This document shows positions 1-64,000 of a stretch of DNA of 64,000 bases, one piece after another; within the stretch, counting starts at the first letter, position 1, and each line of letters opens with the position of its first letter. The notes below the pieces were generated by a model. The model saw only the letters and a list, made by a program, of their open reading frames with translations, did not search any database and was not told the origin of the DNA. Position numbers and translations under genes: made by a program. The stretch lies in the NCBI RefSeq assembly GCF_000007005.1, contig NC_002754.1. The stretch is one strand, 5' to 3'. This DNA is from Saccharolobus solfataricus P2. GTDB lineage: Archaea > Thermoproteota > Thermoprotei_A > Sulfolobales > Sulfolobaceae.

Positions 1-2
1 AA

Positions 3-89
3 GTTGAAACTCATAAATTGAGAAAACCTCATCAAAGACTTTATGAATTAACATCAAGATTTGAACATGGAACTGTAGTTAAGGAATAA
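3..89 (+). CDS. 3' end of a gene running in from the left edge (partial, product unknown)
   Basis: Open frame VETHKLRKPHQRLYELTSRFEHGTVVKE* ending TAA at 87-89, convergent with the next gene. Confidence 0.4.
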   Translation, partial: VETHKLRKPHQRLYELTSRFEHGTVVKE

Positions 90-106
90 GATTTTTTTTA
101 AAAATT

Positions 107-868
107 TTATATATTTAAATCATCGTAAAAGATTTCTGAATTTCCACAGCTACATCTAGATCCATTAACTATATTTTTACACAAAGTACATCTAGGTATA
201 ATGTTCTCCTCCTCAGTCATTATCTTAATTGAACTCTTAATTAACTCACTCCACTCTTTTTCAAACTCCTTTAGATTATAGTGAGAGTAAACGCTATCAG
301 GGGTCTCCTCTCCTAAAATCGTTACTGCGTATATGGCAGCGGTAAATGCAAGCTTCTCCCAATCTTTTGTCTTTAAAATGGAAAGTTCTCTAATTTTTTC
401 AACACATCTTAACCATAAAATTTTAGAGTATAGTAATGGCAAAGAATAGATTCTTATACGCTTAACCTCTTCCATTAAATCATATTTTATTAGCTTTAAT
501 GTAGAGAAATTTTCCTCAGGAATTTTTGCATAAGATTTTAAAGAGACTATTAACATTAAAACACCTAGTGTTTTGAATACGACTCTAATATCATCATGAA
601 GATTTATTATATTTAGTATGGCCTCTGCATTTTTCCTTTTCAAAACTCTTCTTATATATTTCTCATTATCTAAAATCTCTCCTTGATAATAATACCATTT
701 ATATAATCCCTTAACCACATTATAATAACTCTCAATATTCTCAGTAATTACTATTTTATTCTCTATAATCTCTTTAATTAATCTATTAGGTTTTTTAGTG
801 AGAAAATTAGCTAACTCCTCAACATATTTATAGGTTTTTGGACTAAGCCAAATGGAAACAGAAGGCAT
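107..868 (-). CDS. Hypothetical protein with N-terminal ribbon-helix-helix-like segment and C-terminal Zn-ribbon
   Basis: 253 aa ORF; N-term MPSVSIWLSPKTYKYVEELA resembles RHH; C-term CTLC...CSC. Confidence 0.7.
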   Translation of the reverse strand: MPSVSIWLSPKTYKYVEELANFLTKKPNRLIKEIIENKIVITENIESYYNVVKGLYKWYYYQGEILDNEKYIRRVLKRKNAEAILNIINLHDDIRVVFKTLGVLMLIVSLKSYAKIPEENFSTLKLIKYDLMEEVKRIRIYSLPLLYSKILWLRCVEKIRELSILKTKDWEKLAFTAAIYAVTILGEETPDSVYSHYNLKEFEKEWSELIKSSIKIMTEEENIIPRCTLCKNIVNGSRCSCGNSEIFYDDLNI

Positions 869-1159
869 TTAGTATTATATAGTTCTAAAAACTTTAATCT
901 TTGCTTTAAACGCAAGAATATCTTAACTCATATAAATAAAAATATATCAATTCCTAATTCATTAGCCCTAAATAGAAGCAGTATGTTAAATTACTTCATT
1001 ACTAATGTAACTTTACTTCCTTATATAAAACATATTAGCCAAGTGTATATTAGTCAGACTTAACTAGGGTATAGGTAGTTGACCTCATTGAGCGTAAAGC
1101 TTGACAATGAGCTGGACTTCCAATTCGTACTGGAAGTTGGGCTTGAAATCAGAACAAGG

Positions 1160-1330
1160 ATGAGCATATTCGGGGTTTAGGCTTCATGGGATTTCATGAT
1201 ATTTAATATTAATCCTCAGCCCTTGGGCTTCACCAAAGTCACGGACGTTCATCCCTCTCCGCCCCATTAGCGGGATAACCCCAACCCACACCCGCGCTAT
1301 TTCACGGATGTGAGGAAAACCGCACATCTT
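1160..1330 (-). ncRNA. Putative omega-RNA overlapping the tnpB 3' end and element right end (boundaries approximate)
   Basis: Inferred from general TnpB biology and GC-rich sequence downstream of the RuvC-III codons; not directly demonstrated. Confidence 0.35.
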
Positions 1331-2452
1331 GAGATAAATATTCAGTGAAGCATTCAATTGCCTATCTAACTTGAACCCGCACCTCTCACACTCAAAGGTC
1401 TTACCAACCTTTCGGGATACAAACCCACATCTGGGGCAAGACCTCGAGGTGAGGTACGGGTTAACCTCCTTCACGAAGGAGCCGTAAAGCGGAGCCTTGT
1501 ACTTCAACACTCTGTGTATACTCCTCCAAACAGTCCTAGAAATCTTCCTCGAAAGAGACTCATTAGCATCTACAAACATACCCTCTTTATCAAGCTTTTC
1601 CACAGCGAAAAACGTCATGGGGTACAAGTCCAACAACGCGTTTACAAACTTGTGAACGAAGTCCAGAACGCGATTCCTCTCCCTATGCGAATACTTCCTC
1701 ATCAACTCTCTCCCCCTCTTCGTGTGCTTTGATGCAAATGATTGCACCTTAGCCCTCTTCACCTCCATAGAGTACTTAAGGGAGTACAACTGCTTTAGGG
1801 AGATTGTAACGAATTTCTCACCATCATAAGCATCTAGAGTATAAAGGTTGGAGTCAATAGCTAGAAAGTTCACTGGTGTTACCCACGGTAACTTGTAACG
1901 AAATGGTAGGTAAACCTTCTCCTCCTTAATTATAGGTTCGCCAAGTTCCAACTCCCTAACCCTTCTTGAGAACCATGACTTACTCCACGGGAAGGTGATG
2001 TACTCATGAGGTCTTACCGTTATTCTAACGCTTTCCCCCACAACCTTCCTCAGAGTCGTCTTTATCCTAACGTAAGCCTTCTTTACCCTTGGTTTTTCAA
2101 TCGAAGCTCTCCCCTTTATGGCCCTTTTCCTCCACGACTTCAAGATCGAGAATGCGTCATTAATTGCCTTATCAACGTAGTGTGACGCGAGGTGGTTGAT
2201 CTTCTCCAACTCTTCCCTAAGTGGTTTGTACACTTCCTTCTTCTTCGGTAGTGTTATCTTGTAATTACCGTTCTTTTTTCTTACTTGTATTTTCGTTAAA
2301 CTCCACAAGTAGTCAATTGCTTTCTGTAGTAGTGTTCTGTATTCTTTAATTAACTCTTTGCTCTTCTCCCTCTCACTATTCTTGATAGAGTACGTGAAGT
2401 GCACGTATTCCTCTTCCGGTTCAAATTTTCCAATTCTTAAGTTCTTCAGCAC
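1184..2452 (-). CDS. tnpB: TnpB (IS200/IS605/IS607 RNA-guided RuvC protein)
   Basis: 422 aa; AIDSN (RuvC-I), VEKL (RuvC-II), CPRCG..CERCG Zn finger, DRQLNAS at RuvC-III. Confidence 0.92.
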   Translation of the reverse strand: MLKNLRIGKFEPEEEYVHFTYSIKNSEREKSKELIKEYRTLLQKAIDYLWSLTKIQVRKKNGNYKITLPKKKEVYKPLREELEKINHLASHYVDKAINDAFSILKSWRKRAIKGRASIEKPRVKKAYVRIKTTLRKVVGESVRITVRPHEYITFPWSKSWFSRRVRELELGEPIIKEEKVYLPFRYKLPWVTPVNFLAIDSNLYTLDAYDGEKFVTISLKQLYSLKYSMEVKRAKVQSFASKHTKRGRELMRKYSHRERNRVLDFVHKFVNALLDLYPMTFFAVEKLDKEGMFVDANESLSRKISRTVWRSIHRVLKYKAPLYGSFVKEVNPYLTSRSCPRCGFVSRKVGKTFECERCGFKLDRQLNASLNIYLKMCGFPHIREIARVWVGVIPLMGRRGMNVRDFGEAQGLRINIKYHEIP

Positions 2453-3008
2453 ATTTCTTCACCTTTTCGTATTCATGACTTCTCATACCATACAGTTTCC
2501 CACTGAATGAGACTAGTGCTGACATTAGGTCTTCAACTAGTTCTTCCTCTTTGTCCTCTTGGTTTAGTACTACTATTTCACAGTTGTGTGCTTTGCACAC
2601 TTCCTCCAGGATTTCGAAGCCGACTCTAACAAGTCTGTCTGGGTAAGCAACAACTACGCGTGATACTTCGTTGTTCAGTATCATTCTTAACAACTTCAAG
2701 AACCCCTTTCTCTTCATGTTTAACCCGGAACCTATGTCAGTAATTACGAGGTCGTACTCCTTGACTTGTTCCTCTAGATACTTCACTTGGTTTACTAGTT
2801 CGTCTTTTTGTGTGGAAGATGATACTCTAGCGTAAAGTATTACTTTTCTTTTTCTAATAATTCCCATTAGCCTCTCTACGTCCTCTTCTCCGAATCTTTG
2901 TTTTCCACTCTGTAGTATAACTGGTTTTATGTATCCTTTCTTAACGTATTCTCTAAGTGTTGCATAGGATATTCCTAGTCTTTGGCATGCTTCCTTAGGT
3001 CTTAGCAT
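2421..3008 (-). CDS. tnpA: IS607 TnpA serine recombinase/transposase
   Basis: MerR-like N-terminal HTH, YARVSS catalytic motif, DIGSG, DRLxR. Confidence 0.93.
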   Translation of the reverse strand: MLRPKEACQRLGISYATLREYVKKGYIKPVILQSGKQRFGEEDVERLMGIIRKRKVILYARVSSSTQKDELVNQVKYLEEQVKEYDLVITDIGSGLNMKRKGFLKLLRMILNNEVSRVVVAYPDRLVRVGFEILEEVCKAHNCEIVVLNQEDKEEELVEDLMSALVSFSGKLYGMRSHEYEKVKKCAEELKNWKI

Positions 3009-3404
3009 TGTATAAGAGTTTGTGTCAAAATAATATAAACTTTACGGTTTATCGGAAATCGTTGGCAACGGCAACCCCAGTTGCAGGAATAAACGTATCA
3101 AAGGATAAACTATTTTCACAATATTCAAAAATGAGAAGAGGGAAAAATTTCAGACTTTCACTCATTCTTTTATTCATAACATTAGTTCCTAAAGATAATC
3201 CTAATCGAAATAGAGAAAACGCTTAATAATACTATAGATTTATTTTCAAGAGAGTGATTTAGGGTCTATCGGGGAGACAGAGATAAGCCAGCAGAGGTTC
3301 AAAGGCTTGAAATGAAATACATAACAAAGTAAGGGTTTAGAATTGACTTTTATTTTTTGCTTAAAAAGATGTCACTATGCATAATCTTTTCATGATTTGT
3401 TTGA

Positions 3405-3412
3405 AACATGTT
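3405..3412 (+). promoter_or_regulatory. AACATGTT box upstream of BRE/TATA of the aldehyde dehydrogenase gene
   Basis: TTGAAACATGTTTGAA, then GAAAGAG and TATATTAA (3422); 47 bp to ATG 3452. Confidence 0.75.
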
Positions 3413-3451
3413 TGAAAGAGGTATATTAACGCTTATTATTTTAAATTACTT

Positions 3452-4930
3452 ATGGGTAAGGTATTGGGAGAGGTAAAGAAGGATTATGGAAAGCTAAAGC
3501 TCTACATAAATGGTGAGTTTATAGATTCTAAAACTGATACAATAGGCAAAGCATATAATCCAGCTAAAGATGAAATTATTGCTGAAGTCCCATTCTCAGC
3601 TAAAGATGAAGTTGAAGAGGCTATACAATCAGCCCAAGAGGCATTTGAAAAATGGAGAGAAGTTCCAATAACAACTAGAATACAATACCTCTTTGCACTT
3701 AAGAATAGATTAGAGGAGTATTCAGAAACAATAGCTAGGATAATAGTTCAGAATCACGGAAAGACCATCCAAGAGGCTAGAGGAGATATGAGGAGAACTA
3801 TAGAGAACGTTGAGGCTGCAATAAGTGCAGCCTACACTTTATATAAGGGCGAACATCTAGATCAAGTATCTCAGGAGGTTGATGAGACCGTTGTTAGGGA
3901 ACCTTTGGGAGTTTTTGGAATTATAACTCCATTTAATTTCCCAACAATGGTTCCCTTCTGGTTCCTCCCATATGCGATAGTTTTAGGCAATACGGTAGTA
4001 GTCAAACCTTCTGAGATAACTCCAGTACCAATGGATTTTATTATTAGAATTTTTGACGAGATTAAGTTACCTAGAGGCGTTGTAAACGTTGTTCACGGTG
4101 CAAAGGATGTAGTTGATGAGTTTCTTACCAATAAGTTAGTTCAAGGTGTAACTTTCGTAGGTTCAACGAGAGTAGGAAAATATATTTATGAAAATGCAGG
4201 GAAAAACGGTAAGAAGGCTATTGTTCAAGCAGGGGCTAAGAACTTTGTCGTTGTAATGCCAGATGCTGATTTAAATAAGGCAATACCTTCTATCGTCTCA
4301 GCGTTCTTTGGCAATGCTGGACAAAGATGTCTGGCCGCCGCTAATTTAGTAGCTGTAGGGAATATTTATGATGAGGTTAAGAGGAAGTTCATAGAGGCTT
4401 CAAAACAACTAAAGATAGGTTATGGTTTAGATGAAAGTGTAGATATGGGACCAGTAGTGACAAAGGACGCTAAAAAGAGAATAATAGGATATATAGAGAA
4501 GGGAATTGAGGAGGGTGCAAAATTATTATTGGACGGGAGAGATGTAAAGGTTCCAGAGTATCCTAATGGATATTTCCTAGGTCCAACAGTATTTGATGAA
4601 GTTACACCAGAAATGGTAATAGCTAAGGAGGAGATATTTGGACCAGTAGCATCCATAATTCACGTTAAGAATTTAGATGAAGCGATTAACATCATAAATA
4701 GAAGTAATTACGGTAATGCGTCATCAATATTTACCACCAGTGGTTATTATGCCAGAAAGTTTAGGCGTGAAGTCAATACCGGAAATATAGGTATTAATAT
4801 AGGAGTAGCTGCACCAATGGCGTTCTTTCCATTTGGAGGTAGGAAGGAATCCTTCTTTGGCATACTGCATGGGCAAATAGATAGCGTAGACTTCTTCACA
4901 GATAAGAAGGTAGTAATAACCAGGTGGTAA
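3452..4930 (+). CDS. CoA-acylating (methyl)malonate-semialdehyde dehydrogenase-family ALDH
   Basis: ITPFNFP, FVGST, AGAKN (lacks the Glu of ELGGK, as in MMSDH), GQRC catalytic Cys, EEIFGPV. Confidence 0.88.
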   Translation: MGKVLGEVKKDYGKLKLYINGEFIDSKTDTIGKAYNPAKDEIIAEVPFSAKDEVEEAIQSAQEAFEKWREVPITTRIQYLFALKNRLEEYSETIARIIVQNHGKTIQEARGDMRRTIENVEAAISAAYTLYKGEHLDQVSQEVDETVVREPLGVFGIITPFNFPTMVPFWFLPYAIVLGNTVVVKPSEITPVPMDFIIRIFDEIKLPRGVVNVVHGAKDVVDEFLTNKLVQGVTFVGSTRVGKYIYENAGKNGKKAIVQAGAKNFVVVMPDADLNKAIPSIVSAFFGNAGQRCLAAANLVAVGNIYDEVKRKFIEASKQLKIGYGLDESVDMGPVVTKDAKKRIIGYIEKGIEEGAKLLLDGRDVKVPEYPNGYFLGPTVFDEVTPEMVIAKEEIFGPVASIIHVKNLDEAINIINRSNYGNASSIFTTSGYYARKFRREVNTGNIGINIGVAAPMAFFPFGGRKESFFGILHGQIDSVDFFTDKKVVITRW

Positions 4931-4963
4931 AATTAATTTTTAACCACTATTTTTAGCCATCTT

Positions 4964-5650
4964 TTAGCTATCCTTTTTCTCCTCTTCTTGCTTAGAGACA
5001 TTGTTAATTACATTGTAGAATTTTAGGTCGTCAATATATCGTTTAATTATTCTCGACTCAGCCGATCTTAAATGATATGTGAATGTGGATTTACTTATAT
5101 TTATCAATTTAGATATTTTATCAGACTTGATCCTCCTAGGAAAATCAAAATATCCATTTTTATAAGCTAAAATTAAAGTTTTGAGTTCATATGGAGTAAG
5201 TTCATCCTCAGTTATATCTAATTCATGAAAACTAATAAACTCTACATTCCCTTTTGACTTAAGCTTCTCTCTCAGTTCATTAACGTAACTTTCATATAAT
5301 AAAACTCGCCAATATTCCTTTCCATCATACTTAAATCCATCTAAGATTATTCCATCTACGGAGTTTATATTATCCATCACACTATTTTTGTATCTCTTTC
5401 TGAAATCAAACAGTATTTTCTTATTATCTGTTGTAAGTGAAACTAATGAGTACCCTATGAAACTATTATTTCTTTTTATCTTATTTATTAACTCCTTGTA
5501 TTTTTTATCCACAACAATTAGAGACCTAATAAAGTTCCTCTCAGTGTCTACGGAAAACCTTAAAGTTTTCACAACGTATTTACCAACTAGATTAGTCCAA
5601 CAATTCTCATGTTCTACGGAAAACGTAATCTCCAATAACCTATCACTCAT
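4964..5650 (-). CDS. HTH-10 (bacterio-opsin activator-like) transcriptional regulator
   Basis: C-terminal LT..E...L..AY..GYFDFPRRI....SKSTF.YHLR.AE signature. Confidence 0.88.
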   Translation of the reverse strand: MSDRLLEITFSVEHENCWTNLVGKYVVKTLRFSVDTERNFIRSLIVVDKKYKELINKIKRNNSFIGYSLVSLTTDNKKILFDFRKRYKNSVMDNINSVDGIILDGFKYDGKEYWRVLLYESYVNELREKLKSKGNVEFISFHELDITEDELTPYELKTLILAYKNGYFDFPRRIKSDKISKLINISKSTFTYHLRSAESRIIKRYIDDLKFYNVINNVSKQEEEKKDS

Positions 5651-5837
5651 ACATTTTTACCTATAATACTATTTTCGATTAGAATTTTTAAGCTTTATGA
5701 AAATTCTCCTTATCTCAAACTATTGAATCAAGCAAAAATGTTCATAGTGAATCAAGTTGCTATCTAAAAACATTTATAGTGTAATTATTGATATTTTAAT
5801 TAATTTATTCATCTAATTTACTTTATTTTTCATATCG

Positions 5838-5845
5838 AACATGTT
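5838..5845 (+). promoter_or_regulatory. AACATGTT box upstream of the alcohol dehydrogenase gene
   Basis: TCGAACATGTTAGA, GAGAAA, TTTTAGTA; 49 bp to ATG 5887. Confidence 0.75.
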
Positions 5846-5883
5846 AGAGAAATCCATTTTAGTAGAGTAAGATAAAATTTCTT

Positions 5884-6972
5884 TTGATGAAGGCAGCTAG
5901 ATTAGTGGAGTTTCAAAAACCTCTTAAAATAGAGGATCTAGATGTTCCTAAAGTGGGAAAAGGAGATGTACTTCTGAAAGTGATAAGCTGTGGAATATGC
6001 AGATCAGATTGGCATCTATGGCGTGGAGATCCTGCTTTGGTAGCATACATGCAGTGGAGTGGTGGTAAGTTACCAATAACTCAAGGTCACGAGGTTTATG
6101 GAGAAATTGTAGAGGTTGGAGAGAGTGTAACTAGATTAAATAAGGGAGATAAAGTAGTTATGCCTGCTTCTTCTACCGGAGATAATAGGACATGCAAATA
6201 CTGTATGGAAGGAGATTCAAATGTTTGTGAACACTTAGTAATAGCTGGTTATGGAATTAATGGATGCTTTGCCGAGTACATGCTAATCCCAGAGAGGTCA
6301 GTAATTGATCTAGTTAAAGTACCAGATGGAATAAAGTCAGAGTGGGCTGCTCTAAGTTCTTGTGGTTTTGGAACTTCATGGAATGCGTTTACAATGAAGA
6401 CTAATTTAAAGCCCAGTGACATAGTGGTCATAATCGGAGCAGGTGGAATGGGTTTGAGTGGTATAGCAATAGCTAACGCTCTTGGAGCTAAAGTGATAGC
6501 TATAGACGTTAACGAACGATCTTTAGAGAAAGCTAAGATGTTAGGTAGCGTTGAGACTTATAGACACTCTGGTAAGTCTGAGGAATTGAATAAAATAGTA
6601 GAGGATATTATGAAGAAGTATGGTTCAGTGGACGTAATATATGATACTACCGGAATTCCAGAGGCTGTCATTCCATTTTTGCCTCTCCTTAAAGTACATG
6701 GAACATTGCTATTAGCGGGGCTTATGATGAAGGGGAAAGAGATTTTTCCATTGCCAGCAGATTTAGTAGTAGCAAGGGAAATCAGAATACAAGGAGTATT
6801 AATGTTACCAGCTCAAAAATTCGATACAATATTTAAATTAATGAAGGAAGGAAAGATTAACCTAGATCCGGTTATTTACAAGACTATAAGCATCTATGAT
6901 GTCAATGATGCCTACAAGGAAATGAGCGAGTACAAAAATGCAGGAAGAATTATTATTAATAAGTTTAGTTAA
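5884..6972 (+). CDS. Zn-dependent medium-chain alcohol dehydrogenase
   Basis: CGICRSD, GHE, structural Zn site C..C..G..N.C, GAGGMG Rossmann motif; ATG 5887 may be the true start. Confidence 0.92.
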   Translation: MMKAARLVEFQKPLKIEDLDVPKVGKGDVLLKVISCGICRSDWHLWRGDPALVAYMQWSGGKLPITQGHEVYGEIVEVGESVTRLNKGDKVVMPASSTGDNRTCKYCMEGDSNVCEHLVIAGYGINGCFAEYMLIPERSVIDLVKVPDGIKSEWAALSSCGFGTSWNAFTMKTNLKPSDIVVIIGAGGMGLSGIAIANALGAKVIAIDVNERSLEKAKMLGSVETYRHSGKSEELNKIVEDIMKKYGSVDVIYDTTGIPEAVIPFLPLLKVHGTLLLAGLMMKGKEIFPLPADLVVAREIRIQGVLMLPAQKFDTIFKLMKEGKINLDPVIYKTISIYDVNDAYKEMSEYKNAGRIIINKFS

Positions 6973-6997
6973 TTTTTCTCTTTTTTCCTAATTATAA

Positions 6998-7005
6998 AAC
7001 AAGTT
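6998..7005 (+). promoter_or_regulatory. AACAAGTT box upstream of ADC-like paralogue 1
   Basis: TAAAACAAGTTTTA, GAAAGG, TTTATTAA; 46 bp to ATG 7044. Confidence 0.75.
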
Positions 7006-7043
7006 TTAGAAAGGTTTATTAAGACAAGGAGAGAAAAAACAAT

Positions 7044-7850
7044 ATGGAAGAAATACGTCCTTACTATAATACATTTAGTTTACCAATAACTAAATCTGGC
7101 AAGTCGCAAATAGTTCCACCTCCACCATGGATATATGCAATAGAAATGATAGGAGTAAAAGCCTATTTTGATCCCGTTAAAGTTCTAGATTTAGTGCCTC
7201 CTCCGTTGGAAATAGTGGATGGTGAAGGATTTGTATACATTGCTAAGATTTTCACGGTAAGTGGAAATAGATGGGAGATGTTATACGAAGATCCTGAAGA
7301 GACTAAGTATATGGAGGCTGCAATAGCCCTAAAGGTCAAATATAATGATAATATTTTCACCTATTTCCCGTTCATGTGGGTTGATAAAGACCTACCGCTA
7401 CTTCGTGGGTGGCTGCTAGGCTATCCTAAAAAACTAGCTTACATATCGATCTCAGAATTTCATAAACTTCTAGATGGTTACAGCGGTCCTTCTAGTGGGG
7501 TAAGGATGGGAGGATATGCATTAAGGAATGGTAAGGAGATAATAAGAGTGAAAATAACGCTAAAAGAAAAAGTATCGCAATATCCAATACCCTTTGGTCC
7601 TATAGTACAATTCAGGAGATTCCCAGCTGTCCAAGATGGTACAGATGTTTACGAGCTAGGACAAATAATCTCTTCAGATTTTAGAGTCGGCGAGGTGTGG
7701 AGAGGTGAAGGGGAGGTGATATTAAATGGTTCAGTGAATGAGGAGTTGGAAGTTTTGAAGATAAATAGGATTGAGGGAGGATATTACTTCAATTGGTCAT
7801 TTAAGCAGTTAGGCACAAAAATTCTAACTAAAGTTCCAAATAATTATTAA
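7044..7850 (+). CDS. Acetoacetate decarboxylase-like family protein, paralogue 1
   Basis: PPPPW, Y.EA, MWVD....LRGWLLGYPKK (Schiff-base Lys motif). Confidence 0.85.
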   Translation: MEEIRPYYNTFSLPITKSGKSQIVPPPPWIYAIEMIGVKAYFDPVKVLDLVPPPLEIVDGEGFVYIAKIFTVSGNRWEMLYEDPEETKYMEAAIALKVKYNDNIFTYFPFMWVDKDLPLLRGWLLGYPKKLAYISISEFHKLLDGYSGPSSGVRMGGYALRNGKEIIRVKITLKEKVSQYPIPFGPIVQFRRFPAVQDGTDVYELGQIISSDFRVGEVWRGEGEVILNGSVNEELEVLKINRIEGGYYFNWSFKQLGTKILTKVPNNY

Positions 7851-7882
7851 GTGGTATTTTTAAGTGAGATAGGAAAACTTGA

Positions 7883-7890
7883 AACAAGTT
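7883..7890 (+). promoter_or_regulatory. AACAAGTT box upstream of ADC-like paralogue 2
   Basis: TTGAAACAAGTTTAA, TATA-like CTTATTTA at 7901; 49 bp to ATG 7932. Confidence 0.7.
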
Positions 7891-7931
7891 TAATGGAGTG
7901 CTTATTTAGTAGGTTAAAAGTAAAAGTACCT

Positions 7932-8744
7932 ATGACAAAAAATAACTCCGATTTCACTTTACCCCCAACGAATAGTGGTAAATCCCAAATTGTATTCCAA
8001 CCACCATGGTATTATGGTGTAACCTACATTGGGGCTCATGTAAAGTTCACTAAGGAATCTGCAGAAAAGGTAATTCCGGGATTCCTATCAACTGACGGTG
8101 AAGGTTGGGTTTACATTGCCGAATTTATTTCTACCTCAGAAGACAATTGGGACTATATGTATCAAGACCCAGATTTAGTACAGTATATGGAGGGAGCTAT
8201 TGGGTTAAAGGTCAATTTTGAAGGAAAGAATTACTTATATTTCCCATTCATGTGGGTTGATAAAGATTGGGCATTGGTAAGGGGTTGGTTAGATGGCTAT
8301 CCAAAGAAAATAGCTAAAATAGCCATGACTAAATTACATCCATTACTTCCCAAGTACAATAAACCAGAAAGTGGACTTAGATTAGGAGGATATGTTGTAA
8401 GGGGAGGAGGTGTAATGTTTAGAATGCAAGTTGAATTAGAGGGGAGGACTGATTCACTGCCCCTTAAGAGCTTCGGACCATTCTTAAATATAAGGAGGTT
8501 CCCAAGTAGAGGTGAGGGTGAAGTTGATCTTTACGAAATAGTAAGTAGAGTTAGGGATGAGAGCAAGTACGGAGAAATATGGAAGGGAAAAGCTAATGTG
8601 GAGCTAGGCGGATACGTTAACGATGAAGTTAGCTTGCTTGAAGTTGAGAGAACGATTGGAGGTTACTACTATACCTTATACTTCAAAGTAACTACCACTC
8701 AACTAATAAGCAAGAAAATCGAAGAAACCATCTCTCTAAAATAA
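7932..8744 (+). CDS. Acetoacetate decarboxylase-like family protein, paralogue 2 (start revised from 7851)
   Basis: [19 protein letters not shown] aligns with the N-terminus of paralogue 1; [10 protein letters not shown] motif. Confidence 0.85.
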
Positions 8745-8805
8745 ATAAAGAATGCTATACATAAACCTATACATAAACATAAAAAAGTAATAATGTTTAT
8801 TATTA

Positions 8806-9813
8806 TTAGATTTTTGCGCCTAATTTCTGTCTGACTATCTCTTTTAATTCGTCACTAACTCTATTTGCAGGTATAGGGCTACCATGCCAAAATGCCTCTT
8901 TAACATGTCCCCAATAATATAACCATCTGTTTTCATCCTCCTTAGTATCCCACACTATTGGCTCCCAATCCGGTACAACATTAAGGTAACCACCATGCAA
9001 TAATTCAATTACGTTACCGCCAGGCTCCTTTACATAAAGTGAGTGGCTATCAGTTATACCGTGCCTTAAAGGACCCCCTACAATTTCTAAACCGTAATCA
9101 GTGTAAAAATCAGCAGCCTTAAGTATGTCGTCCGCATAATCCACATTAAACGTAACATGGTTTAGTCTGGCTGGAACTCCGGAAGGATCTAGGCTAACCG
9201 CCAAGTCATGTGCTGTACCATTAACTGCCATCCAATATGCAATCCTTTTGTCACCTTCTTTTAATATTTCATTTACTTTAAATGTGAGCCTCTTCAGTAA
9301 CTCTACGGTCTTAGCAAGAGATTCATCATTATAGGCGAAGATAAATATATGGGACAAATCCTTAGCTTGAACTCCTTTAGTAGGTTTTTTCATAGGTCTA
9401 GCCTTATATCCCGATCTAAGTTCACCTGAAGCTCTCCATATCTTCATTTCCCATACCAGTTTACCAATTTGACCACTTGGTAAGATAAATTTATACCCTT
9501 TCCCTACACCCATATCTGGCTCTCCTTCATCCCACCCTAATCCTAATCCATTAGAGTTTACTATATTTATAGAATCAATTAGATCTTTTTCACTATAAGT
9601 TCTCCATACAATCTCCTTGACTCCAGCGGTATCAGATTCAGTAACCTTTAAACTATATGCGTACCAATCTTCCCACCCTCTTAGGTATACCGATCTATCC
9701 TTCCTTCCAACTTCATGTAATCCCAAAATGTCCTTGAAAAACCATAATGTATCATCAATTTTAGGCGTTAGAATTTCTACGCTAGCTAATTGGGAAAGTA
9801 ACTTATTTACCAT
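8806..9813 (-). CDS. xylE: Catechol 2,3-dioxygenase (extradiol, VOC fold)
   Basis: VYLRGWED, SHIF, HDLAV, NHVTF, RHGIT..S.Y..EPGGNVIE metal-ligand pattern. Confidence 0.92.
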   Translation of the reverse strand: MVNKLLSQLASVEILTPKIDDTLWFFKDILGLHEVGRKDRSVYLRGWEDWYAYSLKVTESDTAGVKEIVWRTYSEKDLIDSINIVNSNGLGLGWDEGEPDMGVGKGYKFILPSGQIGKLVWEMKIWRASGELRSGYKARPMKKPTKGVQAKDLSHIFIFAYNDESLAKTVELLKRLTFKVNEILKEGDKRIAYWMAVNGTAHDLAVSLDPSGVPARLNHVTFNVDYADDILKAADFYTDYGLEIVGGPLRHGITDSHSLYVKEPGGNVIELLHGGYLNVVPDWEPIVWDTKEDENRWLYYWGHVKEAFWHGSPIPANRVSDELKEIVRQKLGAKI

Positions 9814-9868
9814 TTCTCACACTCTCCTTATTTTCATTTCTCTTCTACGACATTAAAAAATCTACTCA

Positions 9869-9876
9869 AACAAGTT
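9869..9876. promoter_or_regulatory. AACAAGTT box between the divergent C23O and GlcG-like genes
   Basis: CTCAAACAAGTTTTA; TATA-like elements on both sides (CTTAATT on +, TTTTTTAA on - at 9860-9853); 48 bp to ATG 9917. Confidence 0.7.
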
Positions 9877-9916
9877 TTATGTATGGCTTAATTCCACCTT
9901 TACTTAAACAGCATTT

Positions 9917-10336
9917 ATGAACATATTAAATAAGTTAGGCATATCAGATGAATTAGCGGATATGTTAATAAATGAGGCAGTAAGGAAGGCTAAAGAGTTA
10001 GGAGTAAACGTTTCAATAGCAATAGTAGATGAAGGAGGAGAATTGAAGGCTTTTAAGAGGATGGACGGTGCACCAATCTTGACCATACAAATAGCCATAG
10101 ATAAATCGTGGACTGCTGTAAGTTTTGGTATACCGACCCATGAATGGTACAATATACTTAAAGACAACCCCTCGCTGGCAATGGGATTTCCTAAAATACC
10201 TAGGTTAATAATCTTTGGTGGAGGATTTCCTATAATCTATAAAGAGCAAGTAATAGGAGGAATAGGAGTATCTGGTGCGTCTGCAGAACAAGATATGGAA
10301 ATTGCCAAGAGTGCGCTTAAAAGATTGGAATCATAA
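9917..10336 (+). CDS. GlcG/HbpS (DUF336) haem-binding family protein
   Basis: IAIVDEGG...RMDGA, KSWTA, FGGG.PI...G.IGVSG. Confidence 0.88.
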   Translation: MNILNKLGISDELADMLINEAVRKAKELGVNVSIAIVDEGGELKAFKRMDGAPILTIQIAIDKSWTAVSFGIPTHEWYNILKDNPSLAMGFPKIPRLIIFGGGFPIIYKEQVIGGIGVSGASAEQDMEIAKSALKRLES

Positions 10337-10452
10337 TTTTGTAAAATATTAGATAAACTATTTGATGAAGATATAAAATGTACAAGAATGGTTTAAACTT
10401 TATCTTCCTTTTTTTAAATATAGACTTTTAAGTTCAAAATCTCCATGCATCA

Positions 10453-10460
10453 AACTTGTT
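10453..10460 (+). promoter_or_regulatory. AACTTGTT box upstream of the ferredoxin reductase gene
   Basis: TCAAACTTGTTAGA, CTTAATAT; 49 bp to ATG 10502. Confidence 0.75.
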
Positions 10461-10501
10461 AGATTAAGCTTAATATAGCTTTCAACGGTTCATGAATGTA
10501 G

Positions 10502-11716
<1,215 letters not shown>

Positions 11717-11744
11717 GTGGGATTTAAAGTTACTTCTTTTTTCG

Positions 11745-11752
11745 AACATGTT
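11745..11752 (+). promoter_or_regulatory. AACATGTT box upstream of hydroxylase alpha N-terminal half
   Basis: TCGAACATGTTTAA, TTTTTAAA; 47 bp to ATG 11792. Confidence 0.75.
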
Positions 11753-11791
11753 TAAGAATTATTTTTAAATGAGGATTATACATGTTTACTT

Positions 11792-12598
11792 ATGAAACCA
11801 GTTCCTGTAGAGCCTAGACTACCATCAAGAGACGAGTATTATGATTTAGCGAACAAGTTAGAGTGGACGCCAAAATATGTAAAAGAAGAAGAGCTATTTC
11901 CGGTAGATATGAGTGGAATACCGAATTTACCAATAGATGTATGGACTGAGCTATATGATGCCCCCTATAAGGTGACATATAGGGAGTATGTAAAGAATCA
12001 AAAGGAGAAGGATCAAAGACTTTTCTCTGTAAGAGAGGCTGGAGTAAGGGCAGAGCTAGTAAAGAAATTAGATAAGACTTATCATCAAGGTTCCTTCTGT
12101 TTCCACATAACTGCAGTTCCTATACCAGAATATACTGCGGCTATAGCTGAAGCAAGAATGGCAAGGTTTGGGAAAGCTGGTGAATGGAGAAACTTATCCA
12201 CATTTGGTTCTATGGATGAGGTAAGGCATGCGCAATTGCAAATCCTACTGTCTCATGATAATATACAAGCTAGTCCTAAGTTCGCTTTCGCGCATAAGAT
12301 GTTCTGGGTTGACGGCTGGTTACCAATAGCTGCTAGATCGTTCTTTGACGATACTATAACTGGGACTAATGCAATAGAATTTGCTTTATTAACGACCTTT
12401 GCATTTGAGACTGGATTTACTAATTTACAATTTGTAGCATATGCCGCTATGGCAAATAAAACTAATGACTTCGTGTTCTCCTCAGCAACTCAAAGTATAC
12501 AAACTGATGAGGCTAGGCATGCGCAAATAGGGCACCCAGTTCTAAAGGCTTTTGTTGACGTAACAAAGGTAAATGAAGAGATGGAAAAGAAAATTTAA
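11792..12598 (+). CDS. tmoA: Diiron aromatic monooxygenase hydroxylase alpha subunit, N-terminal half
   Basis: Carries the full ligand set: PEY, DEVRH, FETGFTN, DEARH. Confidence 0.85.
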   Translation: MKPVPVEPRLPSRDEYYDLANKLEWTPKYVKEEELFPVDMSGIPNLPIDVWTELYDAPYKVTYREYVKNQKEKDQRLFSVREAGVRAELVKKLDKTYHQGSFCFHITAVPIPEYTAAIAEARMARFGKAGEWRNLSTFGSMDEVRHAQLQILLSHDNIQASPKFAFAHKMFWVDGWLPIAARSFFDDTITGTNAIEFALLTTFAFETGFTNLQFVAYAAMANKTNDFVFSSATQSIQTDEARHAQIGHPVLKAFVDVTKVNEEMEKKI

Positions 12599-12620
12599 TT
12601 TGTTTTTTTAAAATTTTTCC
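12599..12620 (+). terminator. T-rich archaeal terminator after the alpha N-half
   Basis: TTTGTTTTTTTAAAATTTTTCC directly after the stop codon. Confidence 0.6.
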
Positions 12621-12684
12621 CTATTTATACTTTACTCTTCTTAGTAAGAATTCAAAATCTATAAACTGATAAACACATCTATCA

Positions 12685-12692
12685 AACTTGTT
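12685..12692 (+). promoter_or_regulatory. AACTTGTT box and promoter for the alpha C-half operon
   Basis: TCAAACTTGTTAGA identical to the 14-mer at the reductase promoter; CTTAAAAA; 47 bp to ATG 12732. Confidence 0.75.
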
Positions 12693-12731
12693 AGAACAAT
12701 TCTTAAAAAGTATAAAAAAGATTATACGACG

Positions 12732-13664
12732 ATGAGTAGAGAAGGAAGTTTAGGCCAAACTAAAGGAGAAGTCAAGCAAGTATTATCAAACATTTCGGAG
12801 GGATTAATGAAAAATTATAGAAATACTGTTGAATTTGCTGCTAGGATGAGAGAAAAAGGCCCGGCATATAAAGAGGCAGGAGAATATTTGGTAGCGAAAG
12901 GATTCTGGCTCTCCGTTAGGCTAATAGGAGCCTTAACCGGAGTTTCAATGGATTACCTCACTCCTCTAGACGCTAGAATAATGTCATACAAGGAGTTTAT
13001 GACAGAATGGGTAGGTGCGCAGTTAAAGAGATTATTAGAAGATTATGGAATAAGATTACCTTGGTATTGGAAATGGTTTGAGTTAGAGTTAGACCATTGG
13101 CATCATGACTTTATTATAGGATTATATACGTGGAGAAGGACTCTAAATGTTTCATTTAGAGGTCCTACGCCTGATGAGAGAAAATGGTTAAACGAGAAAT
13201 ATCCACATTGGGAGATGTTTTTCGGTAGAGTTTGGGACTTGTATATAAAGAAGATTATTGATGGCCAAATACCGTTACCATTAACTGCAGTACATTTATG
13301 TGCGGTTTGTCAAGTACCGATACAAGCTCCAGCTAATGGAAAGTACTTGAGGATCTACTTAAAAGAGTATAAGGGAAAAATGTATACGTTTGATAGTCCC
13401 GCTTGCTTATGGATATTTGAACAAGAGCCAGAAAGATATGCTGGGAGAAGGACTTACACACAAAGAGTTCTTGAGGGTATGATACAGTTTACTGAAGAGG
13501 CATACAAGGATCCGAAGAGGCTACTAGATGAGGTGATATGGAATATGGGACAAACAGAGGAAGGGGAAGCTGGTCTAGACCCTACTGACGGTGCATATGC
13601 ATTATTATATAGAGAGAAAGATCCAGATTTCTTTAATAGAATAAAGAAGTATACGGAGGCGTAA
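12732..13664 (+). CDS. tmoA: Diiron aromatic monooxygenase hydroxylase alpha subunit, C-terminal half
   Basis: GFWLSVRL...TGVSMDYLTPL...SYKEFM.EWV, WLNEKYP.W, YHS-like C..CQVP...F.S..C.WIFEQEPERY. Confidence 0.85.
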   Translation: MSREGSLGQTKGEVKQVLSNISEGLMKNYRNTVEFAARMREKGPAYKEAGEYLVAKGFWLSVRLIGALTGVSMDYLTPLDARIMSYKEFMTEWVGAQLKRLLEDYGIRLPWYWKWFELELDHWHHDFIIGLYTWRRTLNVSFRGPTPDERKWLNEKYPHWEMFFGRVWDLYIKKIIDGQIPLPLTAVHLCAVCQVPIQAPANGKYLRIYLKEYKGKMYTFDSPACLWIFEQEPERYAGRRTYTQRVLEGMIQFTEEAYKDPKRLLDEVIWNMGQTEEGEAGLDPTDGAYALLYREKDPDFFNRIKKYTEA

Positions 13665-13669
13665 AACAA

Positions 13670-14104
13670 ATGAGTATAGAAGCGGTACCCATAGTGTTTG
13701 TTCCAGAAGAAGGTACAGTATGGTTACCAGCTGTGCTTCCAACAAACATTGCAGTAAAAGAAGCTGTTGAAATGTTAAAGAGTTTAACAGTCAATGTGTT
13801 AGTATGGGAAAAGAAAGGGAAAGAGTTAAGGTTAGTAAATTACTTTACTGGTCAAGTCTTAGACCCTAATGCCAAAGTTAGAGACGTAATAAAGCCATAT
13901 GACGTTTTCTGGTTAATCTGGTGGCCTCCTAGAGAAGAGTTCTGGAAGCCAGAAAATCAGAATGATGAAATATTTAGGATTATAAAGGAGACCGAAGATG
14001 CAGTAAAGTCAGCCCCAAGATCTCCTTCAGTACTATTTGCAGATGAGATTGAGAAATATAGTATCGTTAGAAGATTGGAAAGGGAGGGTAAACTAAGAGC
14101 GTGA
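13670..14104 (+). CDS. tmoB: Probable hydroxylase gamma subunit (TmoB-like) with C-terminal extension
   Basis: Position in operon; N-terminal ~85 aa fits the TmoB ubiquitin-like pattern (TVNVLV...ELRLVN..TGQVLDP...V.D.IKPYDV). Confidence 0.55.
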   Translation: MSIEAVPIVFVPEEGTVWLPAVLPTNIAVKEAVEMLKSLTVNVLVWEKKGKELRLVNYFTGQVLDPNAKVRDVIKPYDVFWLIWWPPREEFWKPENQNDEIFRIIKETEDAVKSAPRSPSVLFADEIEKYSIVRRLEREGKLRA

Positions 14105-14108
14105 GATT

Positions 14109-14513
14109 ATGAATTACCCTGGAGAATTTCATAAATTACTAACTCTAGACGACATTTATGAAGGAGAGGCTAAGCTAGTAGAGGTTAATAGATATGAAAT
14201 TCTAGTAGTAAATATAAAGGGAGAGATTAAGGCATATTATGCTAGATGTGCCCATGCATTAGGTTTAATAGAATCAAACTCTTTCGATGGTGAGGAGAAA
14301 ATAATATGCCCAGTACATCTATGGGAGTATAACGCGAGGACAGGCGAAAGTATAAATCCAGTTGGTAGTTCTCTCTTTCCTTTAGATGTGAAGGTTGAAG
14401 GTAGTGATATTTTTGTTAAAGTTCCATCTGTTCCCATATCCGAATTCAAGGTTAAATGGTTTGGTATGTATAGGCAAAGGGGTGTGATAAATGAGTTTGG
14501 AGTTAACTCTTGA
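14109..14513 (+). CDS. tmoC: Rieske [2Fe-2S] ferredoxin
   Basis: RCAHA and CPVH.WEY Rieske motifs. Confidence 0.9.
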   Translation: MNYPGEFHKLLTLDDIYEGEAKLVEVNRYEILVVNIKGEIKAYYARCAHALGLIESNSFDGEEKIICPVHLWEYNARTGESINPVGSSLFPLDVKVEGSDIFVKVPSVPISEFKVKWFGMYRQRGVINEFGVNS

Positions 14514-14838
14514 AACAATTTTAGATAAATATCAAATAATGGATTTAAGTAAATTACCACAAAATATGGTAGGGCCAGTGCTCATGAAAGACGAGTTCAG
14601 CTATGCTGTAGTTGAGGCTTTAGCGCGCGATAATCCAAATACTTTCAAAGGAGTTCTTGATAGGGGTTCTTACATAAGAGTAGTGGGTGAAAGGGAACTT
14701 ATCTTAAACAAGACTACGCTAGAGGAAGTGATAGGTATGGACGTTAGATTTCCTGGAGAGGTTGAGGTAAGGATGAGCGCATTTGCAGGAAAGATAATTG
14801 TTAGAGGGGATTATATAAAATGGCATTTAGACTTGTGA
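14491..14838 (+). CDS. tmoD: Monooxygenase effector/coupling protein (MmoB/DmpM/TmoD family)
   Basis: VGPVL, DNP...DRGSYIRV, E..MSAFAGKI. Confidence 0.88.
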   Translation: MSLELTLETILDKYQIMDLSKLPQNMVGPVLMKDEFSYAVVEALARDNPNTFKGVLDRGSYIRVVGERELILNKTTLEEVIGMDVRFPGEVEVRMSAFAGKIIVRGDYIKWHLDL

Positions 14839-14849
14839 GGTGAAAGGAT

Positions 14850-15980
14850 ATGACTAGATTAGAGGATTTGGAATGGTATAAAAGGTATAAACAAATGTTC
14901 GGAGCATTCAAAAGCGGTCCAGAAGGGGATCCGTTTTTCAGAGATTATGAGTATAGGGGATACAAGAAAGTTTGGTCAACGTGGCCAATGTTGGAGAAAA
15001 AGTTAGGAAGAAAAAAACCATCAGAATACCAAGTAGTTACTTATGCATTATCATACTGGGCCGATCCAAGATCCCCTACTTATATCTACGATAAAGGGCC
15101 ATTTGAACTAGGGACAGAACACATAACCCAAAAATGGTATAAACACTTTAGAGACAACTCACCGTTCATTAAACCATTATTCGAAAGAGGTGAATGGCAT
15201 GATTATGAAGACCCATACAAATTGACATATTGGACTTATAACTCCATGGCGGACGATAATGAAACTTTCTTAGATAAGATTTACGAGGAGATTGTAAATA
15301 CTAAATATGATTGGAACCTAAATGAAGAGGTACTGGAATTATACAAGAACGTTTATGACCCATTAAGATACGTATTCCATATTATGCAAATGGAGTCAAT
15401 GTATCTAGCTACTATGGCTCCTACAAGTTCTATAGCTAACGTATTTATTTTCATGGGAATGGACCATTTAAGGAGAGTCCAAAGAATTTCACAAAGGGTA
15501 AAGATGCTCGATATTGTATATCCAAGTCTAGGATTTGGAAAGGAAACAAGGAAGGTATTTGAGGAGAGTCCAATATTTCAGCCAACAAGAGAAGTATTGG
15601 AGAAAATGTTAGTTACGTATGATGTAGGAGAAGCCTTAGTAGCGTTTAACTTAGCAGTCAAATTCGTATTAGATGAACTGATACTCCAACATCTAACTCA
15701 ACCATTCAGTAAGTTAGGAGACGAGATGATAAAGCACATTCACTTATCGTTCTATAACGATACGTTAAGACATAGACATCAAGCTCAAGAGCTGTTCAAA
15801 TACGCATTCAGTAAGGAGCCAAGTTTAAAGGATGTTATTAAACCTTGGGTGAAAGATTGGCAAGAGATGGGATTTAAGGCTACAGAAGGGTTTAGAGATG
15901 TGCTTAAAGGAGAATATGATAATGCTATAAGGCAGATTAGGAAGGCTCATAGTGAATATCTTGGAGGAATAGGACTATGA
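14850..15980 (+). CDS. tmoE: Hydroxylase beta subunit
   Basis: RKKPSEYQVVT, W....DPYKLTYWTY, MDHLRRVQR, D.LRH. Confidence 0.85.
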   Translation: MTRLEDLEWYKRYKQMFGAFKSGPEGDPFFRDYEYRGYKKVWSTWPMLEKKLGRKKPSEYQVVTYALSYWADPRSPTYIYDKGPFELGTEHITQKWYKHFRDNSPFIKPLFERGEWHDYEDPYKLTYWTYNSMADDNETFLDKIYEEIVNTKYDWNLNEEVLELYKNVYDPLRYVFHIMQMESMYLATMAPTSSIANVFIFMGMDHLRRVQRISQRVKMLDIVYPSLGFGKETRKVFEESPIFQPTREVLEKMLVTYDVGEALVAFNLAVKFVLDELILQHLTQPFSKLGDEMIKHIHLSFYNDTLRHRHQAQELFKYAFSKEPSLKDVIKPWVKDWQEMGFKATEGFRDVLKGEYDNAIRQIRKAHSEYLGGIGL

Positions 15981-16438
15981 AGGAGAAGGTTGTAGAAATT
16001 TTGAGGCAAATTTACGATCCAGAAATTCCAATAAATATATATGACTTAGGACTAGTAAGAGAGATAAGAATTGAAGGCAAAAGAATTTTTGTTAGATTGA
16101 TTTTCACTGCAAATAAGGGATGTACGCTGGCAGATCTTGTAGCAGTTCAAGTTAAGTATAAACTAATGAAGGTATTTCCAGACTATAACGTGGAGGTCAA
16201 GAGTGATTTCAATGAAGAATGGAATATAGGCTATGCAACAGAAACGGGCAGGCTGATGTTAGAGGAAATATATGGAAAGGATGCAGTGGAGGTATTAGTT
16301 AATAAGACCAAAATAGAGGAATTAGTATCAACAAATAAAGTCAAGTTAGAGAATTTCGATCCACGTGAATATATGAGAAAAGCAGTGGAGGAGAGATATA
16401 AAAAATTTAGAGAATGGTATGACAAACACAAAATATAG
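15977..16438 (+). CDS. DUF59 / PaaD / SufT-like metal-sulfur cluster assembly protein
   Basis: LRQIYDPEIPINIYDLGLV, T...C motif. Confidence 0.85.
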   Translation: MKEKVVEILRQIYDPEIPINIYDLGLVREIRIEGKRIFVRLIFTANKGCTLADLVAVQVKYKLMKVFPDYNVEVKSDFNEEWNIGYATETGRLMLEEIYGKDAVEVLVNKTKIEELVSTNKVKLENFDPREYMRKAVEERYKKFREWYDKHKI

Positions 16439-17395
16439 TCTTTTTCTTAATAGGCACTACATGCTCCGCCTCTAACAAACCTACTGGGACAACGAGTCTA
16501 GCACATCACCCACATCAACATCTTGAACGTTAACGTCCTTCCCCCTAGGTGCCCTAAAACTCTTCTTAACATCGCCCTTGTAAACACCATCCTTTATAAC
16601 GTGATAACAAATACAAGCAAGCTTCCCACCAAGAGCACAAGTTTAGTAGCACTCTTCCACTTGGAGACAAGCCTATCGTAATACTCCTTAAAACGCTCAG
16701 ACTTCCTAGCAACCCTAGCAACCAAGAAAAAAGCCCTACGCAAATACTTATTACCCATACCAGAGTGAGACTCGCTCTCACCACTCTGCTTAGTTCTGGG
16801 AGCAAAACCAGCATAAACCCTAGCCTTAGAACTGGAAAAACGAGAAACATCACCGAACTCAGCGTAAATGGTTGCAGCACTAATCAAACCAACTCCCGGC
16901 TCAACTCGACCACAGGCTGAGGAATCTTAGAAATTATCATGTCCTCAACTTCCTTAACCATAGCCTCCAAGCTCTTCAGTAAGTCTACCAGCTGCTTCAA
17001 AGCTAGCTTCTCAGCATCATTCAAACTTCTCCCTAACTTCTCCTTCAACTCGTCCCTTTCCTCCTTGCTCAACCCTTCTCCCCTACTTAACTTCTCCAGC
17101 AACGCCATTCCCCTCTTATCAAAGGGCTCTATCTTGTATCCCGCCATTTCTAGAAACTTCCTTATCTCGTTCTTTACTTGCGTTATCTTCCTCATCAAAC
17201 TCTCCCTATACCTCGTTAACTCCCTCAATTCCCTTATTTCCCCGGTCGGTATGTATGACCCCTTAACTGCTCCCAGGATGAAGGCTTTTGCCAGTCTTTG
17301 CGCGTCTAGCTTGTCGGTCTTCTTTCCGAATACTTCCTTCAAGTGTAAGGGATTTATTACTGTTACCTTATATCCCTTTTCTGTTAGTTCTTCGT
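16434..17395 (-). mobile_element. 5'-truncated, frameshifted IS110-family copy (left arm of 962-bp inverted repeat)
   Basis: Reverse complement of 18478-19439; KTDKLDA, GNKYLRRAFF motifs. Confidence 0.88.
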
Positions 17396-18443
17396 TAGTG
17401 TTTCCGAAAAGTTTATAGATTAGTATTACCAGATTGAACTATGCAAGATTTGGTTCAAGCTTATAAGGAAGAGAAGAACGCGAGAATTAAGGAGAGGATT
17501 CTTGCAGTGAAGCTGCACGTAGTTGATGGTAAATCGGAGAAAGAAGTTTCGAAAATGCTTAACAAGGGCTATTCCACGATAAAATTGTGGATTGGCAAGT
17601 ACAAGAAAGAAGGTCTTGATGGACTAAAGGACAAGCCCAGATCAGGAAGACCCAGAAAAGTAGAAGAGGAAAAGATAAAACAAATTCTGGAAGATAAGCC
17701 CCAAAAATACGGAATACAACAAGAATATTGGACAATGAAAACACTCAAGATAGCACTACAAGAACAAGGAATAGAATACAAGAAATCCAGACTATACGAA
17801 CTAGTCCACGAACTAGGATACAACCTAGTAAAACCCAGACCTACCAACATCCAAGCAGAAAAGGACAAGTGGGAAGATTTTAAAAAAATAAAGAAATTGG
17901 AAAGAAAGGCACTGTTCTTTCTAGACGAGTGTAGGACAGTAATTAGCACGTCAATTAAGAAGGTTCTAGCTAAGGTTGGCAGTAAGCCCGTAATGCGCGT
18001 CAATATAGGTTTTTCCTCAATCTATGTTATTCTAGCTATAAACGCTTGGACCGGCGAAGTAGTGGTTTCTCTTGCTAAAAGGCCTAACTCTGAATCCGTT
18101 AAGTATTTCTTGAGGTACTTTAAGAGGCGTGTGGGTAGTGGTAGGGTTTACATGGTCATGGATAATTACTCTCCTCACAAGACTAAGGGTACGCTTGAGG
18201 TTTGTCGCAGGAAGGGTATTCATCCCGTGTTTACTCCTCCTTACTCGCCTGAGCTTAATATGGCTGAGGCGGTCTTCAAGTCCCTCAAGAACTACATGAG
18301 CAATAAAATATTCTATACGATAGAAGACGTTAAAAACTGTATTAAACAGTTCTTTGAAGAAAATAAGTATAGATTTAATCTTAATGCAATAACATACCTA
18401 GGATTAGATAAAATTGAAGTCTAAGAACTTTCCGGAAATACTA
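17396..18443 (+). mobile_element. ISC1048 (IS630 family), 1048 bp including both TA
   Basis: TIRs TAGTGTTTCCGAAAAGTT / AACTTTCCGGAAATACTA, TA at both ends, DDE ORF. Confidence 0.88.
17441..18424 (+). CDS. IS630-family transposase (intact, 327 aa)
   Basis: HTH, FLDEC, VMDNY..H, PPYSPELNMAE. Confidence 0.92.
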   Translation: MQDLVQAYKEEKNARIKERILAVKLHVVDGKSEKEVSKMLNKGYSTIKLWIGKYKKEGLDGLKDKPRSGRPRKVEEEKIKQILEDKPQKYGIQQEYWTMKTLKIALQEQGIEYKKSRLYELVHELGYNLVKPRPTNIQAEKDKWEDFKKIKKLERKALFFLDECRTVISTSIKKVLAKVGSKPVMRVNIGFSSIYVILAINAWTGEVVVSLAKRPNSESVKYFLRYFKRRVGSGRVYMVMDNYSPHKTKGTLEVCRRKGIHPVFTPPYSPELNMAEAVFKSLKNYMSNKIFYTIEDVKNCIKQFFEENKYRFNLNAITYLGLDKIEV

Positions 18444-19439
18444 ATGGAGTCAACCGGACCGTACTTCTTCTACCTACACGAAGAACTAACAGAAAAGGGA
18501 TATAAGGTAACAGTAATAAATCCCTTACACTTGAAGGAAGTATTCGGAAAGAAGACCGACAAGCTAGACGCGCAAAGACTGGCAAAAGCCTTCATCCTGG
18601 GAGCAGTTAAGGGGTCATACATACCGACCGGGGAAATAAGGGAATTGAGGGAGTTAACGAGGTATAGGGAGAGTTTGATGAGGAAGATAACGCAAGTAAA
18701 GAACGAGATAAGGAAGTTTCTAGAAATGGCGGGATACAAGATAGAGCCCTTTGATAAGAGGGGAATGGCGTTGCTGGAGAAGTTAAGTAGGGGAGAAGGG
18801 TTGAGCAAGGAGGAAAGGGACGAGTTGAAGGAGAAGTTAGGGAGAAGTTTGAATGATGCTGAGAAGCTAGCTTTGAAGCAGCTGGTAGACTTACTGAAGA
18901 GCTTGGAGGCTATGGTTAAGGAAGTTGAGGACATGATAATTTCTAAGATTCCTCAGCCTGTGGTCGAGTTGAGCCGGGAGTTGGTTTGATTAGTGCTGCA
19001 ACCATTTACGCTGAGTTCGGTGATGTTTCTCGTTTTTCCAGTTCTAAGGCTAGGGTTTATGCTGGTTTTGCTCCCAGAACTAAGCAGAGTGGTGAGAGCG
19101 AGTCTCACTCTGGTATGGGTAATAAGTATTTGCGTAGGGCTTTTTTCTTGGTTGCTAGGGTTGCTAGGAAGTCTGAGCGTTTTAAGGAGTATTACGATAG
19201 GCTTGTCTCCAAGTGGAAGAGTGCTACTAAACTTGTGCTCTTGGTGGGAAGCTTGCTTGTATTTGTTATCACGTTATAAAGGATGGTGTTTACAAGGGCG
19301 ATGTTAAGAAGAGTTTTAGGGCACCTAGGGGGAAGGACGTTAACGTTCAAGATGTTGATGTGGGTGATGTGCTGGACTCGTTGTCCCAGTAGGTTTGTTA
19401 GAGGCGGAGCATGTAGTGCCTATTAAGAAAAAGACTATA
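18444..19439 (+). mobile_element. 5'-truncated, frameshifted IS110-family copy (right arm)
   Basis: MESTGPY (IS110 catalytic E), same lesion at SRELV/MISAAT as the left arm. Confidence 0.88.
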
Positions 19440-19701
19440 ATCTATAAATTTTATTAAATAGGGGAATTCTCTATATAGAGTATAGCCTGGCTCAGATTCT
19501 CAGAGACACCTTTTACTTAAAGTATAAATTTATAACTTAATGTCGACACTATGTTTTTCCTTAGGTCTTAAGTTAGGCTAATTAGGATAAATTCTACTAG
19601 TTAAAAGTTATTCATATGTTCTCTCTGAGAAAAAATTGGAGTAACCTAACAAGCATTAAATATACGAAAATTTTATATACGTATATCTCGTATACATATA
19701 T

Positions 19702-19926
19702 ATGTCAGACGTAATAAGCGTAAGAGTGAAGAAAGAGCTAAAGAAGAAGGCAGAGGAGTTAGGAATTAACGTTAGGGAAGTTGTAGAAAAAGCTTTAGAG
19801 GAAGCCATAAGGGAGAAGGAGAAGGAAGAGCTTAAGGATATGACTATGAAAATTAAGGAACTAATGAGGGACGTAAGTGAATATGATTGGGTAAGTACTG
19901 TTAGGGAGAGTAGGGATGAAAGATAA
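19702..19926 (+). CDS. vapB: VapB-type RHH antitoxin
   Basis: MSDVISVRVKKELKKKAEELGINVREVV; overlaps the PIN gene. Confidence 0.85.
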   Translation: MSDVISVRVKKELKKKAEELGINVREVVEKALEEAIREKEKEELKDMTMKIKELMRDVSEYDWVSTVRESRDER

Positions 19927-20308
19927 GGAATTCTTGCTCGATGCCTCAGCTTTGTATTCACTTTTAGATTACGTGGATAAGGTAGATGTTAAGAAAATTC
20001 ATGTACTTACCCTAACTTTTTATGAGGTAGGTAATGTCATATGGAAGGAGTATTATATACATAAAAAGGTTAAAGATCCTATAACCCTTTCGAGGCTTTT
20101 CTATAAATTAATGCGAAAATTTAACGTAATAGAGGATTCGCCTCTTGAGGGGGTAATGAGAATTGCCATAGAAAGGGGTTTAACTTACTATAACGCATCT
20201 TATGCGTATGTTGCTGAATCTTTAGGGCTTATCCTAGTGTCTAACGATAAAGAGTTGATAAGAAAGGCTAACGCTATTTCGTTAAAGGATTTGATAAAAA
20301 GTATGTGA
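19916..20308 (+). CDS. vapC: VapC PIN-domain toxin
   Basis: LLDASAL, YEVGN, LTYYNASY, LVSND; the usual D of YDA is N here. Confidence 0.85.
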   Translation: MKDKEFLLDASALYSLLDYVDKVDVKKIHVLTLTFYEVGNVIWKEYYIHKKVKDPITLSRLFYKLMRKFNVIEDSPLEGVMRIAIERGLTYYNASYAYVAESLGLILVSNDKELIRKANAISLKDLIKSM

Positions 20309-20376
20309 AAAAAGTAAATTATTTGTATGTTGATATTTTTGGAGTTTTTAGGTTCTCTTTAGTAAGGTGTACATAT

Positions 20377-20445
20377 GGGCGATTCATGTTTCCATTGCGA
20401 ATTCATTTTATTTCAAATATTGTTACGAAATTAACTTAATGAACA
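20377..20445 (+). mobile_element. Partial SM2-like MITE end
   Basis: GGGCGATTCA...CCATTGCGAATTCA matches the left end of the element at 62412. Confidence 0.6.
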
Positions 20446-20459
20446 GCAGTTATGTGATT

Positions 20460-20740
20460 TTAAGGGGATTTTAAGATTTTCATCAGATTCCTCATTTCAT
20501 CTAAATTATTTTTAACGAAATTCTTCAATCCTTAAGTTCTCAACGTTCTAACCACGGAGTTGAAGGGCTCTCGCAAACTCAGTCTTGACCTTGTTGATCC
20601 CTTGATTTTCGCCCTTCTTCATATTTTTCATTTTATGACCTCGATGATTAAAAACTTCCTCGGTAGTATTGAATCCCTAGTAGTACAAAGGGAAAACTTG
20701 ATAACTGCTGTAGGATAAGATGACTGCATGAGAACACTCC
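20460..20740 (-). mobile_element. Left-end remnant of an ISH3-like element
   Basis: End GGAGTGTTCTCATGCAGTCATC shared with the MITE at 32454-32787; short ORF MKKGENQGINKVKTEFARAL resembles the N-terminus of the 21347 transposase. Confidence 0.5.
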
Positions 20741-21231
20741 ACTTAGCATTTTACGTATTTTTCCTTCTCTTAAACAGTTTCTTAATCCCACCCAAAGACT
20801 GATAAATATTTTTTATCAGCCTTGATATCCTATTGGCACCTAACTTCAAACCAAGGGAGTACTTGAACGAGAGGACCAAGAACAAGGAGAGGACCTTCAA
20901 GGTCACAAAACCCTTACCCAAGTGAGGAAAGAACCCTTCTCCAACCCCAACGCCTTTAACTCCCTAATCAAAACCTCAATATCCCAACGACTCTCTCATG
21001 AAGTTATTATGTCCTCTGAAGTATCATTTACATTAGTAGAGAAGAAGTACCTCTTACCCAAACCCTTATAATCATCTACTACAAGTAACTTTATGGGAAC
21101 ACCTAGATACTCAACTAGGTATTCCCCTTGGGGGAACTCGCCAACGGGCACGAGTCTACCACCCTCGGTGACTCGCGCGCTGGACTTGAGTTCCCCCACA
21201 GTATCCTTTAAGAGAGTTTTGGAATTAACGT

Positions 21232-22590
21232 CAGTATGGGAATCTCATTTTTTGCGTAAAAAACGAGATGAATGGAATACAGAAAAAGTTGAGAGGATGA
21301 GAATTTCTGTAGAAAAGTTTGTATATACGAGGGCGGACTTGAACATATGAAACATGAGAATACAACTAAACCGGCGAAGTTCAACCGGGACTTCGCCAGG
21401 TCCGCCCTCAAGATAATTTACTCGATCCTCACTAAAATACTTTTCCTTGAGGAACTCCTCAGTGCCTTGCTTAAGGCGAGTGGGAGCTACTTGAGCAGGT
21501 TGGGGAAAGATGGGAGAAGAGCGTTGAGAAAATTGAACGCGGTTCAAGTTGAGGACGTGAGGGATGCGTTGAGGAAGATGGGGAGGATGACGTTAAGGGG
21601 AGTCAGGGACAAGAGGGTAGCAGTGGACTTCCATGCCATACCTCAATACCACGCTAACAAGAGTTTCTTGAGTAGGATAAAGCCAACTAAGGGGACGTCG
21701 TGGGGACTGGTTCAAGCTGCGATCTTCCTCCTGGGGAGGACGAGGAGCTTCTTGGACGTGATCCCAGTGACCGTGAAGAACGTAGCTGAAGGTTTCAAGG
21801 CGGTGATGGAGGTAATCGTGAAGGAGTTGGAGGAGGACAAGCTGAGGCTCGTCATGGTCTTCGCGGACAGGGAGTTCGCGGTGAACGAAGTGATTAGATA
21901 CCTCTTGGAGTTGGGCTTGGACTTCGTCATATCTGCCAAAGCCCAGATGTACAAGAAGTACAAGGGGATGTTGCAAGATGTGGATGTGAGTTTTGGCGGA
22001 GTTAGATACACTGGCTTTCTCTGCGTGAGACATGGAACCGGAGCTTACCTCATTATCCTGAGGAAGGAAGACGGCAAGATTATTGCCTTCCTCGTGAGGA
22101 GGGAGATCGACCTTCACGATGCCATAGTCCTTGCCGAGATGTACAGGGAGAGGTGGGGGATAGAGAACGCCTTCCGCTCCCTTGAGGAGTTCAGGATCAG
22201 GACTAGGACTTGTGACGTGAGGAAGGAACTGGTTCTCGTTCTGCTTTCCTATCTTCTCTTGAATGTCTGGTTCTTGATCCGTTCTTGGAGGAAGGTAAAG
22301 TTGTGGGAGTTCTCGGTCTCCCTCTCGAATCTCCTCGATCGGGAGGTAAGAGTGGAACAGGGACGTGTGTTCCGTGAAGTGAAGACGTCATTCCCCTAGA
22401 CTCCAGCTAACCCTATGCACCTCCTTCCAGCTACGTGAAATTAATTCTATATATTTATATTCTTCTGTTCAAAGCTGACTTATTAACTGTCATTTTCATA
22501 AAATATATGCAGTTATATTTGAATAAAACTGGTGCGGTTCAATCTTACATATATTATCATTTATATCAGAAAAATGAGATTCCCATACTG
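21232..22590 (+). mobile_element. ISC1359 (ISH3 family), 1359 bp, 4-bp TSD ACGT
   Basis: TIR CAGTATGGGAATCTCATTTTT at both ends; ACGT at 21228-31 and 22591-94. Confidence 0.88.
21347..22399 (+). CDS. ISH3-family transposase (intact, 350 aa)
   Basis: VAVDFH, VFADREF, YRERWGIENAFR. Confidence 0.9.
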   Translation: MKHENTTKPAKFNRDFARSALKIIYSILTKILFLEELLSALLKASGSYLSRLGKDGRRALRKLNAVQVEDVRDALRKMGRMTLRGVRDKRVAVDFHAIPQYHANKSFLSRIKPTKGTSWGLVQAAIFLLGRTRSFLDVIPVTVKNVAEGFKAVMEVIVKELEEDKLRLVMVFADREFAVNEVIRYLLELGLDFVISAKAQMYKKYKGMLQDVDVSFGGVRYTGFLCVRHGTGAYLIILRKEDGKIIAFLVRREIDLHDAIVLAEMYRERWGIENAFRSLEEFRIRTRTCDVRKELVLVLLSYLLLNVWFLIRSWRKVKLWEFSVSLSNLLDREVRVEQGRVFREVKTSFP

Positions 22591-23607
22591 ACGTACCAAG
22601 AATCAAAAACCTTGCATACAACACTAAACTCCTTCTCGAGCACTGGCAAAATTTCCAAGTATTCTTGTATTTTGGTCTTGAACTCAACTTCCTCTCCCCT
22701 CTCCCTTAACACCTCAACAACCTTTTGTGGTATATACGGTATTATTGTTACTACGTAGGCCTCGTTTGTCCTCAAGTCTTTTACTGTTATTAGTAAAAGT
22801 TGTATTGCCGGCTCGTATCTCTTGTGTTCTCTGCAGTAAAAGACTTGTGCTCCGTTTCTTGATACCGGTATCGCTCTCGCGTATTCTTTGTGGTCGTGTG
22901 TGTCGTCTATTATTAGTAGTACCGGGTGGTCTTTTACTATTTCCTTTACTGCTTTGATCAAGTTTACGTTTGCCAATTTGTCAAGGTTTTTTAGTACTGT
23001 CTCGTAGTCCATACCTATTACCTGGGCTATCTCGGTTGCCGTCCCGCCCATTACTCCTCCAAGTACCAGTTTTGCTAACGTGTCTTTTCTCACGTCGGTC
23101 ATGGGGTCGGCTAGTAGCTGGATTGTCTCTTTAAGTGCGTGGTAATACTGTTGTATTGCCGGGATTTTATTCACACGATACTTTATTTGGTTAATTTTTA
23201 AAAGTTTTTAAGGTCTCCTCAAACTGCAAGGATTTTCCTATAAATGCTATCCACTATATCTTCAGTTTAATCACAAGAAATATGGTTATTAATCATTAAT
23301 AGTCTGAAATATATAATATTTTACTTAGGCTAACTAGACAAACTCAATTAATTTTAAGTTTTAATTTATCTCGAGATAAACGAGATCCCCATACTAGCAT
23401 ACAAATACTCCCATTATTATCATTTCGTGTTCACATGTGGTAATATCCTCTTCCTCACCTTAAATCCTTTTCAATTGAATTTCTTTGAACATAATCAGTT
23501 TAATTATTTTTACAAACTCAATATTAGCCAAGGAGAGTCATTTCTTGTAAAAAGATTTTTGGTCTATCGTCGCGCAAGGAGACCTCTACTCCTTTAACCC
23601 CACAAAG

Positions 23608-23949
23608 TTAGACTTCTTTATATACGTCAAGAAATTTAGAATACCAAGATACATATTCTTCTTCATTAATCACGTGAATTTCAAAGGGATTTGGATTGCC
23701 TATAGCTTTATTAACCTCATGGTATATTTTCAACCTATCGAATTCATTGCTTACATTAGTTATTATTAAAACGTCAATATCACTATCAGGTCTGAAATTT
23801 CCCCTTATGTAGCTACCAAATAAAATAATCTTAGTACTTGGATCAATATTCTTAACAACTTCTTTAATTCTATCTAGGTAGAAATTTAAATTTTTTATGT
23901 AATTATCTCTCAATCTCTTATTCTCCTCAAGGACCTCGATTATAGACAT
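23608..23949 (-). CDS. Minimal nucleotidyltransferase (MNT)
   Basis: LFGSYIRG.....SDIDVL. Confidence 0.9.
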   Translation of the reverse strand: MSIIEVLEENKRLRDNYIKNLNFYLDRIKEVVKNIDPSTKIILFGSYIRGNFRPDSDIDVLIITNVSNEFDRLKIYHEVNKAIGNPNPFEIHVINEEEYVSWYSKFLDVYKEV

Positions 23950-24293
23950 CCTAGACCCCTCATCATATTCTCTACAAAGTTTAAAGCTTTTTCAGCACTC
24001 TCCTTTGAGAAAGTATAAGGTAAGTAGCGAGAAGAGATATAAGATTGTACTAAAAAATCCAGCATTAGCTCATCAATTTCTACCTTCTCAAATCTCCCTA
24101 GACTATTGATTAGTACCTTTAAATCATGAGTTTTAGGATAATCACCTAAATGAATATATAATTTATATTTAACGCAAAGTTGCAGTGCTTGTTCTGAATG
24201 AAATACCGATAAATTCCAAATTCCTTCCTCAAAATCTCTCCTTGCATCGTGCAAGAAATTTTTAGCGTTGTTGAGAAGAAAGCTCATAAGCAA
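23940..24293 (-). CDS. HEPN-domain protein (HEPN-MNT pair)
   Basis: FHSEQALQLCVK, PKTHDL, YISSRY; overlaps the MNT gene. Confidence 0.85.
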   Translation of the reverse strand: MLMSFLLNNAKNFLHDARRDFEEGIWNLSVFHSEQALQLCVKYKLYIHLGDYPKTHDLKVLINSLGRFEKVEIDELMLDFLVQSYISSRYLPYTFSKESAEKALNFVENMMRGLGCL

Positions 24294-24464
24294 TTACTCA
24301 TGTTGCTCGATTTAAATTTATTGAAACTATATGAGGTAAAGTGTTCTTATGTCGTTATCCTATTCGATAATTAGTAGAAAAATTATATCATCATAGGAGT
24401 TTTTCTTAATTATCCGTTTTTAAATGTAGTAGCGTGATTAGAAGTAAGACTGAAAAAGGTTTAT

Positions 24465-24510
24465 CTTAATGGGGGTTAAGGGGGCGGAAGACTCCATCCG
24501 TGACGGTAGA
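24465..24510 (+). mobile_element. Isolated IS200/IS605 left-end fragment
   Basis: CTTAATGGGGGTTAAGGGGGCG matches the left end of the mini-element at 33269 (minus strand); preceded by TTTAT. Confidence 0.55.
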
Positions 24511-24640
24511 CCCAAAATCGTTTTACAAAAATAATCCTGTTTGAGTAATATCAGATTCTGGAAAAATAATAGAAATTATAGCTTTGTTAAGAATTCAACG
24601 ACTGAAGAAAGATTTAAGGTGAGGAAGCCGGTATTATCAC

Positions 24641-24719
24641 TAGTATTTTGGAAAAGTTCTTAGACTATGATCTAGTGGTATATCCTTTGCCTAAAGCTAT
24701 AGACTTTCTGAAGGCACTA
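24641..24719 (+). mobile_element. SM1-type MITE (79 bp, TA ends, ISC1048-related)
   Basis: TAGTATTTTGGAAAAGTT...GACTTTCTGAAGGCACTA; ends match ISC1048 TIRs. Confidence 0.9.
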
Positions 24720-24982
24720 GTGTATCTCTGCTAATTAGTAGCCTTCATATAGTTAATTTCATAACAATCTTTGAAATAAAGTGAGTTCGCAATGAATATT
24801 TGAATCTCTCTTTCTTTGTTTCTATAATATTATATTTCTCTCATCTTATTTTTATTCAGTTATTTGCACTTAGGGCACTTCTGGAGAATAGTACTGAAGG
24901 AGAATGAAAAGTATTCATTAATCTATCTAATGTATAATATCTTAGATGGTATATCTTTTGCCATATTATAAGAAACTTTTTA

Positions 24983-25435
24983 ATGAAGAATAAAAACTTA
25001 TTTCCCATGTTATCGGTGAGCGAAGTAAATGAATTGCTTAAACAAGAAGAAATTTTCAATTTTATAGGGATTGAATTTGAAAAACTTGAAAAGGGCTACT
25101 CTAGGCTAAAGTTCAATTTTAATGAGAAATTAACTAGAATAGGTGGAATTTTACATGGTGGAGTAGTATTTTCAGCAGTAGATTATGCAGGGAGTTACGC
25201 AGTGAGAACTTTAGATAAAGTAAAAGATGGGGTTACTGCAGAACTAAAAATAAACTTTTTAAAACCAATGAAGGAGGGACCTTTTACAGTCGAGCCAAGG
25301 GTTATAAGTGAGGGAAAAAGATTGGTTGTAGTTGATATATCAGCATATGACGGTAACAGTAATCTATGTGCAAAGGCTTTGGGAACGTGGGTAGTCTATA
25401 GGGAAACTAACTCTGAAACTCAATTATCCTCTTAG
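24983..25435 (+). CDS. PaaI-family hotdog thioesterase
   Basis: GILHGGVVFSAVD, TAELKINFLKP. Confidence 0.9.
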   Translation: MKNKNLFPMLSVSEVNELLKQEEIFNFIGIEFEKLEKGYSRLKFNFNEKLTRIGGILHGGVVFSAVDYAGSYAVRTLDKVKDGVTAELKINFLKPMKEGPFTVEPRVISEGKRLVVVDISAYDGNSNLCAKALGTWVVYRETNSETQLSS

Positions 25436-26216
25436 CTATCTTATAATGCACGTAATCAACTAACTTATCGTCTAACCTTATAGCTCCTCTACCCTCCCTC
25501 TTCCCCTTTTCATAAGCCTCTATAACCTTTTTAGCCCACTCAATTTCCTCCTTACTCGGTGAGAACACCTCATTTGAAATATCAATCTGAGAGGGATGAA
25601 TAACTTGCTTACCCACATAACCCAGCTTCTTTGCTTCTTCGCATTCCTTCCTAAAACCATCTAGGTTTTTCAAATCGAAATAAACCTTATCTATAGCGTC
25701 AACGTCATAAGTCCTAGCGACGCTGACAATTAAAGTCTTTACGTACACGTTCTTCTCATAAAAATTGTAGTCCCCGCCAAGGGACAATGAAAGATCGGCT
25801 GCTCCATAACTTACGGCAACAACGCCTTCCGACCTAACTATATCCTCAATCTTAACTAAACCCTTTGCAGTTTCTATCAATGGTATTAAGGATTTCCCAG
25901 TTGCCTTGTAGAGAAATGAAAGGTCGTTCTCAGCCTTTGGTAAGACAATACACGTGATTTTATCCTCCCTTGCGATTGTAGAAATGTCCTTATATGAGTC
26001 AAGCAATTGTAGGGAATTCACTCTTACGCATAACTCCCTCTTCCCCCAATCCAGTTCCTTCACGAGTTTAATTAGCGATTCCCTTGCTCTCTCTTTATCC
26101 TCAGGAGGTACTGCATCTTCAAGATCGAAAATTATTGAATCAGCCTTTAGTTCAACCGATTTCCTTATCATCTTTTCGGAAGTTGCAGGGACGTATAACT
26201 GAGATCTCCTTATCAT
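25407..26216 (-). CDS. CitE/malyl-CoA lyase-family (HpcH/HpaI) CoA-ester lyase
   Basis: RRSQLYVPA, FDLEDAV, VRVN, LIETA.G, GAADL, GKQVIHP.Q. Confidence 0.9.
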   Translation of the reverse strand: MIRRSQLYVPATSEKMIRKSVELKADSIIFDLEDAVPPEDKERARESLIKLVKELDWGKRELCVRVNSLQLLDSYKDISTIAREDKITCIVLPKAENDLSFLYKATGKSLIPLIETAKGLVKIEDIVRSEGVVAVSYGAADLSLSLGGDYNFYEKNVYVKTLIVSVARTYDVDAIDKVYFDLKNLDGFRKECEEAKKLGYVGKQVIHPSQIDISNEVFSPSKEEIEWAKKVIEAYEKGKREGRGAIRLDDKLVDYVHYKIAKRIIEFQS

Positions 26217-26246
26217 AAGTTAATAATGGAGGTTGAGCATAAAATC

Positions 26247-26885
26247 TTATCTAAACATTACTGGCAGTATATTTTGCTTTACATAATCTAAAACTTTCTC
26301 CTCATGCATTCGCATCATGTCATAAGCCAAATCTGGACTGCGATTCTTTATGGCTATTACTATACTTTCATGTTCCCTAAACTCCTCATCTCTTCTCTGA
26401 AAGCTGGTAAACAAGGTTATCCTAACAATTTTTAGCTTCAATCTAATACTATCCAAAATATCCACAATGTATTTATTATGTGATGCCTCAGCTATTGCCC
26501 TATGTAAGTTACCGTTTAAATTAGCTAAGGTTAATGGATCAGCATTTGCTGACCCTCTTATCTCGTTTAAAACATTTATGATCTTGTTAATCTCATCTTG
26601 GCTAGCTCTTATTGCGGCTAGTTTAGCTGATAGGGATTCTAAGTTTATTCTAACCTCGTAGAGTTGAAGAATATCACTTTCTGTTAACGGTATTACAGTG
26701 AACGATTTACCGTTCTTTACTATTACTCCCTCCTTTTCTAACCTAGCTAAGGCTTCCCTAATTGGGGTTCTACTAATCTTAAGTAATGACGCAAGCTCCT
26801 CTTCTTTCAAAGTATTGCCGGGTTTGTATTTGCCGGTAATTATGTATTCCAGAATTTTCTCGTAAGCTATTTGTGATAGTGACAT
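26247..26885 (-). CDS. GntR-family (FCD) transcriptional regulator
   Basis: SRTPIREAL wHTH; C-terminal FCD with H...H. Confidence 0.92.
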   Translation of the reverse strand: MSLSQIAYEKILEYIITGKYKPGNTLKEEELASLLKISRTPIREALARLEKEGVIVKNGKSFTVIPLTESDILQLYEVRINLESLSAKLAAIRASQDEINKIINVLNEIRGSANADPLTLANLNGNLHRAIAEASHNKYIVDILDSIRLKLKIVRITLFTSFQRRDEEFREHESIVIAIKNRSPDLAYDMMRMHEEKVLDYVKQNILPVMFR

Positions 26886-27069
26886 ATGAAATGTTTCTAT
26901 AGTAAACTTATAAGTGTTACCAATTGAGTCACTTTAAGTATACATGAAAGAAATATTTTTACTGAATAGTAAATACGAATTGTATGAGCATAAATTGCTA
27001 AAGAGTCTAGTAGTAAAATTTTTAAAAAAAAAACTAACTATATGGATAAATAGAATAAGGGGAGAACGT

Positions 27070-27148
27070 TAGTGCTTTCAGAAAGTTTATAGCTTTAGGC
27101 AAAGGATATACCACTAGATCATAGTCTAAGAACTTTTCCAAAATACTA
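27070..27148 (-). mobile_element. SM1-type MITE (79 bp)
   Basis: Reverse complement of the 24641 copy with a few substitutions. Confidence 0.9.
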
Positions 27149-27710
27149 GTGATGGTTCTTTCATTTAGTATCGTTAATATGATATTACTTCACGCTAATC
27201 ACTAATTAGTCTTTTGAAATGTAGAGTCAACTATTCTAAAAACTTTTACAGAAATAAATTGAAAGCTCAAAGAAGACATGAATCCCCTTATGGATTTTCT
27301 CTACTTATGTTTTTCCGTAAGTTATTACTCCTCTTGAAAAATAATCCGCTTAGATATTTTTGTAAAATGAATTTGGAGTCTACCAACTATGCTTGACGAG
27401 AAATTGCTAAGGAAAATAAAAGACCTTGATTAAGTTCTTCATACATAGGATTTTCGATTTAGTATCAATTAGACATGACTATTAACCACTATTTAAATTG
27501 CATTAGATAAGTAACTTGACACAAGCTACAACTAGGGTTATATTGCAATATGAGGTAAAAGCTAATGATTTTTCCTACGTCAAAAAGAGATAGTTATCCA
27601 ATTCGGAGTTTAATATTAAAGTAAGGGTAAAACAATTAACTTTCTTTGTATTAATTCTATAAACTTTTCGCCCAAAAATTTAAATACTCTAAATTCGATA
27701 AGGAATTGAT

Positions 27711-29105
27711 ATGCTTAAGGACGATATCCTAAAATTACTAAAGGAGGATGCGGAGTTTAGAAAACAAGTAGAGGAAATATTAGGTATTTCATTTATAAAT
27801 GTGACTCTAGCCGACTTAAAGGATATATTGAAAGGGTTATTAGCATCAATGGATAAACTAAAGAGTTCTGTAGATCAGCTGGTTGATGCTCAAAGAAGGG
27901 CGGAAGAAAGAATAGCGAAGCTTGAAAATGCAGTGGAGCAACTGGTTGAGGCGCAAAAGAGGACTGATGAGAGAATAACTAAATTGGAGGAGTCTACGAA
28001 GAAGTTGGAGCAAGCTGTACAAGAGCTTATTGAGGCTCAGAAAAAACATGATGAGAGAATAACTAAATTGGAGGAGTCTACGAAGAAGTTGGAGCAAGCT
28101 GTACAAGAGCTTATTGAGGCTCAGAAAAAACATGATGAGAGAATAACTAAATTGGAGGAGTCTACGAAGAAGTTGGAGCAAGCTGTACAAGAGCTTATTG
28201 AGGCTCAGAAAAAACATGATGAGAGAATAACTAAATTGGAGGAGTCTACGAAGAAGTTGGAGCAAGCTGTACAAGAGCTTATTGAGGCTCAGAAAAAACA
28301 TGATGAGAGAATAACTAAATTGGAGGAGTCTACGAAGAAGTTGGAGCAAGCTGTACAAGAGCTTATTGAGGCTCAGAAAAAACATGATGAGAGAATAACT
28401 AAATTGGAGGAGTCTACGAAGAAGTTGGAGCAAGCTGTACAAGAGCTTATTGAGGCTCAGAAAAAACATGATGAGAGAATAACTAAATTGGAGGAGTCTA
28501 TACAGAAATTGGTTGATGCTCAAAGAAGGGCGGAAGAAAGAATAGCGAAGCTTGAAAATGCAGTGGAGCAACTGGTTGAGGCGCAAAAGAGGACTGATGA
28601 GAGAATAACTAAATTGGAGGAGGTTACTATGAAATTAGTTGAATCTCAATTAGGTATGCAAAATGAGATTAGAGAGTTAAGGAAAGCTTTAGGAAGTATG
28701 GGTAAAAGGTGGGGAAGGGATTTTGAAAAGCTAATAATTGAAATAGTCGACGAGTTAGCTAAGCAAGAAGGACTAGATTTAAAGTACGTTAATAAGTTCA
28801 CTTACAAGGATGATAATGGATTATTTGGTCTTAAAGGTGTTGAATATGATGTTGATCTCTTGATAAAGGACACTAAAGTGTATTTGATAGAGATTAAGTC
28901 CTATGTAGAGAAAGATGATGTGAACTGGGCTGCACATAAATTCAATGTGATAGAAAAGGCTTTAGGTCTAAAGAATACTATCAAAATGATATTTGCAGTT
29001 GATGCTACAAATTTAGCAACAAAGAAGGGTGAAGAGTTGGGAATTAAAGTCGTATACGGAAGTCAATCCGAGGAGGAAGAGAAAGGAGAAGTAAAGGTAG
29101 GTTGA
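27711..29105 (+). CDS. Long coiled-coil protein with C-terminal PD-(D/E)XK nuclease-like domain
   Basis: Heptad repeats; C-terminal G..FE, DVD...EIKS motif. Confidence 0.8.
   Translation: MLKDDILKLLKEDAEFRKQVEEILGISFINVTLADLKDILKGLLASMDKLKSSVDQLVDAQRRAEERIAKLENAVEQLVEAQKRTDERITKLEESTKKLEQAVQELIEAQKKHDERITKLEESTKKLEQAVQELIEAQKKHDERITKLEESTKKLEQAVQELIEAQKKHDERITKLEESTKKLEQAVQELIEAQKKHDERITKLEESTKKLEQAVQELIEAQKKHDERITKLEESTKKLEQAVQELIEAQKKHDERITKLEESIQKLVDAQRRAEERIAKLENAVEQLVEAQKRTDERITKLEEVTMKLVESQLGMQNEIRELRKALGSMGKRWGRDFEKLIIEIVDELAKQEGLDLKYVNKFTYKDDNGLFGLKGVEYDVDLLIKDTKVYLIEIKSYVEKDDVNWAAHKFNVIEKALGLKNTIKMIFAVDATNLATKKGEELGIKVVYGSQSEEEEKGEVKVG
27966..28500 (+). repeat. Six perfect 84-bp tandem repeats plus a partial seventh, inside the CDS
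   Basis: Unit starts at 27966, 28050, 28134, 28218, 28302, 28386, 28470; encodes DERITKLEESTKKLEQAVQELIEAQKKH. Confidence 0.95.
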
Positions 29106-29622
29106 GCTTTTACTCTTGCCCTATCTATCTCTGAGAGATGCGGTATAACTTAATTTTCATGCAAAATATCGTTAGGGCTAAGTTTTTTATATCGTATACG
29201 ACCCGATTACCTTAAATGCTAGTCTTCTAGGCTATTCACTAGGTGATGAGAATACAAGACTTAAAGCGATTACAACCAAAATTTTAGCTTAATTGAGAAA
29301 AATTGAGACCGTTTAATGTAAATATTATCGCTCTATATGTAGTAATAGAGAAGCTTTCATTAACATTTTGGTTCAATATTGCTGAATAGAGGGAGTGTGG
29401 CAACAATTTTAGTAATTTAGTATAAATCGTATATAAAGTCTTCATTTATCCTCAATTCAGCATATGGTTCAGATGTTGATAAAGAGAAGGTCTCACAAAT
29501 GTTAAATCCTTTTTCTCCAAAACTTTGATACATAATGAAAGTATTTAATGAAAGTGACTTGAAGGAATTTAAACTAAGTTTCAAATGAATGAAATCGTTG
29601 TCTACACTCTCTTGCAATTCCC

Positions 29623-30759
29623 TTATGTTATTTTCCTCATTAGCTTATTCTCTAAATCACTGAAATGTAATATTCTGAGCCTATTTTTATAACTGTATTT
29701 TTCTATATTTCTCTCTACAACTTCAAGGTTTTCTGGAGGAGATATGTAACCATCTTTGAATTTAGGCAAGGAATAAAATAGATCATTAGGAAAATCCGCA
29801 ATTGTATACTCTACCATCTCTATTTGACTCTTTACTAGTCCGATATTTAACGTGTATATTAAAGATATGGGGGAAGCGTCTGGTCTATCGTGAGGCAAGA
29901 CTCTCACCTTATACTTAGATGCCAGATCTAATATTTCGAGAAATTTTGTAACCCCTCCAACCTTAGCAATATCTGGTTGTAGATATGTTATGCCGCTTTC
30001 AATTAATTTCTTAAAACCGTATAAAGAATACTCGTTCTCCCCAGCAGCTATTGGTATAGGAGAAAACTCAGTAAGCTTAGAGAGTAGATCATAATCATTA
30101 GGAGGCCATAACGGTTCCTCAATCCATTCAATTTCATATTTATGAACCTTATCTACGAACTCCTTAGCCACATCTAGATTATCAAAAGGAGAATTAAGGT
30201 CAATCGCTATTTTAACTTCCTTGTAATTCTCTCTTATAGCTTTTACCGCAGCTAAAACAGTTGAAGGAGATTGATGAAGTTTAACCAGATCAAAACCTCT
30301 TTCTAAAGATTTTCTCGTAGCAATCAAAACATCATCAATTTTACCAAACCTGGGAAAGCTAGCGTATACTTTCACTGAATCTCTGATTTTATCTCCAATT
30401 AATTTATACAATTCTACATTACTTTTTCTAGCTTTTAAACTCCATAATGCCATTTCCACTGCACTTATGGCCCCAGAAACCACTCCGCAATTTCCAGCAC
30501 TAAAAAGAATTTTCTCTAAAATAGTCCTAACGTCTATGGGTTCGCTTAATTCTACTCTAGATAAAAGTGGTATTGCAATGTCATTTATAATCGAGAGGTA
30601 AGAGTTTATAATTCCACTTCCCGCTACTAATGCCTCCCCCCAACCGTAATCTTTTTCATCTTCCACTTTAACGTAGAGCTGCACATCCCACGCATCCTTC
30701 CAATCAGAGGGAGGTTCAGTATTAAAGGGGATGGATAAAGAAAAAGGCTTAACTTTCAT
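29623..30759 (-). CDS. Enolase superfamily, mandelate-racemase-subgroup enzyme (probable acid-sugar dehydratase)
   Basis: GWGE, SAVEMALW, KLH, AIDLN, WIEEP, AGENE, QPDIAKVGG, PH. Confidence 0.85.
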   Translation of the reverse strand: MKVKPFSLSIPFNTEPPSDWKDAWDVQLYVKVEDEKDYGWGEALVAGSGIINSYLSIINDIAIPLLSRVELSEPIDVRTILEKILFSAGNCGVVSGAISAVEMALWSLKARKSNVELYKLIGDKIRDSVKVYASFPRFGKIDDVLIATRKSLERGFDLVKLHQSPSTVLAAVKAIRENYKEVKIAIDLNSPFDNLDVAKEFVDKVHKYEIEWIEEPLWPPNDYDLLSKLTEFSPIPIAAGENEYSLYGFKKLIESGITYLQPDIAKVGGVTKFLEILDLASKYKVRVLPHDRPDASPISLIYTLNIGLVKSQIEMVEYTIADFPNDLFYSLPKFKDGYISPPENLEVVERNIEKYSYKNRLRILHFSDLENKLMRKIT

Positions 30760-30761
30760 CT

Positions 30762-31925
30762 TTAAGCACTTATGTAAAGCTTTATTGGAGAGAACTCCTC
30801 ATGTTGTAATATCTCCGCTGAAGTTAACCTACCGTTGGCAACCCTAATCGTATAGTTGAATATTCTTTCCCCTGCTTCTTTTAAGCTAACCTTCAATTGA
30901 AGTAAATCAGAAACGTCAACGTCAATATGCTCACTCATTGTTGCAATAGTCTTTGGATTTGCGGAAATTTTTACTACAGGAATTATCGGATGACCAACTA
31001 CATTCCCTTGCCCAGTTGTAAACAAGTGAAGTACTGAACCCTTAGCGGCAAACAGCGTAACTGCCTCAGCAGCAGCAGACGAAGTATTAACGAAACACAG
31101 TCTAGATGATCCCTTCCCTAATGGATCCAAATAGTCTAACACACAAGTAATTGGTTTAGTGCCTAATTTTTGAATATTCCCTAGAGCCTTTTCCTCTATA
31201 GTCGATAATCCTCCCTTAATGTTTCCCTCAGTTGGTTGTGAGCCTAATAGGTCGACTCCTTGACTCTCAATGAAAGCAACGTATTCGTTATAAATCCTCA
31301 TGAACTTATCCCTCAAAACCGGATCTTGTATCCTACTGGCTACAATGTCTTCAGCACCAGTTAACTCTGAGGTCTCTCCAAACATCACTGTTGAACCGTA
31401 ATCTATCAATTTATCCACAGCATAACCGGTTGCTGGGTTTGACGCTAAACCAGATGTTGTATCGCTCTCGCCACACTTAATGCTTAAAACTAAAGATGAT
31501 AGGTCCACTTCAGTCCTCTGCTTCTCACTAGCCTCTTGGACGAACTCCTTTGCCTTTCTGCTAGCTTTCTCTATTACTTTCAAATCACCATTTCCCTCAA
31601 CTGGGAAGACCTCAACTGGCTTACCAGTCTCAGCTATCTTATCAGCTACCTTATTTGCCCAGTTTTCCTCAATTCCTATAACTATTGCAGCAGCTACGTT
31701 TGGATTTGCACCAGTACCAGATAATACGTGAAAGAGTAAGTCTAAATCCTTACCAAACTGTAATCTACCGTAGGGATGGGGAATAGCTACCGTACCCCTA
31801 ATTAATTTCGATACCCCTATTGAAGCGGAATTTGATAAATCATCTACTGGTATTACAGCTACGTAATTCCTAACTCCTACACTACCGTTTTCCCTAATGT
31901 AACCCCTTATTATTGGTTTTTCCAT
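30762..31925 (-). CDS. suyB: UxaA-family large subunit, SuyB-like ((2R)-sulfolactate sulfo-lyase beta)
   Basis: PVDDLSN, PHPYGRLQFG, GTGANPNVAA, KCGESDTT, GNIKGGLSTIEEKALG, C-terminal KLYISA. Confidence 0.65.
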   Translation of the reverse strand: MEKPIIRGYIRENGSVGVRNYVAVIPVDDLSNSASIGVSKLIRGTVAIPHPYGRLQFGKDLDLLFHVLSGTGANPNVAAAIVIGIEENWANKVADKIAETGKPVEVFPVEGNGDLKVIEKASRKAKEFVQEASEKQRTEVDLSSLVLSIKCGESDTTSGLASNPATGYAVDKLIDYGSTVMFGETSELTGAEDIVASRIQDPVLRDKFMRIYNEYVAFIESQGVDLLGSQPTEGNIKGGLSTIEEKALGNIQKLGTKPITCVLDYLDPLGKGSSRLCFVNTSSAAAEAVTLFAAKGSVLHLFTTGQGNVVGHPIIPVVKISANPKTIATMSEHIDVDVSDLLQLKVSLKEAGERIFNYTIRVANGRLTSAEILQHEEFSPIKLYISA

Positions 31926-32209
31926 TTACCCCACCTGTTAGATCTTATATTGTGTACGTGCACATGTTCTCCTACTTTAATATCCTTTATAGCAGACCCT
32001 ATTGGTCTACCATACTTTATTACAATATCGCTTTGTCTAATATCCTTTAATGCTATTTTATGACCTAAGGGTATATCGCTAATCGCCTTAATTTTAGGTC
32101 CCTGTGTCATGTCCTCGATATAAATTCCCTCAACCTCTTGTCCAGTTTTAATGTCAGCTATGGCAACTCCTACATTATCATTTTTGTTGTGGATAAGAAA
32201 ATATGGCAT
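31910..32209 (-). CDS. suyA: SAF-domain small subunit, SuyA-like
   Basis: DIPLGHKIAL, IKYG..IG, GEHVHVHN. Confidence 0.65.
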   Translation of the reverse strand: MPYFLIHNKNDNVGVAIADIKTGQEVEGIYIEDMTQGPKIKAISDIPLGHKIALKDIRQSDIVIKYGRPIGSAIKDIKVGEHVHVHNIRSNRWGKWKNQ

Positions 32210-32301
32210 GATTTATATTAAGCAATAAGCCATATATACTTAACTGTATACAGAAACGATCTTTTCAGCCAATCTTAATAGGGTATAATGAAATATTTCG
32301 T

Positions 32302-32380
32302 TAGTATTTTGGAAAAGTTCTTAGACTATGATCTAGTGGTATATCCTTTGCCTAAAGCTATAGACTTTCTGAAGGCACTA
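32302..32380 (+). mobile_element. SM1-type MITE (79 bp)
   Basis: Appears identical to the 24641 copy. Confidence 0.9.
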
Positions 32381-32453
32381 GTGTATAAAGAAAGGACGCT
32401 GAAAGGTAGCTGGCTAAAATGTTTATTGTAGAAGAATTTACTTACAAGAAAGT

Positions 32454-32787
32454 CGGGAGTGTTCTCAAACAGTCATGAAATTCAAAAAACGTTTGTAAAA
32501 ATATTGGAATAGTATGGAAAAACGCTCGTTTAACGTTTAAGATATAGAAATTTGAACAAAGACATTATTTTAGAAAAGGGTTTATGTGCAAGGGTTTACG
32601 AGGTTCATTCTAGTACTACCACAAAAAGATTTCATAACCCTCCCACATAAACCCTTTTCAAAGGCCGTTTTTCACGTTCTAATTCCTTAGCTACATCTCG
32701 ATCGAAACGACTAATTGTGAAAATTTCTAGTCTGATTTAATTTTACTATATGATATCGAATAAGATGACTGCATGAGAACACTCCCG
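32454..32787. mobile_element. 334-bp MITE-like element with TIR CGGGAGTGTTCTCA..CAGTCAT
   Basis: Left CGGGAGTGTTCTCAAACAGTCAT, right ATGACTGCATGAGAACACTCCCG; no ORF; no clear TSD. Confidence 0.7.
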
Positions 32788-32990
32788 TTAATTGAGTATG
32801 AACATATATTAAAAATGACATTAAATTCAAAGAAATCCAATTTTATTTATATTATCAGATACATATAATTAAATTTTAGATTATTAATAATAAGAAAAAC
32901 AGAGTAAATTTTCTTATGTTTGAAGAAATAATATAATACTCCTAACTAAATTTATATTTGTAAGATGATTTTGGATCTACTGTTATGGAC

Positions 32991-33269
32991 GGAGCATCCT
33001 CACCTCGCGATGAGGATTTCCTGCTTCTCAGAGAAAACCTCGATCCCCTTACCCATAGCGGAGGTTACATCGAACTGAGCTGCAATGCCCCTTATGGAAG
33101 AGGGGTTATGGAGGGTTTGCTCTCCACAAGCATTAAGGGCAGTCCCACGACCCAGCTCCTTCAGCCAAGGTCAGATTCGTTATTTATTACTTCTTGGTAA
33201 TAAACTTTTCTATAAGGGGACTATCCATCCTTACGGAAGGGGACATTCGCCCCCTTAACCTCCATTAAG
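32991..33269 (-). mobile_element. Non-autonomous IS200/IS605 mini-element (about 280 bp, no tnpA or tnpB)
   Basis: Starts after TTTAA; left-end hairpin CCTTCC-GTAA-GGATGG; right-end hairpin ATCCTCA-N8-TGAGGAT; GC-rich tnpB-3'-like sequence. Confidence 0.7.
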
Positions 33270-33402
33270 TTAAAGAGTTTATGGCTATTTTATGGATTGA
33301 ATTTCTTGATGGATATGGTTTTAAGATAAGGGCTAAGAGACTTATTGAGGCCATATCAATCCATGATGAGTTGTTAGATCAGCTACAAAAATTAATAAGG
33401 GT

Positions 33403-33954
33403 TTACCCGAAGTTAACCTCTTTACCCTTTATCTCATCTTCGCAAATCTCTTCTGCCATCCTTTCCACGTTATCAAAGTACTTTACCTTTACAATCTTCC
33501 TATCATCAATGTAGTCTGGGAACGATTTAGCGAAATAGTCGGTACTAAGACCAGTATTAGTCAACGCGTATATTGGTTTCCCCATTGCATAAGCCATCAT
33601 TATCTCTATTTCAGTCCCCACACCACCTCCCAAGGATACTAATAAATCACCGGATCTAACTAGGATTACGGATCTGCACCTAAATTCACAACCGGACTTA
33701 ATGCAAATTACTTCCCTAGGAATTTCTATGTTTTCTTTCTCTATTGGCAATATTAAAACTGTTTTTATATTCTCTCTTAAGGCCTCATCAACTACAACTC
33801 TCATTAGTCCCCAATATCCACCCAGTAAAAGTATTGGATTGCATGGTTTAATCGACCTTACGAATTTCCTTGCCTTTTCAGCTAACTCATGGTTAGATTC
33901 TTCGCTATGGGCAGCTATGGAAATAATCATGAGTATAATGAATCCTTTCTCCAT
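33403..33954 (-). CDS. LOG-family (Rossmann-like) nucleotide phosphoribohydrolase
   Basis: LLGGYWGLM, RSVILV, SLGGGVGTEIE. Confidence 0.8.
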   Translation of the reverse strand: MEKGFIILMIISIAAHSEESNHELAEKARKFVRSIKPCNPILLLGGYWGLMRVVVDEALRENIKTVLILPIEKENIEIPREVICIKSGCEFRCRSVILVRSGDLLVSLGGGVGTEIEIMMAYAMGKPIYALTNTGLSTDYFAKSFPDYIDDRKIVKVKYFDNVERMAEEICEDEIKGKEVNFG

Positions 33955-33959
33955 TTTTA

Positions 33960-34496
33960 TTAGTATCTCTTAAACCTAATAACTATCAGAGTGATAATAT
34001 CAATAACTATTAAGATTACACCTAGAACTTCCGCTATTTCCTTATACTGAAGTATATCAACCTTATGGATTGTTATTTCGAGGTCAATAGGGTAAGTAGT
34101 GTTTTTTGTCGTTACTATCTCTTGATATTTCTCTATTTTTTGATATTCGTAAACGTATACTATATCGTTTGATTTATTAACAACAGTAGCGTTTACCACT
34201 TTTGTTAAAGTTATGGGAAACGTTTCGTTATATATTGAAAACTCCCATTTACCAGGGGTTAATTTAAAATATGAAGGTAATTTCACAATTTTCGTATACC
34301 CGTTATGAATAATCTGAACGTAGATCGTAACGTTACTATCATTCTCAAAAAGTCTAGCCGTAACATAAGCGATCTTAGGAACTGCAATGGAATAGGGGTT
34401 TGAAATACTTATTAATGATTGAATTGGCGAATTAATAGATAACACAGATAAAACTAACAAGGAGAAACCTATAGTGGTGAGTAAACCAAATCTCAT
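33960..34496 (-). CDS. Hypothetical membrane protein (N- and C-terminal TM segments)
   Basis: Hydrophobic termini and N-x-S/T sequons; SD-like GAGGTG upstream. Confidence 0.7.
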   Translation of the reverse strand: MRFGLLTTIGFSLLVLSVLSINSPIQSLISISNPYSIAVPKIAYVTARLFENDSNVTIYVQIIHNGYTKIVKLPSYFKLTPGKWEFSIYNETFPITLTKVVNATVVNKSNDIVYVYEYQKIEKYQEIVTTKNTTYPIDLEITIHKVDILQYKEIAEVLGVILIVIDIITLIVIRFKRY

Positions 34497-34785
34497 TTCA
34501 TCACACCTCTATCCTCTTGAACTTTAGTGCTGATATGGCGAATAATATCAATGATATCACAGCCTCAGTATAAATTCCTACATTCAAATAAGGTACTCGT
34601 TTTTCGCTTACTGCTTCATAAATTAAAAACACATACGGGTTCGAAATAGTCGCTATGGGTGTTAATGATGAGTTCATTATTATTCCATAGTATCCTGCAA
34701 TACCTCCAAAGATGAATAGAATTCCTATTATTGTTCCTGAAAGAAGAGTAACTATTCCTCCACTTCTAAATGAGAGGGCTATTAA

Positions 34786-35866
34786 TATACTTCGTCAGAC
34801 TTTAAAGGGCAAGAAAACTTCACTCAGTATTGACGTCCAAGGTTCACCGCACCTCTTCACACTATACGTAAGGTCATTTACTCTCTTGGATATGGAGCGT
34901 AGGAACCTCGTTGCATCCCACATTAAGGTCTCGAAGTCCGTGTAAATCTTCGAGTAGAGCCTTTTCTTGAGGACTGCCCACGGCCCCTCCGCCGGACTCT
35001 TATCCGGAGAGTAAGGCGGCAGATAAACAAACTCCACCCCATTTTCCTCAAGGAATTCCCTCACTTCATTACCGTGTATTCTAGCATTATCCATCACTAT
35101 CACGGTCTTCTCGTCCTTTATTACCTTCCTCAAGTAGAGTATAATATCTTTTGAGTTCAGCGAGGGCTTCTTGTATGTCGAATAGGAGAAAGTTATTCCC
35201 TCTTTACTAATCGTTATCCCGCCTACTACTGCAAACCTCTTCCTCTTAGGGTTGACCTTTATCCCTCCTCCGACCTTCATCCAGCCTTTACCCTTGTTTA
35301 TGTAGGACACGTACGACTCATCGAAGATGTGTACCTTGTACCCTTCTCTTATTTTTTTAAAAGCTTCTCCCCTTGTTCCTTCACCCACCTTTCTACAGCG
35401 TTATCGTCTCTAACGTAAGTTCTCTTTCCTTTCTTGTACTTGAAGCCTAATTTCTTGAGGACTGGGCTTAAACTCCTCGGGTTGTACTTTATCCCAAATT
35501 CCTTGTCAAGTATATACGCTATGAGCTTCAAGGTCCAGAAATCGTAGTTCAAGCCGAAATCTCTTGGGCTCTTTTCTAAGATTCGGACGAGCTTTTCCTC
35601 GTCCTTCAGTTTCGTGGGTCCCTTCCTCGGCTTAGCGCTCAGGTCACCTTTCCTCAACCACTTGTACACGGTAAAGATGGAGACGTCATACTTCTTGGCA
35701 ACGTCCTTTATACTCATCCCGTTCCTCACATCTTTTACAGCGTTAATCCTCCTCTCTTCCTCTTGTTTCTTGTTGAGCCTTATACCGTGCATTCTGGATT
35801 TCGGCATAACAATTTAGTATTACTCATGAAATATAAATCTTGCTCTTTAAAGTCTGACGAAGTATA
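34786..35866 (-). mobile_element. ISC1078-like IS630 element with orfA/orfB
   Basis: 22-bp TIR TATACTTCGTCAGACTTTAAAG, TA duplication. Confidence 0.88.
34795..35807 (-). CDS. IS630 transposase expressed as orfA (35807-35349) plus orfB via a probable -1 frameshift
   Basis: orfA HTH ends CTT TTA AAA AAA TAA; orfB in the -1 frame has FDES, MDNA, PPYSPD. Confidence 0.8.
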
Positions 35867-36285
35867 ATACAATGTTTTCAGTGAAGAAATATCCAACAGT
35901 GTAGATTAGGACTAGATATTGGGGAACTGGAATATTTGAGAGAAATATGTAAAGTTCAGTTGTAAATAGCCAAAATAAATAAGGCAATATCACATCGCAA
36001 AAGTAAGTGAAGAAGAATAGGCTTATTCTCTTTATAGCCATCATCATAAAGGATATTATGGAACCCCTATAGATGTGATCACCAGTAACGAAAATGATGT
36101 TCCTCAAGGCTAAGGCAAAGGTCAAGGTTTCCGAAACGCTTATTAAAGGCACGAAGGCTAAGACTAAACCATAATAATTGAACACTCCCCTAGCGTAAAA
36201 CGCACTAATGAAAACGTTTGAAACTAACATTGTTGGGATTACTAACTCAAGCGTAGGTTGCCTATATCTCTCCTTAAATATGAGT

Positions 36286-37146
36286 CTAAATATTTGAAAA
36301 CTTCTTGAAGGCATCATCTAGTGAGAACCTCCTAATACTTATTATCTCGATTCCATTATCATCTAACTTATCTACTATCTCCCTTAACTTACCTTTAACC
36401 TTTATATAAGGTCCTTCAAGTATTCCTCCCAATAATTTCAAAGCTCTATCAGTATCGTCTACCATTACGTAAATTTCTTCCTCTTCGGTATCGCTTAAAG
36501 CCTTGTTCATCCTGCCTGAGTATGTAATTCTTCCGTCATTAATAAATATTACATCAGTTATAACTTTTTCGAGCTCTGAGAGTATATGAGATGAAATGAA
36601 AAACGTTACACCATTTTTCCTATTCAACTCCTTCACTACCTCATAAAACTCTATTCTAAAGGAGGGATCTAGATTGGCAGTGGGTTCGTCTGCTATTATC
36701 AACTCAACATCCTTTATTAATGCAGCTACTAATTGAACTCTTTGGGCTAAACCAGAGGATAGTTGATAAAGCCTCTTATTAAGGTGAGGAGTTAACTTAA
36801 ATTCCTCAATTAGATAGTTAATTATCTCCCTCTTTTTCCCATAAACATTTCCCAGATCCATCAAATATTCCCCTACTGTGTTCTCTTGAGGATGAATTAA
36901 GTTAGTGAAAATAACTGAAATTCTCTCCATGACCTTTGGGTTATCCCAAGGATCTTCACCAAATACTTTAACAAACCCTCCGTCCTTTCTTAACAACCCA
37001 GAAAGTATTTTTATTGTAGTCGTTTTTCCAGCACCATTTGGTCCAATAAAACCAGTTATTGATCCACTTCTGAGTTTAAAACTAACGCCCTTAAGTACTT
37101 CTTTACCAGCAAACTTTTTCCTTAAATCCTCAACTTCAATAGTCAT
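36286..37146 (-). CDS. ABC transporter ATP-binding protein (exporter type)
   Basis: [20 protein letters not shown]. Confidence 0.93.
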
Positions 37147-37186
37147 GTAATATAAATAGAAGAAAAAGGATAATTTATTATTTATT

Positions 37187-38941
37187 TTAAACTATCACAG
37201 CTTTCACTAACCCTGGAGGAGTATCTATCGGCAACCCTTTCCTAACTCCCAGTTTATAGGCCAATAAGTGTAACGGTATTACATTGCTTATGGGAGTTAA
37301 ATCCCTAGTAGCCTTTATACTTTTCATATCACCATCTTCAGCAACGGTCACAATTACATCTCCTCTTTCCTTTATAGATCTAATAACCTTGTTATATAAA
37401 TCCTCAGCCTCCACAGGTTTTATTAAAATTACGGGGTAACCTTTATTTGTTAGAACAATGGGACCGTGGAGGAGTTCTCCCAGCTGAATCCCCTCTGCGT
37501 GAGTCATCGAAGCTTCCTTAAACTTCAAAGCTCCTTCTAAGGCTATGGGGTAATTTATACCACTACTCGAAATGTATAAGCTTTCCTTGTCTAATTTAGG
37601 AGCCAATTTCTCTGCCTCTTTCTCCATCTCCGGTAACCTTACCATTAACTGTTTAGCCAATTCTTCAATCTCACTTTTTAACGAACTGATCTCACTCCTA
37701 TCGTTTTTACCAGAGTGAAGTCCAGTGTATAGCGAAAGCACTTTTAATACTACAATAGTTGAAGTGAAAGTTTTTGTCGCTGGTACAGCCATCTCTGGCC
37801 CAGCAGTTATTGGTAAGTACACGTTAGATTCTAAGGCTAATCTTGAACCTACAGAGTTGGTTATACCTAATATTACAGCCCCTCTTTGCTTAGCCATTTT
37901 AATACTCCTTATAACATCACTTGTCTCCCCACTTTGACTTATAGCAATAATTACCGAACCAGTAGTCACGTTTTTCAAGGCGTAATAGGGAAACTCCGCT
38001 GCACTTACAACATTAACATTTAGGCTAATTTCAGAAAAGTAATATGATGAGATAAATCCAGCGTGAAGACTAGTCCCATTACCTATTATATAGACGTTCT
38101 TGGCACCATATACTATCATTGAGGCTAAGGAAAGGTACTTTTCCATTAGAGAGTTAAATGAGTTTATTAACGCTTGTGGGATATCGTATATCTCCTTTAA
38201 CATGAAGTGTGGAAATCCACCCTTTTCAGCGATCTCCTCCTTATATTTAACTCTCTTAATTTCCGGTTTTACCTCATTACCTTCAATATTATACACTTGC
38301 ACATCATTCCAAGAGATTACTGCCACAGTATTTTCTGGCATTATTATCGCATTCTCAGCAAAACCGCTCAAAGAGGGTAAATCGCTAGAAACGTATTTAC
38401 ACTCTTGTGTGATACCTATCATCAAGGGTTGGCCAGAGTTAATTGCGAATATTTTATCAATGTCTATGGTTACAAAAACCAGAGAGTAAATGCCCTTTAC
38501 CCTTTTCATAACGTTTAATGATGAGTTTAGATAGTTTGTTGAATTCTCAAGTAAGTGGGGAATCACCTCAGCGTCAGTTGTAGAGACGAATTTATGTCCC
38601 TTCGCAATCAGATCTTCCCTAATTTTTTCGTAATCGTCAAGAATACCGTCCATTACAACTGCTATCTTCCCATTACAATCAGTCAGTGGGTGAGCGTTTT
38701 CCAAAGTTGGCCAACCCCTACTCGCATATCTAGTGTGACCTATTGCAACTCTTGCCTTGTCACTAACGCTTATCTCATTCTTTGAGATATTACCTAAAAT
38801 TTTCTTTATTACTAAGCTATCGTCTTCAAGGTAAGCAATACCAGCGCTATCATATCCCCTATAAATCAACTTCTTTAAACCCTTGTTAATAATTGAAACA
38901 TCAATGGAATCCTTGCATACGAAAGCGAAAATTCCTCCCAT
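37187..38941 (-). CDS. glmS: GlmS-like protein (glutaminase-like plus two SIS domains) lacking the catalytic Cys1
   Basis: N-term [36 protein letters not shown]. Confidence 0.8.
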
Positions 38942-38975
38942 ACTTAAATTTTAGTTTTGGTTATAAAAAGGAATT

Positions 38976-39467
38976 CTAACCCTCATTTCCCTGCTTAATC
39001 GAGGTAAATACACCTAAAATCAGACTATACACTTCTGGGTGAACTATAGACAAATTGCTGAATAGTTTTCTAATCTGTATTGGTTCAATATTATTTAATA
39101 TTTTCATAACGATTTTTATTGGAATGTTAATTTCCCTTAACTTATTTTCAATTATTCTCTTTACATCATCTTTAACCTCAAATACCTTTAACGTATTATA
39201 CGCTGTAACACTTCTGAGAGCTCTAGCCTTCCATACATCTCTATGGTTAACAATTGCCAAAACGATCGGAATTCCTAGATCAATATCACCCAGTTCCTCG
39301 TATATGTAGTAAAGATAATATGCAGTATATACTTCATTTCCTATTGCGCTCTGTAAGATTATAGCAAGCTCAATGTACTTTTTAACTTTCTCCTCATCTT
39401 TCTTAATCCTATTGGCGATTATGGGGACAACGTAATAATACTCTCTCCTAAACTTCTCTAAATCCAT
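38976..39467 (-). CDS. Degenerate Cas3''-like HD-fold protein (metal ligands lost)
   Basis: LAIILQSAIG where Cas3'' has LHDxGK; NEVYTAYY for HE..SA; LAIVNH; coupled to a Cas3'-like gene. Confidence 0.6.
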   Translation of the reverse strand: MDLEKFRREYYYVVPIIANRIKKDEEKVKKYIELAIILQSAIGNEVYTAYYLYYIYEELGDIDLGIPIVLAIVNHRDVWKARALRSVTAYNTLKVFEVKDDVKRIIENKLREINIPIKIVMKILNNIEPIQIRKLFSNLSIVHPEVYSLILGVFTSIKQGNEG

Positions 39468-40852
39468 TCTTCCACATCTCTGGCCTTTAACCCTAAAAAC
39501 ACCTTCTTTTTTCCTTCTTCCTCAACATAATTCTTATAAGCCCTTGCTAAATTCCTCTTAAGCCATGAAACACCTCCGCCTTCTAACCAATTATAAACTA
39601 TCTTAGAGCATTTTTCTCCATCAGTAAAGTACGTGTAAACGCAGCTATTTCCGTAGTATAATATCTTCTTTTTGTTCTCGTATACAAACTCGGGAGGTAC
39701 TGTAGTTATTTTCTCTTTATCAGTAAATAGATCGACTGTTACGAAATCACTGAAGACTTCTGTCACCTTCTCGAACTCCCTTCTATCCATTAAGTGGCTT
39801 ATTTCACTTAGCCTTTTTATAAGCCTTTCATCAATGTTAGGCTTTAAGACCGTCTTGTTAGCATATCCCATCTTTCCATTACAGCCAAAGGGATGTTTTA
39901 AGCATACTTTGATATTTGAAAGTAGATTAAGAGTACTTTCAGTCACTGTATCGTAATTATCCCTATCAATCCAGACGTAGATCTTATCCTTATCGTTAAT
40001 AATTCCACTTCTAGCTACAATAGTTGGTAATGATGAAATTTCGCTCACCACGTTAAACCTAGTAGGCATAATTTTAGGTGTAATAGTCACTTTGCATTCA
40101 TCACTACTATTAAGTAAACATACCTCAGTATTTCTTTCCTCCCTTAACTTTCTGTATAATCTCAACGCCTTTTCCCAAGAATTTACGAAAAGCGTAAATG
40201 GTTCCTTTACCTTAAATACCTCTTCACCTTTAATGATCTCATAATCTAAATCCCTAATGTCAAAATCCTCAATTAATTCAATCACTTCGTAACTACCCCT
40301 ACACTGATAATATCCCTCACCTTTCTTCACGCAATCCCTACCCTCAACCGCTTGCCCATATTCATTAACTATTGAAATAGATACCACTCTTCTATTTCTA
40401 AATCTACTTACTATCTCCTCCTCAAAGAATACCGAAGGTGTTGAAGTAGAGAAAATTGCGTTAATGCCATTCCTCGCCAATTCGTCAGCTGCAGCAATTA
40501 AAGCCTTATCTGGCATCATTCGATACTCATCTAAGATGACTAGTGAGGTAAGGATGTTAAATCTTGGGATTTCAGAAATTGCGCTACTGTAAAGGTTTAA
40601 AAAGAATTTACTGAAATGTAGTTGTGTATCCTCATAATCGTTAGGAACTACGCGAGTTAATCTTGAAAAGTTATTAGTCATATGTTTTGATAAATAGTTT
40701 TCAAGTGGTGAAATTACATCTTTTAAATAACCGATGGGTAAATTCAAGATGAAGTTAACATCATCGCATATTGAAAATTTTCTTCTGTTAATTTCCCTCT
40801 CAGTCTCCTTACAGTTTAAAAGCTCAAGGACTTTTCCTATCATTCTTAACAC
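39458..40852 (-). CDS. Degenerate Cas3'-like SF2 helicase (type I-A-like, predicted inactive)
   Basis: [11 protein letters not shown] (motif I), RLTRVVP (Ia), [18 protein letters not shown] (II), FSTST (III), [16 protein letters not shown] (IV), IVARSG (VI). Confidence 0.7.
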
Positions 40853-41298
40853 TTTATGTCAAATGAAATCTCGAGTAACTGTTTACTATTCCTATATCTC
40901 CAATAGTCCTTGATGATCTCTCCAATCTCAGAGGTAAACTTAGTATGTTGCTTATTGCAAGCATTAATACTCCAATCTGGTATTACCACAATGCTTAACT
41001 CCCTAACCTCAGCTGAAATAAGAAAGAGATCGTAGATCTCATCTCCATATTTCCTTTCAGCTTCTTCCCTAGGTAAAACCTCAATTATTATTGGAAGGTT
41101 TTTTCTAACCTTCTCGTTAGCCAATTCAAAGACCTTATCCATTTCCTGATCGCTAGGTTTCCTCTCAAACTTTACCGTTAATCTCCCATGATTGCTATTA
41201 ACGTAAGTGCTTGCAGTCCATTTGGCACCCAAAACTTTCCTCACAGCTCCTTTGACCACATGTAAGGCGGTGTGAGTGCGAATCTCAACTTGATCCAT
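40846..41298 (-). CDS. alaXS: AlaX-S free-standing alanyl-tRNA editing protein
   Basis: RTHTALH (HxxxH) and ACNKQH (CxxxH); very like Pyrococcus AlaX-S. Confidence 0.9.
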
Positions 41299-41333
41299 GT
41301 CAAATATATTATCCTCAAAGCCTTTTATATAGT

Positions 41334-42341
41334 ATGACTAAGAGAAGAATCGGTTTCTCAATCTTCCCAGGTTGGAAGGAGATAAAAGATGAGCAAATTA
41401 GTTTATTGAAAAATGCTAGAGATCTGGGATTTTCCGAAATATTCATGGGAATTGGTCCCGGAACCCATTGGAGGACTCCGGTAAATGAGGCGCTTAGTGT
41501 TGCCAAGGAGATCTTAAAAGAGGCTAACAAATTGGACTATTATGCCTTTGTGGATATAAACCCGCAAATTCTTAAAGAGTTGAACGCATCTCCTAGGAAT
41601 TTATCAATGTTTATGGAAATTGGCTTTAAGGGAGTTAGGGCTGACTACGGATTTAGTAAAGAGGAAATCGTTGAAATGAGTAAGCAAATGACTGTTGAGC
41701 TAAACCCATTTGAGATAAGCGAGGAAGAGGTAGACTTTATTGCCAGAAATGCAAATCTTGAAAGGATTAAGGCTTGCCACAACTATTACCCAGTCTTGTA
41801 TAGTGGGATATCTAAAGAGATCTTTATAGAGAAAAATAGGATATTTAAGGAAAGAGGTATAGAGATCGGTGCGTTTATCTCTAATCCAAAGTTTAATCTC
41901 AGAACCACATTAGAGGTTTTAAGGTATGTAGAACCATTCGATTCTGCCAATTACTTGTTCAAATTCGTCGACAGAGTTTTAATAGGAGACCCCATTCCAG
42001 ATTATGAAAGTTTAAGGCAAGTATCGGAAGTTTTCAAGTCTGATATTACGAAGATAAGAATTAAAGTATATGATGAAAGCGTGGGCAAAAGATTAGATAA
42101 AAAGTTTGCAGTGGAAAATTATAGGGAGTTCGCCATAGTATGTTATACTAGGGATAATATATATGAAGGTGAAACGTGTTATACTAAATTATTTAAAAAT
42201 GCGGTGGCAGTGAGGGGCAGAGAAGTATGGATATTCACTAGGGATTTGGGAATTGGTCCCTACAGGTTAGTAGGGGAAATAGATGATATTAATATGGAAA
42301 TTGTCAAAATGTCGAGTGAGATAATGTTAATTAGTAAATAA
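41334..42341 (+). CDS. DUF871 / MupG-like TIM-barrel protein
   Basis: [30 protein letters not shown]...SG, LIGD. Confidence 0.75.
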
Positions 42342-42401
42342 TCAAGATTGAATCATTGTATGCAAAAGATTTTTTATATTACTCCTTCCTAAATATATCC
42401 G

Positions 42402-45122
42402 GTGTATAGTGTGTTAAGTATAAAAGACAAAAAAATAATTTCGCTCTTAATACTAGTTGCAACTGCTATCAGTCCCATTTTTGCCATAGCACAATCTGCC
42501 AGTTCCTCGCCTGCTTCTACAGCAATAACAATAATTTCATATAACGGTAATGACGCCAACGGTATATTGGCTTTTGAGCATGGGCAAATAGCCTTTTATG
42601 CTTACGCTGTACCTCCATCAGAATATACAAGTTTGCCTCCAGGGGCTAAAGCTTACTTACTACCGAATACTTATTATGACATTCTGGTAAATCCATTAAA
42701 TACTACTTTTGGTTTTAACCCATTCCAATTCCAAGAAGTTAGATTCGCACTGAACTATATAGTAAATAGAACCTATTTTGTAGATAGTATACTACACGGT
42801 TATGGTATACCAACTATATCTCTATATGCTGGAGAACCTGATGTGATTCATCTCCAACAAACACTATCTAAGTACGCTAATGTTCACTATAATTTCACTT
42901 ATGCAAATGAAACCATTTATAAAGTTCTAACTGCTCATGGTGCTAAATATATTAATGGACAATGGTATTATAATGGGAAACCCATAACAGTTTACGTATT
43001 TGTCAGAACTGATGCCACTGTAAGGAGAGAATATGCCCAATACTTTATAACTCAACTACAGAAGTTAGGTTTTACTGTCCAGCAAATTCAAGGGAATTTA
43101 CAAAAGGAAATTTCTGTAGTATACGGTAGCGATCCTGCAAATACTACGTGGAATATATTAATTGAAGCTTGGGGTGGGACTTATGGGTATTATGATTCTA
43201 GTTTAGCAGTAGGACTTTACAGTACTTTAGGGGCTTCTGATCCATTTTCTTCATATTACGGCTTAAGTATGGGTACGTATAACGATACTAGGTATGAATC
43301 CTCATTATTACTTAAAGAGGCTAATGAGCTTGACAATCTATCATTGATAATAGCCCAAAGTCAGTTCACTAGCGCCCAAGAATATTACCAAATATATAAT
43401 AAGATTGTAGAGTTAGGTATTAACATGTCAGTAAGAATAGGACTAGGAATGAGTCTAACTCCAATATACGCACTATCTAACATTAATGGTGTGTATCCAA
43501 GTTTTGCCCAAAGTACACTACTAAGCTTCCAGACATATTATTCTATAACGAATGGAAGCTATCCTAATGTTACAATAGGTGTTAGATACTTAAGTCAAGG
43601 TTCGGCTAATCCCGGTGCTGGTTTCACTGATTCCTATACAGATGAAATAGGAAACGCTTTATTCACTCCGTCCTCTTTAACAGTACCAGGTTCGGGATAC
43701 CCAGTACCTTTCATTTATACTTACAAGATAGTTAATATAACTCCACATGCTGTAGTATCAGTACCTTCAAATGCATTGTGGTGGAATCCAACTACGCAGC
43801 AAATAACTAAGGTATCTCCTAATACTACTGCGCAAATGGCTGTAATATATAACTTAGCCCCACTGTTCAATAACGATAAATGGGCTGATGGTCAAAATAT
43901 AACTCTTGCTGACATAATATATGAATATATTGTTGCATCCGAGATGTCCTTAAACTCTAGTAATCCAATTTATGACTCAACTGCATCATCAGTATATGCT
44001 CCAGCACTACAGACTATTAAAGGATTTAAGATAATTAACTCCAGTGCTATAGAAATATGGGGCAATGATTGGTTCTTCGATCCTACTGAGGCTGTAGTTA
44101 GCTTATTTGGATCTTTCAATCCACTAGGTTACGCGTTAGCTGGCGGAGGTTATTTCCCATGGCAAATGTATGTTGGTATGAAAGATGTTGTTGCACAAGG
44201 TAAAGCTGCGTGGTCTGAGGGAGCAGCTCAGTCCAAAGGAATTGATTGGCTGAATCTAGTTAGTCCAACTGATATTGGATATATAACTTCAGCGTTACAG
44301 AATGCCTCAGCTACTGGATATATACCTAAGAGTTTACAGATAGTAGAGAACTTAAGCGGTATAACTCTAGTAACTCCACAAGAAGCAAAAGCTGGATATG
44401 AAGCGGCAATTAACTTCATGAAGACCTATGGAAATGGATTAATAGGTGATGGTCCATATATCTTGGTAGCGTGGAATCCGAGTGCGTCTCCACCCTACGC
44501 AAAACTGATAAGGAATCCCTACTTCCATTTGGTTCCTCCATCTAATGCGTTAGCCTTACCGACTATGTATTCAGTTTCACTAAGCATCCCATCAACAGTT
44601 TCACCTGGTCAAACCTTAACTGGTACTGTAATGGGAACTCCTGCTGGAAGTACCACAGCAATACCTACTCCAAATGCCGTAGTTAATATAGAATTACTGT
44701 ATCCAAATGGCTCTATAATATCAGGATATCAATTAATGACCAATTCTAGTGGACAATTTACCTTCACTGTTCCATCTTCATTATCTCCTGGATCATACCT
44801 ACTATCGGTATCAGCGTACAGTAATACTTCAATATTAATAAATCCAGTAACATATACTCTTGTAGTATTACCATCCATAACAACTACTACGAGCACTACA
44901 ACAAGTACAACAACTACAACAAGTACTACTACGACTACATCAGTCAGTACGTCTTTATCCACAACTACGATTACTTCAGTTAGTACTGTAATCAGCACTG
45001 TAGTGAGTACTATAGTCAGTACAGTAGTATCTAGTGCCTCGAATATTGGCTATATTGCTGTAATAGTAGTCCTAATAATTATAATAATAGCTTTAGCGGT
45101 ATTATTATTCAGAAGGAGATAA
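42402..45122 (+). CDS. oppA: Family-5 ABC solute-binding protein, membrane-anchored with S/T linker
   Basis: Signal peptide, NPF....VRFALN..VNR, Thr/Ser linker 44880-45030, C-terminal TM plus RRR. Confidence 0.85.
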   Translation: MYSVLSIKDKKIISLLILVATAISPIFAIAQSASSSPASTAITIISYNGNDANGILAFEHGQIAFYAYAVPPSEYTSLPPGAKAYLLPNTYYDILVNPLNTTFGFNPFQFQEVRFALNYIVNRTYFVDSILHGYGIPTISLYAGEPDVIHLQQTLSKYANVHYNFTYANETIYKVLTAHGAKYINGQWYYNGKPITVYVFVRTDATVRREYAQYFITQLQKLGFTVQQIQGNLQKEISVVYGSDPANTTWNILIEAWGGTYGYYDSSLAVGLYSTLGASDPFSSYYGLSMGTYNDTRYESSLLLKEANELDNLSLIIAQSQFTSAQEYYQIYNKIVELGINMSVRIGLGMSLTPIYALSNINGVYPSFAQSTLLSFQTYYSITNGSYPNVTIGVRYLSQGSANPGAGFTDSYTDEIGNALFTPSSLTVPGSGYPVPFIYTYKIVNITPHAVVSVPSNALWWNPTTQQITKVSPNTTAQMAVIYNLAPLFNNDKWADGQNITLADIIYEYIVASEMSLNSSNPIYDSTASSVYAPALQTIKGFKIINSSAIEIWGNDWFFDPTEAVVSLFGSFNPLGYALAGGGYFPWQMYVGMKDVVAQGKAAWSEGAAQSKGIDWLNLVSPTDIGYITSALQNASATGYIPKSLQIVENLSGITLVTPQEAKAGYEAAINFMKTYGNGLIGDGPYILVAWNPSASPPYAKLIRNPYFHLVPPSNALALPTMYSVSLSIPSTVSPGQTLTGTVMGTPAGSTTAIPTPNAVVNIELLYPNGSIISGYQLMTNSSGQFTFTVPSSLSPGSYLLSVSAYSNTSILINPVTYTLVVLPSITTTTSTTTSTTTTTSTTTTTSVSTSLSTTTITSVSTVISTVVSTIVSTVVSSASNIGYIAVIVVLIIIIIALAVLLFRRR

Positions 45123-45139
45123 TAAAAGAGTGAGTAATA

Positions 45140-46186
45140 ATGGGTTTTACCACATATATGATAAAAAAGGTACTTATTTATTTTTCAGTTCTTCTAGCCA
45201 CTTTAACCATTCTTTATATTTTTACTTTTCCCATATTGCAGGAGGTTATAGCTAAGAGTATCAATTTTCAAGTTGCACAGTTCTCTCAAACTTTGTTTAA
45301 AAATGCCCATAATCTAAACTCTACTCAAATTCAGATTGCAGTAGAGAAGTATAGGGAATCTTTAATTGCGGCTTACGGGCTTAACCAACCAATTATCGAT
45401 AAATATTTTATCCAAATGTATAATTTGATGCGTTTCGATTTCGGTACAGCTTACTTTTTACAAGCTCCTTCTGGTTCTAGAGAGGTTAGTTCAATTATAG
45501 CTTATTATTTGCCCAACACTATTCTCTTATTTACTACTGCTACTATAGTATTCATAGTAGCTGGGACTATAATTGGCTTACTCTCTGCAAAATCTAAATT
45601 CTGGGAGAAGGTAATCGCAATAATAGCTGTAATACACTCTAGTATTCCCACTTGGTGGTTAGGTTTTGTCCTAATTGCTGCTTTAGCATATGCAGTTAAA
45701 GTTTTCCCACCTGGAGGAATGACCTCAGTTCCACCGCCAAAGAATCCATTTGATTATGGAATAAGTGTTTTATATCACATGGCGTTACCACTGATTACTA
45801 TCTTTATTGTAAACGTTGGAGGATTTGCGTATATTGTTAGAAGTTTAGTTACCTCAATTATGAAAGAAGATTTTGTAATTACAGCGAAAGCTAGAGGATT
45901 ACCAGCCTCTAGAATACTATATAGACATGTCTTACGCTCAGGCTCACCATCAATTGCCACACAAGCTATTTTAGCATTAGCTGGATCATTAGGAGGTAGT
46001 TTAACCACAGAGGTTGTTTTCGAATGGCCTGGGGTAGGTTTGTTAACTTATGTTGCCATAACCTTAAATGATTTACCAGTGATATTAGGGATAACCTACG
46101 TTTTGACAATTGTGTTGCTACTTGGATTGTTTTTAGGGGAATTAGTTTACGGATTATTAGATCCTAGGATAAAAGTTGGTGAGTAG
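45140..46186 (+). CDS. oppB: Opp/Dpp permease B
   Basis: DFVITAKARGL EAA loop, FEWPGVG, DPRI. Confidence 0.9.
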   Translation: MGFTTYMIKKVLIYFSVLLATLTILYIFTFPILQEVIAKSINFQVAQFSQTLFKNAHNLNSTQIQIAVEKYRESLIAAYGLNQPIIDKYFIQMYNLMRFDFGTAYFLQAPSGSREVSSIIAYYLPNTILLFTTATIVFIVAGTIIGLLSAKSKFWEKVIAIIAVIHSSIPTWWLGFVLIAALAYAVKVFPPGGMTSVPPPKNPFDYGISVLYHMALPLITIFIVNVGGFAYIVRSLVTSIMKEDFVITAKARGLPASRILYRHVLRSGSPSIATQAILALAGSLGGSLTTEVVFEWPGVGLLTYVAITLNDLPVILGITYVLTIVLLLGLFLGELVYGLLDPRIKVGE

Positions 46187-46188
46187 GA

Positions 46189-47541
46189 TTGAGTAAAAGA
46201 AATGTAGGCTTTTCCTCTTATATTAGAGATTTTTTGTCGAGTAAAATTGGATTAGTAGGCCTTATAATTCTAATTATTTTACTTATATTTACTGGAATAG
46301 CCTTATCTATCCCTGCAAAAGTTTACGTTTCGTGGAATAATCCAGCAGCCTGGAATCAATATCCGGAACACGTACCTCCAGCTTGGTTATCCATCTTTTA
46401 CCCGGGAAAGTATTTCACAACAGAAGAGCTATCACCAATAAATATGTCTTTGTATTCTCCTGCTAAAAATATATTCGTAGCGATAATCACATATCAATTT
46501 AATTGGTCTAAGGTCTTACCGGCATACAACGTATATTTCATAACTTCGAGTAATGTTACCCCTATAGAAGAAGTAATATATTGGAGTAAACCGGATGGTT
46601 ATACCTTACAGGTAAATGTTCCAGCTGGTGTATTTAATGTGCCATTTGATCTTACAAGTATTAGAGGTGATATTTTAAGTTATATATCTTCAATTACGGG
46701 AAAAACACCAAATATAGTTAACAGCACCGTATTGTCATCAGCTTTATTTAACTCTCCAAAATCTAATTTTACGGTAATTGAGCAGGGGAAGTATGTAGTT
46801 AAGATAGAAATAGTATCCTCATTACCCATGAATATTACAAAGTCAAGGTTAATTCTATTAGGGAATTCCTATGGCTTGATGGGAACTGACTATTTCGGGA
46901 GGCCATTGGATTTAGGAATTCTTTTAGGATTACCGAATGCGCTAGAAATAGGTGTATTAACTTCATTAGTAGCTGTACTTGTGGGAGTTTTTGTTGGAGG
47001 CATCTCTGGTTATCTAGGTGGAAATAAGGATTCTATAATACAATGGGTTACCTTAGTATTCCTTGCATTACCAGCTCTCCCCTTTTTAGTTGCAGTATCG
47101 TTTGTTGCAGAACCTAACATAGTTATAGAGGCTCTATTAATAGCTTTCTTATCCTGGCCATTTTATGCCATAATAGCTAGATCAATGGCCTTATCAATAA
47201 AGTCAAATAGTTATGTTGAAGCTGATAAACTACTTGGAATACCATCATATAGAGTATTCTTTACACACTTCATGCCTAGGTTAATACCAATAACAGTTGC
47301 TTACATGGTATTAGGTGTTCCTGCAGGGATTCTTTTAGCCCAAACGTTAGCCTTTTTAGGAATAGCTCCAGCCAATATAGTAACTTGGGGAGGGATTTTA
47401 GATGCTGCAGAAACTTATCAAGCTCAAGTTAATGGATGGTGGTGGTGGGTTGTGTTCCCTGGAGCAATGGTCGTTATTGTAGCAATACCTTTCGTGCTAA
47501 TAGGTTTCGCAATAGAAAGAGTTACATTAGGTGAGAGATAG
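46189..47541 (+). CDS. oppC: Opp/Dpp permease C with large extracytoplasmic domain
   Basis: MGTDYFGR, YVEADKLLG, WWWVVFPG. Confidence 0.9.
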   Translation: MSKRNVGFSSYIRDFLSSKIGLVGLIILIILLIFTGIALSIPAKVYVSWNNPAAWNQYPEHVPPAWLSIFYPGKYFTTEELSPINMSLYSPAKNIFVAIITYQFNWSKVLPAYNVYFITSSNVTPIEEVIYWSKPDGYTLQVNVPAGVFNVPFDLTSIRGDILSYISSITGKTPNIVNSTVLSSALFNSPKSNFTVIEQGKYVVKIEIVSSLPMNITKSRLILLGNSYGLMGTDYFGRPLDLGILLGLPNALEIGVLTSLVAVLVGVFVGGISGYLGGNKDSIIQWVTLVFLALPALPFLVAVSFVAEPNIVIEALLIAFLSWPFYAIIARSMALSIKSNSYVEADKLLGIPSYRVFFTHFMPRLIPITVAYMVLGVPAGILLAQTLAFLGIAPANIVTWGGILDAAETYQAQVNGWWWWVVFPGAMVVIVAIPFVLIGFAIERVTLGER

Positions 47542-48481
47542 GATGTTATTAGAGGTAAGAAACTTAAAGGTTTACTTCTACACAAAGAGAGGTATTGTTA
47601 AGGCTGTTGACGGAGTTAACTTATATTTAGATAAGGGAGAAATAGTTGGGCTCGCTGGTGAGAGTGGATCTGGAAAGAGTACGATAGGTTATGCCATAAT
47701 GAGGCTTGTACCTTTTCCTGGAAAGATTGAAAGTGGGGAAATATTATTTAAAGGTGAGAATATACTAAAACTAGATGAAGAAGCATTTAGGAAAAATTAT
47801 AGATGGAAGAAGATAGCAATGGTTTTCCAAGGCTCAATGTCTGGATTCACTCCAGTGTTTAAAATAAAGGATCAGATAATCGAGGTTTTACGTATTCATG
47901 GTTGGAACGGAGATTATGAGGAGAGAATAAAGGAGTTGTTCAAAATGGTTAACATGGATCCACAATTAGCTGAAAAGTATCCTCATGAGCTTTCTGGAGG
48001 TCAAAAGCAAAGGGCTTTTATTGCAATGGCCCTAGCCTTAAATCCTGAGGTTCTGATAGCAGATGAACCCACAACAGCCCTAGATGTGATGGTCCAAGAA
48101 CATATTCTTAACCTATTGAAGAAGTTAAGGAAAGAGTTAAACTTGTCTATAATTTTCATAACACATGATTTGGCCTTACTTTCCGAGATTTCAGATAGGG
48201 ATTATACGCTATATGCAGGTAAAGTTATGGAAAGTGGGCCATCAGAAGTTATATTCAAAAAACCTAGACATCCCTATACTTCACTACTTATCGAATCCAT
48301 TGCCACATTGGACAAAGATATAATAAAGGGAATACCGGGAGCTATGCCAGACCTCTCAAGTCCACCGTTAGGTTGTAGATTTAATACTCGATGTCCCTTT
48401 GCTAGAGACATTTGTTTTAAGGAAGAACCTAAAATGAAAACGTTCTCAGATGGTGATGAGGTTGCCTGTTGGCTCTACTAG
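47531..48481 (+). CDS. oppD: Opp/Dpp ATPase D
   Basis: GESGSGKS, LSGGQKQR, DEPTTALD, GCRF..RCP. Confidence 0.93.
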   Translation: MRDRMLLEVRNLKVYFYTKRGIVKAVDGVNLYLDKGEIVGLAGESGSGKSTIGYAIMRLVPFPGKIESGEILFKGENILKLDEEAFRKNYRWKKIAMVFQGSMSGFTPVFKIKDQIIEVLRIHGWNGDYEERIKELFKMVNMDPQLAEKYPHELSGGQKQRAFIAMALALNPEVLIADEPTTALDVMVQEHILNLLKKLRKELNLSIIFITHDLALLSEISDRDYTLYAGKVMESGPSEVIFKKPRHPYTSLLIESIATLDKDIIKGIPGAMPDLSSPPLGCRFNTRCPFARDICFKEEPKMKTFSDGDEVACWLY

Positions 48482-49427
48482 TAATTATGTAGTTAAAGTA
48501 GAAAACTTAAAAGTATATTTCACTAAGGGTGGAATGTTTACTAAGAAGTATGTAGTTAAAGCGCTAGATGGTGTGACGTTAAGTATAAAAGAAAGGGAAA
48601 TTATGGGAGTCGTAGGTGAAAGCGGATCTGGTAAAACCACATTAGGTAGAGTAACAATAGGTCTCCAAAAACCAACTTCTGGTAATGTTTATATTAAAGC
48701 TGATAATAAGGAGATTAATGTAAATAAGGCAAAATTAAAAGATATTAGCAACTACGTTCAGATGATATATCAAGATCCATATTCCTCCATAGATCCCATA
48801 ATGAGAGTATATGACGTTTTAGCAACTCCATTGAAATACAAAAAGATGAGTGATATAGATAAGAAGATTGAGGAGGCAATGAGGTTAGTTGATCTTCCAC
48901 TGGAACTGTTGGAAAATAGGGTATATCAATTATCTGGTGGGCAGAGACAGAGATTAAGTATAGCTAGGGCAATAGTTGTCAACCCAAAATATATTGTAGC
49001 AGATGAACCTACTACAATGTTAGACGCTTCATTAAAAGGAGAGATCTTGAAGATAATAAAAGACGCTAGAGAAAGTAAAGGTTTTTCCTTTATGTATATA
49101 ACGCATGAGCTACCAATAGCAAAAATAATATCCGATAGGATTATAGTATTATATTTAGGAAAGATAGTAGAATTAGGGAACTCAAATGAGATTATTAAAA
49201 ACCCATTACATCCATATACTCAGGGACTAATTGAGGTTTATCCTAGAATAGATCCCTCACTTAGAGATAAGATCAAGGAGATAAAGATCAAGGTTGATAT
49301 AGTGAGACCAGATAAGGGGTGTGTGTTTTATCCCAGATGTCCATTTGCAATGCCTAAGTGTAAGGAACAAGAACCAGAGCTGAAGGAAGTTTCTCAAAAT
49401 CACTACGTAGCGTGCTGGCTTTATTGA
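48450..49427 (+). CDS. oppF: Opp/Dpp ATPase F
   Basis: GESGSGKT, LSGGQRQR, HPYTQ, GCVFYPRCP. Confidence 0.93.
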   Translation: MVMRLPVGSTSNYVVKVENLKVYFTKGGMFTKKYVVKALDGVTLSIKEREIMGVVGESGSGKTTLGRVTIGLQKPTSGNVYIKADNKEINVNKAKLKDISNYVQMIYQDPYSSIDPIMRVYDVLATPLKYKKMSDIDKKIEEAMRLVDLPLELLENRVYQLSGGQRQRLSIARAIVVNPKYIVADEPTTMLDASLKGEILKIIKDARESKGFSFMYITHELPIAKIISDRIIVLYLGKIVELGNSNEIIKNPLHPYTQGLIEVYPRIDPSLRDKIKEIKIKVDIVRPDKGCVFYPRCPFAMPKCKEQEPELKEVSQNHYVACWLY

Positions 49428-49442
49428 TAGAGGCTTGGTTAC

Positions 49443-49622
49443 ATGAGATCACTCTTCAAAGTAATAGTTGGTCTTGCAATGTTAGGTGGGGCGATTGGAT
49501 TAGATTATGTTGGAGCCTCGTTTCAAAGCTTATCTATCTTAATAATCTCCATGATTCTTGCCATTGCTGGGGCAATGGTGGGTATAAGAGGACTAATGGA
49601 GTTTTTAGGAGAGAGATTTTAG
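49443..49622 (+). CDS. Small two-TM membrane protein (59 aa), absent from the ORF track
   Basis: MRSLFKVIVGLAMLGGAIGLDYVGASFQSLSILIISMILAIAGAMVGIRGLMEFLGERF; GAGG SD; 15 bp after oppF; T-rich tract follows. Confidence 0.75.
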   Translation: MRSLFKVIVGLAMLGGAIGLDYVGASFQSLSILIISMILAIAGAMVGIRGLMEFLGERF

Positions 49623-49804
49623 GTGCTTATTTGATTCCTTAAATTTTTTCCCACTAAACTACTATTAACTTGCTTTCAAGCAATAATTAGCTCCACAATT
49701 TCTGTCCTCACAACTCTTAACTCTTTATGAAAATTCAGCAAGTTCACAAAGTAGATTTTAGATAAAAACTACATATAGATCTTCTTTCACCACTTTAATT
49801 TTCA

Positions 49805-50530
49805 TTATTTTGATGATTTCCTAAATCTGTACACTGCAATACTACTTGCTACTATTATAATAATAGCAATTACTACACTTGGTATAATTACGCCAGAATA
49901 ATCGGTCCCACCTTCCATTCGAGATATGTTAGTATATAGGTAAATTTGTCCCGAATTGGTGTAATTACTCTGCATTTGACTAATTAAACCATTAACGTAA
50001 ATTATTCTTTGGCTTACGTAATAAGTAGGTATCGTTGTAATATTTAAGTCTGAGAAGTTAACAACCAATTTTCCGCTATTCTGCTTAATGATACTAATGT
50101 TCGTTATTATTTGACTTTCAATTTTATTATTACTCATATTTACAATTTTTTCATTAAATGAGTAAGTTCCATTAGTTGAATAAGGCATATAAAATGGAGC
50201 TAATAATCCTATGTTGCTAGACGCGTTAGATATGTAGTACGTAATCCATATTTCCTTCCCACTCATGTTTATAATGTAATAATATTCTCCATTATAACTG
50301 AGCTGGATTCCTAAAGTCTTGTTGTAAGAATTACCGATCTCCCTAATAGTAACGTTATAACCACCGTCAGGCAAATGATTAACTGATACTCCTACGTTCA
50401 TATTTATTGCAAGAGAGCTTAATACTCCATGATATCCTATTAATTGTGTGCCATAAAAAGTCAGAGATAGAAATAAAGGAAAAAAGAAAAATAATGATAA
50501 AAACAAGTTAATATAGGTGGCATGCAACAT
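49805..50530 (-). CDS. Hypothetical membrane-anchored glycoprotein
   Basis: N-terminal hydrophobic segment, many sequons, C-terminal TM plus basic tail. Confidence 0.7.
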   Translation of the reverse strand: MLHATYINLFLSLFFFFPLFLSLTFYGTQLIGYHGVLSSLAINMNVGVSVNHLPDGGYNVTIREIGNSYNKTLGIQLSYNGEYYYIINMSGKEIWITYYISNASSNIGLLAPFYMPYSTNGTYSFNEKIVNMSNNKIESQIITNISIIKQNSGKLVVNFSDLNITTIPTYYVSQRIIYVNGLISQMQSNYTNSGQIYLYTNISRMEGGTDYSGVIIPSVVIAIIIIVASSIAVYRFRKSSK

Positions 50531-50802
50531 AATGATCTCCTTTAATCCTCTTTATCTCTGGGGGTTTTTCCTTACAAATATCTTTTGCAAATGGACATCT
50601 ACTATAGAATACACATCCCTTTGGTAACTCTAGTGGGCTTTGAATCTCACCTTTGATATTGGGTTCCTTTATACCAATATCTGGATCTGGAACAGGCACT
50701 GCTTGCAGTAGTGCTTGAGTGTAAGGATGTAAAGGCTCGCTTATTACTTCTTCCGGAGTTCCGATTTCCACTACCTTACCTAAATACATTACTCCTATTC
50801 TA

Positions 50803-52241
50803 CAGTGGTGTTTCACCAATTTTACTCAAAATGATACAATTTCTATGGAAGAGAAAAATATCAGAGCGGAGTTAGAAAAATCGGCTTATTTCAACACAAG
50901 AAGCAAAAAATTTTCATATTTGTTGAAGAAACTAACAGAAAACGAGTTTATATATAAAGAGTAATACCATTTGTCTAGTATTATCAATAGAGGAAAGTAG
51001 GTGGAAGGACGAGATGAACAAGAAAAGGTTAAAGCGAGGGACTCCATAACTCCGTTATGCAAACCATGATATTACCCAAAACGGAGCTGAAGTCCCTCGC
51101 TATAACTTTAGCAACAAACAATATTAACGTTATCTCTCAAGATCTAGACCCGGAAATAGTGAAAGCAGCACCATCCTTGCTAACCGGAAACAGAGGAAAA
51201 TACTACTTGAAGGTAGTAAGACGAGGCGAGAAAGTAATTAGTAAAGGTCAGAGAACCTTCAAGTTCTACCCAATCTACAGAGAAGTAAAGGGAGAGATCA
51301 ACGTAGTCGCTGTAGATGAGACCGGATTAACCGTGGGAGAAAAGGAACAAGAAAAAGCAGAGGGCTTTCTACTCTACAACTGGAAGAGAAAAGGAGTAAA
51401 GATGAGATCCTTGGACCTCGTATATCCCTTAAGGTTACCCCTCCTAGTGGAGGTAGCAGATTTGAGAAGCGACAGTCCATCACAGTTCCTACTCAGGAGC
51501 GTGAGGGAAGTAAGCCAATACATGGAAATAGATTACGTTGTAGCTGACGCCGGATTCTTGAACCTAGGGGTCATCAAGGAAATGCCCGTGAAGACCATTG
51601 TGAGAGGAAAGTCGAACTTGAAGGGATTCAAGGAACTATCTAACGTTCCATTAGTTGAGAAGAGATATGAGGTTAAGGACAAGGTTTACGTTGCGTATAG
51701 GGTCTTGGAATTTGAAGGGCTTTATTATTACGATGTGGTTTACGTTAAGGGGAAGCCGAGGCACTTCATGTTCGTAACGAACTTCGAGGGAGATCCCTAT
51801 GAACTGGCTGAACTCTATAGGTTGAGGTGGCAAGTTGAGGAGGGTTTTAAGGTTAGGAAGGCAAGGATAAGGTATGTTAGGAAGTTGAGTAATAAGATCT
51901 TCTTGTTCCTCTATTACACGGTTCTGGATTCTGCGTGGAATCTAGTGAATCATCTTCTCTTTAACTTCAAGTCCACGTGTAAGAAGGTTTTGTCCTTCGA
52001 TTCATTCGTCAAGCTTCTCTAACTTTCTCGGTGTTCAGAGGAGACTATGCACGTCGTTTTCACCACGTGAGAAAAATTCAGAATTCTCCTCTTATTATTA
52101 GAATTGTACGCTATATTTTTTGCAAATTATTTTAACATGTTATGTTTCATAATAATTTTATTGTTTTTCTCTATATCAATCTCTTTTTGAAAGGACTAAT
52201 ATTATATCTTTCAAATGAAATAATTTGGTGAAACACCACTG
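50803..52241 (+). mobile_element. ISC1439 (ISH3 family), 1439 bp, 9-bp TSD CCTATTCTA
   Basis: TIR CAGTGGTGTTTCACCAA; TSD at 50794-50802 and 52242-52250. Confidence 0.92.
51057..52022 (+). CDS. ISC1439 transposase
   Basis: AVDETG, VADAGF, YRLRWQVEEGFK. Confidence 0.9.
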   Translation: MQTMILPKTELKSLAITLATNNINVISQDLDPEIVKAAPSLLTGNRGKYYLKVVRRGEKVISKGQRTFKFYPIYREVKGEINVVAVDETGLTVGEKEQEKAEGFLLYNWKRKGVKMRSLDLVYPLRLPLLVEVADLRSDSPSQFLLRSVREVSQYMEIDYVVADAGFLNLGVIKEMPVKTIVRGKSNLKGFKELSNVPLVEKRYEVKDKVYVAYRVLEFEGLYYYDVVYVKGKPRHFMFVTNFEGDPYELAELYRLRWQVEEGFKVRKARIRYVRKLSNKIFLFLYYTVLDSAWNLVNHLLFNFKSTCKKVLSFDSFVKLL

Positions 52242-52937
52242 CCTATTCTATCTGAAACGTAACTAGCTATTGAGATATCATGTGTTATAAACAAATACGC
52301 CGTTCCCCTTTGATCCCTATCGTTTAATATAAATTCCAAAATCTGACCCCTGGTTGATGCATCTAACATTGAAATTGGTTCATCAGCAACAATAAACTTG
52401 GGCCTTAATAATAAAGCCCTAGCTACTACAACTCTTTGTCTCTGTCCTCCAGATAACTCCATTGGCTTCTTATTTGCAAAATTCTCAGGGGGGGTTAACT
52501 TCACTATTGATAGTATTTTATATATTTGCTCAACTTCCTCACTTTTATTCGATATGAGTTTGTGTAATCTTAGCCCCTCAGCCAAAATTTCATATACGCT
52601 CATTCTAGGATCTAAAGCACCATACGGATCTTGTTGAATTATCTGAAAATCTTTTCTTAGCCTCCTTAAAGTGTTATCATTTAATTTTGTTATATCCACT
52701 AACTTACCACCATCAACTTTCCAGTATATACTTCCAGAGTAAGTCTCGATAAGTCTCAAAATTCCCTTTCCTAACGTGGTCTTCCCAGAGCCTGATTCGC
52801 CTATTAAACCAAATATTTCTCCTTTCTTAATCTCGAGAGAAACGTCGTTAACTGCATGTACGTAAAGTTTCCTAAATAATCCAACTCTACCCATGGGATA
52901 CTTTATCCAAACATTTTGAACTTTTACGATAATCTCA

Positions 52938-53909
52938 TTATTGTCCATTTTCTTCCCCTCCTACAAGATGACAAGCCACGTACCTTCCATCCACATATCT
53001 TAATTTTGGTTTTTCAACCTTACATATATCTTTAGCTATCGAACATCTTGGTGCAAATGGACACCCTTTAATCTCCTTTGACAGATCTGGTGGATCACCT
53101 GGAATATAATGCACTTTCTTTACCTTACCAAATCTAATATCCGGTACTGAGGACAGTAAGCCCTTAGAGTAGGGATGTAGTGGTTCCTTGAAGATTTTAC
53201 GAGAATCTCCGAACTCCATTATCTCTCCGGCATAAAGTGTTAGTACCTTCTTAGCAACTCCAGCAACAACTGCTATATCATGAGTAATGTAGATTAAAGT
53301 CTTTTGCTTATCCACAATTTCCCTCTTAATTAAAGATATGACCCTTGCTTGGTTTATAACATCTAATGCAGTAGTCGGTTCGTCTGCAATTACTAATTCT
53401 GGGTCTAATAATAGGGCTGAGGCAATTACAACTCTTTGTCTCTGTCCTCCAGATAGTTCGTCTGGAAGCTTCTTATAGATCTCTGGTGGCAAACTAAGTT
53501 GATTAAATAGGTAAAATATCCTTTCACTAGCTTTACTAGTATCAATATTACTATCATTTTCCATCATTATCTTTACTAATTGTTCACCAACCCTCTTTAT
53601 GGGATTAAACGCATTCATAGAGTATTGGGGTATTATCGATATTTTCTTCCATCTTATCTCCTTTCTGTAGGTTTCTTGATCCATTTTCAAAATATCCTTA
53701 TTATTAAAAAAAATGCTACCAGAATATTCTGCATTTTCGGGCAATGCCCTCATAATAGCATTAGCAATTGTGGTTTTTCCGGAACCTGTCTCACCAATCA
53801 CTCCTAAAGAATCACCCTTCTCCAATTGAAAATACACTCTATTAATAGCCCTAATTGACCCTTTGCCAATCTTGTAGGATATGTTAAGGTCCCTAACTTG
53901 TAAACTCAA
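52938..53909 (-). CDS. oppD: Opp/Dpp ATPase D (second system)
   Basis: GETGSGKT, LSGGQRQR, DEPTTALD. Confidence 0.93.
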   Translation of the reverse strand: MSLQVRDLNISYKIGKGSIRAINRVYFQLEKGDSLGVIGETGSGKTTIANAIMRALPENAEYSGSIFFNNKDILKMDQETYRKEIRWKKISIIPQYSMNAFNPIKRVGEQLVKIMMENDSNIDTSKASERIFYLFNQLSLPPEIYKKLPDELSGGQRQRVVIASALLLDPELVIADEPTTALDVINQARVISLIKREIVDKQKTLIYITHDIAVVAGVAKKVLTLYAGEIMEFGDSRKIFKEPLHPYSKGLLSSVPDIRFGKVKKVHYIPGDPPDLSKEIKGCPFAPRCSIAKDICKVEKPKLRYVDGRYVACHLVGGEENGQ

Positions 53910-55516
53910 TGGGTCTCACCAACTAAACTTCCATAATACCTAGTTATCGCCTCACCTATATAAAATAGACTAACGCCCAAGAGAAATAACGCTATACCTG
54001 GTGTCAGAATCCACCACCATGCAAATCCAGGAGCGTCTAGTGAGGCATTAATTGAGAACCCTAACATATTACCCCATGTTGGGAATTTAAGTATTCCAAT
54101 ACCTAGAAAGTCTAGGGCTGACTCTATACCTATCACAGCTGGAATATCGAAGATTAGCTGTGCTATAATTATTGGGAAAACGTGCCTTAACACGTGCTTT
54201 CTTATGATTTCCATATTGGACATTCCTAAAGCCTTAGCGGCTTCAACGAATGCCATATTTCTAACTTGGAGAACTTGTCCTCTTATTGTTCTAGACGTAG
54301 GAGGCCAGCTTAGAATTACTAAAACTATTATGATTAAAATATCCTTAGGGAAAACTGTAAAGATTTGTTGGAATATGGTTATTAAGACTATTAGTATTGC
54401 TAACCCAGGGAGTAGTAGTATGAAATCAGTAAATGAGGTTAATATTTGATCCAACTTCCCACCATAATAACCAGCAAATAAGCCAAATACCGCACCTATG
54501 AATACTATTGCCAACCCAGCAAGTATTGCGAGTTCAAGGTCGAATATTCCACCTTGTGAATACTCTGCAAACACACTAGCCCCATTATTATCAGTACCCA
54601 ATACTCCATATCTACTACCAAGAAATTCGAAATAAAGGTCAGATAAGTAAACTACTAATTTGGAGTTAGGTCCGTTTGGGATATAATTTATGGTGAATTC
54701 CACCTTGTAATTTCCGGTACTATTAAACATGCTTTGAAGCATTATAACAGAAGCTACTGCGCTTTCATTAGGAGGTATATTTGAGGTATAGAACCATGGA
54801 GTTTCTCCAGCTGATGCCGAAGATGCTAATATGTAATTCCATCCTCCATTCCCTAAGTACTTAAATACAGTTGAGAGCGTAACCAAATTTGTTGGCAAGT
54901 AGTTCCCAGCTAAGAACAACCAAAATGTGGCATTTGACGGATTTATCACATATCCATTAAAAGTATAGTAAGCGTTTGTAGCATAAGCGGAAATACTGGC
55001 TTGGATGATATAGAATTCATAGTCTCCAAATTTTGTCTCTCTAGGCAATAAATAGTTATAAAGAAAGTCATGATACAGAGTTAAATTTAATGGATTAGTT
55101 CCTTCTATTATTATCTCTACACTCCCGTTTCCAGTGTTTCCATAAGAATAAAGTGTCTTTTGGAAGTTAGTTTCTCCCTTGGGTCCATAGCTACTATTAT
55201 AAATTATTATAACAGCATCTCCGTTAAAAGTAAAGTTAGACAAATGCCAATAATTTATAACAGATGCTGTCTTCGCAGCAATCAGATCATAATCATTAGG
55301 TACTTTTATGTCAGGTGGAAGATTACCGTAGAAGATTGAAGCCCACGAAGGCACTGCATATGGTGAAGCTGCATACTGACCAGCTGGTGTATAAGGGTTT
55401 GCCTTAGGCGCTGTAAAGAAACCATATGCAATACTCCCTAAAAGAAAAATGAATATAATTAGCGCAACCCAAAGTAGCTTCAGTCTTAATATTGGGGGAA
55501 TTCTCATTAAATTCAC
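53906..55516 (-). CDS. oppC: Opp/Dpp permease C (second system) with large extracytoplasmic domain
   Basis: LGTDNNG, FVEAAKALG, WWWILTPG. Confidence 0.9.
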   Translation of the reverse strand: MNLMRIPPILRLKLLWVALIIFIFLLGSIAYGFFTAPKANPYTPAGQYAASPYAVPSWASIFYGNLPPDIKVPNDYDLIAAKTASVINYWHLSNFTFNGDAVIIIYNSSYGPKGETNFQKTLYSYGNTGNGSVEIIIEGTNPLNLTLYHDFLYNYLLPRETKFGDYEFYIIQASISAYATNAYYTFNGYVINPSNATFWLFLAGNYLPTNLVTLSTVFKYLGNGGWNYILASSASAGETPWFYTSNIPPNESAVASVIMLQSMFNSTGNYKVEFTINYIPNGPNSKLVVYLSDLYFEFLGSRYGVLGTDNNGASVFAEYSQGGIFDLELAILAGLAIVFIGAVFGLFAGYYGGKLDQILTSFTDFILLLPGLAILIVLITIFQQIFTVFPKDILIIIVLVILSWPPTSRTIRGQVLQVRNMAFVEAAKALGMSNMEIIRKHVLRHVFPIIIAQLIFDIPAVIGIESALDFLGIGILKFPTWGNMLGFSINASLDAPGFAWWWILTPGIALFLLGVSLFYIGEAITRYYGSLVGETH

Positions 55517-56514
55517 CTTAGTTTTATTCTAGGATCAACTAATGGATATATTAGATCCATCGCGTAAAGTACGACTAGGGCGTAGAGTGTTAGGAAAAAG
55601 AACGATCCAGTTAATAAGGGTATATTTAGTTCAGTGGCAGCAATAATTCCTAAGTAACCCATCCCTGGAATTCCAAAAATATACTCGATAAAATATATAC
55701 CACCGAGTATAAAAGCTAAGTCAATTCCAGTTCTCGTTATGACTGGTATAATTGAATTTCTCCTAGCTATTGCCCTTACTGTACTCTCCTTCAATCCCGA
55801 GAGCCTTGCGTATTTAACGAAGTCAGAATCTAATACATCAACCATCGTATTTCTCATTAGTATTCCCCTAACCGGGAACCCGAAAATAAAGACTTGGATT
55901 ATCCAAGGAAGCCAATATACCTTTAATATGGATACTATATCATTCAAATGAAGAACTTGGATGCCAGAAATTGGTATCGCCTTAATATAAACTGCAAATA
56001 CAACCCATAGTACTGCTAATATGAAGAACCCGGGAATATTATACTGAAGAATCATGTAATTGGATATTATATGATCTACAGCCTTATTCCTTTTTAATGC
56101 TGCATACGCACCAACAACTATAGCTAGTAATGTCTGAAATATAAATGGAGGTAGGGTAAGTATTATAGTATATGGAAGATATTGAAGAACCTCATTTATT
56201 ACGTATTCATGATGCTGGAAATCATACCCTAGATTGAAAGAAAATAAAGCATAAAGATATCTTATAAACTGCACGTATAACGGCTGATTAAAGCCGTAAA
56301 GTGTAGTGATATCGTTAATTATATTCTGAAAATAAGACGCGCTTTTGCCCAATTGACCTACGGGCGCGTACCAAATTGCTGGATTTACTCCAAATAGTTC
56401 AGGCAAAGCTTCCACAACAAACCAGAGGAGTATTACCAACCCTAATAGTAAAATTATCCTGTCTACAGCCCTTTTTATAGCGTAATTAAGGAACCCCATA
56501 TAAGACTTTATCAC
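55513..56514 (-). CDS. oppB: Opp/Dpp permease B (second system)
   Basis: DFVKYARLSGL, FGIPGMG, DPRI. Confidence 0.9.
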   Translation of the reverse strand: MIKSYMGFLNYAIKRAVDRIILLLGLVILLWFVVEALPELFGVNPAIWYAPVGQLGKSASYFQNIINDITTLYGFNQPLYVQFIRYLYALFSFNLGYDFQHHEYVINEVLQYLPYTIILTLPPFIFQTLLAIVVGAYAALKRNKAVDHIISNYMILQYNIPGFFILAVLWVVFAVYIKAIPISGIQVLHLNDIVSILKVYWLPWIIQVFIFGFPVRGILMRNTMVDVLDSDFVKYARLSGLKESTVRAIARRNSIIPVITRTGIDLAFILGGIYFIEYIFGIPGMGYLGIIAATELNIPLLTGSFFFLTLYALVVLYAMDLIYPLVDPRIKLR

Positions 56515-56912
56515 TGGAGACGTTTTTAAAGCTTTTTATCTTGCAAATTTAAGGACATCAACTAATTATAAAATATTTATTTAAGGACTCTTGACTCTAA
56601 ATATTTTAAATATTGGATAATGCTTTATAGAAACTTTTTAAAGGATGAGTTATTGTAAAACGAGTCATTTATATAACATTTTAAAAATTCTCAAACATAT
56701 TGATTTACATTCTTACAGAAACAATGAGATGTGGCATAGTACTTACTGTTTTTCTATAACTCATTTTAAGCAAATTTTAGTTTAGATAATTTTATATCTA
56801 GGGTTAACATAGTATGCTACCCATTTCGGGAGCTTCCGGTATAAAAACCTTTCCGTGAAAATCGAGCATAGTATATACTACTTATTCAAGTGATGTCACC
56901 TGCTTTACTCGT

Positions 56913-57933
56913 GACGTTATCCACGTTGATTAAAATGGCAATTCATGAGTAATATTAATAAGAAATTAGGATGAGATAATATTATGGTAAAGGCAATTTC
57001 AACTGAAAAGGACCTCTTGCTCAAGGTAGATAAATCCTTCCCTTGAGAAACGTTTAGGAGTAAGCTTAAGTCCCTTTACTCCAAGAAGCCTAAGTGGAAC
57101 GTCATCTCACTCCTCAAAGTCCTCCTAATCAAGCTCATTTTCGACATCTCCTGGAATAACTTGGAGGGAGAAATTAGGGACAGTAAGATGTTTATGGACT
57201 TCTTGGGCGGGAAAATTCCACCAAAGAGCACAGTATTCTCCTTCTACAAGAAACTTCAACAAACAGTTGTTCAAGAGGGCGAGACGATGAGAACAACACT
57301 AATGGATGAGTTAAACAAGGCTTTGAACAAGGTGATCAGCGAGTATAGGGAAAAGGGCTTTGAACTTGAAGTTGGGAGAGAAAAAACGATAGGTTCGAGG
57401 ACTACCACATAATTGATACATTCTTCCGTGAGGCCTACCCCGGAAAGAGGAGTCTTCAAAACGGTCTTGAGAAGATCTCACTTGACCTTAAGGAGATGAG
57501 ATTCAATGACGTTTTTCTCCTCATGGGTTATACTACTTCCAAGCTCAAGAACTTCACGGCCTTTAGGAAGTATAAGGGTAGTTGGGGTGGGAAGCACGGT
57601 AAGTCCTACTTCGGGTTTAAGGTCTGTAACCTTGTGGAAAGGAGGACTAATTTCGTTAGGGACTTCAAGGTTGGATTGTTGAGTGATCTAGCCTTTTCAT
57701 TTGATAACGTTAAGTTAATGGCTGATAGGGCTTGGATTTCCAAGAAGGACGTCTTAGTTAAGGGTGTTGGTAGTGCTAGGCTTCCGGTTGAGGGTAGTGG
57801 TGTTAAGATTAGGGAAGGTAAGGCTTCGTCTACAACTTTAAGGGGAGTGGTTATGGAGGTATTCTTCCTTAACTTCTATCGTGATCTCGAAATTCTTTCG
57901 ACGAGGATTAGGACGAAGGTATTCGTTAATTAA
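56913..57933 (+). mobile_element. Decayed IS5-family (ISC1058-like) element; transposase pseudogene from ATG 56984
   Basis: MVKAISTEKDLL..FP* premature TGA, frameshifts, KSYFGFK, MADRAW; left end GACGTTATCC. Confidence 0.7.
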
Positions 57934-58119
57934 CGAGGTTCGTTTACGTGTTTACTTGTTGTTATGGCAAATTTTATTGCAAAATCGTACAATTATCTGT
58001 ATTTTCCCTTATTAATACATATTATATTATTCTTTATACTTGAATATAATGAAGAATAGTATAATCTGAAATGCTGTAATTATAATGATTTTTAATTTTG
58101 CTCAAATCGGACAACGTCA

Positions 58120-58478
58120 CGTGATCATCTCGTCGGCCGAGCTCGGAGGGATCAAGTCCGAGGCCAACCCAACCCTTCTAAGCTACCTCGTTGCGAGCAA
58201 GGAGCTCTGGAAGTTCAAGACCAACAACTTGGTCGAGTCCTTCAACTCCCTCTTGGAAAGGAGGTTTAGTAAGTTTCACTCCCCTTGGAGGATACTCCAG
58301 ATCGCGCGGGCCATAGCCCTCTACTACAACCTATTGACCTATTTTCTCACTATTATAATAATATTACAATTACCTTCATTTCTCTCAATTTCACAGAAAT
58401 ATATCCAATAATTTATACATTGAATAAATGAAATTCAGAGTCAGAAGATACAATTCGCAATGGACTCCTGAATCGCTC
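58120..58478 (+). mobile_element. 3' fragment of an ISC1217-like element
   Basis: TNNLVESFNSLLERR motif; right end CAATTCGCAATGGACTCCTGAATCGCTC matches the SM2-like TIR at 62597. Confidence 0.7.
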
Positions 58479-58540
58479 GCTAAGCAGAAGTTAAGATAAA
58501 ATTTATTTATAAGTAAATGAAAACATATTTATGTGATACT

Positions 58541-59728
58541 ATGGATGTGAAATATATTCTTGTAGTGATAATAATAATAACGTTTATAGTAAATATTGTA
58601 TCTCTATTTTACTTAAACTCTCAAATAGCAAGTCTGTCATCAAGCTATAATACATTAGTCAATAACTATAATACTTTAAGGACCTACTACCAAAACCTCA
58701 ATTCCAATTATACTACACTTTACTCATCATATTCTAATCTAGTTAACTCTTATAATTCGTTATCATCTCAATATGCAAAGCTATCTTCAGAATACAATAC
58801 GCTTATGGCAAAGTACGATAACTTAACCGCAAAGTATAACACTCTATCTCAAAATTACACCATATTGTCAGGTCAGTTAGCCCTAACAATGGGCACAATG
58901 ACTGTTCAGTCATTCTATATTTATTTAGCACAAGTAAACACTCAAGGCATGGAAAGTTTATTAGTAGGACCTCTAGCATCTTACTTCGAAATAACGTCAC
59001 CACCTGGTAATGGTACTATAATAGCTTCCCCAGCGAATTCTTCAGATGCACTTCCTCTTATTGGATCTAAGTTATCCCAATTCTTCAACTATTTAAGTGT
59101 AAAAACTGAGGTTAAAGAACTTGTAATTACTCCCTTGGAAAACTACGTATTGGGAGAGGGTTTGGTTTCATTTAATGACCAATATGCTAATGGAACAATT
59201 GTTACAAATTACGCACTAATCACAGTAGTTGCGCAAGAGATTAACTTATCCACTTGGCAAGTTGTATATGTAAAGATTAACAACGCGCTCACACAAAGTC
59301 AATATAACACGTTAGTAACGCTTTTCAACTTAATCCAAGCGTTAGAATCTAAGAATATAGGTCAATTACAATCCATATTAGTTGGTCCTTATCAAAGTTA
59401 TGTGTATATAGCCCGAGGACCTTACGCTGGTAATTATTCTGGATTAGATGTACCTAATGTTTTCATAGACACTATAATATCTAAGGATGTAAGTTCACTA
59501 CAATTTGAATTATATTACTTTAACATAACTCCATTAAACCCCACTACTAGCTTAGTTGATATGTATGGCGTACTTAAGATTACCCTCTCAAACGGTTCTA
59601 CTTACACTTCCTATACAGATCTCCGCACAACAGTGGAACTAGAACCTAACGGGGTACCTCAAGTAGTTGCATTAAATATAATTAATGATCTAACTCAACA
59701 ACAAGTAGTTTCTGCATTGCCAAAATGA
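58541..59728 (+). CDS. Membrane-anchored surface protein: TM, LxxxY coiled-coil stalk, two related beta-rich domains
   Basis: TATA TTTATAAG at 58506 favours ATG 58541 over 58517; internal duplication ESLLVGP..SY / QSILVGP..SY. Confidence 0.7.
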   Translation: MDVKYILVVIIIITFIVNIVSLFYLNSQIASLSSSYNTLVNNYNTLRTYYQNLNSNYTTLYSSYSNLVNSYNSLSSQYAKLSSEYNTLMAKYDNLTAKYNTLSQNYTILSGQLALTMGTMTVQSFYIYLAQVNTQGMESLLVGPLASYFEITSPPGNGTIIASPANSSDALPLIGSKLSQFFNYLSVKTEVKELVITPLENYVLGEGLVSFNDQYANGTIVTNYALITVVAQEINLSTWQVVYVKINNALTQSQYNTLVTLFNLIQALESKNIGQLQSILVGPYQSYVYIARGPYAGNYSGLDVPNVFIDTIISKDVSSLQFELYYFNITPLNPTTSLVDMYGVLKITLSNGSTYTSYTDLRTTVELEPNGVPQVVALNIINDLTQQQVVSALPK

Positions 59729-59842
59729 GTTATTTAACGGTATTCTGTTTTTTATCATTTTCATCTTTCTTTTTACTCTCATTCAACTCAATCACTGTTG
59801 GTATGGTAACATTTTTATACCTCTTTTTAACCTTATTAAATT

Positions 59843-62323
59843 ATGAAAAGGGAGATTTATCTACTATTCGCTATATTTTTAACTATGTTAATATCAATAT
59901 CTCCAATAATCACTAGTGGTTATGCGCTAATAACTAACTTTCAAACACCGGTTCTCTCACCGGCACTATATAGAGCTTATACACCTTATGTTGCTGTTCT
60001 CAATGAGATGTGGAGTTTCACATCACCTACAGCACTGTTTCAAGCCTTAATAGCAGGTCAAGTCCAATTGGCAGGCTTAGATCAGCAATCACAAATTCTC
60101 CAAGCTCAAAGAGATCCAAATATCTACCTTTACGATCAGCCGAGCTATGGATTTGGACCCATAATACAATTCAACTTCGCCAAATACCCAATGAACAATA
60201 CTTACTTTAGATGGGCAATCTTTAGTCTCATAAACTTCCAGCTAGTTCAACAGCAAGTATTTGCAAATGGACTCTTGGGTCAAGCAATACCATACTTCTT
60301 AAATCCATCTTTATATCCAGGGTTTTTCAATCCAAACGCATCAATATTTTATCAAACCCATGAGAGTTTTAACCTAACTAGGGCGATGATTTACTTGCAG
60401 AAGGCAGGGCTAGTTTACAATACCAAGCTTAACACTTGGACATACCCCAACGGAACTCCAGTAGTTATATCATGGATAATACCAGCTAATGCACCAGAAT
60501 CTCTTAGCCTAGCTCAAATCGTAACTCAGGCCGCTAAACAAATAAACTTGACGATACAGTATGAAGTAGTTCCATTTTCGCCGACATTGATTCAAGATTT
60601 ATTAACAGGTAATTACGAGTTAATTACTTTTGGATGGGACGTTAATGCAATAGCACCGTCATTCTTGTACTTCATTGATGGTCCATTAGCACCAGTAACT
60701 AGCAATAATGCATTTGTAAATAATACTATAAACCAATTACTGACCAAGGCATATATTGAAGCTACTGCTCTAAATGAGTCACAATACTATACGCAGCAAG
60801 CAGTTTACTATCTACAAGCCGCAGTACCTGAAATAATAGCAGGATGGGGTAATGCGGTACAAGGTGCGTACTTACCCGGTTATGCTAATTATATTCCAAC
60901 TGTTGGTAGTGGTATAAGTCTGATGAACGTACATACTGCGAATTCAACCCACGGTACTTTCAACTGGGGTATTACCGTTTTAACCGCAGCCCCATCAACT
61001 TATGACGTTTATAGCGCGCAAACAGCATACGAATTTGATGGCTTAGGAGAAGTTTATGATACTCCACTATCATCTCCTCCATATAACGCATTACAATTAC
61101 TACCATGGGTAGTTACTAATTGGACAATACAAACTGGGTTAAATGAGACAATACCAGGTACCAATATAAAATTAGTTAATGGCCAGGTTATCACATTGTA
61201 TCTGGTTCATAACGATACTTTCCATAATGGTCTTCCATTAACAGCTCAGGCAATAAACTTCACCATTTGGTATTTCGACATGGGTGGTTACAGTAGTAAT
61301 CCATTTAATTCATCTAAAGATACGGTTTACATAGGCAATTATTACGGTAAGCCGGTAATCTTAAACTATACCGCAGAAGCAATGGCACCATCATTTGAGT
61401 GGTTTGATGCACTGCCTGAACTTGTATACTCTTATATACCTCCAAATAACCCCTACGAGATACAGATATACTTCAATACAAGTAGTTTGTGGGCAATTTA
61501 TGAGGTATCGGGAATCTATATAGTACCACCCTCGATATTTGAGAATATACCCCCGCAATGGCTAGGTTTAAATACTTACTCGGTATCATCAAACGGTCAA
61601 GTGATAGGTTCTGGGCCATACTATATGTACAGTTGGAATAAGAGTACTGGAGCAACATTCTATAGATATAACGGTTACTTCAGAATGGATCCTCTAACCA
61701 ACTTCATAGCAAATATAACGGCAGGCAGCACGTATACCTATACCTTTAATATAACTCAAATACTTGCAGAACCCGCTTATATTAATGGCAAGCCAACAAT
61801 TCCAAATCCGATAGTACCGATATCCAACGCTACTGGTGTAGCTGAAATATGGGTTTATGGGCAAAGTCCAAGACCAATTATGAGCATACCCATATCTCAT
61901 GTAAGTGGAAATACCTATGAGGTAACCATAAATACAGCTAGTCTAACTCCAGGGGAAACCTATGTTCTATTCATTAATGCGACATATACCGAACCATTAA
62001 TGTTAAATTACAGTGCTAATAGTTTAGGAGGAGGAATCAAATATGTTGATATACCTCACTTCTACACAGCTTACTATACTTTCAACGTTCTACCGACAAC
62101 CACTGTATCTACAACTATAACAACTTCAACTACTTCTACTTCAACTACTTCTACTTCAACAACTGTAACACCAGTTTCATCGGTATCTGCACCACCCGCA
62201 CCACCTAGTGTAAGTGCAATAACTATAAGCACTAGTCCCGTAGTTTATGGTTCATTAGGAGTTGGAATAATACTAGTGATTGCTGCTATAGTTGTAGCAG
62301 TTTTGCTAGGAAGAAGAAGCTAA
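59843..62323 (+). CDS. Family-5 ABC solute-binding protein with S/T linker and C-terminal anchor
   Basis: FNFAKYPMNNTYFRWAI, FHNG.PLTA, Thr/Ser linker, TM plus RRS. Confidence 0.85.
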   Translation: MKREIYLLFAIFLTMLISISPIITSGYALITNFQTPVLSPALYRAYTPYVAVLNEMWSFTSPTALFQALIAGQVQLAGLDQQSQILQAQRDPNIYLYDQPSYGFGPIIQFNFAKYPMNNTYFRWAIFSLINFQLVQQQVFANGLLGQAIPYFLNPSLYPGFFNPNASIFYQTHESFNLTRAMIYLQKAGLVYNTKLNTWTYPNGTPVVISWIIPANAPESLSLAQIVTQAAKQINLTIQYEVVPFSPTLIQDLLTGNYELITFGWDVNAIAPSFLYFIDGPLAPVTSNNAFVNNTINQLLTKAYIEATALNESQYYTQQAVYYLQAAVPEIIAGWGNAVQGAYLPGYANYIPTVGSGISLMNVHTANSTHGTFNWGITVLTAAPSTYDVYSAQTAYEFDGLGEVYDTPLSSPPYNALQLLPWVVTNWTIQTGLNETIPGTNIKLVNGQVITLYLVHNDTFHNGLPLTAQAINFTIWYFDMGGYSSNPFNSSKDTVYIGNYYGKPVILNYTAEAMAPSFEWFDALPELVYSYIPPNNPYEIQIYFNTSSLWAIYEVSGIYIVPPSIFENIPPQWLGLNTYSVSSNGQVIGSGPYYMYSWNKSTGATFYRYNGYFRMDPLTNFIANITAGSTYTYTFNITQILAEPAYINGKPTIPNPIVPISNATGVAEIWVYGQSPRPIMSIPISHVSGNTYEVTINTASLTPGETYVLFINATYTEPLMLNYSANSLGGGIKYVDIPHFYTAYYTFNVLPTTTVSTTITTSTTSTSTTSTSTTVTPVSSVSAPPAPPSVSAITISTSPVVYGSLGVGIILVIAAIVVAVLLGRRS

Positions 62324-62411
62324 AAACTCATAATTTAAGTTAATTATTTTTTAATTCAGATCTATACTTTTTAACTAATTATAACAAGGTCAAATAGAAC
62401 ATATTTTTGGA

Positions 62412-62597
62412 GGGCGATTCAGATACCCATTGCGAATTCACTTTATTTTAAAGATTGCTACAAAATATTTTAAAGATTGCTACAAAATTAACTAAATGAA
62501 GGCGACTAACTGGCAGAGATACATGATTACCAAATGTTAACATTTTTACAACGTATTATTTACAAATTACAATTCGCAAAAGACACCTGAATCACCC
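62412..62597. mobile_element. SM2-like MITE (186 bp, ISC1217-related TIR)
   Basis: GGGCGATTCAG...TTGCGAATT / AATTCGCAA...CTGAATCACCC; internal ~20-bp tandem duplication. Confidence 0.75.
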
Positions 62598-62699
62598 AAT
62601 TGGATAACGTCTCGTGTGGTTGTGCGTCATCAAAAATTAGATATTCGTAAAAAGTATATAACTTTCACGGTTTATCGGAAACTACTGACAACGTCTTAC

Positions 62700-63941
62700 T
62701 CATGATTCTTTCCCTATCATCTCCCCAGCAAATCTCTCCTTAACTAAGAACTTCCATAAAGGGATTAATGTAATCTCCTTTCCGTTTCTAATTTCCTTCC
62801 CCTCCCTATCCCACGTTATGATAATTAGCTTATAGTCCTTAAACCTCTCAGAAAATCTTACCAATCCCTTATACTCCCTATCATCTATTCCACCTTCATC
62901 ATACGTAACTTGTATTGCAAACTTATCCTTAATTATAAAATCAACCTCCGCATTACCATTTGAATAATAATAAACTTCCTGACCATACCTCTTATATAAC
63001 TCTAGAAAGACTAGATTTTCTATCATTTTCCCCATCTGGAGTCTCTTATACGTGTTAAAAAGCCCAGTATCAATTACATAAACCTTTCTAGGTAACGTGT
63101 ACCTTTCAAGGGATTTTCCAGTAAATCTCTTCACGAACAGAAAGAGGTATGCGTTAGATAGACAATAGAAGTAGTTTTCAACGGACTGGTGAGATAGATT
63201 AAACGCATTTCCAACTCTCCTAGTCGACACCTCCTTACCAATATTCTCTAATAGAAAGTCAGCTAACCCCTTTACATCTTTTCTAGTCTTGCATCTAATT
63301 ATAACATCCCTTGTAATGATGTCAGAATAGAGGTTCCTTAAATACTCGTTTTTATCGAATTTGAAGGTCTCTGGAAAACCTCCTTGTTGTAAATAGTTTC
63401 TTAACTCTTCTTTTAGCCTAGCAATACCCCTAGTGGTCTCCTCTACTTTAACGTCCTTATACCTTAAGTACTCCTTAAATGAGAAGGGAAAAACGAGGAA
63501 GTCCATATGCCTCCCAGTCAAGTAAGTTGCCATCTCTGAACTCATTAGTCTAGCGTTACTTCCAGTAACTATTACTGGGTATATTTCCCTTATTCTAGAA
63601 ACGAAGAGTTCCCATCCCTTAACGTTTTGTATTTCATCTAGTATTATTACCTCAATTTTCTTTTTTATCTGATAGCCAGCCTCTAAAAATTTATTCAATT
63701 CGTTAGCCTTTATTCCCGATAACCTCTCGTCATCGAAATCGACTCTTAAGATCTCTTTGCCTTTAGTGAGTTGAACTGTAAAGATTGATTTCCCAGCCCT
63801 CCTTGGACCAGTTATCAAATAAGCGTTGTTATACGTTATTGAGTAGTTATAGTGCCTCGTTATGATCCTCTCTTTTCTTAACTTATCGTTTAGGAAAGAT
63901 TCTTGGTCTAGGAGTATTCTCTTTATCTCTTCTACTTCCAC
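62700..63941 (-). CDS. AAA+ ATPase (AAA_14 plus DUF4143 type)
   Basis: GPRRAGKS, ILDEIQ, TGSN, GGFPE, KVYVIDTG, EVDF. Confidence 0.9.
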   Translation of the reverse strand: MEVEEIKRILLDQESFLNDKLRKERIITRHYNYSITYNNAYLITGPRRAGKSIFTVQLTKGKEILRVDFDDERLSGIKANELNKFLEAGYQIKKKIEVIILDEIQNVKGWELFVSRIREIYPVIVTGSNARLMSSEMATYLTGRHMDFLVFPFSFKEYLRYKDVKVEETTRGIARLKEELRNYLQQGGFPETFKFDKNEYLRNLYSDIITRDVIIRCKTRKDVKGLADFLLENIGKEVSTRRVGNAFNLSHQSVENYFYCLSNAYLFLFVKRFTGKSLERYTLPRKVYVIDTGLFNTYKRLQMGKMIENLVFLELYKRYGQEVYYYSNGNAEVDFIIKDKFAIQVTYDEGGIDDREYKGLVRFSERFKDYKLIIITWDREGKEIRNGKEITLIPLWKFLVKERFAGEMIGKES

Positions 63942-64000
63942 AATAATAAGGTTAGAGTTTGGGGTTAAAAAACTGTCAATATTTGTTTGACAGTCTACTG

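Follow-up and report, generated by a model that had tools for sequence, protein, structure and literature searches.

Among described systems, the toluene monooxygenases ToMO and T4MO are among the closest to the enzyme considered here. Their alpha subunits, TouA (PDB 1T0Q) and TmoA (PDB 3DHG), belong to the same fold family as the alpha subunit analyzed here, have the same six ligand positions, and share 40 to 48% identity with it across both of its halves. The partner proteins are alike as well, with a beta subunit, a small gamma subunit, a Rieske ferredoxin, and an effector. At our locus, alpha is carried by an ORF pair that corresponds to SSO1227/SSO1228 by gene order, product names, and lengths, and that public annotation lists as TmoA "amino end" and "carboxy end" fragments. 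The gene cluster and its two-ORF alpha subunit were reportedly described by Notomista et al. in 2003 (J Mol Evol 56:435) and by Izzo et al. in 2005 (Res Microbiol 156:677). A sequence-only reading of this DNA had allowed that the split might already be on record; since it is already annotated, novelty is confined to the promoter described below and its shared box. The present RefSeq name of the C-half is only "YHS domain-containing protein", which conceals half a monooxygenase. Our literature search found SSO1227/SSO1228 mentioned in PMC7820114 only, where both alpha halves are reported to be phenol-induced in a strain growing on phenol, and found no mention of SSO1219. A promoter in the gap between the halves, an eight-box regulon, a monocistronic N-half, and the variety of gene arrangements were not found in the searchable literature. 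A described promoter element that resembles this box is the ARA box AACATGTT, which lies upstream of BRE/TATA and is activated by XylR/Saci_2116; changing one base at its end is enough to remove almost all XylR-dependent activity (PMC7264815).

The alpha subunit is encoded by two separate genes

We analyzed a window of 64,000 nucleotides from Saccharolobus solfataricus P2, by which we mean the whole stretch of DNA. Its alpha subunit is laid out as follows.

11792 to 12598, plus strand: alpha N-half, 268 aa, four-helix-bundle diiron domain (Pfam Phenol_Hydrox, E = 7.5e-67)
12732 to 13664, plus strand: alpha C-half, 310 aa, Pfam YHS domain and ToMO alpha homology
13320 to 13448, plus strand: YHS-type domain of the C-half, aa 197-239 (Pfam YHS, 64.8 bits)
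12732 to 12866, plus strand: C-half codons 1-45, a junction extension without equivalent in one-piece alphas (HMM)

When compared with the ToMO/T4MO alpha chains, the N-half matched ToMO alpha residues 5-254 (E = 1e-68), and C-half residues 47-254 matched ToMO alpha 251-462 (E = 3e-47), so that the C-terminal helical region and YHS-type domain homologous to TouA/TmoA 251-462 are present in the C-half. The Phenol_Hydrox match on the N-half (225.7 bits) is to a ferritin-like four-helix bundle with two E...EXXH motifs. As the sequence-only reading had claimed, all diiron ligands lie in the N-half: PEY at residue 112, DEVRH at 142, FETG at 205, and DEARH at 239 were all located, and the six ligands E113, E143, H146, E206, E240, and H243 aligned with the ligand motifs of ToMO alpha. 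Against an HMM of the full-length alpha, the N-half covers positions 4-249 and the C-half 248/249-466. Nothing is lost and the halves do not overlap, and we rejected an origin of the split by duplication of part of the alpha gene on that ground. The foreign start of the C-half, put at about 50 aa in that reading, is residues 1-45, and its sum of 578 aa against about 500 agrees with ORFs of 268 and 310 aa versus 498-500 aa in one-piece alphas. Rather than a single polypeptide of ~500 aa we found two ORFs in different frames, separated by exactly 133 bp (22% GC) in which each of the three frames is interrupted by stops, and the same split was present in all archaeal-clade members examined. The alpha subunit of this phenol/toluene monooxygenase really is encoded by two separate, conserved genes.

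An AlphaFold2 model of the C-half, built on an eight-sequence alignment, reached a pLDDT of 46 and draws the 45-aa head as helical in a low-confidence prediction. Pfam identified the other genes of the toluene-monooxygenase group in the window, namely beta (Phenol_Hydrox), Rieske, MmoB/DmpM, and reductase. The gamma of the window had no Pfam match, and the gamma homologue of locus L017 scored 24.2 bits against TmoB (cut-off 25). No NCBIfam models were found for the N-half, the C-half, gamma, or the regulator.

The split has a single origin and both halves are conserved

Split alphas formed one clade with support of 100/100, nested inside full-length relatives, and the split is of single origin. 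A comparison with other Sulfolobales and Thermoproteales, proposed in the sequence-only reading, found the split kept, with both halves conserved in many Sulfolobales and in a Pyrobaculum lineage. The same split point with intact ORFs occurs in many species from no fewer than four named genera (Saccharolobus, Metallosphaera, Acidianus, and Pyrobaculum), in unclassified Sulfolobus strains, and in unnamed lineages. Among 1.84 billion representative proteins, genuinely short N-halves fell only into a Sulfolobales cluster and a Pyrobaculum-like cluster; the next-best N-half matches were 493-505 aa long and 45-48% identical. A bacterial-type protein of 268 aa (P0017) was considered as a second split and rejected, being a contig-end fragment that extends beyond the split point. 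The N-half had a dN/dS of 0.08 and the C-half one of 0.04. For the 45-aa head, dN/dS was 0.026 versus E5-1-F, and the comparison with Metallosphaera gave pN = 0.27 and pS = 0.91. This head was found in 8/8 aligned homologues, down to 51% identity, with L18, E34, A36, and G43 invariant; Y46, directly after it, is invariant too. The N-half, the C-half, and the 45-aa head are all under purifying selection.

Conservation of the halves does not extend to their arrangement. The gap ranges from 23 to about 1200 bp across lineages (23 to 711 bp in tandem cases). Metallosphaera (L001) has the halves in tandem with a 711-bp gap, in which a search for repeats and Pfam domains found none, and the distant lineage L008 has a 23-bp gap with a GGTG Shine-Dalgarno motif. 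In Sulfolobus sp. A20 the N-half lies on the opposite strand from the C-half, in L006 no N-half lies within 2 kb upstream of the C-half, and in L007 and L016-L018 a Zn-ADH (alcohol dehydrogenase) gene sits between the halves. The divergent and reshuffled arrangements rule out co-transcription of the halves in some lineages, and the divergent and ADH-interrupted ones show that expression of the C-half does not require the N-half next to it. In the archaeal lineages compared, each half thus behaves as an autonomous gene.

The gap carries a putative terminator and a probable promoter

The elements around the two halves that concern transcription are these.

10450 to 10463, plus strand: reductase promoter box, 14-bp palindrome, exact TCAAACTTGTTAGA, 52 bp before the ATG at 10502
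11742 to 11755, plus strand: N-half promoter box TCGAACATGTTTAA, 50 bp before the N-half ATG
11762 to 11769, plus strand: N-half TATA TTTTTAAA, downstream of the N-half box
12603 to 12618, plus strand: predicted poly-T terminator of the N-half (T7 run 12603-12609, T5 run 12614-12618)
12682 to 12695, plus strand: C-half/operon promoter box TCAAACTTGTTAGA, 50 bp before the C-half ATG
12703 to 12718, plus strand: C-half TATA/BRE region TTAAAAAGTATAAAAA, centred about 26 nt before the ATG

The T-rich terminator that had been proposed at the end of the N-half corresponds to T7 and T5 runs just after the stop codon; only one other T run between 3 and 16.7 kb is of comparable length. In L005, L001, and L002/L009, too, the N-half stop is followed by T runs, as is the ADH gene of L017. 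From one side of the poly-T stretch to the other, the mRNA level falls by a factor of 40 on glucose and of 7.6 on phenol (PMC7820114). We infer an N-half terminator from the sequence, the comparison, and these RPKM steps.

Downstream of the T runs, the box TCAAACTTGTTAGA is identical to that of the reductase promoter, as had been noticed before; the 64 kb hold exactly two copies, at 10450 and 12682. A degenerate pattern, TVRAACWWGTTWDA, found eight sites in the 64 kb where 0.24 were expected, all between 3.4 and 12.7 kb. Each lies in the phenol cluster, with the box start 49-52 bp before a start codon, and the other 50 kb have none. Since TVRAACWWGTTWDA was built from the same eight sites that it finds, the independent evidence is the clustering of the sites and their fixed distance to start codons. 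Judged from the sequence, the box match is not due to chance. Between box and gene there is a TTAAAA-type TATA, whose start lies 6-7 nt past the box and some 29-32 nt upstream of the ATG; for the C-half it is TTAAAAAG at 12703-12710, 29 nt upstream of the ATG. A box and TATA of the gap's own, at the spacing of the cluster, had been claimed by the sequence-only reading: the elements stand, and its "47 bp" becomes 49-52 bp from box start to ATG.

The box before the C-half is kept at -44 to -51 in L005, L010, L012, L013, L001 (Metallosphaera), and L006, and is degenerate in L014. TTAAAA follows 7 nt past it in the window, in Metallosphaera, and in L006, and the register of box and TTAAAA is constant in Metallosphaera, L006, and L010-L013 despite unrelated upstream DNA. 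Upstream of the Metallosphaera N-half, TTAAACATGTTTGA lies 50 bp before the gene, in the same position as in Saccharolobus. No box was found before the C-half in Sulfolobus sp. A20 and Pyrobaculum, which makes the operator lineage-specific. Neither half has a Shine-Dalgarno motif. Before the C-half we found, at the sequence level only, what marks crenarchaeal leaderless promoters, an A-T-rich TATA ~26 nt upstream and no Shine-Dalgarno motif, and a leaderless mRNA is predicted from the position of the TATA. The C-half very probably has its own inducible promoter, as sequence, comparison, and RPKM steps indicate.

Other accounts of the gap did not hold up. The stretch common to the gap and the reductase promoter is only 15 bp long, and birth of the gap by duplication of that promoter was rejected. 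An Rfam scan of the gap gave nothing above threshold and its folding showed no excess structure over shuffled controls (z = -0.64), and an RNA element or intron was rejected on both counts. A scan for bacterial-type promoters and terminators was uninformative because the host is archaeal and the counts equaled those of shuffled sequence.

Transcription units and the candidate regulator

Around the two halves, the cluster includes the following genes.

4964 to 5650, minus strand: HTH_10 (bacterio-opsin-activator type) regulator (Pfam HTH_10, E = 3.7e-21)
10502 to 11716, plus strand: ferredoxin-NAD(P) reductase of the Pyr_redox_2 type (Pfam), a separate transcription unit
13670 to 14104, plus strand: gamma, 144 aa
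14109 to 14513, plus strand: Rieske ferredoxin (Pfam)
14491 to 14838, plus strand: effector MmoB/DmpM (Pfam)
14850 to 15980, plus strand: beta (Pfam Phenol_Hydrox)
15977 to 16438, plus strand: FeS_assembly_P protein (Pfam)

From the C-half through gamma, Rieske, effector, and beta to FeS_assembly_P, the spacings are 5, 4, -23, 11, and -4 bp. A clear GGAGG/GAGGTG-type motif precedes the ATG in four of the five genes downstream of the C-half; for the Rieske ferredoxin gene the motif is reduced to TGAG in the window, and relatives show TGAGG. Because these five genes are tightly packed and carry Shine-Dalgarno motifs, the C-half promoter most likely serves the whole six-gene set, alphaC-gamma-Rieske-effector-beta-FeS-assembly. 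The dedicated C-half promoter of the sequence-only reading is thus retained as a separate promoter and given up as one exclusive to the C-half, since it would head a six-gene operon. It is probably the N-half, rather than the C-half, that is monocistronic.

By gene order, the HTH_10 gene is SSO1219. Its orthologue in the Metallosphaera cluster is 60% identical and the same box is present there, whereas the regulator of A20 is only 31% identical and no box was found in A20, a pairing of regulator and box that spans only three lineages. The 20 best relatives of the regulator, with identities of 53% or more, are without exception Sulfolobales proteins linked to such clusters, and no S. acidocaldarius homologue (XylR) is among these 20. 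The HTH_10 protein is our best candidate for a binder of the 14-bp box. The core AACATGTT is exact in three of the eight boxes, and a one-mismatch core, AACTTGTT or AACAAGTT, occurs in the other five, the C-half box included, in the position of the ARA box. By analogy with the Sulfolobus ARA box in both position and core, the box would most likely recruit a dimeric activator.

Expression of the halves on phenol and glucose

We used published RPKM values for strain P2 on phenol versus glucose (PMC7820114, Supplementary Table 3), in which the phenol replicates are noisy, and assigned SSO numbers to the window ORFs by gene order and product name only. The N-half rises from 369 to 26848 on phenol and the C-half from 9.15 to 3515 (PMC7820114), that is, 73-fold versus 384-fold; both mRNAs belong to the transcripts that phenol induces most strongly. 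The C/N mRNA ratio climbs from 0.025 on glucose to 0.11-0.19 on phenol, a 5- to 8-fold shift between conditions. From gamma to FeS_assembly_P in gene order, phenol values are 2868, 1727, 673, 1483, and 948 (PMC7820114), similar to one another and declining along the operon. The reductase value on phenol is 47-fold under that of the next gene, and HTH_10 regulator mRNA is 12-fold up (PMC7820114). Growth of the strain on phenol and the 10- to 384-fold induction of the genes are indirect evidence for the hydroxylase activity that we predict for the assembled complex.

Proposed mechanism and alternative explanations

Our account, which we hold to be likely as a whole, comprises an ancient fission of alpha, a separate box and TATA for each half, the HTH_10 candidate, and a four-chain hydroxylase. 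The alpha gene would have split once, anciently, just after the fourth ligand helix, at about position 249 of the one-piece chain, without deletion and with a gain of about 300 bp at the junction. That gain would be made up of a tail of 9 aa plus a stop codon at the end of the N-half, the spacer, and the 45-aa head of the C-half, the head now being conserved coding sequence. In Saccharolobus and Metallosphaera, the N-half would be monocistronic and leaderless under its own box and TATA, with most transcription stopped at the poly-T terminator, and the C-half, leaderless as well, would open a six-gene operon under a second box and TATA. The box, a 14-bp palindrome of the TCAAAC-NN-GTTTGA type with core AAC-WW-GTT just upstream of BRE/TATA, would serve eight promoters of the phenol-catabolic cluster through its eight copies, and would most likely recruit a dimeric activator, for which the cluster-encoded HTH_10 regulator is the best candidate. 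The hydroxylase would assemble from alphaN, alphaC, beta, and gamma, and the 45-aa head and 9-aa tail may help the halves dock.

The C-half and the genes after it might instead have no separate promoter and depend on read-through from the strong N-half promoter, with the box a relic or acting on read-through. Because C-half mRNA is below N-half mRNA in both conditions (13% on phenol), abundance alone leaves room for this reading, and the 23-bp gap with a Shine-Dalgarno motif in L008 indicates that co-transcription occurs somewhere in the clade. Yet the box and TATA keep their register 50 bp before the Metallosphaera C-half despite 711 bp of unrelated spacer, and keep it in L006 with no N-half upstream. 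The C-half also lacks the Shine-Dalgarno motif that all clearly internal genes carry, and the two halves differ in induction and shift in ratio between conditions. If termination efficiency is assumed constant, read-through accounts for only ~19% of C-half mRNA on phenol. With the divergent and ADH-interrupted arrangements, in which the C-half is expressible alone, we regard read-through as the sole source as unlikely. We likewise think it improbable that the box is a repressor operator or XylR's own site rather than a phenol-specific activator site. Exact ARA-box cores in three of the eight sites speak for it, and the HTH_10 protein is a candidate binder of the box. Against it, archaeal activators act upstream of BRE/TATA, which is where the box lies, with the ARA box as the nearest example. 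Boxes occur nowhere in the window but in the phenol cluster, and this cluster encodes a phenol-induced regulator of its own. The other five sites have AACTTGTT or AACAAGTT, and XylR-dependent activity is almost lost after single-base changes at the ARA-box end (PMC7264815).

That alpha is a two-fragment pseudogene, with phenol oxidized by another enzyme, we consider very unlikely. The genome annotation does label the ORFs "fragments", and one Pyrobaculum MAG (n = 1) has a 5-nt deletion in the N-half, but many species of the genera named above have the same split point and intact ORFs, all ligands are present, and both mRNAs are strongly induced in a strain that grows on phenol. The sequence-only reading had favored a regulated fission over a lesion, and single origin, conserved halves, dN/dS of 0.03-0.08, phenol induction of both mRNAs, and conserved box and TATA bear it out. 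Rejoining into a one-piece alpha through a bulge-helix-bulge intron, recoding, or protein splicing was considered because Crenarchaeota splice some mRNAs, and is extremely improbable. No evidence of rejoining was found: the frames differ and the gap has stops in all frames, it folds no better than shuffled controls and has no Rfam match, its length varies from lineage to lineage with the A20 halves on opposite strands, intein motifs are absent, and the extra residues show the conservation of normal coding DNA.

Comparison with known systems

This locus is a clean example from nature of a catalytic subunit whose gene fission became fixed, with autonomous halves whose relative position was reshuffled several times. 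The hydroxylase operon appears to be headed by the C-half under its own inducible promoter, and the ligand half is probably transcribed separately, with a much higher mRNA level. The eight phenol-pathway promoters with an ARA-box-like operator suggest an activator responsive to phenol, which can be tested, and perhaps a new set of inducible promoters for Sulfolobales genetics; the locus is relevant to archaeal gene regulation and to diiron monooxygenase research alike. More speculatively, and with considerable doubt, the Saccharolobus/Metallosphaera phenol cluster may form one regulon, with eight promoters or more acting through HTH_10 and the box, in which fission let the diiron half be made in excess or ahead of the rest. 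If so, the ligand half would be under a much stronger and leakier promoter, its mRNA exceeding that for the remaining parts of the enzyme 8- to 40-fold, and the excess or early diiron half could serve, for example, metal loading at 80 degrees C before docking via the 45-aa head.

Compared with one-piece TouA and TmoA, the chain here is cut after ~249, has 9 + 45 extra residues, and has a longer C-terminus. Relative to ToMO/T4MO, the gamma has 144 aa, and Pfam assigns the reductase to the Pyr_redox_2 ferredoxin reductases, whereas the T4MO reductase is of another type. Like ARA-box promoters, the promoters here have a palindromic core, AAC-WW-GTT, just upstream of the TATA of inducible catabolic promoters, and one box is common to several of them. 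They differ in that the box is longer, a 14-bp palindrome with TC...GA flanks, in that phenol is the inducer rather than a pentose, and in that the cluster encodes its own candidate regulator, the HTH_10 protein. Fixed gene fissions are known in archaea from the RNA polymerase subunits A'/A'' and B'/B''. As in those subunits, a bacterial-type polypeptide is encoded here by two conserved genes whose products, we predict, assemble; unlike them, the alpha halves are not always adjacent or co-oriented, appear to carry separate regulated promoters, and have very different mRNA levels.

Gene content of the phenol cluster

The monooxygenase alpha subunit is encoded here in two parts, an N-half and a C-half, within a phenol cluster that corresponds by gene order and product names to SSO1218-SSO1234 of S. 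solfataricus P2. The sequence-only reading had suspected that the split was already on record, and the P2 annotation does list two TmoA fragments, SSO1227 ("amino-end") and SSO1228 ("carboxy-end") (PMC7820114).

Genes of the 8.8-16.4 kb region and the regulator upstream of it
4964-5650, minus strand, HTH_10 regulator
8806-9813, minus strand, catechol 2,3-dioxygenase-type gene
9917-10336, HbpS-like protein
10502-11716, ferredoxin reductase
11792-12598, N-half, 268-aa Phenol_Hydrox protein
12732-13664, C-half, 310-aa protein with a YHS domain
13670-14104, gamma (SSO1229), 144-aa protein
14109-14513, Rieske ferredoxin
14491-14838, MmoB/DmpM effector
14850-15980, beta, second Phenol_Hydrox protein
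15977-16438, FeS_assembly_P protein

Also upstream of 8.8 kb are genes for an aldehyde dehydrogenase, a Zn-alcohol dehydrogenase and two acetoacetate-decarboxylase-like proteins. A TnpB-like gene (1184-2452, minus strand; OrfB_IS605 and a Cas12f-like TNB domain) and a serine-recombinase gene (2421-3008, minus strand) make up an IS607-type element (1184-3008) bordering the cluster. The left arm of a perfect 962-bp inverted repeat (16434-19439; arms 16434-17395 and 18478-19439) starts within the terminal codons of the operon's final gene, for Fe-S assembly; each arm holds pieces of a transposase of the IS110 family, and between the arms lies a DDE_3 (IS630-like) transposase gene (17441-18424). 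At 19702-20308, a small CcdA/RHH-like antitoxin ORF overlaps a PIN-domain ORF, a pair that is a VapBC-type toxin-antitoxin.

The alpha subunit is cleanly divided

We compared both halves with the one-piece toluene monooxygenases ToMO and T4MO. The N-half matches ToMO alpha (residues 5-254 aligned, E = 1e-68) and T4MO TmoA (residues 5-257 aligned) and, as had been proposed, carries all diiron ligands (E113, E143/H146, E206, E240/H243). The C-half aligns with ToMO alpha 251-462 from its residue 47 onward (E = 3e-47), which bears out the earlier remark that it begins with residues foreign to T4MO-type chains. On a full-length alpha HMM made from four one-piece relatives, the match runs over positions 4-249 for the N-half and 248/249-466 for the C-half in all lineages examined; the cut is therefore clean, with nothing missing and nothing duplicated. 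Added at the cut are a 9-aa tail on the N-half and a 45-aa head on the C-half, for which structure prediction was too weak to be read. The halves lie in different frames, and the 133-bp gap between them (22% GC) has stop codons in all frames; after the N-half stop come a T7 run and then a T5 run. Within or beside the YHS-type domain of the C-half, C190, C193 and C225 (window 13299-13406) are invariant in 8/8 archaeal C-halves, and C225 is without a counterpart at the aligned position of ToMO alpha; these cysteines could possibly form an extra metal site.

A fixed fission rather than a lesion

Both half proteins are found identical on dozens of public contigs and near-identical in S. islandicus, S. 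shibatae, Acidianus brierleyi and several Sulfolobus isolates. C-half homologues (304-312 aa, to 51% identity) all have an N-terminal head bearing invariant residues. Among 1.84 billion representative proteins scanned, truly short N-halves occurred only in a Sulfolobales cluster and a Pyrobaculum-like cluster, the next matches being chains of 493-505 aa (45-48% identity). A maximum-likelihood tree built on the C-terminal region places all seven split forms in one clade (100/100), nested within one-piece relatives, which indicates a single fission. Comparison of the window with Saccharolobus sp. E5-1-F gave dN/dS values of 0.08 (N-half), 0.04 (C-half) and 0.026 (head); in more distant comparisons, pN is far below pS in each segment and the head evolves ~3x faster than the core. 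Phenol strongly raises both half mRNAs in a strain growing on it (PMC7820114). The single clade, the low dN/dS and the induction of both mRNAs support a fixed gene fission and not a lesion, as the sequence-only reading had suggested.

The split extends to other Sulfolobales and Pyrobaculum clusters; across the related loci, the window included, we found at least six arrangements.

Arrangements of the N-half and C-half in related loci
Tandem, gap 118-217 bp: Saccharolobus-like contigs (the window, L005, L010-L014)
Tandem, featureless 711-bp spacer: Metallosphaera javensis
Tandem, gap 74 bp: Pyrobaculum lineage
Tandem, gap 23 bp, GGTG motif present: L008
Divergent halves, the N-half being encoded on the other strand: Sulfolobus sp. 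A20 and relatives
Halves separated by a gene for a 360-aa Zn-alcohol dehydrogenase, which overlaps the N-half stop: L016-L018, L007

In addition, locus L006 has no N-half in the 2 kb upstream of its C-half. Co-transcription of the halves is impossible in several of these lineages, and the halves are autonomous genes. The intervening alcohol dehydrogenase (L017 1786-2868, L016 929-2017, L007 2-829; a lineage of 50-55% GC) appears translationally coupled to the N-half, since it overlaps the N-half stop (ATGA); a T run and ~130 bp of A-T-rich DNA separate it from the C-half in L016-L018/L007. The spacer of M. javensis J1 (L001 5290-6000) contains no repeats and no Pfam-recognisable ORF, and its similarity to the Saccharolobus gap is confined to the last ~50 bp, where a box and TATA lie. 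In Pyrobaculum sp. MAG DRTY-8 (L002 ~5741), the N-half is 5 nt shorter than in L009, with 718/718 other bases identical. This deletion hits the FETG ligand codon exactly and causes a frameshift. Either the assembly is wrong here or the gene is inactivated in this strain; protein databases carry the frameshifted translation (P0009).

A probable box-controlled promoter in the gap

The box is a 14-bp palindrome of the TCAAAC-NN-GTTTGA type. Allowing ≤2 mismatches to TCAAACNNGTTTGA with the AAC..GTT core intact, we located eight sites (3402, 5835, 6995, 7880, 9866, 10450, 11742 and 12682; span 3402-12695), always 49-52 bp ahead of the start codon of a gene in the phenol meta-pathway cluster. They precede the genes for aldehyde dehydrogenase, alcohol dehydrogenase, both decarboxylase-like proteins, the HbpS-like protein (whose box the divergent dioxygenase gene shares), the reductase, the N-half and the C-half. 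The box was not found in the other 50 kb of the window; chance expectation of the degenerate pattern is 0.24. All eight are followed after 6-8 nt by an A-T-rich TATA-like element ~29-32 nt ahead of the ATG, a layout that matches crenarchaeal promoters and predicts a leaderless mRNA. For the second decarboxylase-like gene (7851-8744), the longest ORF opens with GTG at 7851 and has the box at 7880 inside it; its L005 orthologue is 270 aa, and the true start is probably ATG 7932, 52 bp past the box.

The claimed identity of the C-half and reductase boxes was exact (TCAAACTTGTTAGA at 12682 and 10450), with no similarity between gap and reductase promoter outside the shared 15 bp. The C-half of Metallosphaera has TCAAACCTGTTAGA 50 bp upstream, closing its unrelated 711-bp spacer, and that of L006 has TCAAACATGTTCGA at -51 without an N-half upstream; TTAAAA begins 7 nt past the box in both and in the window. 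The C-half box is kept in L010, L012 and L013, degenerate in L014, and was not found in A20 or Pyrobaculum.

No Shine-Dalgarno match precedes either half. Genes 3' of the C-half are preceded by GGAGG/GAGGTG-type motifs, in most cases at a distance of 6-10 nt (window, Metallosphaera, L006), and from the C-half onward the genes are spaced by 5, 4, -23, 11 and -4 bp. These motifs and the tight packing argue that the gap promoter most likely drives a six-gene operon. Thus, of the dedicated C-half promoter first suggested, the box and TATA stand, but its restriction to the C-half is not borne out.

Expression on phenol

Mean RPKM, glucose to phenol (Supplementary Table 3, PMC7820114)
Reductase: 59 to 574
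N-half: 369 to 26848
C-half: 9.15 to 3515
SSO1229 (gamma): 17.6 to 2868
SSO1230 (Rieske): 21.0 to 1727
SSO1231 (effector): 37.8 to 673
SSO1233 (beta): 25.3 to 1483
SSO1234 (Fe-S assembly): 21.2 to 948

To account for the 47-fold step up from reductase to N-half, a promoter must lie ahead of the N-half. The drop after the N-half, 40-fold on glucose and 7.6-fold on phenol, indicates that the poly-T tract, previously read as a terminator, ends most transcripts. The C/N mRNA ratio is 0.023-0.027 among glucose replicates and 0.11-0.19 among phenol replicates, whose RPKM scatter widely (PMC7820114). With termination equally efficient in both conditions, read-through into the C-half on phenol would be ~665 RPKM; hence, assuming equal mRNA stability, we infer that ~4/5 of the C-half phenol mRNA comes from its own inducible promoter. 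The C-half and the five following genes have similar, slowly declining RPKM, as one operon should show. The N-half promoter has a high basal level (369 RPKM), and N-half mRNA stands 40x (glucose) and 7.6x (phenol) above that of the C-half, though a 1:1 protein need is expected.

A candidate regulator and the ARA box

Comparative data and published expression support an independent, box-controlled C-half promoter and a phenol regulon as modest additions to the known split. The eight-copy palindrome looks like an undescribed operator of this regulon. The mRNA of the cluster's HTH_10 gene rises 12-fold on phenol (PMC7820114). The Metallosphaera cluster has the same box and a 60% identical HTH_10 orthologue; in the A20 cluster, the HTH_10 protein is only 31% identical and the box was not found. 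Because of this pairing, the phenol induction and the likeness of the box to the ARA box, we propose HTH_10 as the activator, which would bind the box as a dimer and activate all eight promoters. The ARA box of Sulfolobus, AACATGTT, has a core of the cluster-box type (AAC-WW-GTT), stands at the equivalent position ahead of TATA and depends on the activator XylR (PMC7264815).

Follow-up and report, generated by a model that had tools for sequence, protein, structure and literature searches.

Why should Saccharolobus solfataricus P2 keep, directly behind a predicted tRNA-editing gene, two genes that resemble the split Cas3 of type I-A CRISPR-Cas systems but have lost the residues for catalysis? 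The genes lie on the minus strand of the 64-kb stretch of chromosome analysed here (the window), and comprise alaXS (alaX2; 40846-41298; 150 aa), a free-standing homologue of the alanyl-tRNA synthetase (AlaRS) editing domain, followed by dcas3' (39458-40852; 464 aa from a GTG or 461 aa from an ATG at 40843), encoding an apparently inert derivative of the type I-A Cas3' SF2 helicase, and dcas3'' (38976-39467; 163 aa), encoding a likewise apparently inert derivative of the Cas3'' HD nuclease. The alaXS stop codon TAA occupies 40846-40848, within GTGTTAAgaATG, such that the GTG at 40852 gives a 7-nt overlap with alaXS while the alternative ATG starts 2 nt past the stop, and the dcas3' and dcas3'' frames overlap by 10 nt (39458-39467); the three frames and their overlaps are exactly as first described. 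The dcas3' start context, GTGTTAAG, is the same in all five species in which the locus was found, the annotated start in S. tengchongensis is the GTG, and the 'LR' encoded at the start agrees with the N-termini of active Cas3' proteins.

The overlaps leave no space for internal promoters, which we count toward a single transcription unit. Archaeal TATA elements were identified by eye, as a bacterial-type promoter and terminator scan is uninformative for an archaeon, and a TATA-like box, ATATAAAA (41323..41330, minus strand), lies 24 nt upstream of the alaXS ATG in a 35-nt intergenic region shared with a divergent MupG-like gene. Its ATATAAA is invariant in five of five species, and it is the predicted promoter of a leaderless alaXS-dcas3'-dcas3'' transcript. 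At the other end, 34 nt separate the dcas3'' stop from glmS and hold a T5 run followed by a second TATA-like box, TTTTTATAA (38961..38969, minus strand), an arrangement shared by the four Saccharolobus-group loci, where S. tengchongensis has a 132-nt spacer instead; the T-run is the likely end of the three-gene unit and the second box a likely separate promoter for glmS. From this layout we infer that the three genes are co-transcribed from the box by alaXS. A literature search under the S. solfataricus and S. islandicus locus tags, which did not extend to the S. solfataricus transcriptome study or to the RNA-seq supplements on Csa3a, returned no transcript or expression data for the locus, and Rfam detected no RNA families in the whole 64-kb window.

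The unit opens with the gene for a typical AlaX-S tRNA(Ala) editing protein (arCOG01256), which shows no unusual features of its own. It matches the NCBIfam AlaRS editing region (1.1e-22) and AlaXM (1.4e-17), is of the expected size (~150 aa) without a C-terminal domain, and its translation retains the zinc/catalytic motifs H9xxxH13 and C114xxxH118, from which it is read as an intact tRNA-editing deacylase. A weak profile match to Cas11 of type I-A (E 0.002) was judged to be a chance match because the AlaRS editing-domain homology is clear. The orthologue M164_0462 is recorded as a Ser-tRNA(Ala) deacylase AlaX that is non-essential and has already been deleted, and S. solfataricus AlaX homologues hydrolyse misacylated tRNA(Ala) (PMC6249222 supplements). 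Compared with other AlaX-S proteins only the operon partners are unusual, an association confined to Saccharolobus and S. tengchongensis. In the Tn-seq orthologue table S. acidocaldarius and M. sedula have alaX with no counterpart of the dead pair, and S. tokodaii has alaX under an unlinked tag (PMC6249222). AlaX is therefore independent of the pair and a mechanistic tie is not favoured; most likely the linkage reflects use of the alaXS promoter by the dead pair rather than a shared mechanism.

Neither dCas3' nor dCas3'' was matched in Pfam or in single-sequence PDB searches, and their homology became apparent only with CRISPR-specific profiles, profiles of the families and structural comparison. 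Using PADLOC, dCas3' matched Cas3a1 (2.3e-65), while a profile of its family retrieved Cas3 helicases from the PDB at 2.9e-45 and 1.6e-32, and its AF2 model (pLDDT 84) gave the Cas3 8wtk as best Foldseek match (E 1.4e-12, TM 0.62). Compared with type I-A Cas3' (arCOG01444/TIGR01587 cas3_core; S. tokodaii ST0032, Acidianus manzaensis Cas3' and the P. furiosus Cas3 in 7TR8), dCas3' is homologous over its full length, with 37-42% identity to the nearest active proteins, and shares the RecA1-RecA2-CTD fold, the N-terminal segment, Cys pairs and a CTD motif; its gene, as in type I-A systems, is followed by an overlapping cas3''. Unlike those proteins, it is ~90-120 residues shorter, its gene lies outside any cas operon with Cascade genes in the 64-kb window, and it no longer has helicase motifs I, Ia, Ib, IV, V and VI, some of them deleted outright, or the His of DExH. 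Alignment with active relatives showed PTGYGKT of motif I changed to PIGYLKD, DEYH of motif II to DEYR/DEYQ, SSATPS to STSTPS, TQVIEVGV of motif V to TPKIMPTR and QRVGRVLR of motif VI to ARSGII, with motifs Ia, Ib and IV falling in deletions, so that neither a Walker A plus DExH pair nor the set of nucleic-acid and coupling motifs (Ia, Ib, IV, V, VI) remains. dCas3' scores 18.7 bits against TIGR01587, for which the cutoff is 102.45, and has no Pfam helicase domain, whereas active relatives match DEAD, Helicase_C and Cas3-like_C_2.

The smaller protein showed the same pattern. dCas3'' matched PADLOC Cas3a2 (2.3e-27) and, by hhalign, Cas3'' of an S. tokodaii I-A operon (96.9%), and the only confident Foldseek match of its model was 7tra_Q from the P. 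furiosus type I-A Cascade (prob 1.00 and TM 0.54, but an E-value of only 0.034), although a profile built from five orthologues of the small protein did not find a PDB Cas3''. It shares with type I-A Cas3'' (arCOG01443/Pfam Cas3_HD; the 219-residue chain Q of 7TRA) a homologous all-helical core, and its gene has the same position downstream of cas3' with overlapping frames, but it has 163 rather than 212-280 residues and in Saccharolobus retains none of the five metal-ligand motifs of the HD superfamily (H, HD, H, HH, D), owing to truncations, an internal deletion and substitutions. Alignment with active relatives showed that the N-terminal His motif and the C-terminal Asp motif are gone by truncation, FHDIGK has become LQSA with a 14-residue deletion, GHE has become GNE and SHH has become NHR; no Pfam Cas3_HD or HD match was obtained. 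The confident AF2 models of both proteins indicate that they are well folded. The preliminary description had read both open reading frames by eye as Cas3'/Cas3'' scaffolds stripped of catalytic residues, and the alignments bear this out, with profile and structure searches (PADLOC, PDB profile, hhalign, Foldseek) both returning Cas3'/Cas3''.

Examination of the surroundings confirmed that no CRISPR array (TRF, a repeat search and a search with two Sulfolobus repeat sequences) and no further cas genes (PADLOC, applied to all 64 ORFs that reach 90 aa) are present in the window, as originally proposed, and the components of a complete type I-A system (array, cas5, cas7, cas8a, csa5, cas6) are absent from the locus over these 64 kb. 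PADLOC matches to 'Csx1' and 'Cas12f' were rejected as cas genes, since both correspond to one TnpB ORF (1184-2452). The locus holds housekeeping and metabolic genes and no defence island. The term 'orphan' nevertheless applies to the locus and not to the genome, because S. islandicus M.14.25 has the dead pair together with a full active type I-A module elsewhere. Active lineage-mate Cas3' proteins are also on record for S. solfataricus, S. shibatae and E5-1-F, and active Cas3' relatives are located in csa5-cas7-cas5-cas8a-cas3'-cas3'' operons. From the way in which the Tn-seq table maps ST0032/ST2639, we had considered the resident S. islandicus I-A Cas3' to be of a different lineage; cluster membership and its locus place it in the same Sulfolobales radiation, and that argument against docking on Cascade is therefore withdrawn.

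Orthologues were collected by exact-protein look-ups; a degenerate-pattern contig scan gave only two distant MAG loci and missed Sulfolobales genomes. The dead pair has the locus tags SSO1270 and SSO1269 in S. solfataricus and, in S. islandicus, SiRe_0421 and SiRe_0422 (REY15A) and M164_0463 and M164_0464 (M.16.4). The order of a divergent MupG-like gene, alaXS, dcas3', dcas3'' and glmS is common to S. islandicus, S. shibatae, Sulfolobus sp. E5-1-F, S. solfataricus and S. tengchongensis. In the Cas3' tree the dead clade is monophyletic (100/100), nested among active Sulfolobales I-A Cas3' proteins and sister to that of Acidianus manzaensis, with a stem branch of 0.69. Clustering at 90% identity gave 31 (dCas3') and 16 (dCas3'') distinct sequences, nearly all full length, and the frames are intact even across saturated synonymous sites, in S. 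tengchongensis. Values of dN/dS were 0.11-0.21 for dCas3' and 0.10-0.41 for dCas3'', compared with 0.06-0.12 for alaXS and 0.06-0.15 for the neighbours, with Fisher p values between 1e-10 and 1e-43 for all pairs other than the closest one for dCas3'', where p was 0.06. Constraint covers the whole protein, and is weakest at the former motifs Ia/Ib and V/VI. All three genes are individually dispensable in culture, with no fitness effect in rich medium (Tn-seq; PMC6249222). Conserved synteny, intact frames and a dN/dS of about 0.1-0.2, far from neutral and near the values of the housekeeping neighbours, together with the Cas3 homology, support the earlier suggestion of exaptation rather than decay.

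In the reading that we tentatively prefer, without giving it even odds, an exapted, non-catalytic Cas3'/Cas3'' pair with its folds kept is expressed from the alaXS promoter and possibly docks on the resident I-A Cascade. The dcas3'-dcas3'' genes would be a copy of a Sulfolobales type I-A cas3'-cas3'' pair that moved to this site long ago, and alaXS, dcas3' and dcas3'' would form one unit driven by the TATA box upstream of alaXS and probably ended by the T-run before glmS. The Saccharolobus copy has lost every ATPase/helicase and HD-nuclease motif, several of them by deletion, while keeping its folds, under purifying selection that predates the split between Saccharolobus and 'Sulfolobus' tengchongensis, a combination that points to a non-enzymatic protein pair. 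Since catalytic residues were lost and the genes were preserved by selection, the pair probably works by binding instead of cutting. dCas3' and dCas3'' would most probably form a heterodimer on a presumed ancestral Cas3'-Cas3'' interface, and the inert pair, placed in the Cas3 docking site of the resident Cascade, may modulate interference as a brake, as a complex that binds but does not cut, or as a decoy. Docking is proposed because Cas3' and Cas3'' are structural subunits of type I-A Cascade, being integral to that of T. tenax and required for its stability (PMC4005679). Such action on the resident Cascade is plausible, although docking on the present-day complex is uncertain because the dead proteins share only 28% (Cas3') and 26% (Cas3'') identity with their resident active counterparts. 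We also observe that the nucleic-acid-contact motifs Ia, Ib, IV and V are deleted or destroyed in dCas3', which counts against this reading, as do the lack of a fitness effect in rich medium and the catalytic residues that the S. tengchongensis orthologues keep.

A less probable, though still serious, alternative is that the inert pair was recruited outside CRISPR to bind, or to serve as a scaffold for, some other protein or nucleic acid, perhaps with AlaX-S (tRNA or translation quality control) or envelope sugar metabolism (glmS, MupG-like) as its partner. The housekeeping and metabolic setting without a defence island, the tight coupling to alaXS in five species and the strong divergence from the resident Cas3'/Cas3'' all favour such a role, and the long stem branch is consistent with a change of function. 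However, the canonical nucleic-acid-binding motifs are gone, no data suggest a partner, alaX occurs without the pair or unlinked to it, and alaX2 and each dead gene are individually dispensable.

A further reading that involves Cascade, and to which we give a low probability, would make the inert pair an endogenous, constitutive alternative 'Cas3 module' that takes the slot of the active helicase/nuclease, so that Cascade binds targets without cutting. If true, this could bring about CRISPRi-like silencing, restrain autoimmunity or primed adaptation, or divert viral anti-Cas3 factors as a decoy, and would be the first natural dominant-negative Cas3.

It is very unlikely that the proteins are still enzymes with non-canonical sites, or nucleotide- or metal-dependent switches. 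The Walker A Lys K44, Walker B D108 and E109, and R281/G283 of motif VI are invariant in dead and active members alike, and the S. tengchongensis dCas3' orthologue keeps PTVYGKT (GKT), DE and ERAGRALR (the RxGRxxR arginines), albeit with DEYQ, while its dCas3'' orthologue retains the HD dyad, the only HD ligands persisting in the dead clade. The S. tengchongensis proteins may, from these residues, retain nucleotide or metal binding, and 'dead' may accordingly not fit the whole clade. In Saccharolobus, however, the P-loop reads GYLKD, with substitutions of the Mg-binding Thr and of the Gly that precedes the Lys. Deletions have taken motifs Ia, Ib and IV, motif V is destroyed and no arginine finger remains; no HD ligand is left, two of the five motifs having gone by truncation, and Pfam detects neither a helicase nor an HD domain. 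The view of the pair as a functionless remnant of a decayed type I-A module, its frames open by chance or through non-protein selection, is scarcely credible and already largely refuted, for although every catalytic motif is lost, the genes are non-essential in culture and dN/dS is somewhat above that of the neighbours, the selection signal, the frames kept open across saturated synonymous sites, the many distinct full-length sequences and the confident AF2 models all oppose it, as does one S. solfataricus strain in which the neighbouring glmS and ABC ATPase are truncated and the dead pair is intact.

The preliminary description knew of no account of this module. This holds only in part, since the genes already carry the label Cas3/HD nuclease in arCOG, IMG and UniRef; our literature search found no paper that discusses the dead pair. 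Exaptation of CRISPR-Cas components is a known theme, exemplified by the Cas3-less type I-F3 and I-B2 CASTs, type IV systems, Streptomyces I-E with a STAND NTPase, haloarchaeal HRAMP, and inactivated Cas10 and Cas12 variants (PMC8730458, PMC12669027), and the dead pair resembles these in being a Cas component under selection after loss of interference chemistry or context. In those cases the crRNA-binding effector is retained and it is Cas3 that is lost or replaced, whereas here a split, inert Cas3 stands alone, away from any effector genes or array, and the present case is thus their reverse, the Cas3 module having been kept with both activities stripped. For annotation, the labels 'Cas3' and 'HD nuclease' overstate the active cas content of the organism. 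Saccharolobus is a genus with well-developed archaeal CRISPR genetics, and S. islandicus REY15A or M.16.4, for which genetic tools, interference assays and viable insertion mutants exist, would allow both outcomes to be tested: if the pair still interacts with Cascade, it would represent a natural way to tune or disarm type I interference, and if it has no link to Cascade, a Cas3 scaffold would have been reused for a new purpose.

Three minus-strand ORFs were found exactly where the preliminary description had placed them: alaXS (40846-41298, 150 aa), encoding a free-standing editing-domain homologue of alanyl-tRNA synthetase (AlaRS), dcas3' (39458-40852, 464 aa from a GTG or 461 aa from an ATG at 40843) and dcas3'' (38976-39467, 163 aa). 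The overlaps it reported are also present, with the alaXS stop located within GTGTTAAgaATG and 10 nt shared by dcas3' and dcas3''. The dcas3' start context, GTGTTAAG, is kept in five species, and the GTG is favoured as the true start because it is the annotated start in S. tengchongensis and the Leu-Arg encoded from it is the same as in the N-termini of active Cas3' proteins. The alaXS ATG is preceded, 24 nt upstream, by a predicted TATA-like box at 41323-41330 (ATATAAAA), which does not vary across five species and would fit a leaderless transcript. The overlapping genes leave no space for internal promoters. After the dcas3'' stop there is a T5 run, a new TATA-like box and then glmS, and in S. 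tengchongensis a 132-nt spacer occupies the dcas3''-glmS position, so glmS is probably transcribed separately, and alaXS-dcas3'-dcas3'' is likely to form one expression unit.

General libraries were almost blind to the 464-aa and 163-aa proteins (dCas3' and dCas3'', the "dead pair"), and CRISPR-specific profiles were decisive. Neither protein matched Pfam and NCBIfam cas3_core reached 18.7 bits against a cutoff of 102, but PADLOC assigned dCas3' to Cas3a1 (2.3e-65) and dCas3'' to Cas3a2 (2.3e-27). The dCas3' sequence is 99% identical to S. islandicus proteins, and its family profile matched the Cas3 helicase 8wtk (2.9e-45) and P. furiosus type I-A Cas3 7tr8 (1.6e-32) in the PDB. AF2 models of both were confident (pLDDT 84.3 and 84.2, respectively), and Foldseek placed dCas3' closest to 8wtk (E 1.4e-12, TM 0.62), followed by T. 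fusca Cas3. For dCas3'' the sole confident match was chain Q of the P. furiosus type I-A Cascade (prob 1.00, TM 0.54, E 0.034), a subunit unnamed in the Foldseek output, with 219 residues, the size expected for Cas3''; hhalign also matched dCas3'' to Cas3'' of an S. tokodaii I-A operon (96.9%). Together these results bear out the Cas3' and Cas3'' scaffolds originally recognised by eye. The AlaXS protein is an unremarkable homologue of the AlaRS editing domain in which both the HxxxH (H9, H13) and CxxxH (C114, H118) motifs are intact, and given this clear homology a weak PADLOC match to the type I-A small subunit Cas11 (E 0.002, residues 3-66) was attributed to chance.

When 1.8 billion representatives were searched exhaustively with a profile, just 13 relatives emerged, the closer of which are active Cas3' proteins within canonical csa5-cas7-cas5-cas8a-cas3'-cas3'' operons. 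Alignment of dCas3' with these showed that motif I has changed from PTGYGKT to PIGYLKD, II from DEYH to DEYR, III from SSATPS to STSTPS, V from TQVIEVGV to TPKIMPTR and VI from QRVGRVLR to ARSGII, with motifs Ia/Ib removed by deletions of ~45 residues and motif IV deleted. In dCas3'', alignment revealed FHDIGK replaced by LQSA plus a 14-residue deletion, GHE by GNE and SHH by NHR, and loss of both the N-terminal His and C-terminal Asp motifs through truncation. The suspected loss of catalytic residues from both ORFs is thus confirmed against active relatives. As a control, the active relatives matched Pfam DEAD, Helicase_C, Cas3-like_C_2 and, weakly, Cas3_HD, with zero matches to these four for the window's dead pair and only sub-threshold Cas3-like_C_2 for the S. 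tengchongensis copies. These S. tengchongensis orthologues (locus L003:10001-11997) are intermediate, retaining PTVYGKT and ERAGRALR in the helicase-like protein and an 'LHDL' dyad in the small protein, with the remaining motifs already lost. This pattern shows that motifs disappeared step by step once the pair had relocated, and the S. tengchongensis lineage may retain some nucleotide or metal binding. Eight dCas3' cysteines (C14, C29, C174, C184, C245, C253, C317 and C324) are invariant or nearly so across dead and active Cas3' of the lineage, and may be zinc sites or disulfides holding the scaffold together.

The order MupG-like <> alaXS-dcas3'-dcas3''-glmS is kept in five species (S. islandicus, S. 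shibatae, Sulfolobus sp. E5-1-F, S. solfataricus and S. tengchongensis), with the S. tengchongensis pair just 50-57% identical and saturated at synonymous sites. Maximum-likelihood analysis grouped the five dead proteins in a single clade (100/100) with a long stem (0.69); its sister is Acidianus manzaensis Cas3', and the clade falls within active Sulfolobales I-A Cas3'. This tree indicates a single ancient relocation, after which rapid change gave way to stasis. Pairwise Nei-Gojobori dN/dS was 0.11-0.21 for dcas3' and 0.10-0.41 (mostly 0.16-0.20) for dcas3'', with 0.06-0.15 for alaXS, glmS, the MupG-like gene and the ABC ATPase; Fisher tests on the dead pair gave p values between 1e-10 and 1e-43 in all comparisons but the closest one for dcas3'' (p = 0.06), where there are too few changes. 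Constraint on dCas3' extends along its whole length. It is tightest in a Cys-rich hairpin (residues 163-198) and in a portion of the C-terminal domain (323-382), peaking in the segment that contains C174 and C184, and falls to its lowest at former motifs Ia/Ib and V/VI. Clusters at 90% identity contained 31 and 16 distinct sequences, almost all full length. Conserved order, a single clade, low dN/dS and almost entirely full-length clusters support the earlier proposal of exaptation, not decay.

Neighbours of the three genes are metabolic (MupG-like gene, oligopeptide ABC transporter, glmS and ABC ATPase). In S. solfataricus GCA_015654385.1 (L004:11895-14551) the glmS and ABC ATPase ORFs are shortened (449 aa versus 584 elsewhere, and 214 versus 286), and the adjacent dead pair is intact. 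Comparing the window (36286-38941 region) with a contig carrying an S. solfataricus-type dCas3' (L005:11931-14550), the ABC ATPase gene has 100% nucleotide identity, and dS is 0.22 for glmS and 0.69 for dcas3', a pattern suggesting that a tract recombined between species and that it ends close to the boundary of glmS and dcas3''.

TRF, a search for direct repeats and queries with two Sulfolobus CRISPR repeat sequences revealed no CRISPR array in the window, and PADLOC analysis of all 64 window ORFs of at least 90 aa detected no cas family beyond the two Cas3 profiles, as had been described. The label "orphan" holds for the 64-kb window but not for the genome, as S. islandicus M.14.25 carries the dead pair and a full active I-A module; active lineage-mate Cas3' is also on record from S. 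solfataricus, S. shibatae and E5-1-F. PADLOC 'Csx1' and 'Cas12f' matches were rejected as cas genes, both being one TnpB-type (IS200/IS605) ORF (1184-2452, minus strand) that matched the 'Csx1, found elsewhere' profile (1.1e-21) and many Cas12f profiles; the former looks like a misnamed profile and not a real CARF protein. Besides the dead pair, the sole strong, family-specific defence-family candidate in the window is an ORF at 62700-63941 (minus strand; PADLOC candidate family PDC-S01, 1.1e-93), and the remaining matches appear generic, to ATPases, coiled coils or TnpB. A 464-aa coiled-coil-like protein (27711-29105, plus strand) gave only weak SMC/ZorA-type PADLOC matches; in it an 84-nt (28-aa) unit is repeated in tandem 6.4 times without a mismatch (27965-28500, 100% DNA identity) downstream of more diverged copies, suggesting very recent expansion.

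The preliminary description knew of no earlier account of the module; that there is none is only partly true. According to supplementary data of the essential-genome study on S. islandicus M.16.4 (PMC6249222), M164_0462 is alaX2 (non-essential, deleted genetically), M164_0463 is 'Cas3, arCOG01444' (14 unique insertions, log2FC 0.00, non-essential) and M164_0464 is "Cas3'', arCOG01443, HD superfamily nuclease" (17 insertions, non-essential), with orthologues SSO1271/1270/1269 and SiRe_0420/0421/0422. Cas3 or HD names are also given to some copies in IMG and UniRef, and the family assignment is therefore already known. Full-text searches with all locus tags found no paper on the inactivation, orphan location or conservation of the pair, and the pair is absent from reviews of CRISPR classification and of Sulfolobales.

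The dead proteins descend from a Cas3'/Cas3'' pair and are folded, under selection and no longer catalytic; they would still bind each other, given that both partners are kept and their frames overlap. In type I-A systems Cascade includes Cas3' and Cas3'' as integral parts and requires them for its stability (PMC4005679), a structural role that can outlive catalysis. On that basis we favour the reading that the pair replaces the Cas3 module on the resident Cascade in inert form and would serve as a brake, non-cutting complex or decoy. Against this stand the pair's identities of just 28% and 26% to resident active Cas3' and Cas3'', the loss of nucleic-acid-contact motifs and the absence of a phenotype in culture. 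A role independent of CRISPR comes close in likelihood. A mechanistic link with the co-encoded AlaX is disfavoured, since for other Sulfolobaceae the Tn-seq orthologue table has alaX entries but no pair linked to them. It is unlikely that the genes are decaying neutrally or that the proteins retain enzymatic activity. The dead pair represents an inactivated, exapted Cas component that can be tested directly in a genetically tractable organism.

What the first reader, a model, noticed from the sequence alone, without database searches (positions are those of the whole stretch)
39458..40852. Cas3'-like helicase with its recognisable SF2 motifs altered
Motifs occur in the right order but altered. 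Walker A PIGYLKD (aa 39-45) replaces PTGYGKT. Motif II DEYR (108-111) replaces DExH but sits in [16 protein letters not shown], close to the recalled Sulfolobales Cas3' EIPRGMIYSSLVIFDEFH. Motif III is FSTST for MSAT, motif IV is [22 protein letters not shown] stands for LIHS, and motif [10 protein letters not shown] replaces QRAGR. The segment between motifs Ia and II is shortened. Predicted to be ATPase-dead but folded. Extra Cys pairs (DC..QC, VC..GC) might bind metal.
Basis: partly seen in the sequence, partly recalled or inferred. Interest (0 to 1): 0.78.

Follow-up and report, generated by a model that had tools for sequence, protein, structure and literature searches.

The report
Dead orphan Cas3 helicase–nuclease gene pair
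This Saccharolobus islandicus gene and the small gene overlapping its end are catalytically degenerate copies of the CRISPR type I-A helicase Cas3' and nuclease Cas3'', kept intact by selection far from any CRISPR locus, so they probably now do a non-enzymatic job that nobody has yet tested.

Summary
ORF 39458..40852(-) is real; its likely start is the ATG at 40843, giving 461 aa.

The protein descends from crenarchaeal type I-A Cas3'. It matches the PADLOC Cas3a1 profile at E 2e-65. It nests beside the active Acidianus manzaensis Cas3' in a tree. Its AlphaFold model's best PDB match is a Cas3 helicase.

All SF2 motifs are degenerate or deleted: I, Ia, Ib, II (His only), III, IV, V and VI. It scores 18.7 bits on TIGR01587 (cutoff 102.45); active relatives score 129-186.

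- The overlapping downstream ORF 38976..39467(-) is an equally degenerate Cas3'' HD nuclease.
- The pair follows alaX, apparently as one operon. This arrangement is conserved in S. solfataricus and S. tengchongensis, with no cas gene or CRISPR array in the window.
- Both genes are under purifying selection (dN/dS about 0.15-0.20).

The "extra" Cys pairs are also present in active relatives.

arCOG already labels the genes Cas3/Cas3'' (M164_0463/0464 = SSO1270, SiRe_0421/0422). Tn-seq calls both non-essential. I found no paper describing their inactivation. The function is inferred: a dead Cas3'-Cas3'' binding module.

The parts
39458..40852 (-). Degenerate Cas3' helicase paralogue (dCas3'). 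The mechanical ORF is 464 aa from GTG 40852. The probable CDS is 39458..40843 (461 aa, ATG). It is the orthologue of M164_0463 / SSO1270 / SiRe_0421.
   Evidence: ORF. PADLOC Cas3a1 2.3e-65. TIGR01587 only 18.7 bits. Motif-by-motif degeneration in A2. Cas3 fold. dN/dS 0.15-0.20. Locus tags and arCOG01444.
38976..39467 (-). Degenerate Cas3'' HD-nuclease paralogue (dCas3''), 163 aa. Its ATG overlaps the last 10 nt of dCas3'. It is the orthologue of M164_0464 / SiRe_0422.
   Evidence: PADLOC Cas3a2 2.3e-27 and Cas3 1.4e-23. 32% identity, E 2e-17, to the A. manzaensis Cas3''. HD dyad LHD->LQS, GHE->GNE, N-terminal His motif and C-terminal Asp region deleted. The model's top two PDB hits are Cas3-HD 7tra_Q and 3s4l. 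dN/dS 0.15-0.19. arCOG01443.
40846..41298 (-). alaX (AlaX-S, Ser-tRNA(Ala) deacylase), apparently the first gene of the same transcription unit. Its TAA stop lies 2 nt before the dCas3' ATG.
   Evidence: NCBIfam alaS/AlaXM editing-domain hits. Highly conserved AlaX orthologues. Junction sequence. M164_0462 AlaX.
41323..41332 (-). TATA-like box (ctatataaaa) about 30 nt upstream of the alaX ATG. Inferred promoter of a leaderless alaX-dcas3'-dcas3'' transcript.
   Evidence: Read directly from the sequence. Inference only, with no transcript data.
38961..38969 (-). T-rich stretch and TATA-like box (tttttataa) between the dCas3'' stop and the glmS ATG (38941). It suggests glmS has its own promoter and that the three-gene unit ends here.
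   Evidence: Read directly from the sequence. Inference only.

Best explanation
The locus encodes a catalytically dead Cas3'/Cas3'' pair, a remnant of a type I-A CRISPR interference module.

Origin. The module was related to those of Acidianus, Sulfurisphaera and S. acidocaldarius. It landed downstream of alaX in the ancestor of Saccharolobus islandicus, solfataricus and shibatae and 'Sulfolobus' tengchongensis.

What the helicase lost (shown by alignment):
- The P-loop Gly and Thr (PIGYLKD).
- Motifs Ia and Ib (Ib by deletion).
- The motif II His.
- Motifs IV and V.
- The second Arg of motif VI.

What the nuclease lost (shown by alignment): the HD dyad and at least three further metal-ligand positions.

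Selection. Both reading frames are nevertheless kept under purifying selection and are translationally coupled.

Inferred mechanism. The two proteins fold and still bind each other as Cas3' and Cas3'' do in type I-A systems. They act as a non-enzymatic binding or scaffold module that neither burns ATP nor cuts DNA.

My best single guess for the partner is the resident I-A Cascade, with a personal probability of about 0.25. A nuclease-dead Cas3'/Cas3'' docked there would give a non-cutting surveillance or regulatory complex, or would buffer the active pair. A new role tied to the alaX operon is the main alternative.
For: Descent from Cas3':
- PADLOC Cas3a1 E 2.3e-65.
- An exhaustive phmmer search finds only orthologues plus true Cas3' proteins that pass TIGR01587.
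- The closest active relatives sit in canonical I-A cassettes next to cas genes and a CRISPR array of at least 67 repeats.
- In the tree the dead clade is monophyletic (100/100), sister to the A. manzaensis Cas3' (100/98), on a long stem of 0.78+0.47 substitutions per site.

Fold:
- dCas3' model pLDDT 79.9, pTM 0.75; top PDB hit Cas3 helicase 8wtk at E 4.8e-13, TM 0.56/0.53.
- dCas3'' model pLDDT 85.8; its only credible hits are Cas3-HD 7tra_Q and 3s4l.

Inactivation:
- Motif alignments A2 and A3.
- TIGR01587 score falls from 129-186 bits (active) to 49.5 (S. tengchongensis) to 18.7 (window).

Maintained, not decaying:
- Intact ORFs in S. islandicus strains, S. shibatae, S. solfataricus, Sulfolobus sp. 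E5-1-F and S. tengchongensis, with conserved synteny where contexts were read (S. solfataricus, S. tengchongensis).
- dN/dS between S. islandicus and S. solfataricus is 0.15-0.20 for both genes, against 0.06-0.15 for neighbours.

Coupling: a 2-nt gap after alaX and a 10-nt overlap between the two genes.

Orphan status: no other Cas homologue and no CRISPR array in the 64 kb window. In strain M.16.4 the canonical cas3'/cas3'' are M164_0912/0913, about 450 genes away from M164_0463/0464.
Against: - No biochemical, transcript or interaction data for these genes were found.
- Tn-seq shows both genes are dispensable in laboratory culture, with 14 unique insertions in M164_0463. Whatever they do is conditional.
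- Lys44 of the P-loop, the D-E of motif II, and R281/G283 of motif VI are retained. The S. tengchongensis orthologue keeps GKT, RAGRALR and the HD dyad. Residual nucleotide binding therefore cannot be excluded, especially in that species.
- Heterodimer formation and Cascade docking are inferred only from what type I-A Cas3'/Cas3'' do in solved complexes (7tr8/7tra). They were not modelled here.
- The dN/dS estimate rests on one informative species pair, because dS is saturated against S. tengchongensis.
Confidence: 0.8

Rival explanations
1. Housekeeping exaptation unrelated to CRISPR. The dead pair has been recruited to the alaX operon and works with AlaX or in RNA/tRNA or protein quality control, for example as an RNA- or protein-binding adaptor.
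For: Tight, apparently operonic linkage to alaX, conserved across species whose synonymous sites are saturated. The pair is far from any cas gene.
Against: alaX in S. caldissimus, S. acidocaldarius and A. manzaensis has no such neighbours, so AlaX does not need them. The canonical nucleic-acid-contact motifs Ia, Ib, IV and V are lost. Operon membership may simply reflect where the fragment inserted.
Confidence: 0.2
2. Functionless relic. A fragment of an old I-A cassette is decaying slowly and survives only because it rides in the alaX transcript.
For: Loss of every catalytic motif, multiple deletions (123 aa shorter than the closest active relative) and a long branch. Non-essential by Tn-seq.
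Against: Both ORFs are intact in every genome seen, including one at 52-57% identity where dS is saturated. dN/dS of 0.15-0.20 is close to that of neighbouring housekeeping genes. The models are confidently folded. A neutral 1.4 kb ORF in a 36% GC genome would acquire stops quickly.
Confidence: 0.07
3. A divergent but still active helicase or ATPase that uses non-canonical residues.
For: P-loop Lys44, the motif II Asp-Glu, and the first Arg and the Gly of motif VI are retained. Some databases name it 'RNA helicase'.
Against: In the P-loop, Gly->Leu and Thr->Asp. Motif Ib is deleted and motifs Ia, IV and V are replaced. The motif VI arginine finger is lost along with a 6-residue deletion. It matches no Pfam helicase domain, whereas its active relatives hit DEAD, ResIII and Helicase_C.
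Confidence: 0.04

Closest known systems
Type I-A Cas3' helicase of Sulfolobales (e.g. Acidianus manzaensis WP_187152715 = P0009; Sulfurisphaera tokodaii BAK54126 = P0010, whose neighbour ST0032 is listed as the best hit of M164_0463 in that species; TIGR01587 cas3_core)
   Same: Clear common descent: 47% identity over matched stretches to P0009. It has the same RecA1, beta-insert, RecA2 and C-terminal-domain order. It shares the same conserved Cys pairs and the [11 protein letters not shown] signature. It is immediately followed by a Cas3'' gene that overlaps it.
   Different: All ATPase and translocation motifs are degenerate or deleted. It is 123 aa shorter. It scores far below the family cutoff (18.7 vs 102.45 bits). 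It is not in a cas operon and is not near a CRISPR array. It is co-oriented with alaX instead.
Type I-A Cas3'' HD nuclease (P. furiosus Cas3-HD in 7tra/7tr8; M. jannaschii MJ0384, 3s4l; A. manzaensis 227-aa Cas3'')
   Same: The companion 163-aa protein is homologous (E 2e-17, 32% identity) and is predicted to keep the helical HD-domain core.
   Different: The HD dyad, the motif III His, the N-terminal His motif and the C-terminal Asp region are substituted or deleted. It is 50-65 aa shorter and is placed in its own arCOG01443, not arCOG01442.
Other inactivated or exapted Cas components: Cas10 with a dead Palm domain in III-C/G/H, nuclease-dead effectors in CRISPR-associated transposons, dead Cas12 variants (reviewed in PMC12669027)
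   Same: Same evolutionary pattern. A Cas enzyme loses its catalytic residues yet is retained, implying a binding or regulatory role.
   Different: Those cases stay inside CRISPR-cas or transposon loci with a crRNA-guided complex. Here only the Cas3'/Cas3'' pair survives, in a housekeeping neighbourhood. I found no description of it.

Membership tests
Cas3' (type I CRISPR SF2 helicase, TIGR01587 / arCOG01444) | Sequence homology and common descent with Cas3' helicases | tested here: met
   PADLOC Cas3a1 E 2.3e-65 over aa 3-464. The only non-orthologous hits in 1.84 billion representatives are Cas3' proteins. It nests next to the A. manzaensis Cas3' with 100/98 support. arCOG01444 assignment.
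Cas3' (type I CRISPR SF2 helicase, TIGR01587 / arCOG01444) | Scores above the curated TIGR01587 cutoff (102.45 bits) | tested here: not met
   18.7 bits, E 7.5e-4, aa 93-247 only. Active relatives score 129-186 bits. The S. tengchongensis orthologue scores 49.5.
Cas3' (type I CRISPR SF2 helicase, TIGR01587 / arCOG01444) | Two RecA-like domains plus the Cas3 C-terminal domain (fold) | tested here: met
   AlphaFold pLDDT 79.9, pTM 0.75. Foldseek top hit is Cas3 8wtk at E 4.8e-13, TM 0.56/0.53, followed by Cas3 4q2d and 4qqw; the I-A Cas3 7tr8_A ranks further down (46th).
Cas3' (type I CRISPR SF2 helicase, TIGR01587 / arCOG01444) | Walker A / motif I GxGK[TS] | tested here: not met
   PTGYGKT -> PIGYLKD (G->L, T->D; Lys kept) in all Saccharolobus copies. 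S. tengchongensis keeps PTVYGKT.
Cas3' (type I CRISPR SF2 helicase, TIGR01587 / arCOG01444) | Motif II DExH | tested here: not met
   DEYH -> DEYR (window) or DEYQ (other orthologues). Asp-Glu are retained and His is lost.
Cas3' (type I CRISPR SF2 helicase, TIGR01587 / arCOG01444) | Nucleic-acid and coupling motifs Ia, Ib, III, IV, V | tested here: not met
   VPTRAL->VPNDYE. TTYD is deleted within a 43-aa loss. SAT->STS. NTV->NSW. TQVIEVGVN->[10 protein letters not shown].
Cas3' (type I CRISPR SF2 helicase, TIGR01587 / arCOG01444) | Motif VI QRxGRxxR arginine finger | tested here: not met
   QRVGRVLR -> ARSGII followed by a 6-residue deletion. S. tengchongensis keeps ERAGRALR.
Cas3' (type I CRISPR SF2 helicase, TIGR01587 / arCOG01444) | Encoded in a type I cas operon near a CRISPR array | tested here: not met
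   No CRISPR array in 64 kb. No homologue of Cas1, 2, 4', 5, 6, 7, 8a or Csa5 in any frame. Ten neighbouring ORFs have no Cas hits. The neighbours are alaX, glmS and mupG.
Cas3' (type I CRISPR SF2 helicase, TIGR01587 / arCOG01444) | ATP-dependent 3'-5' DNA unwinding | not testable with these tools
   Needs recombinant protein. Predicted absent from motif loss.
Cas3'' (stand-alone HD nuclease of type I-A) | Homology and HD-domain fold (companion ORF 38976..39467) | tested here: met
   PADLOC Cas3a2 2.3e-27. BLASTP 2e-17 to the A. manzaensis Cas3''. The A3 profile hits 7tra_Q at E 0.006. The Foldseek top two hits are Cas3-HD proteins.
Cas3'' (stand-alone HD nuclease of type I-A) | HD-motif metal ligands (H ... 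HD ... H ... H ... D) | tested here: not met
   LHD->LQS with an 11-13-aa deletion of the GK loop. GHE->GNE. The N-terminal His segment and the C-terminal Asp segment are missing. Only the first His of the HH motif remains. S. tengchongensis keeps LHD.

The most novel reading that the evidence does not exclude
A Cas3'/Cas3'' pair that lost all catalysis has been domesticated as a stand-alone regulator. One version: it docks onto the resident type I-A Cascade and converts it into a non-cutting DNA-binding complex. This would fit the Csa3b/Cascade-dependent repression of the cas promoter reported for S. islandicus (PMC5389559), or it could protect against self-targeting. The other version: it serves a wholly new role with the tRNA-editing protein AlaX. 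Either would be the first exapted Cas3 module outside a CRISPR or transposon context.
Probability: 0.25. Interest if true: 0.75.

Novelty: new variant of a known kind. Interest (0 to 1): 0.5.

Why it matters
Cas3 is the signature enzyme of type I CRISPR systems, and its homologues outside CRISPR loci are usually dismissed as generic helicases. Here both halves of a split I-A Cas3 have lost catalysis together. They are still conserved, co-translated and under purifying selection in the best genetic models of crenarchaeal CRISPR biology (S. islandicus REY15A and M.16.4, S. solfataricus P2).

This gives a directly testable case of Cas-protein exaptation. It is also a natural 'dead Cas3' that may reveal which Cas3'-Cas3''-Cascade contacts matter independently of catalysis.

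Practically, it warns that arCOG, IMG and UniRef labels such as 'CRISPR-associated helicase Cas3' or 'RNA helicase' overstate what these genes can do. It also shows that counts of cas3 genes in Sulfolobales include non-functional paralogues.

Tried and rejected
- Pfam gave no significant domain for either protein. A single-sequence PDB search gave only chance ribosomal hits.
- The genome-contig scan with A2 returned only two distant Desulfurococcales/Thermoproteales loci and no further orthologues. I did not use them.
- P0009 could not be located by exact look-up. Its 590-aa variant P0030 could.
- I looked for expression or phenotype data. No paper text contains SSO1270, SSO1269, SSO1271, SiRe_0421, SiRe_0422 or M164_0463. 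Supplements of three transcriptome papers are not held, and the Wurtzel transcriptome paper is not held.
- The CRISPR reviews and classification papers I searched contain no mention of an orphan or inactive Cas3 pair in Sulfolobales.
- The source of PDB 8wtk could not be identified.
- I rejected the idea of metal sites peculiar to this protein, because the Cys pairs are conserved in active relatives.
- I rejected a pseudogene reading on dN/dS and ORF integrity.
- I did not run the sigma-70 promoter scan, because the organism is an archaeon.
Full report

The window has about 36% GC. Its proteins are 99% identical to those of Saccharolobus islandicus.

ORF 39458..40852 on the minus strand is a 464-codon frame starting at a GTG. 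All database copies are 461 aa and start at the ATG at 40843, which lies 2 nt after the alaX stop codon.

**2. What is it?**

Curated profiles see little:
- Pfam sees nothing.
- NCBIfam TIGR01587 (cas3_core) gives only 18.7 bits (E 7.5e-4) over aa 93-247, against a cutoff of 102.45.

Other evidence for homology is strong:
- The PADLOC/CCTyper profile Cas3a1 matches aa 3-464 at E 2.3e-65.
- An exhaustive phmmer scan of 1.84 billion representative proteins finds just eight hits.
- One of the eight is the protein's own cluster. The other seven are 555-667-aa proteins that all pass TIGR01587 at 129-186 bits.
- Three of the seven carry source names: Cas3' in Acidianus manzaensis and Sulfurisphaera tokodaii, and 'RNA helicase' in S. 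acidocaldarius SUSAZ.
- The S. tokodaii relative lies in a textbook I-A operon: cas2-cas1-csa1-csa5-cas7-cas5-cas8a-cas3'-cas3''-cas6.
- The A. manzaensis relative lies in csa5-cas7-cas5-cas8a-cas3', followed by a CRISPR array of at least 67 repeats and then a 227-aa Cas3''.

A maximum-likelihood tree places the four degenerate proteins in one clade (100/100). They come from S. islandicus, Sulfolobus sp. E5-1-F, S. solfataricus and S. tengchongensis. The clade is sister to the active A. manzaensis Cas3' (100/98). It sits on a long stem of 0.78 plus 0.47 substitutions per site. The protein is therefore a derived, fast-evolved offshoot of a Sulfolobales I-A Cas3'.

**3. Motif states (alignment A2; deletions)**

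| Motif | Active relatives | Window protein |
|---|---|---|
| I | PTGYGKT | PIGYLKD |
| Ia | VPTRAL | VPNDYE |
| Ib | TTYD | deleted, within 43 residues lost between Ia and II |
| II | FDEYH | LDEYR (DEYQ in other orthologues) |
| III | SATPS | STSTPS |
| IV | NTV | NSW |
| HSRF region | CLxHSRF | CLLNS, plus a 9-aa deletion |
| V | TQVIEVGVN | [10 protein letters not shown] |
| VI | QRVGRVLR | ARSGII, plus a 6-aa deletion |

The protein is 123 aa shorter than the nearest active relative.

The S. tengchongensis orthologue (52-57% identical) is intermediate. It shares the Ia/Ib/V losses but keeps GKT and RAGRALR, and it scores 49.5 bits on TIGR01587. This suggests that the translocation elements were lost first and the ATPase site later.

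The four Cys pairs (C14/C29, C174/C184, C245/C253, C317/C324) are conserved in the active relatives too. They are a subfamily trait, not a novelty of this protein.

**4. Fold**

With A2 as the alignment, AlphaFold2 gives pLDDT 79.9 and pTM 0.75. Only the shortened Ia-II linker (residues 71-96) is of low confidence.

The Foldseek best PDB match is a Cas3 helicase, 8wtk (E 4.8e-13, TM 0.56/0.53). Cas3 structures 4q2d and 4qqw follow, and the I-A Cascade Cas3 7tr8_A ranks further down, at 46th.

**5.

ORF 38976..39467(-), 163 aa, starts 10 nt before the dCas3' stop.

Evidence that it is a Cas3'' relative:
- It hits PADLOC Cas3a2 (2.3e-27) and Cas3 (1.4e-23).
- It is 32% identical (E 2e-17) to the A. 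manzaensis Cas3''.
- Its profile finds the P. furiosus I-A Cas3-HD.
- Its model (pLDDT 85.8) has Cas3-HD proteins 7tra_Q and 3s4l as its only credible structural matches.

Its metal ligands are largely gone:
- LHDxGK... becomes LQS, with the following loop deleted.
- GHE becomes GNE.
- The N-terminal His segment and the C-terminal Asp segment are missing.

S. tengchongensis again keeps the HD dyad.

**6. Context**

No CRISPR array is present in the window. No other homologue of ten I-A Cas proteins is found in any reading frame. No Cas hit appears among ten flanking ORFs.

The gene order is mupG <- | -> alaX - dcas3' - dcas3'' - glmS. This order is conserved in S. solfataricus and S. tengchongensis.

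The sequence suggests a three-gene unit (inference only):
- A TATA-like box lies about 30 nt before the alaX ATG.
- alaX, dcas3' and dcas3'' are tightly coupled.
- A second TATA-like box lies before glmS.

alaX in S. caldissimus, S. acidocaldarius and A. manzaensis has no such neighbours. The pair was therefore inserted in one lineage.

**7. Selection**

Between S. islandicus and S. solfataricus:
- dCas3' has dN/dS of 0.15 (NG86) to 0.20 (ML).
- dCas3'' has dN/dS of 0.15-0.19.
- alaX, mupG, glmS and the SBP gene have 0.06-0.15.

Against S. tengchongensis, synonymous sites are saturated, yet both frames remain open. This argues against a pseudogene.

**8. What is already known**

The supplement of the S. 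islandicus M.16.4 Tn-seq paper (PMC6249222) lists the following:

| Locus tag | Annotation | Notes |
|---|---|---|
| M164_0462 | AlaX | = SSO1271, SiRe_0420 |
| M164_0463 | 'Cas3, arCOG01444' | = SSO1270, SiRe_0421; 14 unique insertions; non-essential |
| M164_0464 | Cas3'', arCOG01443, HD superfamily nuclease | = SiRe_0422; non-essential |
| M164_0465 | GlmS | second copy; not called essential |
| M164_0912 / M164_0913 | canonical I-A cas3' / cas3'' | about 450 genes away |

The homology is therefore already in the arCOG annotation. Other sources call the protein 'RNA helicase' or 'hypothetical protein'.

I found no paper text mentioning these locus tags. The CRISPR reviews and classifications I searched give no description of an inactive orphan Cas3 pair. 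That is absence from the library searched, not proof of absence.

**9. Mechanism**

Shown:
- Descent from I-A Cas3'/Cas3''.
- Loss of catalytic motifs in both proteins.
- Predicted retention of fold.
- Purifying selection.
- Orphan, alaX-linked context.

Inferred:
- The two proteins still pair, as Cas3' and Cas3'' do inside I-A Cascade (7tr8/7tra).
- They act as a non-enzymatic binding module.

My preferred partner is the resident I-A Cascade. In S. islandicus, Cascade also acts with Csa3b as a transcriptional repressor (PMC5389559). I give this only about 0.25.

The alternatives are an alaX-linked role (about 0.2), a relic (about 0.07) and a cryptically active helicase (about 0.04).

**10. 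Verdict**

The finding is broader than stated: it is a dead pair, conserved and orphan. It is also less novel at the level of naming, because arCOG already calls these genes Cas3/Cas3''. I rate it a new variant of a known kind, of moderate interest, and directly testable in established laboratory strains.

Noticed in passing
window 27711..29105 (+), repeats at 27965-28500: A 464-aa coiled-coil protein with a C-terminal PD-(D/E)XK nuclease-like domain (PF07788, aa 380-446) and DUF3782. It carries 6.4 perfectly identical 84-nt (28-aa) tandem repeats, which suggests very recent repeat expansion.
   Followed up: partly
window 37187..38941 (-): The glmS next to the dead Cas3 pair appears to be a second GlmS copy. 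In S. islandicus M.16.4 the equivalent M164_0465 has 26 insertions and is not called essential, while M164_1770 is the essential glmS.
   Followed up: partly
L001 8001-9997 (Sulfolobus tengchongensis): The orthologous pair in S. tengchongensis is an evolutionary intermediate. Its helicase keeps GKT and RAGRALR, and its HD protein keeps the HD dyad, while both share the deletions. It may retain nucleotide or metal binding.
   Followed up: partly
L011 9774-17544 (Acidianus manzaensis): In the closest active relative's locus, cas3' is followed directly by a CRISPR array of at least 67 repeats (repeat GATTAATCCATTATGGAATTGAAAG). The cas3'' gene lies on the far side of the array, an unusual split of the I-A interference cassette.
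   Followed up: partly
window 62444-62487: A perfect 22-nt tandem duplication (TATTTTAAAGATTGCTACAAAA x2) in an intergenic region.
   Followed up: no
window 35349..35807 (-) and 36286..37146 (-): A 152-aa ORF gives a weak PADLOC 'mad1' hit (27 bits). The adjacent ABC ATPase hits generic defence-ATPase profiles (mad3, AriA). This is most likely an ordinary ABC transporter (CcmA-type) and not a defence system.
   Followed up: no
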